In this document: positions 1 through 64,000 of the stretch, in pieces
Layout: every line of letters begins with the position of its first letter
How positions within the stretch are numbered: the first letter of the stretch is position 1
Source of the DNA: Macrostomum lignano
Lineage: Eukaryota
Reading direction: 5' to 3'
Length of the DNA stretch: 64,000 nt
Assembly: GCA_002269645.1 (NCBI GenBank)
Contig: NIVC01000672.1
Span: 310,001-374,000 of the forward strand
Notes under the pieces: generated by a model
Told to the model about the DNA's origin: nothing
Seen by the model: the letters and a program-made list of their open reading frames with translations, nothing else
Database searches by the model: none
Position numbers and translations under genes: made by a program

Positions 1-109
1 GTGTCAGTGAGTATCAGAAAAATAAATTGAAAAAAAGCTGGCCCATAGCGAAAACGATGATGCAAGATTTATTCTTTCCTTCATCGATGAAAGGGACTCT
101 GCTGCCGCC

Positions 110-3100
110 GTGAGAGAATGCTGCAGTGAAATCAAAGCGCAGCCAAATATTCATATTTCATTTGCGCGGCTCAGTGATCTGCTTAACAATTCAAAGCTGT
201 TCCTTGAATTTCTGCGAGCTGTGGATGCCAAATTCCCTGCCGATTCCGTCCGGACTGCGCTAGAAAGTCAGCGGGACAGCTGGGCGACTGCAGCAATGCT
301 CAAGTTCTATCGGGAATATCCAGAGAGTGACACTTTTACGGAGGACGAGCTCAGATATCTGCTGTCAAATCCTAAGCAAGTGCAGTTGAAAAGATTTATA
401 AAACAACTCAACGGCAAGTTCAGGGCTACTTCCGTCTTGGCTGCGCTAAACCAGTGTCCAAAATGGGCGACTGCTGCTAAAGGAAAACTCCGTCAAAAAT
501 ATCAGAATGCTGATCTTAAAATTGACGAACTTAAAGATCTGCTTTCAGCTTCAGATGAAAATATGTTAGCTAAATTTATAGCACAGATCGATAACAGAGG
601 TATTCCTGCAAAAAATGTTATTGCTGAACTTCGTGAACAGCGGAAGAAACTGATTGAGGACTTACTTGCTGCCACAACAAATTTTCCGCATCAGTTGTGG
701 ACTGAGCTTCAAGGAGTTCTGCATCTGGAGTTAGAGCAGTTCGATGCTGCAAAGGAGAAGTTCGAGCTGCTTGATTCGAAACTGCCGCACAGACGCGAGC
801 TGATTGCCGACTCCATCATGAGCAAGCTGGAGCATCCTGAGACTCAATCTGAAGCCAAACGCGATGGTCTACTCGAGTGTCTCAGGCTGAAGTGCAAAGA
901 TGCTGGCCAGCAAGTTTTGGAGTTTCTTCAGGGCCTGAGGAACGATCCTAAACTTCACCACAGGAATCAGTATGAGCTGGTTGCTCGGCTGCTGAACCTG
1001 CGGAAAAGCTCAACGTCCTTCTTCATCAAGAAAAGGTTGCTGTACAAAAAATTACAGAGTTCAGATGAGGAATTCGATCTAGCGATGCAGGACAGCTACG
1101 AAAAGGCAGTAAATGAAGCGGAAGTTAAATTCCGGGACGTTTGCCAGAAGGTAAAAGAGGAGTTCGATCTGAACCCGTATCCACGTCAAGCACTGCTCTC
1201 GGCCACTCGGAACCATCTCATAGCCGATCGCCAGCAAGAGAAGAAGTTCCTCAAGCAGACACTGGAGAACTCGCACAGGGCCCTGGACCACGCTTGGAAA
1301 AATTTCATTTATTCAGCTAAAAAATGTAGGCTTCCACGATATTTTCCTTTCGCTTACAAAAGAAGACAAGATGCTGATACTGGTGCTTTTATTAAGCCAA
1401 GAGACCAATTAAAACATTATAATCGAAATCCAAGCGAGCTCACAATTGAAAAAGTGACAGAATATTTTGAAAACAATTTTGAATCGACCGTCAATATGGA
1501 CCAGAAATTAATCGACTATTTTGTACGAAGAGAATTTAATATCCTAACAGAAGAGGGAGCGTGGATCATCCAATGGGTCAGTTCAGTGAATGAGGAGAAG
1601 CACAGGCTGCAAGTTAATATTGACGAACTTGAGCGAAGCGTGAACGAATTGCTTACTGCGACTGAAGCTCCGAAGAGTGTCTACGAACTGGCGCACAAAG
1701 CGACCGAGTTCGTTGAAGAGACCCGCCTAGTACTGCACCGGGAAAATGAGAATAGCGATGGAAGAAATCCCAACGGCTCACCAGGCGGAGGCGCTGGCCG
1801 CAGGCGCCGTGGAGGGAGTCACTCCATCCTACGAGGCGAAGACGCTGGCGAAAGTGACCTTGAAGGGAGTCATTTCGACCCACGAGGCGGAGGCGCTGAC
1901 GGCAGAGGCCGTGGAGGGAGTCACTTCGACCCACGAGGCGGAGGCGCTGGTGCCAGAGGGAGTCACTCCGTCCCACGAGGCGGAGGCGCTGGCGGCAGAG
2001 GCCGTGGAGGGAGTCACTTCGACCCACGAGGCGGAGGCGCTGGCGGCAGAGGCCGTGGAGGGAGTCAATTTGACCCACGAGGCGGAGGCGCTGGCGGCAG
2101 AGGCCGTGGAGGGAGTCACTTCGACCCACGAGGCGGAGGCGCTGGCGGCAGAGGCCGTGGAGGGAGTCACTCCGTCCTACAAAGCGTAGGCGCTGGCGGC
2201 AGAGGCCGTGGAGGGAGTCACTTCGACCCACGAGGCGGAGGCGCTGGTGCCAGAGGGAGTCACTCCGTCCCACGAGGCGGAGGCGCTGGCGGCAGAGGCC
2301 GTGGAGGGAGTCAATTTGACCCACGAGGCGGAGGCGCTGGCGGCAGAGGCCGTGGAGGGAGTCACTTTGACCCACGAGGCGGAGGCGCTGGCGGCAGAGG
2401 CCGTGGAGGGAGTCACTCCGTCCTACAAAGCGTAGGCGCTGGCGGCAGAGGCCGTGGAGGGAGTCACTTTGACCCACGAGGCGGAGGCGCTGGCGGCAGA
2501 GGCCGTGGAGGGAGTCAATTTGACCCACGAGGCGGAGGCGCTGGCGGCAGAGGCCGTGGAGGGAGTCAATTCGACCCACGAGGCGGAGGCGCTGGCGGCA
2601 GAGGCCGTGGAGGGAGTCACTCCATCCTACAAAGCGTAGGCGCTGGCGGCAGAGGCCGTGGAGGGAGTCACTCCATCCTACAAAGCGTAGGCGCTGGCGG
2701 CAGAGGCCGTGGAGGGAGTCACTCCGTCCCACGAGGCGGAGGCGCTGGCGCCAGAGGGAGTCACTCCGTCCCACGAGGCGGAGGCGCTGGCGGCAGAGGC
2801 CGTGGAGGGAGTCACTTCGACCCACGAGGCGGAGGCGCTGGCGGCAGAGGCCGTGGAGGGAGTCACTCCATCCTACAAAGCGTAGGCGCTGGCGGCAGAG
2901 GCCGTGGAGGGAGTCACTCCATCCTACAAAGCGTAGGCGCTGGCGGCAGAGGCCGTGGAGGGAGTCACTCCGTCCCACGAGGCAGAGGCGCTGGCGCCAG
3001 AGGGAGTCACTCCGTCCCACGAGGCGGAGGCGCTGGCGGCAGAGGCCGTGGAGGGAGTCACTTCGACCAACGAGGCGGAGGCGCTGGCGGCAGAGGCCGT

Positions 3101-3496
3101 GGAGGGAATCACTCCATCCTACGAGGCGGAGGCGCTGGCGACAGTGGCCGTGGAGGGAGTCACTCCGTCCCACGAGGCGGAGGCGCTGGCGACAGTGGCC
3201 GTGGAGGGAGTCACTCCGTCCCACGAGGCGGAGGCGCTGGCGACAGTGGCCGTGGAGGGAGTCACTCCGTCCCACGAGGCGGAGGCGCTGGCGACAGTGG
3301 CCGTGGAGGGAGTCACTCCGTCCCACGAGGCGGAGGCGCTGGCGACAGTGGCCGTGGAGGGAGTCACTCCGTCCCACGAGGCGGAGGCGCTGGCGACAGT
3401 GGCCGTGGAGGGAGTCACTCCGTCCCACGAGGCGGAGGCGCTGGCGACAGTGGCCGTGGAAGAGAATCCCAACGCCCACATTCCCGGAGGCCGTAA
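110..3496 (+). CDS. Uncharacterised protein, paralog A: 60-aa N-terminal repeats + shared HEPN-like C-terminal module + RGG-rich low-complexity tail
   Basis: 1128-aa ORF. Residues ~194-543 (nt 689-1737) align by eye with the C-terminal half of ORF 12943-15762 (e.g. LENSHRALDHAW/LENSHKAVDHAW, YFPFAYK/YFPFAYK, EGAWIIQWVSSVNEEKH/EGAWIILWVWSVNEEKH, SVYELAH, EETRL). The frame is open from nt 26 and the annotated start is GTG, so the true start may be upstream of the window or spliced. Confidence 0.75.
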   Translation: MRECCSEIKAQPNIHISFARLSDLLNNSKLFLEFLRAVDAKFPADSVRTALESQRDSWATAAMLKFYREYPESDTFTEDELRYLLSNPKQVQLKRFIKQLNGKFRATSVLAALNQCPKWATAAKGKLRQKYQNADLKIDELKDLLSASDENMLAKFIAQIDNRGIPAKNVIAELREQRKKLIEDLLAATTNFPHQLWTELQGVLHLELEQFDAAKEKFELLDSKLPHRRELIADSIMSKLEHPETQSEAKRDGLLECLRLKCKDAGQQVLEFLQGLRNDPKLHHRNQYELVARLLNLRKSSTSFFIKKRLLYKKLQSSDEEFDLAMQDSYEKAVNEAEVKFRDVCQKVKEEFDLNPYPRQALLSATRNHLIADRQQEKKFLKQTLENSHRALDHAWKNFIYSAKKCRLPRYFPFAYKRRQDADTGAFIKPRDQLKHYNRNPSELTIEKVTEYFENNFESTVNMDQKLIDYFVRREFNILTEEGAWIIQWVSSVNEEKHRLQVNIDELERSVNELLTATEAPKSVYELAHKATEFVEETRLVLHRENENSDGRNPNGSPGGGAGRRRRGGSHSILRGEDAGESDLEGSHFDPRGGGADGRGRGGSHFDPRGGGAGARGSHSVPRGGGAGGRGRGGSHFDPRGGGAGGRGRGGSQFDPRGGGAGGRGRGGSHFDPRGGGAGGRGRGGSHSVLQSVGAGGRGRGGSHFDPRGGGAGARGSHSVPRGGGAGGRGRGGSQFDPRGGGAGGRGRGGSHFDPRGGGAGGRGRGGSHSVLQSVGAGGRGRGGSHFDPRGGGAGGRGRGGSQFDPRGGGAGGRGRGGSQFDPRGGGAGGRGRGGSHSILQSVGAGGRGRGGSHSILQSVGAGGRGRGGSHSVPRGGGAGARGSHSVPRGGGAGGRGRGGSHFDPRGGGAGGRGRGGSHSILQSVGAGGRGRGGSHSILQSVGAGGRGRGGSHSVPRGRGAGARGSHSVPRGGGAGGRGRGGSHFDQRGGGAGGRGRGGNHSILRGGGAGDSGRGGSHSVPRGGGAGDSGRGGSHSVPRGGGAGDSGRGGSHSVPRGGGAGDSGRGGSHSVPRGGGAGDSGRGGSHSVPRGGGAGDSGRGGSHSVPRGGGAGDSGRGRESQRPHSRRP
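1785..3460 (+). repeat. Coding minisatellite, 51-nt and 42-nt units (GGRGRGGSHFDPRGGGA / GARGSHSVPRGGGA)
   Basis: Unit ggcggcagaggccgtggagggagtcacttcgacccacgaggcggaggcgct and variants; the unit lengths read are multiples of 3 and the ORF stays open across the array. Confidence 0.95.
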
Positions 3497-4297
3497 TTAT
3501 TTACTCCAAATGCTGAATTCAGTATCTCTCTAATAACTAAAAGAGATGCATGCATATTAAAATCTCTGTTATTCCATATCCCATGGGTCTGATGCTGATT
3601 CCACTGACCCATTCAGCATCTCATGATGAGCTGTAGCTAACCACTTGGATAGAACAAATTGATCCATCAAACCCTAACAAAGGATAACAGATCCCCATCA
3701 GATCGAGCTATCAGTTCGCCCTAAATTGAGAATCCTGAAACCAGTTTTAATTAATCGTAATCGAAGCTCTTACCTGGAACACCCCTTTATATTCTCTGGA
3801 AGTGAACATCTCTGAGATTGCGCACACCAAATACAACGGATTGAAAGCAAACATCTCGTGATTGCGTCATCAGGAAAAGTTATTCGAATCCACCGGCCTT
3901 GGTTATTTGGCTCTCACACTGATAATAGAAGGTGATTCCAGAGCCATAGTAGCGTCGTATAAAAAATCTCTGTAAAAAGAGACTACTGACAGTAGGAATG
4001 CCAATTGCCATTGTTTCCCCTGATATTCGCTATAGAACGGCGAAGCAACGCAGGCACACGAAAGTCAAGAGCGCGGGCTAACTTTTTTGCGCTCATTCTC
4101 AAACAAGAACCAATTGTCGCCAGCCCTCTGGACATCGTTGAAATTCTCCATAATTCTGCCAGAAGGTTGATTTTTTCCATAAGCTCTGTGCAGCCTTGCA
4201 AAGCCTCCCAAACGTACAGAATGTTAAACTAACTGGCACTCACTGGTATCAACAGCGTAAAGTAATAATTAATTATTATGACGGCTACCTATATGTA

Positions 4298-5719
4298 TGA
4301 GGTGTTTTCAAAAAGTAACGAAAATTCTGCTACAAAAACTTTCAGAACAAAAAAATGCAAATTCAGTCAACTGCAGCCTTCAAAGAAATTTGCTGCCACT
4401 TTCAACACATCGCCTTAATCGCTGGTGCCAGCTCCTGAAGCAGCCCTGGGAGACCTCCTTTATGACGCCTCCCAGCACCCCTGTCACAATCTCCTTGATG
4501 GCGCCCAAGGCTTCAAATCTGGATCCTTTGAGACCTGTCACAATCTCCTTGATGGCGCCCAAGGCTTCGAATCTGGATCCTTTGAGACCTGTCACAATCT
4601 CCTTGATGGCGTCCAAGGCTTCGAATCTGGATCCTTTGAGACCTGTCACAATCTCCTTGATGGCGCCCAAGGCTTCGAATCTGGATCCTTTGAGACCTGT
4701 CACAATCTCCTTGATGGCGTCCAAGGCTTCGAATCTGGATCCTTTGAGACCTGTCACAATCTCCTTGATGGCGTCCAAGGCTTCGAATCTGGATCCTTTG
4801 AGACCTGTCACAATCTCCTTGATGGCGTCCAAGGCTTCGAATCTGGATCCTTTGAGACCTGTCACAATCTCCTTGATGGCGTCCAAGGCTTCGAATCTGG
4901 ATCCTTTGAGACCTGTCACAATCTCCTTGATGGCGTCCAAGGCTTCAAATCTGGATCCTTTGAGACCTGTCACAATCTCCTTGATGGCGTCCAAGGCTTC
5001 GAATCTGGATCCTTTGAGACCTGTCACAATCTCCCTGATGGCGTCCAAGGCTTCGAATCTGGATCCTTTGAGACCTGTCACAATCTCCTTGATGGCGTCC
5101 AAGGCTTCGAATCTGGATCCTTTGAAACCTGTCACAATCTCCTTGATGGCGTCCAAGGCTTCGAATCTGGAACCTTTGAGGACCTGGTTCACCTTAAGAA
5201 AGAGTCGGAAATCACACGGCGTCATATCCGGTGAATAAGGTGGGTGGCTCAACTCTGCGACCGTCTTTTGGACCAAAACTGTCTCGATGTCTCGATGTCC
5301 AATCGCAGCTGTTTCTGATCGTCAGTGAGGAACTTCGGCACCGTCTTTGACGCTCTCCCGCCCATCCCGGAATCGCTGGTGCCACTCATGCACAATCGCC
5401 AGAGACGTAGCATCATCTCTATAAGTACTCGTATACACCTCACGAAGCAGCTGGAGGCATTCCGATGGCTTCTTGCTGAGTTTCACCAAAAACTTCGTGT
5501 TTATTAGATGCTGGTTGCTGATTTTGTGGCACAGCGGCGTGACAGCTATAATGAAAAATAATAAAAAATTCTCTCGTATGCAAACCAAAACACTTCGACA
5601 CAATAATGCTTCCTATAAAAACTGAGAAGCCGAGCTTCAAGAGACGTCGATTAATTTTAGTAAAAGCTCAAATTTTAAAATTTAACAGCAACTCTCGTTA
5701 CTTTTTGGCCACACATCGT
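4298..5719 (-). mobile_element. Internally deleted mariner (Tc1/mariner) element with a tandem-amplified transposase segment
   Basis: Minus-strand peptides match mariner transposase: N-terminal HTH (INTKFLVKLSKKPSECLQLLREVY...VHEWHQRFRDGRESV), PKFLTDDQKQLR, and C-terminal HPPYSPDMTPCDFRLF...LKGSRF...CFRSWHQRLRRC. Imperfect TIRs TGAGGTGTTTTCAAAAAGTAACG (from 4298, after TA) and CGTTACTTTTTGGCCACACATCGT (5696-5719). The central catalytic region is absent. Confidence 0.9.
4479..5180. repeat. 54-nt tandem repeat x13 inside the mariner remnant (LKGSRFEALDAIKEIVTG on the minus strand)
   Basis: Unit ttgagacctgtcacaatctccttgatggcgtccaaggcttcgaatctggatcct; 234 aa = 13 x 18 aa in ORF 4380-5276. Confidence 0.95.
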
Positions 5720-6844
5720 CACATGGCTGAAATTACAAGACAGCTCAACTGAATTAAAACGAAAATATGGGAACCAGAATTTGTTTCGAATTTGGCTTCT
5801 GGTAAGAAATGCAGTTGTGCACCCCTTCGTCAGGAGCGCCCGCCTGCAGCCATGCAACCTGTTGGGAAGCTGCGAACCCCCAGGTCAACCAGTCAGAGCT
5901 CCCGTCCCGTCTCCGAATTCCGGAATATTTCCTAGAAATATGATACAGGTTATATACGATTTGAACATTGGATAAGAAGAGTGTTTTAGTTTCCGAACTG
6001 CATAATTTAGTGGATGACTTCTTCGTTTAATTGGATGATTTATGATCTATCAATTTATTACATCTAGACAGGGGCCGTGGGTGTATTAAATTAATTCCTT
6101 CTTAATTGTGCACCCCATCCTTATTTCCATTTTATTGATTCTTTAACAATTTAATTTTATTAGATTATTTTATGAACTGTATATATTCATATTTTCTGCA
6201 TATTCATAACATTTTTACTTTGTCTTTTCATTCCAAAAATGTTTTAATATTTAAATACATTTAATACGTAACTGTTTGTTAAGTAAAACAAAAAGTCGGT
6301 TGCGTGTGATAAGACAATTTATTGAGGAATGACTATTATTGAATATGCTGATCTATGATTGCTATTACAATGTCATTGCGAATAACTGGAACAGTTGTCA
6401 ATTGCATTATTCAGATTGTGATTCACTGATGTTTTCTGTGATTATCCAGGATGTTTAAGAGGATCTGGGAAAATAAAAGATCATTTAAACACATCAGATT
6501 ATCCAATAAAGTCATCTGCTATACTCAAAGGAGAATAAAATAGTCATTGGAGAGTTAAACGATAAAATTATTAGATCAGTAACTTCCAGAGCTGTGTTCC
6601 TGCGCTCAAAGCAATATGCATTTACGGCAGTTTTGGAAGAGTTTTGAGATCAAGGAGGTTGATAAAACTGTACTATTACATCAATAAATTTTGAAACGTA
6701 CGTATGGATTTCAAAGAGACTAAAAGAAGCAATTTAAGCATGATTGTATCTGAAGAAAAATGAAGGTGCGGCCTGGGGTTGCTGGGCCGATGATCAGGAA
6801 GATGAGCGCGCTTTGTGCTGCAGGGAGCTGGTAAACGGACCACC

Positions 6845-7520
6845 TACTTACCTACTTACTACTTATTTACTTACTTACTACTGACGGGGGGCAGAGCGCC
6901 GCGAATAGGCCGCGAGGCCCCTATCGCAACCCCAAGCTAAAAACAGAAAGGCGTTAGCCTGGGGGCTGCACCCTCCTCGCCAGCAGCAAGAGAGCTCGCG
7001 AGAGTGGCGTCCACGATCTTCATCCGTCCAGAGTCCCGAACGAATGCGCGCAGGTCACGGATCCGGTCCGGAGTGGTGAGCTCTTCCAGCCTTAGCGGGT
7101 GACCGAGGTGACGTCTCCGCGCCTCGTTGAAGTGCGGGCAGAAATCTACGTGGTGCGTGGAGGTTTCCTCCTCTAATTCACAGAAGGGACAGATAGTGGA
7201 GCAACCACTCCCCTACCGACGGTCAGGCCACCTGGTCAGGCCTCTTGCTGAGCTCAGGCGGCAGCTTGAGCCCCAGAAGTGGTATTGCTCTGCTACAGTG
7301 AGACCCACCGGGAATTCGGGGATCCTAGGCTTTGGAGATGCGTTCGGAGGCACGGGCGCATGACTTTGCACCTGTTCGTGGAGCTTGCGCGTGGCGCAAT
7401 TGATCTCCCAGGCTGCCCGACTGGTCGACCCAGCCTGGTGGGTAGTTTACGCCGATGGATGGTGGTCTCTGAGGAGGCTGGACCTCGTCTACTAAGCGTG
7501 TGGTGGCGGTGTCAGACCAT
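6845..7520 (-). mobile_element. 3' fragment of a non-LTR retrotransposon (LINE, I/Loa-like C-terminal CCHC zinc finger) with (TAAG)n-like tail
   Basis: Minus strand ~7200-7020 reads [31 protein letters not shown]...[10 protein letters not shown], a typical LINE ORF2 C-terminal zinc knuckle. It is followed by a gtaagtaag-type microsatellite tail (plus strand ctacttacttact, 6843-6882). Upstream sequence is degenerate. Confidence 0.65.
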
Positions 7521-7855
7521 GCAATAGTGAGAGCTTCGCAGTTAGGACCAGCCGAAATTGTCGCCCATGAAATCGCTCACCCCCGGCCAGTCCAAAATTT
7601 TTGCTATCTTTGTGATGCAGCCCAAGCTCTGTGCCACGAAAATTGGGGTTCCAAGGTTCAGGTGGCCCGAGTTTATACTCGTGGAGGACCCACCACTTAA
7701 CCCAGCGGCACAGCTGCCGAGCAAAAATGATGCGACAGTGGATCTCAATTTCAGGAAATTCGACTGAAAGAAACCAATGAACCTGCCGATCAACTATATG
7801 TATGTAGGTAGCGAGAGAGTGTAGGGAGAGAGGGAGTGTAGGGAGGGAGTTGTTG

Positions 7856-8332
<477 letters not shown>

Positions 8333-8955
8333 TAGGGTTTAAATAAAGGGTTTCTCATGGTACGAGTTTCTCGTAGCTGTTGCCGTTTTTCTCCATGTGC
8401 CGAGCCGTGCCATTGTAATTATTATCAAACTGAAACTTTGGCACAGCCAGTGCGCGCACTCAGCAGAGAAGACTCAGCTACGCGACAACAATGATAGAAT
8501 CAAAACAGAATTTTCCTCCCTCATAGTTTTTGCACACACATTATGAGTCTAAAGTACTCTCTTTGTGCCTTATTGAGCACTCAATAGAGATGCAGAACGC
8601 CAGTGTGCAGAGAATTCTGAGCGGTTGCGTCAAGCAGAAAGAGATTAAATAGCTCTGCGCATTCAGAACTGAGCAGTTTGTCAAGCAGCGGCAGGCGAAC
8701 TCAAAGAGCTTCACTTCGGCTGGGTTCCAAGCTGGAATAAGCTGTGCGGCACTGCATGCCAGCACCGGCTCTCGGACGCTAACAGGGACAGCCAGAAGCA
8801 AATTTTTCGAACAAAGATTTTCATCCGCCCAGGCGACGGCCACAGCTGAGCAACTGAGCGCTGCTCTGGATGCCAACGACCGCGAGCAGCTGCTGCGCCT
8901 GTGCAGGCGGGTCGGCAGCAAGCTGACGGTAAAGACTGAGCAGTTTGAGGAATCT

Positions 8956-10161
8956 TTGGCTCATCATCTTGCATGGAAGCCTTACGGACTCGACTGTCTG
9001 AAGGTGCTGGTTGAGAGGCTCGGCCCCTCCTGTCTGACTCAAGCCAGAGACCAGTATGGCAACGCGCCACTGCATTGGGTTGCTTTTTGCCAAGACGAGA
9101 ACTTCATGGAGTTCATCCACAGTCGCATAGGAGCGGAATGCTTCGAGCTGAAAGGCAGGTACAGCAGGTCCATTGCGTTCTTCGCGGCTGAAAACAATCG
9201 CAGCAACTCCATTCTGAAGTGGATTGCCAGAAAGAAAGGACCCGGTTTTCTGACTGCAGTCGATTCGAATGGTAACTCACCTGTGCACAGGGCAGCGGGC
9301 TGTCAGGGCTCAGACTCCATGCAGTTCTTCAAGTCGCTTTTCGGACCCGACTGCTTCTTTCAGAAAGGAGATTTAGGCCGAACTGCTTTTCATTATGCCG
9401 CTATGAATGGAAGCAGCAACTCGGCCCTCAAGTGGCTGGTCAGCGAGTGCGGCTCAGACTGTCTGATGGAGAAAGATGATCAGGGCAGCACTCCTATCCA
9501 CCTGGCTGCACTTGAGCAAGGCGAAGACTCCATGCAGTTCATCAAGGAGCAGCTCGGGTCGCTCGTCTTCATGCTGAAAGGCCTCAACGGAGAGACTTCG
9601 GTCCACATAGCAGCGAGAAACACCTCCAGCAACTCCGCCTTTGCCTGGTGCATCAAGGAGCTGGGCGCCAGGTGTCTGCTGGTTAAAGATTCATATCAAA
9701 GATTGCCCATTCACCTGGCAGCTCGGCATCAGGACGAGAAGTCGATGCAGCTGGCGGTGAGCTCGCTCGGACCGGACTGCCTCAAGATGGCAGCTGAGCA
9801 GCAGAGAACTGCGGTTCACTTCGCAGCCATGAACTCCAGCAGCAGCTCCGCACTGCGGTGGATTGTCGGCCAGCTGGGACCCGACTGCCTGCAGCTGAGG
9901 GACTCCGAGGGCAGCATGGCGCTGCACCTGGCAGCTCAGCACCAGGGCGTGGACTCGCTGAGGCTCATCAAGGAGACGCTGGGCGTCGCCGCCTTCAGGC
10001 TGACGGGTCACCGCGGTCAGACGGTGGCTCACTATGCCGCTGCGAACAGCGAGAAGCAGCAGCTGATGGCGTGGCTCGTCACCGAGGTCGGGCCGCGGTG
10101 CCTTGTGGTGGTCGATGAGCAGGGAAGAATGGCCGCCGATCTGGCTGGCTACTATGAGTAG
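8956..10161 (+). CDS. Ankyrin-repeat protein (~11 repeats, alternating 35/36-aa units)
   Basis: Repeated DxxGxTPxHxAA / GxxGxTAxHxAA motifs throughout. The frame is open from 8653, and an in-frame ATG at 8590 is separated by TAG at 8650-8652, so the 5' end is uncertain (splicing likely). Confidence 0.85.
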   Translation: MAHHLAWKPYGLDCLKVLVERLGPSCLTQARDQYGNAPLHWVAFCQDENFMEFIHSRIGAECFELKGRYSRSIAFFAAENNRSNSILKWIARKKGPGFLTAVDSNGNSPVHRAAGCQGSDSMQFFKSLFGPDCFFQKGDLGRTAFHYAAMNGSSNSALKWLVSECGSDCLMEKDDQGSTPIHLAALEQGEDSMQFIKEQLGSLVFMLKGLNGETSVHIAARNTSSNSAFAWCIKELGARCLLVKDSYQRLPIHLAARHQDEKSMQLAVSSLGPDCLKMAAEQQRTAVHFAAMNSSSSSALRWIVGQLGPDCLQLRDSEGSMALHLAAQHQGVDSLRLIKETLGVAAFRLTGHRGQTVAHYAAANSEKQQLMAWLVTEVGPRCLVVVDEQGRMAADLAGYYE

Positions 10162-10849
10162 GCAGTGGAGTTTTTTGCTTTGAAAGATTTTTCTACTTTT
10201 GATCGCAAGCCACTGAGCGAGCCATTCCTTCAGTGACTGCCTTGCCGTAACCAAATGTTATTCAGAATTGCCCGAATCCCCAAATGATCTTCAATGTAGT
10301 TTTATTCCAGAATCCCGTCTGACTTTGATGAAGAGTTTCATGCCAAATCTGAATCTCATTGGTACTGAAGTTTTTACTGTATCTTACTAACTTCATTAAT
10401 CTTGACAATTTATGGAAATTCATCCACCCCGATTTTTAAACCCAGTTTTAAGCATAACTTTAGCTACTGATGATTGACCACTTCGATTATTGCTTCCTCA
10501 TCATGATAATAATAATGATTTTGACGATATTGATAAGTATTAAAAATGTAATAATTATATATATCCGAATAAAGTTACTAACAATATATTGTTTTTATTT
10601 TAAATATTATTTTCAAAGTTGATAAGGATTATAAATGATTAATTAATAATTGATTTATTAATAATTGTTTATGATCATTTAGTGAATAATATATTAGCGT
10701 TATGTAGGATATAATGTATGATAATATCAGAGTATTAATATGCCTCTTTTAAGCACAGCTAACGAGCACAGGAAGCACAGCTTATTAATAAAATTGTGTG
10801 AGCCCAGATGATTGAGTCCCAGATACGCTTGAGTCTCAGATTTTAGGGT

Positions 10850-11350
10850 CCGAGATCCCCCAGTCCCAGATCCCCCAGTCCAAGATCCCCCAGTCCCAGA
10901 TCCCCCAGTCCCACATCACCCAGTCCCAGATCCCCCAGTCCCACATCCCCCAGTCCCAGATCCCCCAGTCCCACATCCCCCAGTCCCACATCACCCAGTC
11001 CCAGATCCCCCAGTCCCACATCCCCCAGTCCCAGATCCCCCAGTCCCACATCACCCAGTCCCAGATCCCCCAGTCCCACATCCCCCAGTCCCAGATCCCC
11101 CAGTCCCAGCTCCTCCAGTCCCAGATCCCCCAGTCCCAGATCCCCCAGTCCCAGATCCCCCAGTCCCACATCACCCAGTCCCACATCACCCAGTCCCAGA
11201 TCCCCAGTCCCAGATCCCCCAGTCCCAGATCCCCCAGTCCCAGATCCCCCAGTCCCACATCACCCAGTCCCAGATCCCCCAGTCCCAGATTCTCGAGTCC
11301 AAGATCCCTCAGTCCCAGATCCTTGAGTCTGAGATCCTCGAGTCCCAGAT
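10850..11350 (+). repeat. 15-nt minisatellite (cagtcccagatcccc)n
   Basis: Direct reading of the tandem array. Confidence 0.95.
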
Positions 11351-11359
11351 TCTTGAGCC

Positions 11360-33700: not shown

Positions 33701-36700
33701 TCCTATCCTTCAGATCCCTACAAATCCCATCCTTCAGATCTCTACAAATCCCATCCTTCAGATCTCTGCAAATCCCATACTTCAGATCCCTACAAATCCC
33801 ATCCTTCAGATCCCTACAAATCCCATCCTTCAGATCTCTGCAAATCCCATCCTTCAGATCCCTACAAATCCCATCCTTCAGATCCCTACAAATCCCATCC
33901 TTCAGATCTCTGCAAATCCCATACTTCAGATCTCTGCAAATCTCATCCTTCAGATCCCTACAAATCCCATCCTTCAGATCCCTACAAATCCAATCCTTCA
34001 GATCCCTTTAAATCCCATCCTTCAGATCCCTACAAATCCCACACTTCAGCTCCCTACAAATCCCATACTTCAGATCCCTACAAATCCCACACTTCAGATC
34101 TCTGCAAATCCCATCCTTCAGATCCCTACAAATCCCATCCTTCAGATCCCTACAAATCCCATCCTTCAGATCCCTACAAATCCCATCCTTCAGATCTCAG
34201 CAAATCCCATCCTTCAGATCCCTACAAATCCCATCCTTCAGATCCCTACAAATCCCATCCTTCAGATCCCTACAAATCCCATCCTTCAGATCTCAGCAAA
34301 TCCCATCCTTCAGATCCCTACAAATCCCATCCTTCAGATCCCTACAAATCCCATCCTTCAGATCTCAGCAAATCCCATCCTTCAGATCCCTACAAATCCC
34401 ATCCTTCAGATCCCTACAAATCCCATCCTTCAGCTCCCTACAAATCCCATACTTCAGATCCCTACAAATCCCACACTTCAGATCTCTGCAAATCCCATCC
34501 TTCAGATCTCTACAAATCCCATACTTCAGATCCCTACAAATCCCATCCTTCAGATCTCTACAAATCCCATCCTTCAGATCTCTACAAATCCCATACTTCA
34601 GATCCCTACAAATCCCATTCTTCAGATCCCTATAAATCTCATCCTTCAGATCCCTACAAATCCCATCCTTCAGATCCCTACAAATCCCACACTTCAGATC
34701 CCTACAAATCTCATCCTTCAGATCCCTACAAATCCCATCCTTCAGATCTCTGCAAATCCCATCCTTCAGATCTCTGCAAATCCCACACTTCAGATCTCTG
34801 CAAATCCCATCCTTCAGATCCCTACAAATGCCATACTTTAGATCCCTTTAAATCCCATCCTTCAGATCCTACAAATCCCATCCTTCAGATCTCTGCAAAT
34901 CCCATCCTTCAGATCCCTACAAATCCCATCCTTCAGATCTCTGCAAATCCCATACTTCAGATCCCTAGAAATCCCATCTTTCAGATCCCTACAAATCCCA
35001 TCCTTCAGATCTCAGCAAATCCCATCCTTCAGATCCCTACAAATCCCATCCTTCAGATCCCTACAAATCCCACACTTCAGATCCCTACAAATCCCATCCT
35101 TCAGATCCCTACAAATCCCATCCTTCAGATCCCTACAAATCCCACACTTCAGATCCCTACAAATCTCATCCTTCAGATCCCTACAAATCCCATCCTTCAG
35201 ATCCCTACAAATCCCATCCTTCAGATCTCAGCAAATCCCATCCTTCAGATCCCTACAAATCCCATCCTTCAGATCCCTACAAATCCCATCCTTCAGCTCC
35301 CTACAAATCCCATACTTCAGATCCCTACAAATCCCACACTTCAGATCTCTGCAAATCCCATCCTTCAGATCCCTACAAATCCCATACTTCAGATCCCTAC
35401 AAATCCCATCCTTCAGATCTCTACAAATCCCATCCTTCAGATCTCTACAAATCCCATACTTCAGATCCCTACAAATCCCATTCTTCAGATCCCTATAAAT
35501 CTCATCCTTCAGATCCCTACAAATCCCATCCTTCAGATCCCTACAAATCCCATACTTCAGATCTCTACAAATCCCATACTTCAGATCCCTAGAAATCCCA
35601 TCCTTCAGATCCCTACAAATCCCATCCTTCAGATCTCAGCAAATCCCATCCTTCAGATCCCTACAAATCCCATCCTTCAGATCCCTACAAATCCCACACT
35701 TCAGATCCCTACAAATCCCATCCTTCAGATCCCTACAAATCCCATCCTTCAGATCCCTACAAATCCCATCCTTCAGATCCCTACAAATCCATCCTTCAGA
35801 TCCCTACAAATCCCATCCTTCAGATCCCTACAAATCCCATCCTTCAGATCTCACAAATCCCATCCTTCAGATCCCTACAAATCCCATCCTTCAGATCCCT
35901 ACAAATCCCATCCTTCAGATCCCTACAAATCCCATACATCAGATCCCTACAAATCCCATCCTTCAGATCTCTGCAAATCCCATCCTTCAGCTCCCTACAA
36001 ATCCCATACTTCAGATCCCTACAAATCCCATCCTTCAGATCCCTACAAATCCCATCCTTCAGATCCCTACAAATCCCATACTTCAGATCCCTACAAATCC
36101 CATACTTCAGATCCCTATAAATCCATCCTTCAGATCCCTACAAATCCCATCCTTCAGATCCCTACAAATCCCATACTTCAGATCCTACAAATCCCATACT
36201 TCAGATCCCTAGAAATCCCATCTTCAGATCCCTACAAATCCCATACTTCAGATCCCTACAAATCTCATACTTCAGATTCCTACAAATCCCATACTTCAGA
36301 TCCCTTCGAATCCCATACTTCAGATCCCTACAAATCCCATACTTCAGATCCTACAAATCCCATCTTCAGATCCCTTCGAATCCCATACTTCAGATCTCTG
36401 CAAATCCCATACTTCAGATCCCTACAAATCCCATCCTTCAGATCCCTACAAATCCCATACTTCAGATCCCTACAAATCCATACTTCAGATTCCTACAAAT
36501 CCCATACTTCAGATCCCTTCGAATCCCATCTTCAGATCCTACAAATCCCATACTTCAGATCCTACAAATCCCATCCTTCAGATCCCTTCAAATCCCATCC
36601 TTCAGATCTCTGCAAATCCCATACTTCAGATCCCTACAAATCCCATCCTTCAGATCTCTGCAAATCCCATCTTCAGATCCCTACAAATCCCATCCTTCAG

Positions 36701-39690
36701 ATCCCTACAAATCCCATCCTTCAGATCCCTACAAATCCCATCCTTCAGATCCCTACAAATCCCATCCTTCAGATCCCTACAAATCCCATCCTTCAGATCC
36801 CTACAAATCCCATCCTTCAGATCCCTACAAATCCCATCCTTCAGATCCCTACAAATCCCATCCTTCAGATCCCTACAAATCCCATCCTTCAGATCCCTAC
36901 AAATCCCATCTTCAGATCCCTACAAATCCCACCTTCAGATCTCTGCAAATCCCATCCTTCAGATCCCTACAAATCCCATACTTCAGATCCCTACAAATCC
37001 CATCCTTCAGATCTCTACAAATCCCATCCTTCAGATCTCTACAAATCCCATACTTCAGATCCCTACAAATCCCATTCTTCAGATCCCTATAAATCTCATC
37101 CTTCAGATCCCTACAAATCCCATCTTCAGATCCCTACAAATCCCACACTTCAGATCCCTACAAATCTCATCCTTCAGATCCCTACAAATCCCATCCTTCA
37201 GATCTCTGCAAATCCCATCCTTCAGATCTCTGCAAATCCCACACTTCAGATCTCTGCAAATCCCATCCTTCAGATCCCTACAAATGCCATACTTTAGATC
37301 CCTTTAAATCCCATCCTTCAGATCCCTACAAATCCTATCCTTCAGATCCCTACAAATCCCATCCTTCAGATCCCTACAAATCCCATCCTTCAGATCTCTG
37401 CAAATCCCATACTTCAGATCCCTACAAATCCCATCCTTCAGATCCCTACAAATCCCATCCTTCAGATCTCTGCAAATCCCATCCTTCAGATCCCTACAAA
37501 TCCCATCCTTCAGATCCCTACAAATCCCATCCTTCAGATCTCTGCAAATCCCATACTTCAGATCTCTGCAAATCTCATCCTTCAGATCCCTACAAATCCC
37601 ATCCTTCAGATCCCTACAAATCCCATACTTCAGATCTCTACAAATCCCATACTTCAGATCCCTAGAAATCCCATCCTTCAGATCCCTACAAATCCCATAC
37701 TTCAGATCCCTACAAATCTCATACTTCAGATTCCTACAAATCCCATACTTCAGATCCCTTCGAATCCCATACTTCAGATCCCTACAAATCCCATACTTCA
37801 GATTCCTACAAATCCCATACTTCAGATCCCTTCGAATCCCATACTTCAGATCTCTGCAAATCCCATACTTCAGATCCCTAGAAATCCCATCCTTCAGATC
37901 CCTACAAATCCCATACTTCAGATCCCTACAAATCTCATACTTCAGATTCCTACAAATCCCATACTTCAGATCCCTTCGAATCCCATACTTCAGATCCCTA
38001 CAAATCCATACTTCAGATTCCTACAAATCCCATACTTCAGATCCCTTCGAATCCCATCCTTCAGATCTCTGCAAATTCCATACTTCAGATCCCTACAAAT
38101 CCCATCCTTCAGATCTCTGCAAATCCCATACTTCAGATCCCTAGAAATCCCATCCTTCAGATCCCTACAAATCCCATCCTTCAGATCTCAGCAAATCCCA
38201 TCCTTCAGATCCCTACAAATCCCATCCTTCAGATCCCTACAAATCCCATCCTTCAGATCCCTACAAATCCCACACTTCAGATCCCTACAAATCTCATCCT
38301 TCAGATCCCTACAAATCCCATCCTTCAGATCCCTACAAATCCCATCCTTCAGATCTCAGCAAATCCCATCCTTCAGATCCCTACAAATCCCATCCTTCAG
38401 ATCCCTACAAATCCCATCCTTCAGCTCCCTACAAATCCCATACTTCAGATCCCTACAAATCCCACACTTCAGATCTCTGCAAATCCCATCCTTCAGATCC
38501 CTACAAATCCCATACTTCAGATCCCTACAAATCCCATCCTTCAGATCTCTACAAATCCCATCCTTCAGATCTCTACAAATCCCATACTTCAGATCCCTAC
38601 AAATCCCATTCTTCAGATCCCTATAAATCTCATCCTTCAGATCCCTACAAATCCCATCCTTCAGATCCCTACAAATCCCACACTTCAGATCCCTACAAAT
38701 CTCATCCTTCAGATCCCTACAAATCCCATCCTTCAGATCTCTGCAAATCCCATCCTTCAGATCTCTGCAAATCCCACACTTCAGATCTCTGCAAATCCCA
38801 TCCTTCAGATCCCTACAAATGCCATACTTTAGATCCCTTTAAATCCCATCCTTCAGATCCCTACAAATCCTATCCTTCAGATCCCTACAAATCCCATCCT
38901 TCAGATCCCTACAAATCCCATCCTTCAGATCTCTGCAAATCCCATACTTCAGATCCCTACAAATCCCATCCTTCAGATCCCTACAAATCCCATCCTTCAG
39001 ATCTCTGCAAATCCCATCCTTCAGATCCCTACAAATCCCATCCTTCAGATCCCTACAAATCCCATCCTTCAGATCTCTGCAAATCCCATACTTCAGATCT
39101 CTGCAAATCTCATCCTTCAGATCCCTACAAATCCCATCCTTCAGATCCCTACAAATCCCATACTTCAGATCTCTACAAATCCCATACTTCAGATCCCTAG
39201 AAATCCCATCCTTCAGATCCCTACAAATCCCATACTTCAGATCCCTACAAATCTCATACTTCAGATTCCTACAAATCCCATACTTCAGATCCCTTCGAAT
39301 CCCATACTTCAGATCCCTACAAATCCCATACTTCAGATTCCTACAAATCCCATACTTCAGATCCCTTCGAATCCCATACTTCAGATCTCTGCAAATCCCA
39401 TACTTCAGATCCCTAGAAATCCCATCCTTCAGATCCCTACAAATCCCATACTTCAGATCCCTACAAATCTCATACTTCAGATTCCTACAAATCCCATACT
39501 TCAGATCCCTTCGAATCCCATACTTCAGATCCCTACAAATCCCATACTTCAGATTCCTACAAATCCCATACTTCAGATCCCTTCGAATCCCATCCTTCAG
39601 ATCTCTGCAAATTCCATACTTCAGATCCCTACAAATCCCATACTTCAGATCCCTGCAAATCCCATCTATCAGATTTCTTCAGATCCCTTC
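30791..39690 (+). repeat. ~8.9-kb satellite of a 24-nt unit (ttcagatccctacaaatcccatcc)n, roughly 370 copies, with higher-order structure
   Basis: Direct reading; rare variant aatgccatacttt recurs at ~31637, 32501, 33653, 34829, 37285 and 38820. Confidence 0.98.
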
Positions 39691-39952
39691 AACCCCAATG
39701 GGTGCCGCGCCGCAGTCAGGCATGACAAGAAGCTCCAATACTAATTAATGACCGGTGAGACTCGCGTGGAGGTGCGAGTTCGAACGCGCAATATTATAAA
39801 GTACAAGTACGTGCAGCGATTGACTGCTGACTTGATGGCACGCCTTTTTGATGTTTTATTTAATGGAGTAAAGTATTCCGCTTCCGCTGCTCTACCGAGG
39901 TTAATTAAATGAAAGTGCATCGAGTACTTTTCTGCAACTGCAAACCGGCGGC

Positions 39953-42900
39953 TCAGCCGCTGCCGCCAGCGCGGCTGCTGCTGCTCTTCGAGCTTGAAGC
40001 CAGACTGACCACCTGCGGGTTGAAGGGGAGGTGTGGGATCTTATAGATGGGATATGGTGTGGGGATTTTACAGATGAGATATAGAGGTGTGGGATCTTAT
40101 ATAGCTGGGATATAGAGGTTTGGGATCTTATAGATGAGATATAGAGGTGTGGGATCTTATATAGATGGGATATAGAGGTGTGGGATCTTATATAGATAGG
40201 ATATAGAGGTGTGGGATCTTATAGATGAGATATAGAGGTATGGGATCTTATATAGATGGGATATGGGGTGTGGGATGCTATGGATAGGACATTGAGGTGT
40301 GGGATCTTATAGATGAGATATAGAGGTGTAGGATTTTATATAGCTGGGATATGGAGGCGTGGGATCTTATATAGATGGGAGATGGAGGTGTGGGATCTTA
40401 TATAGATGGGACATGGAAGTGTGGGATCTTAAAGATGGGTTATGGAGGTGTGAGATCCTACAGATGGGAGATGGAGTTGTGGGATCTTATAGATGGGACA
40501 TGGAGGTGTGGGATCTTATAGATGGGATATGGTGTGGGATCTTAAAGATTGAATACGTAGGTGTGGGACCTTATAGATGGGATACGGAGGTGTGGGATCT
40601 TATATAAATGGTATATAGAGGTGTAGGATCGTATAGATGGGATACGGAGGTGTGGGATCGTATAGATGGGATACGGAGGTGTGGGATCTTATAGATGGGA
40701 TACGGAGGTGTGGGATCTTATATAGATGGTATAAGGAGGTGTGGGATGCTATGAATAGGATATTGAGGTGTGGAATCTGATCTGAAGCTAATGGGATAAA
40801 GAGGATCTGAGATAAAGAGTAAAACTGGCACAAAAGTCAGCACCAAATCGCATTAAGCCAAGAAAGCGGATTTGGGCACCGCGGCCTGCCCTGCCAGTCC
40901 CCAGGCCACGCAAGCACTGGGTTTCACCTTTGGCCCACACAGCCTTGGGAACGGCGGGGTCGGGAAGGGAAGAGTGGGACGAAGGACCCCCTGCCCCGGG
41001 CAGGCAGGGCAATCGATGCGGGCGGCCCAATTAACTGCAGGGCCCGGCCAACCGTGAGCTGCCGGCCGGTGAACTCGGGCGGAAGCCAGGACGGGGGGGG
41101 CAAAGCCGGGGTTCGAAATTAGCTTCGTTATTTTACGGGGGCCCATGGAGTGCGGGGTTACTACGGCTGCTCAGCCGTTACCGGATTTCATGGCCGCTGA
41201 CTGTACGAAACTCCTTCTGGCTGCTCAGGAGAAAGCGCACTGCTTGACCTTCGGGTTGCTGTGTTTATATAGGGGATTTATAAAGACATCAGATCATGTA
41301 TATGAGCACAGCATAACCATGAGCACAGCATGATCATGAGCACAGCATGACCATGAGCACAGCATGACCATGAGCACAGCATGATCATGAGCACAGCATG
41401 ACCATGAGCATGACCATGAGCACAGCATGACCATGAGCACAGCATGATCATGAGCACAGCATGACCATGAGCACAGCATGACCATGAGCACAGCATGACC
41501 ATGAGCACAGCATGACCATGAGCACACAATGACCATGAGCACAGCATGACTATGAGCACAGCATGACCATGAGCACAGCATGACCATGAGCACAGCATGA
41601 CCATGAGAACACAACAACCATGAGAACACAACAACCATGAGCACAGCATGACCATGAGCACACAATGACCATGAGCACAGCATGACTATGAGCACAGCAT
41701 GACCATGAGCACAGCATGACCATGAGCACAGCATGACCATGAGCACAGCATAACCATAAGCACAGTATGACCATGAGCACAGCATAACCATGAGCACACA
41801 ATGACAATGAGCACAGCATGACCATGAGCACACAATGACCATGAGCACAGCATGACCATGAGCACACAATGACAATGAGCACAGCATGACCATGAGCACA
41901 CAATGACCATGAGCACAGCGTGACCATGAGCACAGCATTACCATGAGCACACAACAACCATGAGCACACAATGACCATGAGCACAGTATGACCAAGAGCA
42001 AACCCTCCCAAGGAAGCCAGCGCCAAGGACTCCGCAGTCCTTACCATCCTGGCCGCCTCGTCCAGGCACTCGCAGACGCTGACGGCGGCGCCGCTCTCCC
42101 TGCGCAGCAGCTGCCTGGCCTCGCTGCCGCGGTTGCCCTGCAGCCGGACCACCACGGGCAGGCCAGGCCGAAGGCGCTGCAGCGCGGAGACGAGGCCCTC
42201 CGCCACGACGTCGCAGCGGACGATGCCGCCGAAGATGTTCACCAGCGCGGCGGTGACGCGGCCGTCCGAGCCGATGATGTCCAGCGCCTGCGCCACCTGC
42301 TTGGCCGTGACGGTGCCGCCGACGTCAAGGAAGTTGGCGGGCTCGCCGCCGTGCAGCTTGACGATGTCCATGGTGGCCATGGCCAGGCCCGCGCCGTTCA
42401 CCAGGCAGCCGATGTCGCCATCCATGCCGACGTACTTCAGGCCGCAGCCGGCCGCCGTAGCGTCGCGCGGGTCCTCCTGGGCCCAGTCGCGGGCGCTGCA
42501 GAGCTCCGGCTGGCGGAAGCGCGCGTTCGAGTCCACGTTGAGCTTGCAGTCCAGGCACAGCACTGCGGGTTTGGAGTGGGGAAATTATCTAGGGGAGATT
42601 TATTGCATAGGGAGATTTTTCCTATAGGAGATTTATCCCTTGGGAGATTTATCCTATGGGGAGATTATTCTATGTTGAGATTTATCCTACATGTATGGGG
42701 AGATTTATCCTATGGGAGATTTATCGTATGGGGAGATTTATCCTAAGGGGAAATTTATCCTATGAGGAGATTTATCTCATGGGGAGATTTATTGCATAGG
42801 GGAGATTTATCATATAAGGAGATTTATCCTATGGGGAGATTGATTCTTTAGGGAGATTTATTCTATAGGAGATTTGTCCCATAAATAGATACATTCCATA

Positions 42901-44123
42901 GTAGAGATCCTATGGTTATGAGCTCCTATCTACGATATACTTAATCCCCACGCAGCGGGAACAATGTCTCAAAAATCTCCCATCGACCGCTAATAATGAA
43001 TGCGGCAAGTCAACGACTTATCGTGATGAAATCCACAAGAACAAAAAAACTCCAGCGCTGCTACTAACAGCAGTCAGCAGCGGGCAATGCAAACGGAGAC
43101 TCACCCTGGCCGTGCGAGTCCACAGCCGCCGGGTTCACCTCCAGCAGCGTGGCGTCAGAAGCGCTGAACATCCTGCAGAGCTGCTGAGCGAATCGCGCCG
43201 CGGACTCCGCCTCCCGGCCGGCCAGCCCCAGCACCCGCTCCGCCACCTCGGCCGCGCCCGCCCCGGACAGCGCCGCCTCCGGGCCCAGCGGCCGGGCCAC
43301 CACGCTGGACGCCGCCTCCTCGATGCCGGTGCCGCCGAGCCGAGCGGCCATAAGGATCGGGCCGCCGCTGCCCCCCGTATCCATGGCAACCGCCAGGTAG
43401 AACTCGCGCACCGGCTTGGCCGGCTCCACCACAAGCAGGCGGTGGCAGGGCCGGCCCTCCGGACCCGTCTGCCGGGTGCGCAGCCGGTGGCCCAGCATCC
43501 CCTGCGCCAGCAGCCGCGCTTCATCCGCCCCAGCCGCCAGACGGACGCCGCCGCCGGCCAGGCCGCTGCTCCACTCGCCGCGGGACCGCCCGCCTGCCAG
43601 CACTTGCGCCTTCAGCATCACCTGCGGCCTGCCGGTGCGCCGCTCTGACGGAGTGCGCGGGGTGGCGGTCCCAGTGAGTTTGGGGTGGCGGTCCCAGTGA
43701 GTTTGGGGTGGCGGTCCCAGTGAGTTTGGGGTGGCGGTCCCAGTGAGTTTGGGGTGGCGGTCCCAGTGAGTTTGGAGGGGGTGGCGGTCCCAGTGAGTTT
43801 GGGGTGGCGGTCCCAGTGAGTTTGGGGTGGCGGTCCCAGTGAGTTTGGAGGGGGTGGCGGTCCCAGTGAGTTTTGGAGGGGGTGGCGGTCCCAGTGAGTT
43901 TGGGAGGGGGTGGCGGTCCCAGTGAGTTTGGGAGGGGGAGGTTGGTAGCGATCTGATTCAATGCATCGCAGCCCAGCTCACCGAGCTCTCTAGCAAATGT
44001 GTAGACCTCATCAGCAGAGCTGGCCAGCTCAAAGTCGGGCACCAGAATCCCATTCTTCCTGAGCAGGCTCATGGCAGTGTGCTCATGCACATTGAACTGC
44101 CGTCTTTGCTTCTGGCTGACAGT
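39953..44123 (-). CDS. SUCLA2: Succinate--CoA ligase beta subunit, ADP-forming-like (mitochondrial), spliced; 5' exon not located
   Basis: Exons on the minus strand: 44123-43982 (RRQFNVHEHTAMSLL), 43644-43105 (VMLKAQVLAGGRSRG...LEVNPA), 42562-42045 (VLCLDCK...GDIGCLVNGAGLAMATMDIVKLHGGEPANFLDVGG...NIFGGIVRCD...PVVVRLQG...LDEAARM), 40012-39953 (VVSLA...stop). All junctions are GT-AG and in phase. GCLVNG/MATMDI/RCDV/RLQG residues favour SUCLA2 over SUCLG2. Confidence 0.9.
40030..40780 (+). repeat. ~29-31-nt minisatellite (gatgggatatagaggtgtgggatcttata)n in the SUCLA2 last intron
   Basis: Direct reading. Confidence 0.92.
41305..41990 (+). repeat. 17-nt minisatellite (catgaccatgagcacag)n in the SUCLA2 last intron
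   Basis: Direct reading. Confidence 0.95.
42580..42900 (+). repeat. ~17-nt degenerate minisatellite (ggggagatttatcctat)n in a SUCLA2 intron
   Basis: Direct reading. Confidence 0.85.
43665..43930 (+). repeat. ~23-nt minisatellite (ggggtggcggtcccagtgagttt)n in a SUCLA2 intron
   Basis: Direct reading. Confidence 0.93.
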
Positions 44124-44604
44124 CTAAAATTAAGTGCAGGAAAGTGTTTCTCCATATAAAAAAATAAAAATTTTCAGACTCAAAGCAGCTGTTTTAAGCA
44201 GCCTGGAAACATTTATTAATTCTGAAGTGTCTACTCTTGAGCCTAAGACTATCAGACTTGAAGTAAAGCAAAAAAAAGAAATCAAAGGCATTGCTAAAAT
44301 GTAAGGTTAGGCCCCTATGCAAGATGAGAGGCACTTTAATAGATAATGAAATATATTACTCATACAGGTGCAACCCCCTGATTTAGACTGGCCATGCGAC
44401 TTACTTGCTTGCCTATGAAAGAAACCTAGGCAAAATAAACGTAATCTTGGGTAAATGGCAGGAGTAACTATAACTGTATTAAAAAAGCCAAATGCCTTGT
44501 CATCTAAGCAGTACTTCACCAGTAATTTTTGGGTGGCCATTTTTGTGACTTGCATTGGCTGGGCCCCTTGCCAGTGGCCAGATCGTCCATTGCGCATATA
44601 TAAT

Positions 44605-45106
44605 CCATAGTGTAGATCATGTAGTGCACGCGAGAATTTTCCCGCGTGCATTTTTAAAAGTGGCGTGCACCGGCGTGCGATTAGGTAAGTGGCATGCATT
44701 TGGCGTGCATAATGCACAATACATAAATACATTGGCGTGCCTGGCATGCGCCGCGTGCTGCGTGCCTGGCACCTGATGTGGCAAAGCTGCCAATGCAATG
44801 GTAAGCAGACATAAAATACGTATTATTGTATTTAACTTTTGAAAAAAAACTATTGTAAATAAACAGTGTATAAGACTGTTAAATAAATTAATGTATGAAA
44901 AATACACGTTTTTAAAGATATATCATTTCTTTTGTACATCGTTTGTTGCTTTGTTTTACACAATGCAATTTAAAATACGTTTTTGTCTTCAATTTGAATT
45001 TTAATTTATTGGCGTGCATCGGCGTGCATTCGCTTGTCGTCGGCGTGCTTTTGGGAATTAGCTTTGGGTCGTTTCTCGCGTGCACTTAGCATGATCCACA
45101 CTATGG
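44605..45106. mobile_element. 502-bp MITE with CCATAG termini and 8-bp TSD (hAT- or P-type, not resolved)
   Basis: Imperfect ~30-bp TIRs CCATAGTGT(A/G)GATCATG..AGTGCACGCGAGA; TATATAAT flanks both ends (44597-44604, 45107-45114); internal GGCGTGC subterminal motifs. Confidence 0.85.
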
Positions 45107-48100
45107 TATATAATATTAGTGATAGATAGACTCCTACTTCTATTAAAAAGAATAATTTGAAAAAAGTTGAAATTTTTTTTGTTTGAAAAAAGTTGTACTT
45201 AATATTGAATAAGAATAAATTATACTGCTAGAATAAAAAGCCATTTTAAATATCTACTTCTAACAATAAAGCATATTTATCAAAATTATTGAAAAAAGTA
45301 ATAAATTATACATTCATTTTAATTATTACAATACTATCAAATTATAAATATAAAAAATAAAGTATTTGCAAGGCCATTAAAACAAATGCTTTTAGACCTA
45401 AAAAGCCTAGGCAAATCAAAGTCTTGTGATTTACAAAAACAAATTGATTATAAATATGTTCTTAAACTGCAGAGTTGCATTAAAAGAAAACACAAAAAAA
45501 TTAATTGTTCAAAATCCCTTAATAAACTTTTATGATTTTGGTTTGGCCCTTTGACTCTTGAGCGTTCTGATTTATGTAGGAATTGAATTTTATATTGGTC
45601 AAAAAATTATGTAAATAAATACAAAAATATCACAAAAAATATCGATATAAAAACAAAAGGTGTTCTCTTTAAGATGCATTGCATTTTAGCACATATATTA
45701 GGCCTTTTCATAGTAGTATTACTAGTTAGCAAGTTAGGCCCAGTAAGTACTCATACTAGCAGCATCATACATCACTCACTGAATATATTGTAGAAAAGAG
45801 CTGTCGTCCACTGCCAATAAATCTTGAATACATTTCTTAATTTTTTATATTGTAGATATTTAAATTTTTCTCAAATTAATCTAGTGGAATCAGGGGGCAT
45901 CCAACAATTGGATTTAAGCCTATGAAAGTCAAAACCAGCAAAACATTATTCTGAAATTAATAAGCGAGTTTTCAAGGTCTACAACGTGCTGAGCAATGAC
46001 TAATATATTTCTTCGTGTTAACGAGGTAGAGCTGCTAGAGCTACGGTGCAACGGGCAAATGCACCTTAGTAAGCGGTAAAAAATAGGGTTCAAAGAGAGG
46101 TCATTCTTATGAACTTTTAAGCTTAAATTTTCGCGCTCTTAGAAGAATGAAAAAACAAATAACTTTTCATTTTACATAAATAATTTATTAAAACGCTGCA
46201 TAGCTTATGTTTTTATAAATTTTTCAATTTTTTTAGCATATTAGTATTATAAAATTGAAATAGTGTGAGATTGACGAAGACGAGTACTAGGGGCTTGACC
46301 AGACTCGATCAAGGTTAAATTATGATTTAATAATTTCTTCGAATTTCCTTTAGAAAAATGCTATTTAACAATATAAATTCTTTATTTACTTACGACATAG
46401 GCTCAGTCTCATTGTGTGAATTTTAATTCATCTTTCCGAAGACAACGCGTAAAGCTGCAAATTTGTTCATTTAGTGTAAACTTTTGAACCAGTTAGTCAA
46501 GTTTCAAGCTTTATTCTTCACAAATTTAGTTTAGGGCTTTTATATAAAGGCAAAGTTTGAAATTTGTATCCTTAATTTGGGCTTCTTGGATATAAGATCT
46601 TATAAGATATATAAGATATAAGATCTTGGATATGAGCTTGATGGATATAATCATAGCTGTAATACATGTATATATAGTTTTATTATCTCTTTAGTATGCC
46701 TGGAAATCGTGTTATTTACATGTACGTAGCACTCCTGCGCTTTGACTTAAGATCTAGACATTGTTTTGGTAGAAATCTTCACTGCAGCATTTATTGAGTA
46801 CGTGATTATGATTTAATTGAAGTCCAGCTGACCACCAAAGAAGTCCACAAGTACATGTACGCGCGTGATTGTTTACTGCTGGTACAGGCAATACGTTTTA
46901 GTCCTGCGGCGATGGAGACAATCCATCTTGTTTGCAGACTTCGTAAAAGAACCGCAGCAACAAGGTCCTGTACAATTAAAGTAGCTTTTCACTCACCGGG
47001 GGGGGAATCTGGTGGTTGAACATGCATCCATGTAGTTTTGGATTTATTCCTGGCCCGCTTGCATGTCCCCCTCAAGTGCCTTCGATGACTTTGTACTTGT
47101 GTTGAGCGCCATAGCATCACACTTAAAAGTCAATGGCAAGCTGGAATGCGATGCCCCCGGATATCTCTGACTCTGAGGTAGCAGCTTCAAATGCTACCCC
47201 AATTTGCAAGTAAATCATGCAACTCCATTTGCTCTTCTTGTGAACAAAGCTCGTATATGTAAGGTCCACAATCGTACATGCGCTTAATTTAAATGCGTCT
47301 CCTGATGAAAACGGTGCCTTCGTTGATGAAGTCGTTGCAGGTAACAAGACCAAGCAGGTTTTAGACAGTCGAATGAAGCAGACTAGAATATTAAAGGCAA
47401 CCTCAAGCGGCATTGGCGTAATGATAGCAGAAATGTATAACAAAAAAGTTCAAAGAGCCTTTTGATGATAAGAAGCCGTGGCTTAAAGTGTATTTTGCTT
47501 TCGAATAGAATTTGATATTTCAATTAGGTGGATAACACAGAAATACAGCAAACTGTGAAGAGTCAATTAGCAATAAAGACACAAAAACAAAGATTAGAAT
47601 GAGGCCTGAACTCATATCAGACAGGTAAACGGTCGGTATTTCGATATCGGTCGGGTTTCCGTTGCACCTCAGCCAACAGCGAATGAGAAAGTTTCGAGCA
47701 AGAGTAAATAATGTGGTATGGTCCAAGATTTAAAAAATGATGAGGGGGCAGCTGCTGCTTGCCGGGCCTGCCTCGCTCTGATTGGCTGGCAGGCCAAGGC
47801 CGGGCAACTCCGATTGGCTACCGGGATCGGCTCAGTTAGTCCCAATCTCGGGCACGCGCAAAAGAGGTCGATTCAGAGAAAAAGAGTAGAAAAACAACAC
47901 GACTCCGCGTAAACAGATGATGCATAAATTTTCTGGGCTAATTTAGAAGCAGAAATTCGCAAAGAAGCAACGTCAAGGCAAACAGAAGCCACACACTGGA
48001 GGGGGGCGAACAAGAGCAACGGCTCAGGCTTCGAACTCTCGGACAAAACAGAAGGAAAACACAAATATTACAAATATTACAGTAAGCGTCAAATAAAAAA

Positions 48101-48585
48101 ACAACATATACATCAGTTAATTACTGCGACAACAATAATGTAGAAAAAGGAAAAACTTTCTCTCAAATCCGCTACTGCAAGTAGTGTGCTAAGCGCCTTA
48201 CTAGTTTAACAGCTCCAAACTGCTTGAATTTAATGGATAAAAAACAAAACCAATAAAAATGAAAAATGAAAGTAAGTCGAGCACTTATAGTCTACTAACA
48301 GTAGCTAAGATGCAAATCATAGACAGAAAAGAGACGGCCGGTTAAATATGTCTAACTAAGCAATAAAGTTGCAGGATTTTAACAAATACAAGGACAACAA
48401 CAGCAACAAGAGAAGATGGGCGGCTGTGGGAATGCAGAGTGGCTGGTCGAATTCTCACGTGACTCGGGGGCTAATGGGGCAATCAAGTCCATTCTAACAC
48501 CCAGCCAGTAGCCCAGTCTATCGATATAATCTAGCTAAAATACGCTGCAAGCTACTGTTAGTAGGCAAATCCTAATCAAAGCTAC

Positions 48586-51500
48586 TCAGCGGTTTTTCAT
48601 ATCCACTTGGACTCGCTTGGTCACGCGGCCGGCGCAGATGCCGACAACCAGCAGACCGAGGACCAGCAGCAGCCCCACCAGCAGGAAGTACATCCGGGAT
48701 GGCGAGGCCGACATCTGCCCCATCACGTCGCGCAGACTCTCCGGAGGGGCGGCCTTGAAGGCGGCCTCCATGATGTCCACGCGCTCCTTGAGGCGGTCGC
48801 GGCAGCGCTTGGAGATCATCTGGTTGGCCTGGCTGTCCTTGAACAGGCTGACTGCGCAGGACATCTGCCGGCCGTTGCCCAGCGGCACGCCGCGGCACAG
48901 GTTGCGGATCTCGAAGGAGCAGGCCTGGTACAACACCGGGTCCACGTGGATGTCGGCGCCCATGTCCTTGAACAGCAGCAGCACCTCGTGACGGCAGGCC
49001 GCGTGCTCCTTGGGGATTTTGTCCTGGGCGGCGGCCCGCTTCAAGCACTCGGTGACGCCCAGCAGGCTGCCGCCGGCGCCCGTCTCCGGCTCGGCGTCCG
49101 CGGCCTCCTCCTGGCAGAGCTGCTGCACCACCGGCTTGCAGGCGCGGGCCAGGCGCGGCTCCAACCGGTAGTTCATGTTGTACTCGAACAGGATGTCACG
49201 CAGGTAGCGGTGGCAGCGCTGCCGCAGCGGCTGCTTGCCCTCGGTGCTGACGCGGCGCAGGCACTGCATCACCGTGTCCTGCAGCTGGTCCTGCGTGGAC
49301 TTGAACCGGTTGTCCCCAGCCGACTTCAGCTCCTTGGAGCAGTACCTGGCGATGCAGAGTGACACATGGGAATGCAGAGTGGCACATGGGAATGCAGAGT
49401 GGCACATGGGAATGCAGAGTGGCACATGGGAATGCAGAGTGGCACATGGGAATGCAGAGTGGCACATGGGAATGCAGAGTGACACATGGGAATGCAGAGT
49501 GGCACATGGGAATGCAGAGTGGCACATGGGAATGCAGAGTGGCACATGGGAATGCAGAGTGACACATGGGAGTGCAGAGTGACACATGGGATGGGAATGC
49601 AGAGTGACACATGGGAGTGCAGAGTGACACATGACAATGGATAGTGACACAGCATCACTGACAGACACATCAAACACTAGAAAGTGACACACTATCAATG
49701 CGGAGTGACACACTATCAATGCGGAGTGACACACTATCAATGCGGAGTGACACGCTATAAATGCGGAGTGAAACACTATCAATGCGGAGTGACACGCTAT
49801 AAATGCGGAGTGACACACTATCAATGCGGAGTGACACACTATCACTGCGGAGTGACACACTATCAATGCGGAGTGACACACTATCAATGCGGAGTGACAC
49901 ACTATCAATGCGGAGTGACACACTATCAATGCGGAGTGACACACTATCAATGCAGAGTGACACAATATCACTGCGGAGTGACACACTATCACTGCGGAGT
50001 GACACACTATCAGTGCGGAGTGCTCACTTGGTGATGTCGCGCCGGCAGGCCCTCTTAAGCTCCGGGTTGAGCTCATAGTCGGTCTGCTGCACGCGCAGCC
50101 GCTTGTAGATGACCCTGCGGCAGCGCTTGTCAAAGTCATCGTCGTGCATTCGCTCGCGCAGGCAGGTGAACAGCTCGGTGGGGTTGCCGGCCTTCTCGGA
50201 GCAGTGCTGGCTGATCATGGCCCGGCAGCGCTTCATCAGCCTGGCATCGTAGGTCGGCATGTCCATCTGCATCTTCTGCCGGCGGAACACCACCCGGTGG
50301 CAGCGGGGGCTGAGGCTGCGGACATTGTCCTTCAGGCAGGCCAGCGGGTCGGCGGCGTCGCTGCAGACGCTCTCCAGGTCGGCTTTGCAGGCCCGCTGGA
50401 GCCGGGGGTCCAGGTCCACGGACTGGCCGCGCTGCAGCATCTCGAAGGTGAGCTTGGCGCGGCACTTGGCCGGCACCCGCTGGGTCTGCTCAGTCAGGGT
50501 GTCGTTGCGCACCATCTCGGACAGGCAGCGGACGGCGTCCTTTTTGGTGGCCACGCCCGGACACTGGCCGGTGATGGTGGGGCCGCAGGCTTGCGAGAAG
50601 GCGTACGAGAAGCTCACGTCGTCCAGGGCGATGAGCTGGTGGTGCGCCACCCCGGCCCGGCACTTCTCCGGCATGTCGGGGTGCTTCAGCAGCCGGATGA
50701 GGCACTCCATGGTGGAGTCTGGGCGGGGTAAGAGGGGTAAGGAAAGGTAAGAGTTGTGATTGGGGTGCCACTTGTGTGATTGTTTACGGGTCGAGCTGTT
50801 GGTGGGTGATCACCGAGCTGTGGGTGGGTGATCACCGAGCTGTTGGTGGGTGATCACCGAGCTGTGGGTGGGTGATCACCGAGCTGTTGGTGGGTGATCA
50901 CCGAGCTGTGGGTGGGTGATCACCGAGCTGTTGGTGGGTGATCACCGAGCTGTGGGTGGGTGATCACCGAGCTGTGGGTGGGTGATCACTGAGCTGTTTG
51001 TGGGTGATCACCGAGCTGTGGGTGGGTGATCACCGAGCTGTTGGTTGGTGGGTGATCACCGAGCTGTGGGTGGGTGATCACCGAGCTGTTGGTTGGTGGG
51101 TGATCACCGAGCTGTGGGTGGGTGATCACCGAGCAGTGAGTGGGTGATCACCGAGCTGTGGGTGGGTGATCACTGAGCTGTTTGTGGGTGATCACCGAGC
51201 TGTGGGTGGGTGATCACCGAGCTGTTGGTTGGTGGGTGATCACCGAGCTGTGGGTGGGTGATCACCGAGATGTGAGTGTGTGATCACCAAGCTGTGGGTG
51301 GGTGATCACCGAGCTGTGGGTGGGTGATCACCGAGCTGTGGGAGGGTGATAACGTAGCAGTGGGTGGGTGATAACGTAGCAGTGGGTGGGTGATAACGTA
51401 GCAGTAGGAAACGCAAGCTCTGACGACGCCCTCACCCTCACCAGCTGATTCGGAGTCCTTGTTGCAGTGGGCCTGGGCAAAAGGCAGGCAGCTGCGCACC

Positions 51501-54500
51501 ATGATGGCATCGGGGCTCAGCCGGATGTCGCGGCTAGCGGCGGCTGTGAGTTCGCGGACGGCGGCCCTGCAGGACTCGGCGAGCTCCGGCAAGTTGTCCT
51601 GCAGACAGCGGAACTCTTTGCCAGTGCCGGAGTCTTTCATGCACCTGTTGGACAGGTCCGTGATGCAGGGCCCGTACAGCCGGGGGTCCAGCTTGACTCG
51701 GCTCGCCCGCTCCTCCAGGCTGCGGATCAGCTCCTTGCTGCAGTCCTGCGGCACTTTGCTGCGGGGTGGGTATTGGAAGGCTGGATGATGAAGCTGTACA
51801 AACTGCAGATTTGGAGAATTGGATGCTGGGAAATGGAGAATCGAAGGCTGTGGGATGGAGAATGGGAGGATGGAAATGAAGAATAGGATTCTTGGAAAGG
51901 AGATAGGGACGCTGGAAGTGGAGAATGGGAGGCTGGGGATGAACAATGGGAGGCTACGAGTAAGATGCTGGGAGATAAAGAATGGGATTCTTTGAGATGG
52001 AGAATGGGAAAATTGGGAGATTGAGAATTGGAAGCTGGAAGATGAAGAATAGGAGGCTAGGAGGCTGGTAGATTAAGAATGGGATTTTTTGAGATGGCCA
52101 GTAGGAGGCTAGGATGCTGGGAGATGAAGAATGGGATTTTTTGAGATGGCCAGTAGGAGGCTAGGATGCTGGGAGATGAAGAATGGGATTTTTTGAGATG
52201 GCCAGTAGGAGGCTAGGATGCTGGGAAATGAAGAATGGGATTTTTTGAGATGGCCAGTAGGAGGCTAGGATGCTGGGAGATGAAGAATGGGATTTTTTGA
52301 GATGGCCAGTAGGAGGCTAGGATGCTGGGATATGAAGAATGGGATTTTTTGAGATGGCCAGTAGGAGGCTAGGATGCTGGGAGATGAAGAATGGGATTTT
52401 TTGAGATGGCCAGTAGGAGGCTAGGATGCTGGGAAATGAAGAATGGGATTTTTTGAGATGGCCAGTAGGAGGCTAGGATGCTGGGAGATAAAGAATGAGA
52501 TTTTAGGAGATGTAGAATGGAAGGCTGGAAATTGAGAATGGGAGGCTGGTAGATGAGGCCGCCCACCTGTTGCCAGCCCTGTGCATGTGGTGGAAGAGGC
52601 AGTTGTAGACCACAGCGGCGGGCTGGTAGCCCTGGTCGCGGTCAGTCTGGAACCAGTCCTTGCTGGCGTTGCAGAGAGAGGCGGCCGGCTGCCTGCAGGC
52701 CCTGTACAGCCGGTCGTTGAGCTTGAAGTCGCGGTTCTCGAAGTACTCCAGCTCAGCGAGGCGGTCGGCGCACTCGCGGCCAACCGACTCGGGCTCGTTG
52801 GCAACGAGGGTCTTCAGGCAGACGTAGCCATTCTTGTGCTCCGAGCGGGCGCACTTCGAGTCCAGCTCGCCGCGACAGCTCTCGGTCAGCACCGGGTCCA
52901 CCTGCAGGTTCCTGGTTGGCATGGCAACCCGCAGCAGCTTGGCGACGGCGGCGCCGCATTCGGCCACGCTGTCGGGGTCCGTGGCCTCCTGCACTCGGCG
53001 CATGATGCAGTGCAGCAGCTGCTGGTCGTGGACGGACTCCTCCTTGCGGCAGTACTCAATCTGCGGTGAGCACTTCTTCTTCAGCTCTGGCTCCAGCTCC
53101 GGCTCCGACAGGTACTCGGCCCGCACCTGCGGGTTCCCGAGCAGATGGCTGGCTTGGCCCGTGGGATTTCGGATTGCATGACTTTCCTGACTGACTGGAT
53201 TATCCCATAGGGAGATTATCTCTAGACTGGATTATCCTATAGGGAGATTAATTACCATTTAAAGCCAATTTCCATATTAAATTACCCCCCCAGTGAAGAA
53301 AAGCTTTCCCAACATTCCCAAACAGCCCAGGACAAACCTTGAGCATCTGGCGCTTGCACTCGGTGTCCACAGCTTCTGCGCCCTGGGTCATGATGGCGTT
53401 CTCCAAGCACAGCAGCGCCCGCACCATCCCGTGCTCCTTGGTGTCATCCTCGCTGCCCACGTCGCATTCGTGCTTCTTCAAGTCGTCCTGGCAGGCCTGG
53501 GCGAACCGGTGCTCAACCCTGTAGTCGTACTGCATCAGCGAGTGCACCCGCTGCAGCTCCTTCTTGCAGCCACCGGACAGCGAGTCGGGCGCCTGCCGGC
53601 CAAGGCAGCTGAACACCCGGCCGTCGCCTGAGGTGACGTCACCGCAGAGGCGCTCGCGGTCCTCGCGGCAGGCGTAGAACAGCTGCCTGTCGTTTTGGAA
53701 ATCGTCCGACTGCAGCTCAGCGAGGCGGAGCAGCTGGTGGCGGCAGGACTTGCCGAGGTCGCTGGCCCTGCGGCTCAGGCAGGCGATGGTCTTGCCCTGC
53801 AAGGGTGCGGGGTGCGGTGAGGCTTGTCTGGAGGTTCTGGGGTGCGGTGAGGCTTGTCTGGAGGTTCCGGGGTGCGGTGAGGCTTGTCTGAAGGTTCCGG
53901 GGTGCGGTGAGGCTTGTCTGAAGGTTCCGGGGTGCGGTGAGGCTTGTCTGGAGGTTCCGGGATGCAGTGAGGCTTGTCTGGATGGAGGTTCCGGGATGCA
54001 GTGAGGCTTGTCTGGATGGAGGTTCCGGGGTGCGGTGAGGCTTGTCTGAAGGTTCTGGGGTGCGGTGAGGCTTGTCTGGAGGTTCCGGGGTGCGGTGAGG
54101 CTTGTCTGGAGGTTCCGGGGTGCGGTGAGGCTTGTCTGAAGGTTCCGGGGTGCGGTGAGGCTTGTCTGGAGGTTCCGGGGTGCGGTGAGGCTTGTCTGGA
54201 TGGAGGTTCCGGGATGCAGTGAGGCTTGTCTGGATGGAGGTTCCGGGGTGCGGTGAGGCTTGTCTGAAGGTTCTGGGGTGCGGTGAGGCTTGTCTGGAGG
54301 TTCCGGGGTGCGGTGAGGCTTGTCTGGAGGTTCCGGGGTGCGGTGAGGCTTGTCTGAAGGTTCCGGGGTGCGGTGAGGCTTGTCTGAAGGTTCCGGGGTG
54401 CGGTGAGGCTTGTCTGAAGGTTCCGGGGTGCGGTGAGGCTTGTCTGGAGGTTCCGGGATGCAGTGAGGCTTGTCTGGATGGAGGTTCCGGGATGCAGTGA

Positions 54501-57500
54501 GGCTTGTCTGGATGGAGGTTCCGGGGTGCGGTGAGGCTTGTCTGAAGGTTCTGGGGTGCGGTGAGGCTTGTCTGGAGGTTCCGGGGTGCGGTGAGGCTTG
54601 TCTGGAGGTTCCGGGGTGCGGTGAGGCTTGTCTGAAGGTTCCGGGGTGCGGTGAGGCTTGTCTGGAGGTTCCGGGGTGCGGTGAGGCTTGTCTGGATGGA
54701 GGTTCCGGGATGCAGTGAGGCTTGTCTGGATGGAGGTTCCGGGGTGCGGTGAGGCTTGTCTGAAGGTTCTGGGGTGCGGTGAGGCTTGTCTGGAGGTTCC
54801 GGGGTGCGGTGAGGCTTGTCTGGAGGTTCCGGGGTGCGGTGAGGCTTGTCTGAAGGTTCCGGGGTGCGGTGAGGCTTGTCTGGAGGTTCCGGGGTGCGGT
54901 GAGGCTTGTCTGGATGGAGGTTCCGGGGTGCGGTGAGGCTTGTCTGGAGGTTCCGGGGTGCGGTGAGGCTTGTCTGGAGGTTCCAGGTTGTGTTGGAAGG
55001 TTTCAGGGTGGTGTTGGAAGGTTTCAGGGTTGTGTTGGAAGGTTTCAGGGTTGTGTTGGAAGGTTTCAGGGTTGTGTTGGAAGGTTTCAGGGTTGTCAGG
55101 TTCCAATTTCCAATATCCTGCTCAGAGCTAGAAATTTCATTGCTCATCCAAGCTCCCAGCCCACCTGGCTCTTCGGCAGGCTGTTCTCAACTTCCTCAGC
55201 TTCCGTTGAAGGCTGGGTGCCGAGGCGGCCGCAGCGCAGCCGTTGCACATCCTCGGAGCAGGCCTTGGCGAAGGGCCGGACCAGCCGGAAGTCGCTGAAC
55301 ACGATGGGCTCCAGGCGCCTGAGCAGGGCCACGCAGTCCGGGGATCGAACCTTGCGGCTGTTCTCGATCAGGCAGGAGACGCGCAGGCCCTGGCCGGGCT
55401 GCAGGCCGTTGCAGTCGCTCAGGCGCTGCAGGTCCTCCTGGCAGGCACCGTTGGCGGCCAAGTCAAACTTGACATTGTGGGTGAGGTTGAACTTCAGCTG
55501 CCAGATCTCATGCTGGCAGGCGGAGGGGACGCGGTCGGCCACGGACTGGTCCCGCTGCAGGCAGTCCAGCACGGCGAAGTTGTTGTCCAGCACGGAGCGG
55601 CTGCACAGCAAGCGGACGGTGGCCGCGCACGCCTCCGAGTCGGACAGCAGCTGCTTCGGCCACGGGGACCGGCGGGGCGACGCGGCGGCGGGGGCGGCGG
55701 GAGCGGCCGGGGCGGAATCGACAGCCTCCTTGATTTTCGGGCGAGCCGGCGGCGGCTTCAGTGACGGCTTTTCGTCCTTGCGCCTGCAGAGTGGGAAGAA
55801 TGACTCTCCAGTGGGTCAGGGAATGACTCTCCAATGGGTCAGGGAGTGACTCTCCAATGGGTCAGGGAGTGACTCTCCAGTGGGTCAGGGAGTGACTCTC
55901 CAATGGGTCAGGGAGTGACTCTCCAGTGGGTCAGGGAGTGACTCTCCAGTGGGTCAGGGAGTGACTCTCCAGTGGGTCAGGGAGTGACTCTCCAATGGGT
56001 CAGGGAGTGACTCTCCAATGGGTCAGGGAGTGACTCTCCAGTGGGTCAGGGAATGACTCTCCAATGGGTCAGGGAGTGACTCTCCAGTGGATCAGGGAGT
56101 GACTCTCCAGTGGGTCAGGGAGTGACTCTCCAGTGGGTCAGGGAGTGACTCTCCAATGGGTCAGGGAGTGACTCTCCAGTGGGTCAGGGAATGACTCTCC
56201 AATGGGTCAGGGAGTGACTCTCCAGTGGGTCAGGGAGTGACTCTCCAGTGGGTCAGGGAGTGACTCTCCAGTGGGTCAGGGAATGACTCTCCAATGGGTC
56301 AGGGAGTGACTCTCCAGTGGGTCAGGGAGTGACTCTCCAATGGGTCAGGGAGTGACTCTCCAATGGGTCAGGGAGTGACTCTCCAGTGGGTCAGGGAATG
56401 ACTCTCCAATGGGTCAGGGAGTGACTCTCCAGTGGGTCAGGGAGTGACTCTCCAGTGGGTCAGGGAGTGACTCTCCAATGGGTCAGGGAGTGACTCTCCA
56501 GTGGGTCAGGGAATGACTCTCCAATGGGTCAGGGAGTGACTCTCCAGTGGGTCAGGGAGTGACTCTCCAGTGGGTCAGGGAGTGACTCTCCAGTGGGTCA
56601 GGGAATGACTCTCCAATGGGTCAGGGAGTGACTCTCCAATGGGTCAGGGAGTGACTCTCCAGTGGGTCAGGGAGTGACTCTCCAGTGGGTCAGGGAGTGA
56701 CTCTCCAATGGGTCAGGGAGTGACTCTCCAATGGGTCAGGGAGTGACTCTCCAGTGGGTCAGGGAGTGACTCTCCAGTGGGTCAGGGAGTGACTCTCCAG
56801 TAGGTCAGGGAGTGACTCTCCAGTGGGTCAGGGAGTGACTCTCCAATGGGTCAGGGAGTGACTCTCCAGTGGGTCAGGGAGTGACTCTCCAGTGGGTCAG
56901 GGAGTGACTCTCCAATGGGTCAGGGAGTGACTCTCCAGTGGGTCAGGGAGTGACTCTCCAATGGGTCAGGGAGTGACTCTCCAGTGGGTCAGGGAGTGAC
57001 TCTCCAATGGGTCAGGGAGTGACTCTCCAATGGGTCAGGGAGTGACTCTCCAATGGGTCAGGGAGTGACTCTCCAGTAGGTCAGGGAGTGACTCTCCAAT
57101 GGGTCAGGGAGTGACTCTCCAATGGATCAGGGAGTGACTCTCCAATGGGTCAGGGAGTGACTCTCCAATGGGTCAGGGAGTGACTCTCCAGTAGCTCAGG
57201 GAGTGACTCTCCAGTGGGTCAAGGAGTGACTCTCCAATGGGTCAGGGAGTGACTCTCCAATGGGTCAGGGAGTGACTCTCCAGTGGGTCAGGGAGTGACT
57301 CTCCAATGGGTCAGGGAGTGACTCTCCAGTGGGTCAGGGAGTGACTCTCCAGTGGGTCAGGGAGTGACTCTCCAATGGGTCAGGGAGTGACTCTCCAATG
57401 GGTCAGGGAGTGACTCTCCAATGGGTCAGGGAGTGACTCTCCAGTAGGTCAGGGAGTGACTCTCCAATGGGTCAGGGAGTGACTCTCCAATGGATCAGGG

Positions 57501-57977
57501 AGTGACTCTCCAATGGGTCAGGGAGTGACTCTCCAATGGGTCAGGGAGTGACTCTCCAGTAGCTCAGGGAGTGACTCTCCAGTGGGTCAGGGAGTGACTC
57601 TCCAGTGGGTCAGGGAGTGACTCTCCAGTGGGTCAGGGAGTGACTCTCCAGTGGGTCAGGGAGTGACTCTCCAGTGGGTCAGAGAGTGACTCTAATGGGT
57701 CAGGGCGTGACTAATAGGCAAGGACTGAAAATAATGATCAATCAACTTAGCGACTCAACCGGGATTCGCACAGAGAGAAGTTCATAACGAGAGCCTCACC
57801 TGTCGTGACCCTCATCAGCAGCAGCAACGGCCTCAACAATTCGGCTTTTAGGCCGCGGTGTTGGCTGCACCTGGGCAGCAGCAGCATCTGGACTATCGAG
57901 TCTGGCGGGTTTCCGGCGATGGGCAGCAGCTGCACTGTCCACTGCAGCCTCCTCATCAGCTGGCGGCGGTGGCGCAC
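48586..57977 (-). CDS. GLG1: Golgi apparatus protein 1 (cysteine-rich FGF receptor / ESL-1), spliced; signal-peptide exon not located
   Basis: Seven in-phase GT-AG exons on the minus strand: 57977-57800, 55783-55165, 53796-53338, 53126-52567, 51758-51442, 50718-50028, 49345-48586 (~1190 aa). Multiple GLG1 Cys-rich repeats (e.g. DFQNDRQLFYACREDRERLC, DVKLDP-like VKLDPRLYGPC), a C-terminal TM helix (YFLLVGLLLVLGLLVVGICAG) and a short tail RVTKRVQVDMKNR. Confidence 0.93.
49350..50020 (+). repeat. Two adjacent intronic minisatellites: 20-nt (ggcacatgggaatgcagagt)n at ~49350-49630 and 21-nt (cactatcaatgcggagtgaca)n at ~49680-50020
   Basis: Direct reading; together they fill the last GLG1 intron. 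Confidence 0.93.
50790..51400 (+). repeat. 22-nt intronic minisatellite (ctgtgggtgggtgatcaccgag)n
   Basis: Direct reading. Confidence 0.93.
52075..52500 (+). repeat. 52-nt intronic minisatellite (gatggccagtaggaggctaggatgctgggagatgaagaatgggattttttga)n
   Basis: Direct reading, period 52. Confidence 0.93.
53810..55100 (+). repeat. Intronic minisatellites: 30/34-nt (ggggtgcggtgaggcttgtctggaggttcc)n to ~54990, then 21-nt (gggttgtgttggaaggtttca)n
   Basis: Direct reading. Confidence 0.95.
55800..57710 (+). repeat. 23-nt intronic minisatellite (gggtcagggagtgactctcca[a/g]t)n, ~1.9 kb
   Basis: Direct reading. Confidence 0.97.
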
Positions 57978-58738
57978 CTAAGAATCAATGCACAGTGTGA
58001 GCAGTATGAGCAAAAGAATTTATCTGCAATTATAGTCTAAACTGTCCCATTGCATGGTCTGAATGGATAAAAAGTAAAGTTATTGAAGCCAAAATTTTGC
58101 TTGATTGATGGTGGGAAACAGACAAAATTTATAAATTGACAGTTTTTTTTGCTATTTTTACTATTGTTACAATTTCATTTACATTTTGAAAAGAAACTTT
58201 TGAATAAGCTTAAGGTTTTCTATTAGGAAAGTTTTATATCAATAAGACCAACATTAGTTAAAAACACAAAAATTAATTAACTTAAGGTTTTATAAAGACA
58301 ATAATTTTTTAAGATTTAAGAATATTCAATAACAAAGAACAAAACTTTTCTAATTTGATGCAATTTTTATCGTCTCAGCATAGTAGCAATTAAATTAAGA
58401 CATTAAGTCAAAAATTATACTTAGAATTAAGACTTAAATTGTATACAAACAGATAGACAAATCTTAGGATATATATTATAGGTAGATACATACTTTGGTA
58501 CTATATATACTTAGACCTATATTTAAGTTCATGGTAATATACCAGTATATGCATGATTATACTAAAAAGTTTATATATAATCATTTATAAAAACTCTTAT
58601 ATGTGCAAAAAGTAAAAAGTAAAATATTATTATTATTTTTAATTACACACAATGTCATTAAGTATTATATTATGATATAACTTCTTTTTAGATAGCATGA
58701 GTTAAGTAGCATTAGCAAGATTTTGTTTGGCTCAAAAG

Positions 58739-58920
58739 CAAGGGCATAGGGAAGGAGGGATGGGGGGATGTATCCCCCAAAGACCAAAACTTTTTTGTTG
58801 CCCTTTGTTGCTATACATGCTACCATGTGACTGTCATAGCACTTTGACCTTGGTGCATCCCCCCATAGAAAATTCACCTTGGTGCATCCCCCCCATAGGA
58901 AATTCCTGGCTATGCCCCTG
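58739..58920. mobile_element. 182-bp hAT-type MITE
   Basis: Termini CAAGGGCATAG...CTATGCCCCTG; 8-bp TSD CTCAAAAG at 58731-58738 and 58921-58928. Confidence 0.8.
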
Positions 58921-59204
58921 CTCAAAAGTAACATAGCTTAAAATTCCTTTGCAGAACAAAGTAGTTAATTTTAAGGAAATACTTGATCTTTTAACAATTT
59001 ACAATTTATAGTATTTTGCCAGATTGTGATATCATCAGTTATACTAAAAATGAAAAAATCTAAATATACTAAATCTCTAAGGTTTGTATATCTATAATGC
59101 TCTAGAGATTTAAATTCTTGGCCGATTTTCTTCAACCAGTTATACTAAAAATGAAAAAATGGTTTGCTTGCTTGCTTGTGGTAGGCCTATATATTTCTAA
59201 AATA

Positions 59205-60195
59205 TGAGAGGTGTCCAAAAAGTAGTGATACTTTTAACCATAGCTCTCATTCTATAGCTTCATATGATTTAAAATTTTATGAACTGATAGCGGAAAATCT
59301 TCTAAAGGACTACTTTTTGAATTTAAAAAATTAATACTAGAGAACAAAAGTTATACCTACAAAAGTAACAGCATCTATACCATAGAGTTACACAAACTAT
59401 ATCAAAATTTATAATAGTCAAGTTCTGTACTCATTCATTAAGAAGGCATTGATAAATGTCTTATTTAAGTAATACCAAGGCCCCATTACAAAATGATGCT
59501 CATTGTGACTAAGTGAAATTTGTCTATGGATGGGATCATGCGCAGAAAAATAAAGCATTAAATTCATTACTTTATTTGCAAACAGAGGAGCTTGCATTTT
59601 GCCATTGTTCATGATTTTATTGCCCATACTCAACAACACACATGGATGTGCACTCAGTTATTGCTCAGCAAAGTACTATCTTCACTCTTTGGGACATTAG
59701 CCATAGTGCCTCAGAAATTTATGCAAAACCTTGCTCTGCTCATAGATCCTCTGCAGTCAGCAAAATGACAGTTTATCAATGGATGGAACAGTTTAGTGAG
59801 AGAAGGACTGACTTGGCAGATCAGCATCAGACAGGATGGCCATATGTTCATCAACCTGATGTACTGGCAGACTATTCTGGATCTTCTTGACAAGGACTCC
59901 CAAATGACCATTAGAGAGTTGAGAGATTGCTGACAGGTTGGACAAGCTGAAATCAACAATTCATCGAAGCTTACTTGGCATGGACCTTGTAGAGCTTAGC
60001 CTATAATTTGTGTAGAGTTAACAAGTACTATTACTTTTATAGGTATAACTTTTGTAATCTGGTATCAATTTTAAAAATTCCAAAAGCAGTCTGTAGAAGA
60101 GATTTGCTGCTATCAGTTCAAAAAATTTTGAATCACAGGAAGCTATAGAATGAGAGCTATGGTTAAAAGTATGACTACTTTTTGGATACCCCTTG
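59205..60195 (+). mobile_element. Non-autonomous mariner-like element with ~200-bp TIRs and TA TSD
   Basis: ~59205-59400 is an imperfect inverted repeat of ~60000-60195; TA at 59203-59204 and 60196-60197. Internal ORF 59642-59890 (SASEIYAKPCSAHRSSAVSKMTVYQWMEQFSERRTDLAD..QTGWP) resembles the mariner N-terminal HTH. Confidence 0.88.
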
Positions 60196-63100
60196 TATAA
60201 AATATGAAACCTCAATATATACATAGAGTCAAAATCAACCTAAAATATAACCAATTTTAGACCCCCTTTCCAATTGCTAATTTTAGTATTTTGCTATACT
60301 TTACTTTTAATTTTAAGGCTACATTATTTGTGTAGCAAGAATGTGTAGCATGTGCTAAATGTTAGCCTAAAGTGCAATTTAAAACCCATATACTAAAATT
60401 AGGCATATTTGATCAATTTTTATTTAAAAAATGTTGATTTTGATTTATGAACTTACACACAGGAAAACCAAGATAGCATAATAGTAGGCCAAAAATAATT
60501 AAACCAATCTTCGTTGCATGCATGATTTAACTTCACAAGACTTATATTTGTCTCACTAGTATTCAAAAGCTCAAGCTATGTGGACTTTTAAACATAATCA
60601 ATAAACCTTTTAATTTGCAAGGCAGACACCATTACCAACAGTTGCATGAAAAAAAAATTAGAAACATACAAAAATGAAGTCTAAAAAATATTTAAAAACG
60701 AAATTGACGCGTGGGTGATTCTCATCGAGAGGTTTCGGAGGTTTTGAGGTTTTTCAGAGGTTTCATTTCGAACAAATATTTTTGCACAAAAACTTTAATA
60801 CTGCACAAAAATTAAAATCTTACTGAAATTTTCTAATGAATACAAATTTTCTTTAGAAAATAGCTCGGAGGTTTCGAATTCTTTTTAATTTTGCTTCTGA
60901 TAGGCACGCGCGGAAATTATTTAACTGTTTTTATGCGTGGTAGTCAACTGACACATTTTAGGGTCGTTCTCAAATTCTGGGAGGAGGGAAAATTTTAACA
61001 ATTTTCGGAACATTTACTATTGTTACTGCCGTATTGAAAATAATAGGACACTTTCATCTGTGAATAAAGATAATTTTTGGGTTGAAATTTATGTTGCAAA
61101 AGTGTTTTAAGTTGTCTTGCGGTATTAGGCGATATTAGGTGATGAAAAAATTCAAATTCAATCACTTCACCGATGTCCTAATTTTTGACACTATGATGTC
61201 TGTAGCTAAAAAAAGTTGTTGTTGAGTTGAAAACTTGCTATATTACATTTAAAATGAAAGCTTATATAAATTTAATTTAAGATTTTTTTAAAGCTTAATA
61301 AACTGCACTATAAATGATTTTATAGACGCTTAACTGTACGCCTAGCATTTCCGGTGGGATAGCCTCTTTGCGTCTCACAAAATGTATTTTTCAGCCGACG
61401 TCTAGAATGTGCGCTTAAAATGATACATTTTGATGCAGATAATTAGAAAAACATGTCTTATTATCTTTTTGTAAAAAAATTGTTATGAAATAGAGCACTA
61501 TTGTTGATAAAAATAATTAAAAGCAACCATGCATCGCAATAAACTCCTACTTTGAAGCACAAAATACATATCCTGTAACCACACTAGCATTCTCCATGGA
61601 GCACCTTTTGAGCTGAAATTTTACACAGATATCCAGTAAAGTAAACTGAGCAAATGATTTTTTTTGTTTTTGAAAATACTTCAATTTGGCTATGTATCAG
61701 TTAGTTCATTGGACATATTTATTATATTTTTATTAGAATCCTTGTAACCAAGCTACAGAGAAACATGTGCAAAACTGGACCTTGAAATTTGACCTGAATG
61801 ATCAGCAAATGTGTATCTCGAAATGATTTTTTTTGTTTTCATCAAGTCATTCTATGCTAATTTTTTCTGAAGGGAAAGATACCATGTATTTAGAGTCAAT
61901 AGGGGAAGCATTTAGACTTATTCAATAGTCATTAAAATTGCAACTATATTATTATAATATAGTAATAATATTATACATGTATTATATAGTAATATTAACT
62001 TCTAAGATGCCCTTATAAATTTAGGTAAAGACAACAGGCCTTAATTAATTAATCAGCATTTTGAAGAAACTGACCTTATACAGATGGGCCCCAAGCTAAG
62101 AAATGAATGTAGAGCTTATTTCGTGTAAGGTATAAAAATCAATTTATTATAATAATAAATACTCCTAATAAATTGGTTAAATTAGTTATTTACCTTGAAT
62201 TAATTTAATTTAATAAAGAAATATATAAATTTGTTTCACTTCTTACTGCATTTAAATAGAGTACCTCTCTACTATACTATAGAAGTATAGTAAAAGTATA
62301 TGGTAAAAAAGTATAGTAAAAAATTTTCTTTGGTTTAATCCCAGCTTGCCTCAGTTTTTTTGTCTTAATACGAGCTAGATAGTAAGTGTTGATTAATTTG
62401 CTCCATCACCTTTTGCCACGGAAACAGCACATGTCGGACATGCAACACTCTTCCTGATCCCTGGATTCAAGATGACTGCTTCTGCTTCTTCAATGCTTGA
62501 AAACTGAGCTCATGGAGCTTTAGGTTATGCTGTCAGAGTGCTGCTGCCGGTGCTGTGTGTGTATGTGTGTGTCTTCTGCGGGTAGGTTCCCTGTCCCTCA
62601 GTTTAGCCACTGTTGTGGGCTAACTGGAGGAATTGCCGTTGTCGGTGCTGCAGGTGGCACTACATGGTAGTATTGACGCTGTCAGTGACGCTGGCAAAGG
62701 CTTGGACGAAGCTAGGTGCCGTCATTGTCAGGAGGACATGCGTGTGCTGCTTAGACCAGTGCGCACATTCGACTGGACTCGTATCTGGTGCAGTCTGGTG
62801 TATTCACTGAGATTGTGTGGATCTGCCTCCTCGCATCACCTCAACCAGGCTCAATTTCTTTTGTAGAATTTTCGTGCGCTGCTTAACTGCATCTTGTGCC
62901 TGCTGAGTGATGCCAAGAATTGTGCCACACAATAATTTGGCCCATAAACTACTCGTATATTATACATATGTATGCACAGCACACACACACGCAGTTCATT
63001 CACATTTAACGTACTAGTTAATGGAATTCTCATCTCATGAGCTCTAGTCTATGGACAAACCTGAAATTACTAGAATATCTAGACAGATCTAAACTTCTTT

Positions 63101-64000
63101 GAGCAGCGCGCTGCGCTGCGAGCAAATACATGTAGATTCCTTAGCGCAACTAATTAATAGTGTAGTACAGTCTACAGCCTGAAGTAGCCTGTGTAAGATG
63201 CGGAGGGATGATTTTTGCATAGGAAGCCACTACGGTAAGGTTGATGGAACTATGGGGAGGTGAGAGATTCAAAGCGAGGGATGGAAGCCATGCATAGTTC
63301 GATCATAAGTTTGATTATTGCATGAGTCTGGGGATGCATTAACGAGAGGCAGACGAGAGCATAGAAATAAAGCGGGCTAAATATATTAATACACAAAATT
63401 ACATGTACTAGCTAGTAATTTCAGAATGGTCAGCGACTCCTCCGATTTGTATCCGCGACCGCGTGCCCACAAATCCCCCGGCAGACCCTGTCGCAGTTGG
63501 TGGTTGTGCACAGAATACAATGTAATAATTCAATTTTGTCTATTTTCCAAAAAGTTTCAAAAAATGAATTAATTAAAATAAATTTGAATTATTTTAAGTT
63601 AATTGGAGTAAAATGTCTAATAAGTAACTATGATTTTTTATTTTAAGTACATGTAGCTTTGGTATAAGTATTAATGTAATGAGTACTTAAAGTAAAATCA
63701 AGCAAGTTATAGTTTTCAGAAATTATGCTACAAATAATCAAATATATACTAGTATCTGAATTCCTTTATTAAGGAACATGCAGTCGATATTAAATCCACA
63801 ATGTGCTTTTTGGTGTTCAAGGATAGTTACCTGACTTTTTCTATTATTAGTTAGATTTTATTATATTTAATGTAAAAATGAACAATTCTATTCAAGGTAA
63901 AAATGAACATTCTTTATTTGTCGAATCATCTTGCCTTTGAAAAGATACATAGTGAAAACTTGATTTTTAATTCAACCTTTCAAGACTTATTTAGACTTCT

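What the first reader, a model, noticed from the sequence alone, without database searches (positions are those of the whole stretch)
689..1737. Conserved ~350-aa module shared by both paralogs, with a candidate catalytic NEEKHR motif
Seen: despite many substitutions and indels, blocks YEL.ARLLNL...SFFIKKR, YPR.ALL.ATR.HL, TLENSH.A.DHAW (1265-1297), YFPFAYK (1340), EGAWII.WV.SVNEEKH (NEEKHR 1589-1606) and SVYELAH...EETRL are near-invariant between A and B. Conserved polar H/N/K/E residues suggest an active site rather than a scaffold. No named domain could be confidently assigned, so this may be an undescribed domain.
Basis: partly seen in the sequence, partly recalled or inferred. Interest (0 to 1): 0.7.

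Follow-up and report, generated by a model that had tools for sequence, protein, structure and literature searches.

The report
New end-domain of flatworm IFIT-like proteins
The two copies are real tandem paralogs from the flatworm Macrostomum lignano. The shared block is the C-terminal third of a small, uncharacterised family of helical-repeat proteins whose N-terminus resembles vertebrate antiviral IFIT proteins, and it ends in a four-helix unit with an almost invariant Glu/Asn/Lys/His cluster that matches no described domain.

Summary

The window is Macrostomum lignano (gene A = PAA78669.1).

An exhaustive HMM search of 1.84 billion proteins found only 24 relatives. They are M. lignano paralogs plus tandem arrays in one unnamed eukaryote from an ENA assembly.

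N, K and H of "NEEKH" are 97-100% conserved in 32 sequences, together with E282, W292, W296, H336, E340 and E343. The two E's and the R of "NEEKHR" are not conserved.

No Pfam, NCBIfam, PADLOC or PDB sequence match covers the module. The AlphaFold model is confident (pLDDT 90), all-alpha, and has no Foldseek neighbour.

HEPN is not supported: there is no Rx4-6H motif and no profile or fold hit.

The "module" is not a separate unit. A and B are homologous along their whole length, and A's N-terminus lies just left of the window.

The family's N-terminal 170 aa match IFIT5 and IFIT1 specifically (hhalign 96.5%).

The tails after the module are RGG repeats or CCCH zinc fingers.

Best reading: an undescribed C-terminal domain of IFIT-related, probably RNA-directed proteins. 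Catalysis is plausible but untested.

The parts
26..3496 (+). In-window part of gene A (NCBI PAA78669.1, BOX15_Mlig019237g1). The reading frame is open from 26, and the mechanical ORF runs 110-3496. The gene continues to the left of the window.
   Evidence: Window position 1 equals L003 position 9706 on NIVC01000672.1. The upstream ORF L003 8037-9818 is 42% identical to B residues 4-456.
15..41 (+). A-rich stretch containing an A7 run. Here the upstream ORF of gene A and the in-window ORF change frame by one nucleotide. This is either an assembly indel or a real frameshift.
   Evidence: Similarity to B continues across the frame change (read directly from the translations).
170..688 (+). A-specific insertion of three ~55-aa repeats between the TPR body and the module. 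It is absent from B.
   Evidence: Repeat 1 vs repeat 2 E=2e-8; repeat 2 vs repeat 3 E=7e-4. No Pfam match.
689..1737 (+). The module in gene A (349 aa). It is all-alpha with 18 predicted helices.
   Evidence: AlphaFold2 with a 32-sequence alignment gives pLDDT 90.1 and pTM 0.89.
1490..1735 (+). Terminal four-helix unit of A (module residues ~268-349; helices 272-288, 292-304, 311-321, 331-348). This is the most conserved part of the family and a separate last exon in some relatives.
   Evidence: Exon structure was seen in L001, L002 and L005.
1589..1603 (+). The N-x-x-K-H motif (N301, K304, H305) at the C-terminal end of helix 292-304.
   Evidence: N 31/32, K 32/32, H 31/32. The residues lie on the polar side of the helix.
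1694..1717 (+). H336-x3-E340-x2-E343 stripe on the last helix (family consensus AH.AAEFAE).
   Evidence: H 30/32, E 31/32, E 32/32. The residues sit 134-166 degrees from the hydrophobic face.
1532..1576 (+). E282 (94%), I285, W292 and W296 (both 100%). This is the R-E-H..I...AW...W segment of the unit.
   Evidence: E282 lies on the hydrophobic face, so it is probably buried.
1736..3496 (+). Gly/Arg-rich tail of A, in frame with the module: 586 aa, 40% Gly, 53 RGG, pI 12. It is encoded by a 51-bp tandem repeat at 1779-3460.
   Evidence: A similar (GRGGSEHFR)n tail follows the module in the distant paralog P0005.
12943..15762 (+). Gene B, a complete 939-aa paralog. It has a divergent IFIT-like N-terminus (MESHFQRLPD...), a TPR body, the module, and a short Ala/Lys/Glu tail that runs into an (AGGCTG)n microsatellite.
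14479..15627 (+). The module in gene B. NxxKH is at 15481-15495; H882, E886 and E889 are at 15586-15609.

Best explanation
The block is the C-terminal third of a lineage-restricted family of ~870-1100-aa all-alpha TPR proteins.

Shown:
- The family's N-terminal ~170 aa, including the ECHF(T/K)W start, are homologous to the N-terminal subdomain of vertebrate IFIT1 and IFIT5.
- The middle of the protein is a generic TPR array.
- The module continues the helical solenoid and ends in an ~82-aa four-helix unit with a nearly invariant polar set: E282, N301, K304, H305, H336, E340 and E343. Two invariant Trp residues frame it.
- This unit matches no described domain or solved fold.
- After the module come variable tails of RNA-binding type: RGG repeats in A and P0005, and CCCH zinc fingers in P0002, P0007 and P0034.
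- The genes sit in tandem arrays and have expanded independently in two organisms.

Inferred:
- The proteins act on RNA, as IFITs do.
- The TPR clamp and the basic tail hold the RNA.
- The exposed His/His/Lys/Asn/Glu cluster of the terminal unit is the working site. Most likely it performs phosphodiester or 5'-phosphate chemistry, either as an RNase A/T1-like general acid-base set or as a His/Glu metal site.
For: - A vs B: E=1e-91.
- Family: 24 hits among 1.84e9 representatives. Members are named only 'hypothetical', 'TPR_REGION' or 'C3H1-type' from M. lignano, or are unnamed ENA sequences.
- Conservation of the polar set: 94-100% of 32 sequences that otherwise share 20-35% identity.
- The polar residues lie on polar helix faces.
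- The model is confident: pLDDT 90.1, pTM 0.89.
- No known domain or fold.
- IFIT link: the N-terminal profile hits only IFIT5 (E=1.1e-5) and IFIT1 among 177,635 PDB sequences. hhalign gives 96.5% against IFIT5 residues 15-175, versus 5.8% for a consensus-TPR control.
- RGG tail. CCCH tails.
- The terminal unit is its own exon in L001, L002 and L005.
- Tandem arrays. Lineage-specific clades.
- P0016 has lost E282, H305 and H336 together.
Against: - There is no experimental or expression evidence.
- I could not read model coordinates, so spatial clustering of the invariant residues is inferred from helix periodicity only.
- TPR and solenoid proteins are usually scaffolds, not enzymes.
- The terminal unit is acidic (median net charge -4), which is not what a direct RNA-backbone binder looks like.
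- The window's own paralogs A and B show no IFIT signal by themselves. The link is transitive through other family members.
- The IFIT5 RNA-contact residues T37 and Q41 are not conserved in the aligned region (read).
- H283 is only 72% conserved and is Phe in A.
Confidence: 0.4

Rival explanations
1. The domain is a non-catalytic binding surface. The invariant polar stripe is a docking site for one conserved partner (a protein, a nucleotide or an RNA 5' end). The module is simply the end of a TPR scaffold, and the protein works by sequestration, as IFIT1 and IFIT5 do, without chemistry.
For: Every weak Foldseek or sequence neighbour of the module is a TPR or solenoid scaffold. The N-terminus is homologous to IFITs, which are binders and not enzymes. 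IFIT5 uses a Glu-bound metal to hold the triphosphate (general knowledge of IFIT5 structures).
Against: Two His, one Lys, one Asn and three Glu held at 94-100% across paralogs of 20-35% identity is more typical of a catalytic or metal site than of a docking surface. An acidic patch would not bind RNA backbone directly.
Confidence: 0.3
2. The site is structural. The His/Glu residues bind a structural metal or form a buried polar network that locks the last four helices onto the solenoid, with no ligand or substrate.
For: E282 falls on the hydrophobic face of its helix. The last helix is conserved on nearly all sides with many Ala residues, which suggests a tightly packed central helix. The invariant W292, W296 and F341 are clearly structural.
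Against: N301, K304, H305, H336, E340 and E343 share their helix faces with highly variable positions (294, 298, 337, 347). That argues for solvent exposure.
Confidence: 0.15
3. The terminal unit is a divergent HEPN-superfamily RNase.
For: It is an all-alpha unit of roughly HEPN size with four helices and conserved His and acidic residues. HEPN families that lack the Arg of the motif do exist (PMC3710099).
Against: No Rx4-6H motif exists anywhere in the unit; the residues 5-7 positions before H305 and H336 are never a conserved Arg. No HEPN-clan Pfam family was hit, even at E<=10, in 23 members. No HEPN structure appears among the Foldseek matches shown.
Confidence: 0.05

Closest known systems
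[quoted passage not shown]
   Same: The N-terminal ~170 aa of the family align to IFIT5 residues 15-175 from the ECHFTW motif onward (E=1.1e-5; hhalign 96.5%). Both are all-TPR. Like vertebrate IFITs, the genes are multi-copy, tandemly arrayed and expanded lineage by lineage.
   Different: The proteins are about twice as long. The C-terminal module and its invariant E/N/K/H/H/E/E unit have no IFIT counterpart detectable by sequence or fold. IFIT5 RNA-contact residues are not conserved in the aligned part. RGG or CCCH tails are added. The host is a flatworm with no interferon system, whereas PMC3688568 reports IFITs only in jawed vertebrates. Paralogs A and B have lost the CHFTW signature.
HEPN-superfamily RNases (KEN domain of RNase L/Ire1, Cas13, RnlA/LsoA, Swt1)
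   Same: Both are small all-alpha units with conserved His and acidic residues, attached to repeat or sensor modules in conflict-type proteins. The proposed function is also RNA cleavage.
   Different: There is no Rx4-6H motif, no profile similarity and no fold match. The unit is not a member by the tests that could be run.
Generic TPR scaffolds (LGN, LapB, OGT TPR, designed CTPR)
   Same: The first ~50 aa of the module and the preceding body score as TPR. The best Foldseek rows are TPR proteins.
   Different: Foldseek E>=0.04 and TM<=0.24. The terminal unit has no TPR consensus, and it carries a polar invariant set that scaffolding TPRs lack.
RGG/RG-motif and CCCH zinc-finger RNA-binding proteins (e.g. 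FUS-type RGG tails; ZAP-type CCCH fingers)
   Same: Gene A carries 53 RGG motifs in a 586-aa tail and P0005 has a similar tail. P0002, P0007 and P0034 carry C-x7-8-C-x4-5-C-x3-H fingers, and UniProt calls them C3H1-type.
   Different: These are only the appended tails. They say what the module is combined with, not what it is.

Membership tests
HEPN superfamily | Rx4-6H motif, with a polar residue after the Arg, at the start of the last core helix (PMC3710099) | tested here: not met
   The family consensus around the two conserved His residues is ...N-x-x-K-H... and T-A-Y-D-V-A-H. No conserved Arg lies 5-7 residues upstream of either (definition).
HEPN superfamily | Profile similarity to a HEPN-clan family | tested here: not met
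   hmmscan against Pfam-A of 25 full-length members (E<=0.01) and of 23 core units (E<=10) returned no HEPN family. PADLOC returned none.
HEPN superfamily | Four-helix up-down bundle of ~100-120 aa that superposes on HEPN structures | tested here: inconclusive
   The unit has four predicted helices in ~82 aa. Foldseek of the whole 349-aa model shows no HEPN chain in the 50 rows listed. The unit could not be searched on its own.
IFIT family | N-terminal subdomain with the CHFTW motif, homologous to IFIT1/IFIT5 | tested here: met
   Met for the family profile. IFIT5 and IFIT1 are the only PDB hits (E=1.1e-5 to 8e-4). hhalign gives 96.5% versus 5.8% for a consensus-TPR control. It is not detectable from A and B alone; B reads MESHFQRL.
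IFIT family | ~470-490-aa protein built of TPRs only, forming an RNA 5'-end pocket | tested here: not met
   Members are 870-1117 aa and carry an extra ~350-aa C-terminal module that does not match IFITs.
IFIT family | Conserved 5'-ppp/cap RNA contact residues (IFIT5 E33, T37, Q41, K150, R186, Y250, R253, H287/Q288; from knowledge of the IFIT5 structures) | tested here: inconclusive
   Only the first three residues fall in the aligned region. The E33 position is E/D in four of six sequences, while T37 and Q41 are not conserved (read from the alignment). The rest cannot be aligned.
IFIT family | Induction by interferon or virus | not testable with these tools
   No expression data were available, and no paper in the library mentions these genes.
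TPR repeat proteins | Tandem 34-aa helix-turn-helix repeats recognised by TPR profiles | tested here: met
   Met for the body and the start of the module. B residues 497-544 match TPR_12/TPR_19 weakly. The body profile hits LapB and CTPR at 6e-6 to 1e-3. The terminal unit itself has no TPR match.

The most novel reading that the evidence does not exclude
Flatworms, and at least one other unnamed eukaryote, possess an expanded family of true IFIT relatives that predate or lie outside the vertebrate interferon system. These have acquired a previously unseen alpha-helical His/Lys/Glu enzyme domain, a new RNase or RNA 5'-end-processing fold. That would turn an IFIT-type RNA clamp from a sequestering protein into a self-contained RNA-destroying restriction factor.
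Probability: 0.22. Interest if true: 0.85.

Novelty: new variant of a known kind. Interest (0 to 1): 0.6.

Why it matters
IFITs are textbook interferon effectors. The only paper in the library that addresses their origin places them in jawed vertebrates only (PMC3688568). A flatworm family that shares the IFIT N-terminal subdomain, carries a new and sharply conserved C-terminal unit, and ends in RNA-binding tails would matter in three ways. It would push the origin of the IFIT architecture back, or reveal horizontal or convergent history. It would add an uncharacterised domain with a clear, testable putative active site. It would also give Macrostomum lignano, a tractable regenerating model with RNAi and transgenesis, a candidate RNA-directed innate-immunity gene family. 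If the site turns out to be only a docking surface, the finding is a modest new domain family of unknown role.

Tried and rejected
- Word-indexed homolog searches found little. The two-sequence profile found nothing, and the larger profiles found only short ENA exons plus the window's own protein. The exhaustive HMM search was what revealed the family.
- The first AlphaFold run, with two sequences, was unusable (pLDDT 45).
- The module and the core gave no significant hit in Pfam, NCBIfam, PADLOC, PDB sequence searches, Foldseek against PDB or Foldseek against BFVD. SAMD9 (9zjs_B) appeared at Foldseek rank 5, but with E=0.1 and TM 0.15 it is a generic TPR match and I rejected it.
- The whole-length family profile did not recover IFIT. 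Only the N-terminal 260 columns did.
- Pattern scans of GTDB genomes, JGI metagenomes and IMG/VR for the AH.AAEFAE motif gave no relatives.
- Pfam did not recognise the CCCH fingers of P0034. Their assignment rests on the Cys/His spacing and UniProt's name.
- Hemerythrin-like, DinB-like and HD-type metal sites were considered from the H...HxxxE pattern. No profile supports any of them, and H283 is not conserved.
- Literature searches for the gene identifiers and for invertebrate IFIT-like proteins found nothing.
- The organism behind ENA assembly ERZ25074608 could not be identified.
Full report
**1. Observation.**
The ORF at 110-3496 (gene A) and the ORF at 12943-15762 (gene B) both lie on the + strand. 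Their products align over 384 columns with 47% identity, 61% positives and E=1e-91; MAFFT gives 51%. NEEKHR is at 1589-1606 and YFPFAYK starts at 1340. A tblastn of all family members against the window finds only these two copies.

**2. Where the window comes from.**
The window is eukaryotic. It holds intron-like gaps filled with minisatellites, a Mos1-type mariner remnant, Cys_rich_FGFR (GLG1-like) exons, a CoA-ligase exon and an ankyrin-repeat gene. Gene A is NCBI PAA78669.1, hypothetical protein BOX15_Mlig019237g1 of the flatworm Macrostomum lignano. The first 6 kb of the window are 100% identical to GCA_002269645.1 contig NIVC01000672.1, with window position 1 equal to L003 position 9706.

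**3. The 'module' is not a separate unit.**
- Fetching the 10 kb left of the window shows an ORF (L003 8037-9818, 593 aa) that is 42% identical to residues 4-456 of B (E=3e-98).
- This ORF meets the in-window ORF of A at an A-rich stretch (window 15-41, with an A7 run), where the frame changes by one nucleotide. Similarity to B continues across the change. It is either a homopolymer error of the long-read assembly or a recent frameshift, and I cannot tell which.
- Between this body and the module, A carries three ~55-aa repeats (window 170-688; R1/R2 E=2e-8) that B lacks.
- Position 689 is therefore only the point where A/B similarity resumes. The two genes are homologous end to end.

**4. The family.**
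- The word-indexed search found nothing with the two-sequence profile.
- The exhaustive HMM search of 1.84 billion cluster representatives found 24 proteins at E<=1e-3. One of them is A itself.
- The named ones are all M. lignano paralogs, labelled 'hypothetical', 'TPR_REGION domain-containing' or 'C3H1-type domain-containing'. The others come from long contigs (37% GC, ~100x coverage) of a single ENA assembly, ERZ25074608, whose organism I could not identify.
- No relatives were found by motif scan in GTDB genomes, JGI metagenomes or IMG/VR.
- In the ENA organism the genes stand in tandem arrays, with at least three in 12 kb of L004. In M. lignano, A and B are 9.4 kb apart on the same strand with an ankyrin gene between them.
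- A neighbour-joining tree of the core (no bootstrap) separates the M. lignano and ENA sequences. This points to independent expansions.

**5. Conservation.**
In a 32-sequence alignment whose members share 19-36% identity with A (B excepted, at 51%), these positions stand out (numbering within the module, 1 = window 689):

| Conservation | Residues |
|---|---|
| 100% | W292, W296, K304, E343 |
| 97% | N301, H305, A335, E340 |
| 94% | E282, I285, H336 |
| 91% | F341 |

- Of 'NEEKHR', only N, K and H are conserved.
- Upstream anchors such as Y95, F111, R166, D200 and P220 are conserved in the 18-24 sequences that cover them.
- The family consensus of the last ~82 aa is F.ARREH.II..E.AW...W....N..KH...(~25)...AYDVAH.AAEFAEQT.
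- In several ENA paralogs exactly this piece is a separate terminal exon, 1.2-1.6 kb downstream of the main exon (L001, L002, L005). That fits a discrete unit.
- One short ENA ORF (P0016) has lost E282, H305 and H336 together.

**6. Structure.**
- With two sequences AlphaFold failed (pLDDT 45).
- With the 32-sequence alignment it gave pLDDT 90.1 and pTM 0.89: 18 helices and no strands of note.
- The last four helices are 272-288, 292-304, 311-321 and 331-348. K304 and H305 cap the second of these. H336, E340 and E343 follow an i, i+4, i+7 spacing on the fourth.
- I could not read coordinates, so I used the alignment for a helical-wheel analysis. N301, K304, H305, D333, H336, E340, E343 and Q344 lie 114-166 degrees from the hydrophobic moment, next to the most variable positions. 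This suggests exposure. E282 lies on the hydrophobic face.
- Foldseek found nothing at E<=0.001 in PDB or BFVD. The best rows are TPR scaffolds with TM<=0.24.

**7. Known domains.**
- Pfam finds no family on the module in any of 25 members. It finds only weak TPR matches at the module's start and in the body.
- Scanning 23 core units at E<=10 gives scattered single hits and no HEPN family.
- NCBIfam and PADLOC give nothing.
- Profile searches of PDB sequences give nothing for the core and only E>0.05 TPR rows for the module.

**8. The HEPN lead.**
PMC3710099 defines the HEPN superfamily by a ~100-120-aa helical bundle with an Rx4-6H motif, often with an Ex3[KR] motif as well. The unit has no conserved Arg 5-7 residues before either conserved His, and no profile or fold similarity. 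I do not file it under HEPN. It may still work like one, as an RNA-cleaving helical effector.

**9. The IFIT link.**
- Several full-length members begin ...LECHFTW/ECHFKW....
- A profile of the first ~260 columns of six members, B included, hits only IFIT5 (3zgq, E=1.1e-5) and IFIT1 (E=2e-4 to 8e-4) among 177,635 PDB sequences. The alignment runs from the N-terminus to IFIT5 residue ~175.
- hhalign of the same profile against IFIT5 residues 15-175 gives 96.5% probability and E=7.7e-10. A consensus-TPR control gives 5.8%.
- The middle of the protein matches generic TPR proteins instead (LapB, 6e-6).
- A and B by themselves show no IFIT signal, and B reads MESHFQRL. The link is therefore transitive, through paralogs to which B's N-terminus is related at E~1e-10.
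- Within the aligned stretch, the IFIT5 E33 position is acidic in four of six sequences, but T37 and Q41 are not conserved.
- The only paper in the library that examines IFIT origins reports them in jawed vertebrates only (PMC3688568). I found no paper on invertebrate IFIT-like proteins or on these genes.

**10. Tails.**
- After the module, A continues in frame into 586 aa encoded by a 51-bp tandem repeat (1779-3460). The tail is 40% Gly with 53 RGG and 82 RG motifs, and pI 12.
- Repeats can stay open by chance. Here the minus-strand frame is also open through the array. However, P0005, a paralog only ~23% identical in the module, carries a similar (GRGGSEHFR)n tail in the same place. That argues the tail is translated and selected.
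- P0002, P0007 and P0034 instead carry repeated C-x7-8-C-x4-5-C-x3-H fingers, and UniProt names them C3H1-type. Pfam did not score them.
- Both tail types are classic RNA-binding appendages (established knowledge of RGG/RG motifs and CCCH fingers).

**11. Interpretation.**
- Shown: a lineage-restricted, tandemly expanding, all-alpha family. It has an IFIT-homologous N-terminal subdomain, a TPR body, and a C-terminal module ending in an undescribed four-helix unit with an exposed, almost invariant E/N/K/H/H/E/E set, followed by RNA-type tails.
- Inferred: the proteins act on RNA and the polar cluster is the working site.
- I favour chemistry on RNA, either cleavage or 5'-end processing (0.4). 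Two His plus Lys and Glu is the usual make-up of metal-independent RNases, and His/Glu of metal sites. The cluster also stays fixed while the rest of each paralog diverges.
- The main rivals are a non-catalytic docking or ligand site on an IFIT-like sequestering clamp (0.3) and a purely structural polar or metal site (0.15). HEPN membership is unlikely (0.05).
- The acidity of the unit (median net charge -4) and the absence of any experimental data are the main cautions.

**12. Verdict.**
The HEPN idea does not hold up, and the 'module' is part of a larger homologous protein. The unexpected result is the IFIT relationship in a flatworm. I rate this a new variant of a known kind, with interest 0.6.

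Noticed in passing
window 15-41 (L003 9720-9746): Gene A's N-terminal ORF, which lies mostly left of the window, and its in-window ORF differ by one frame within an A-rich stretch containing an A7 run. Similarity to paralog B continues across the change. This is either a long-read homopolymer error or a recent frameshift.
   Followed up: partly
L003 8037-8420 (just left of the window): Gene A's upstream ORF starts with ~130 aa that B lacks. They give a weak Pfam CBM_20 (starch-binding) match, E=0.0085 and below the cut-off.
   Followed up: partly
window 170-688: Three ~55-aa repeats (L..LL....F......A..V..AL...WATAA...) are inserted in A between the TPR body and the module. They have no Pfam match and are absent from B.
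   Followed up: partly
window 1779-3460: The annotated NCBI protein PAA78669.1 (1001 aa) is shorter than the genomic ORF, and the tool reports that the locus does not translate to it. The gene model apparently skips part of the 51-bp repeat array.
   Followed up: no
window 4380-5603 (-): A Mos1/mariner transposase remnant (HTH_48 match; '...HPPYSPDMTPCDFRLF') whose reading frame is interrupted by a 54-bp minisatellite of 13 copies at 4480-5186.
   Followed up: no
window 8956-10161 (+) (NCBI model from ~8689): An ankyrin-repeat gene (Ank_2 E=4e-29) lies between the two paralogs on the same strand. No ankyrin neighbour was seen at the family loci of the ENA organism.
   Followed up: partly
window 20208-21208 and 22950-23950: A near-identical ~2.7-kb direct duplication. 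The two 326-aa ORFs differ at one residue, and both carry the same 28-bp minisatellite.
   Followed up: no
window 30789-39674: An 8.9-kb array of a 24-bp unit (371 copies) with extreme GC skew (about -0.75). Minisatellites fill most non-coding DNA of the window (42 TRF rows with score >=200).
   Followed up: no
window 41550-42563 (-) and 48586-53126 (-): An exon of a succinyl-CoA-ligase-type gene (Ligase_CoA, E=2e-25) and several exons of a GLG1-like Golgi protein (Cys_rich_FGFR repeats). Their introns are occupied by tandem repeats.
   Followed up: no
window 15665-16301: Gene B's reading frame runs from the module into an (AGGCTG)n microsatellite, giving an AKAK.../AEAE... tail before the stop at 15762. 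It is unclear whether this is the true C-terminus or whether a splice site is used.
   Followed up: no
L004 9303-21641; L001, L002, L005: In the unnamed eukaryote of ENA assembly ERZ25074608 the family forms head-to-tail arrays, and some copies have an intron exactly before the terminal four-helix unit. LINE and gypsy retroelements lie next to them.
   Followed up: partly

Follow-up and report, generated by a model that had tools for sequence, protein, structure and literature searches.

Genes A and B, the outer members of a group of three at the beginning of the analysed window (64,000 nucleotides of Macrostomum lignano contig NIVC01000672.1, positions 310,001 to 374,000 of the forward strand), are probably tandem duplicates from a family in which an IFIT-fold TPR region is joined to a novel C-terminal domain, with the ankyrin-repeat gene between them a bystander. 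A sequence-only reading had earlier taken the three genes for the sensor, adaptor and effector of an antiviral RNA-decay system. The three co-oriented ORFs on which it was built were present on the plus strand of the window (A, 110–3496; ankyrin, 8956–10161; B, 12943–15762), and no intron was needed in any of the coding bodies, as had been claimed. Two of the listed starts were wrong: the deposited model for A (PAA78669.1, = P0001, M. lignano) begins at ATG 296 and not at GTG 110, with homology extending further upstream, and the deposited ankyrin CDS begins at 8689 and not at TTG 8956. An exact protein look-up of A translated from its ATG returned no record.

Gene B was an intact plus-strand ORF of 939 codons (12943–15762), consisting of an IFIT-like TPR half (aa 1–512, 12943–14478), the C-terminal module shared with A (aa 513–897, 14479–15633), and a low-complexity (KA)n(EA)n tail (15634–15762). 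The ORF terminated within an AGGCTG microsatellite (15665–16301). No gene model was deposited for B, and no record was returned by exact protein look-up. Two CTGCAG sites located 190–235 nt 5' of the gene were candidate trans-splice acceptors; the frame from a spliced-leader (SL) ATG at the proximal site (12755) hit a stop, and an ATG is present in B itself.

Gene A was cut by the window edge. Its in-window part (26–3496, plus strand, frame open from 26) represented the 3' two-thirds, approximately, of a conceptual protein of ~1721 aa. The window sequence was matched exactly to contig sequence reaching upstream of the window (L003), in which A extended 1.7 kb beyond the edge on the 5' side. 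An ATG-started ORF of 593 codons was found there (L003 8037–9818), 42% identical to B residues 4–456 (tblastn, E = 1e-98); the 5' part of A outside the window (L003 8037–9740) comprised a CBM20-like domain and an IFIT-like TPR region. The upstream ORF overlapped the window ORF, the two frames being one base apart within an A-run at ~27–41, and A consisted of two intact ORFs, one of 593 codons and one of 1157. At the frame-change site (27–41, plus strand, ttgAAAAAAAgctgg), one added A joined the two ORFs, and the A/B homology was unbroken across it (alignment of SEYQKNKLKK / LAHSENDDARFILSFIDER versus SPYKWKHLEAVLKDSEDFNAKFIFALVKSVR). The frame change may be an assembly error in the homopolymer; otherwise it is a genuine frameshift that inactivates A. 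Homopolymers such as the A7 at 30–36 are typical assembly-error sites. An intron at this junction (GTGAGT at 7–12) was considered and rejected in favour of a one-nucleotide homopolymer difference, because the sole downstream AG that restored the frame (115–116) had no polypyrimidine tract, and because splicing at that AG would delete sequence alignable with B.

With the frame change bridged, the whole of B could be aligned to A without rearrangement (868 columns, 46% identity). The common C-terminal module claimed for the outer genes was recovered over ~350 aa (A 194–542 versus B 513–895, 47% identity, E = 1e-87). Judged by this alignment, A and B are full-length, old tandem paralogs. Their N-termini had been described as unrelated, and sensor domains as being swapped between them, and neither description stood: the apparently different N-terminus of A was caused by the window-edge cut together with an A-specific insert of ~200 aa (86–685, plus strand; a gap in B in the alignment), and the swap was an artefact of the edge. 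The insert contained ~2.5 internal repeats of ~55 aa (judged by eye) and had no Pfam match. It was followed on the same strand by the shared module (686–1744), all-alpha and with the terminal block REF.IL..EGAW..W...N.EKH...AH.A.EF.EE, and by an RGG/RG-rich tail (1779–3460) made of 33.7 copies of a 51-bp tandem repeat. This repeat accounted for about half of the window ORF of A, and several frames were open in it on both strands. Gene A has acquired the N-terminal CBM20-like domain and the repeat insert in addition to the common architecture.

Relatives were searched for with both B and the module. A word-indexed protein search with B returned nothing, and with a 17-sequence module profile it returned two proteins only, so this type of search was judged too insensitive for the family and an exhaustive HMMER search was needed. 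The latter gave 25 family matches, in M. lignano and in ENA assemblies, so that the family is small; a count of copies and architectures had been proposed as a check. The module was conserved over its whole length of ~370 positions. Invariant columns among 17 members were E, W, W, N, K, H, E and E, with no Arg, in the pattern E...W...W....N..KH...H...E..E with one near-invariant H, and the module ended in a four-helix block. All family-invariant residues were kept in both A and B. In module numbering, the conserved polar residues are E316, N335, K338, H339, H370, E374 and E377. The tails were RGG repeats in A and P0005 (GGSEHFRGRGG in the latter, resembling the tail of A), CCCH zinc fingers in P0002/P0031, and the KA/EA run in B; of the proposed module swapping, it is this variation of tails (RGG, CCCH) that was found, and not an exchange of N-termini between A and B. 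Three to four co-oriented family copies were arrayed in tandem in each of two other loci (L001, L002), and P0027 was coded by a single uninterrupted ORF of 2634 bp.

The AlphaFold model of the C-terminal module was all-alpha (pLDDT 86, pTM 0.87). A fold search with it against the PDB gave no match at E ≤ 0.001, the best being generic TPR/solenoid structures (TM ≤ 0.2), and no significant match was obtained against viral folds. The module sequence and profile had no match among PDB sequences, and no Pfam family was shared by the 17 members at E ≤ 1. The idea that the module arose by divergence from a copy of the TPR half was rejected (hhalign probability 0.8%). In the literature searched, neither these gene ids nor IFIT-like proteins of invertebrates were the subject of any paper; where "IFIT" was matched in mollusc papers, IFITM was meant. 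On the profile and model comparisons, the module is a novel domain without known relative in a lineage-restricted flatworm family, and the family would bring a new conserved domain of ~370 aa that is described in no database.

The earlier description of B as IFIT-like agreed with the fold of its TPR half, and A was alike in this respect, the link by sequence being fragile. Vertebrate IFIT5, IFIT1 and IFIT2 made up 11 of the 14 best PDB fold matches of the AlphaFold model of B 1–512 (pLDDT 71.5, pTM 0.66), with TM values of 0.53/0.57 for IFIT5 (4hot, E = 4.7e-5), 0.51–0.59 for IFIT1 (5w5h/5w5i), and 0.48/0.55 for IFIT2 (4g1t, rank 14). Non-IFIT TPR proteins in the top 20 had TM values of 0.17–0.40, and BBS4 (6vbu), ranked lower, had 0.41/0.52. 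The predicted multi-TPR clamp of B was superposed on IFIT1 and IFIT5 over the full length (TM up to 0.59). TPR solenoids can converge in shape. At the sequence level, a 7-sequence profile (A2) had IFIT1 (4hou) as its sole significant match in the PDB (E = 1.5e-4), in register from the N-terminus (LECHFTW in the family, LRCHFTW in IFIT1). The match was lost with a broader 11-sequence profile (A4), and IFIT was not reached with single family sequences as queries. The N-terminal signature was LECHFTW in P0005 and P0027 and ECHFKW in P0009 and P0023, and was degenerate in the window genes (MESHFQRLP in B, MERHFKRLP in A). As modelled, the N-terminal half of A and B looks like an IFIT-like TPR region.

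The family resembles the vertebrate IFITs in having an all-TPR clamp of ~470–510 aa for which they are the best full-length fold matches (TM 0.48–0.59), the LxCHFTW signature in several flatworm members in register with IFIT1, an essentially single coding exon, and tandem arrays with gain and loss of copies. It differs in sequence, with ~12% identity and no robust detection by profiles, and in that the IFITs have neither the ~370-aa C-terminal domain nor the RGG/CCCH tails. The IFITs are vertebrate proteins, whereas flatworms have, to our knowledge, no interferon system, and RNA binding and inducibility of the family would be matters of analogy. In a published survey, IFITs were found only in jawed vertebrates and were described as an invention of that group that arose together with interferon (PMC3688568).

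The proteins could also be non-immune scaffolds of RNA granules or the germline, built of a TPR solenoid and RGG/CCCH tails and resembling IFITs merely as one long TPR clamp resembles another; we consider this possible but doubtful. The fragile sequence link to IFIT would fit such scaffolds, as would the tails, because those of the RGG and CCCH types characterise RNP-granule proteins generally, and the locus bears no immune marks, its neighbours being housekeeping genes, a CBM20 gene and a RIO1 kinase. The fold search speaks against them, as IFITs specifically were the best full-length matches ahead of many other TPR proteins; so does the LxCHFTW signature, placed as in IFIT1, and the tandem arrays, copy loss and pseudogenes fit a fast-turnover family.

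Under the favoured reading of an IFIT-fold region joined to a novel domain, the TPR clamp would bind single-stranded RNA, possibly 5' ends, by analogy with IFIT1 and IFIT5, while the RGG or CCCH tails would increase the affinity for RNA or direct the protein to condensates. One possible role of the conserved C-terminal domain would be multimerisation; the other would be an activity of its own, for which its polar invariants could form a metal or substrate site. Members of the family would then bind RNA in cell-intrinsic restriction or regulation and evolve by tandem duplication and loss; from the IFIT analogy we infer both the RNA binding and any antiviral role. A stronger version, which we consider unlikely, is that these are genuine protostome IFIT homologues with a C-terminal effector, forming a new family of RNA-directed cell-intrinsic defence. 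The clamp would in that case predate vertebrates and interferon, the C-terminal domain (invariant E/N/K/H/H/E/E) would supply an enzymatic or signalling effector, and diversification would come from tandem duplication and from the exchange of tails (RGG, CCCH, CBM20). If true, IFIT would join Mx and other antiviral effectors now known to be much older than interferon. If the resemblance is convergent, the family would still be an uncharacterised, lineage-restricted class of putative RNA-binding proteins. Its function could be tested directly, as M. lignano is a transgenic, RNAi-tractable model.

The shared module had also been called HEPN-like, and nothing of this kind was detectable in sequence or fold. 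No R.{3,7}H of A was aligned with one of B, Rx4-6H was not conserved in the invariant columns of the 17 module members, and no HEPN/KEN or related Pfam family was found in A, B, or the 17 module sequences at E ≤ 1. HEPN, RNase L, Ire1 and Cas13 structures were absent from the fold matches of the whole-module model, and the PADLOC defence scan returned nothing. The likeness to HEPN RNases (RNase L/Ire1 KEN, Cas13) was limited to a helical module ending in a short His-containing helical bundle, whereas the conserved Rx4-6H was lacking; nothing supports a HEPN RNase identity of the module. RNase L differs further, as ankyrin repeats and the flatworm module were never on one polypeptide and were not recurrently linked.

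The middle gene (deposited CDS of 490 aa, 8689–10161, plus strand; frame open from 8653) was ankyrin-only, as first described (Ank_2, E = 4.3e-29, four matched stretches). Its CDS begins directly after a CAG acceptor, in frame, and the first ATG of its own is at 9106; an M. lignano spliced leader ending in ATG could be the source of the start codon. Its M. lignano relatives fell into at least 15 ankyrin clusters, many of them with a fused kinase, and the closest were M. lignano ankyrin + Pkinase proteins (P0039, P0042–P0048; 39–53% identity). Fish ANKK1 was among the distant matches. The gene recalls ANKK1/RIPK4-like proteins in that its closest relatives join the same ankyrin domain to a Pkinase, but in the flatworm paralogs the ankyrin part is N-terminal and the kinase C-terminal, and the window gene ends after the ankyrin repeats. 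A kinase exon of this gene was considered and rejected, as no kinase or kinase remnant was found anywhere in the window.

Recurrent linkage of the ankyrin gene with the family, proposed as a further check, was not found. Four other family loci (L001, L002, L004, L005) had no ankyrin relatives within ±10 kb, and no family genes lay near two ankyrin paralogs (L007, L008), for which reason the ankyrin gene was regarded as a bystander; apart from the window, a pairing with B occurred only in the locus's second copy. The gene belongs to a large ankyrin(-kinase) expansion that is specific to M. lignano and separate from the A/B family; it looks like a neighbour and not a partner, and would lie between A and B by chance of genome arrangement. 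In the SL-resolved operons of M. lignano, genes are co-oriented, the downstream gene is trans-spliced, and the repeat-adjusted spacing is <1 kb (PMC8629364). The genes studied here were co-oriented and the ankyrin CDS followed a CAG, but the intergenic spacing was 5192 bp between A and the ankyrin gene and 2781 bp between the ankyrin gene and B (~3.4 and ~1.4 kb minus detectable repeats), in both cases >1 kb. The ankyrin gene and B may nevertheless be co-transcribed, the adjusted ~1.4 kb being not far above the threshold.

Taken together, these results make it very improbable that the genes form a sensor/adaptor/effector trio for antiviral RNA decay, with the module as a HEPN-type RNase and the ankyrin gene coupled to it as in RNase L. 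The three genes are adjacent and co-oriented, the adjacency of the ankyrin gene and B is kept in the second locus copy, the ankyrin CDS looks trans-spliced in a species that has operons, the front half has the IFIT fold, and the tails are of RNA-binding types. Set against this are the unconserved Rx4-6H, the absence of HEPN/KEN Pfam and fold matches, and intergenic distances (5.2 and 2.8 kb) above the operon criterion even after repeat subtraction. The second locus copy is without A and, being an allele or homeolog, does not count as an independent case. The lack of recurrent linkage largely refutes the partnership, and the three-gene HEPN system as formulated is not worth pursuing.

Gene A lies in a segment of ~11 kb bracketed by direct repeats of ~385 bp (downstream copy 3568–3952, 87.7% identical to L003 2241–2623). 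The second locus copy had a single such repeat and no gene A, and its B (B') carried an 820-bp insertion and a stop codon; the three genes were accordingly not conserved as a unit. The dN/dS of B versus B' was ~0.69, based on only 21 changes, a number that includes changes acquired by B' as a pseudogene. With A missing, B' broken and this ratio, constraint at the locus may be relaxed. It is nonetheless quite unlikely that the window genes are decaying, functionless duplicates, the frameshift having inactivated A and B being a relic that is not transcribed, in a genome that is rich in repeats and was recently duplicated. The frame change in A, the lack of a gene model or protein record for B, the state of the second copy, and the transposon remnant and minisatellites between the genes would all suit decay. 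However, the ORFs of both A and B are intact and preserve all family-invariant residues, the sole frame change lies within an A7 homopolymer, a deposited model exists for A, and the ratio comes from few substitutions, part of them in B'.

A transposon enclosing the cluster was considered and rejected, as no TE ORFs were found flanking the three genes. The Rfam scan of the window returned nothing, and no spliced-leader gene was found in it. Between A and the ankyrin gene there was only a degenerate mariner-type transposase remnant (4380–5603, minus strand), consisting of an HTH_48 piece (5322–5603) and a C-terminal 'HPPYSPDMTPCDF' piece. The last codons of this remnant were amplified into a 54-bp minisatellite (4480–5186).

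The three co-oriented plus-strand ORFs (A, the ankyrin gene and B, in that order) proved to be real. The window is eukaryotic and minisatellite-rich, with spliced, GC-rich genes on the minus strand further downstream, and an Rfam scan of it gave no match. Contig DNA including the region upstream (NIVC01000672.1, GCA_002269645.1; hereafter L003) was fetched and matched the window base for base, window position 1 being L003 9706. The C-terminal module common to A and B was confirmed (A 194-542 vs B 513-895, approximately 350 aa, 47% identity, E = 1e-87), and no module copies beyond A and B were found in the window. The protein encoded by the middle ORF has a strong match to ankyrin repeats (Ank_2, E = 4e-29). 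The listed ORF starts of A and the ankyrin gene were artefacts: the frame is open from 26 with the first ATG at 296 in A, and from 8653 with the first ATG at 9106 in the ankyrin gene. The sequence-only observation was partly confirmed. Of its interpretation, the IFIT-like character stood; the HEPN assignment, the swapping of domains and the role of the ankyrin gene as a partner did not.

The main correction is that gene A is truncated by the window edge. When B was compared by tblastn with the 10 kb that precede the window, L003 8421-9722 was 42% identical to B residues 4-456 (E = 1e-98). This B-like region is contained in an ATG-started 593-codon ORF (L003 8037-9818), which overlaps the window ORF of A in a frame differing by one base. 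The frame switch sits within the run ttgAAAAAAAgctgg (window 27-41), across which A reads SEYQKNKLKK followed by LAHSENDDARFILSFIDER; the B counterpart is SPYKWKHLEAVLKDSEDFNAKFIFALVKSVR. This shift could be a genuine mutation, or it could stem from an assembly error in the homopolymer. The conceptual A protein (1721 aa) is collinear with all of B (46% identity, 868 columns), and its additions relative to B therefore number three. First comes a domain of 128 aa at the N-terminus (L003 8037-8420, immediately 5' of the window), whose CBM_20 match is weak and below the Pfam cut-off (E = 8.7e-4); this domain may have been captured from a neighbouring gene. The second is an insert of approximately 200 aa consisting of internal repeats (window ~86-685); A and B had been said to have unrelated N-termini, and this insert was what had been taken for that of A. 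The third is an RGG-rich tail derived from a 51-bp tandem repeat that makes up about half of the A ORF. The deposited A model (PAA78669.1, hypothetical protein BOX15_Mlig019237g1, M. lignano; cluster P0001, obtained when proteins were searched exhaustively with the A/B module, and named by cluster look-up) uses the next ATG (296) as its start and has part of the repeat removed as an intron.

A word-indexed protein search with B gave no match, and an exhaustive HMMER search yielded a family of 25 proteins from M. lignano (Mlig006963, Mlig030191, Mlig020377, and two UniRef entries) and ENA assemblies. Full-length members could be aligned to B end to end, the module was conserved over its whole length of approximately 370 positions, and several members began with LECHFTW or ECHFKW. 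The protein ends vary: P0005 terminates in a GGSEHFRGRGG repeat closely resembling the tail of A, and P0002 and P0031 carry CCCH zinc fingers C-terminal to the module. Across 17 module sequences, E316, W326, W330, N335, K338, H339, E374, and E377 were invariant and H370 near-invariant; the invariant positions all fall within the last ~65 residues (E...AW...W....N..KH.......AH.AAEFAE).

The module had been read as HEPN-like, the effector of a three-part system with an ankyrin partner. No R-x(3-7)-H was present at a common column in A and B, and no Arg was invariant in the 17 sequences. Pfam searches gave no HEPN or IFIT-specific match for A and B, with weak TPR matches in B only; for A, B, and eight relatives, and then for all 17 module sequences, no HEPN/KEN-type family and no common family was matched. 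PADLOC gave no match, nor did module profiles built from 2 and from 17 sequences when run against PDB sequences. The AlphaFold model of the B module was confident (pLDDT 86.3, pTM 0.87, 16 helices). It had no Foldseek match in PDB at E ≤ 0.001, the best matches being generic TPR/solenoid proteins (E ≥ 0.06, TM ≤ 0.2), and no match in a viral fold library. Derivation of the module as a copy of the TPR half, the IFIT-like N-terminal part, was rejected (hhalign probability 0.8%). As far as the libraries searched go (Pfam, PDB sequence and fold, viral), the module is an undescribed domain.

The IFIT-like front half was upheld at the fold level. IFIT5, IFIT1, and IFIT2 accounted for 11 of the 14 best PDB matches of the AlphaFold model of B 1-512 (pLDDT 71.5, pTM 0.66), led by 4hot (E = 4.7e-5, TM 0.53/0.57) and 5w5h (TM 0.53/0.59). 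Among the top 20, TPR proteins other than IFITs reached TM 0.17-0.40 only; the best further down the list was BBS4 (6vbu, TM 0.41/0.52). Single family sequences gave no match to IFIT. The sole significant PDB sequence match of a 7-sequence family profile was the IFIT1 N-terminal fragment 4hou (E = 1.5e-4), aligned in register from the N-terminal signature onward; with an 11-sequence profile this match was lost, and the N-terminal signatures of A and B are degenerate. Since the sequence-level link is fragile, the family is called IFIT-fold on the predicted structure and is a possible rather than an established homologue of IFIT. According to a published survey, IFIT genes occur in jawed vertebrates only, the TPR candidates it had from invertebrates having been rejected (PMC3688568). 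No account of invertebrate IFIT-like proteins or of these gene ids was found in the literature searched.

Most likely, A and B arose by an old tandem duplication within a lineage-restricted family, whose members combine a TPR clamp of the IFIT fold with a novel helical domain, conserved in the family, and with variable putative RNA-binding tails. By comparison with IFIT1/IFIT5 and from the RGG/CCCH tails, the proteins would bind RNA, and the C-terminal domain would multimerise them or have another activity; a non-immune RNP-scaffold role is a rival reading of the same family. Tandem arrays of 3-4 family genes each were found at two loci (L001 and L002) in another species. Such arrays, along with lost copies and pseudogenes, are in keeping with a family of fast turnover, which is compatible with defence without proving it. 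Both array loci come from ENA assembly ERZ25074608, an AT-richer eukaryote (38% GC), and one adjoins an integrase (rve) fragment.

Recurrent linkage with the ankyrin family was absent at the loci examined. No ankyrin relative lay within ±10 kb of the M. lignano family paralogs P0005 (L004) and P0027 (L005) or of the two arrays, and no family gene was near the ankyrin paralogs at L007 (~29 kb upstream, same contig) and L008. The sole other pairing of the ankyrin gene with B was at L006 (NIVC01001049.1). L006 and the window are collinear over a stretch that runs from the upstream CBM20 gene past B, so L006 is a second, allelic or homeologous, copy of the locus, not independent evidence of linkage. 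Judged by this copy, the trio is not conserved: gene A is missing, and the ~385-bp direct repeats (87.7% identity, one at window 3568-3952) that bracket the ~11-kb A segment are represented there by a single copy. The ankyrin gene is most likely a neighbour from an unrelated expansion, and the three-part HEPN system is the least likely explanation.

The B copy in L006 (B') is 98% identical to B and carries an 820-bp insertion (L006 12872-13691) with 8-bp near-duplication flanks (TCGGCTAT/TCGGCAAT), as well as a 12-bp insertion; its codon 107 is a stop. A further rival explanation is that this particular locus is decaying. Between B and B' there are 6 synonymous and 15 non-synonymous differences (dN/dS ~0.69, from very few events). 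The 820-bp insertion may be a non-autonomous transposon; it showed no terminal inverted repeats and had no second copy in the DNA fetched.

Intronless genes with CBM20-like domains were observed on the same contig, 9-10 kb upstream, and at the equivalent position of L006 (L007 18549-20138; L006 1611-4307), that of L006 encoding 898 aa (CBM_20, E = 1.4e-7). A satellite of approximately 2 kb with a 33-bp period (L003 1-2057, L007 20150-21368, L006 4363-4772) separates the CBM20 gene from the gene A segment and yields plus-strand open frames of 670-720 codons.

The deposited ankyrin CDS (window 8689-10161, plus strand, 490 aa) begins directly 3' of ...gtcaagCAG, in frame and without its own ATG. 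The M. lignano spliced leader has an ATG at its end and ~30% of genes are trans-spliced (PMC8629364), so a leader-donated start codon is a reasonable inference. Ankyrin relatives formed at least 15 M. lignano clusters (39-89% identity), many with a protein kinase domain that follows the repeats on the C-terminal side; matches from other organisms were limited to generic ankyrin proteins (≤ 29% identity). The window holds no kinase remnant. A sizeable M. lignano expansion combines N-terminal ankyrin repeats with a C-terminal protein kinase (P0039, P0042-P0048), and the window's gene is a kinase-less member of it.

The A-to-ankyrin spacing is 5192 bp and the ankyrin-to-B spacing 2781 bp (~3.4 and ~1.4 kb, respectively, after removal of detectable repeats). 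Both exceed the repeat-adjusted M. lignano operon threshold of 1 kb; the ankyrin gene and B may still be co-transcribed as an operon. A transposon around the cluster was rejected, as none encloses A, the ankyrin gene, and B. A degenerate mariner-type transposase remnant (window 4380-5603, minus strand; HTH_48 E = 2.3e-4, C-terminal HPPYSPD motif) lies between A and the ankyrin gene, and its last coding stretch (GSRFEALDAIKEIVTG) was amplified into a 54-bp minisatellite (13 copies, 98% identity).

Further downstream, two stretches (window 19850-20966 and 22592-23708) form a direct duplication, the period of which is ~2.74 kb; both copies are matched by one L006 stretch (95.6%). The ORFs at 20208-21188 and 22950-23930 are repeat-derived (326 codons each, one residue different, 2742 bp apart). 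Over approximately 10 kb at window ~30000-40000 the two strands are extremely asymmetric in composition (GC skew −0.54 to −0.77); this part is probably a long C-rich satellite, intronic or intergenic. GC-rich exons of spliced minus-strand genes at window ~41500-44100 and ~48500-55700 resembled, by eye, a succinyl-CoA ligase beta-subunit-like protein and a cysteine-rich GLG1/ESL-1-like repeat protein; the introns of these two genes are filled with minisatellites that produce long spurious ORFs.
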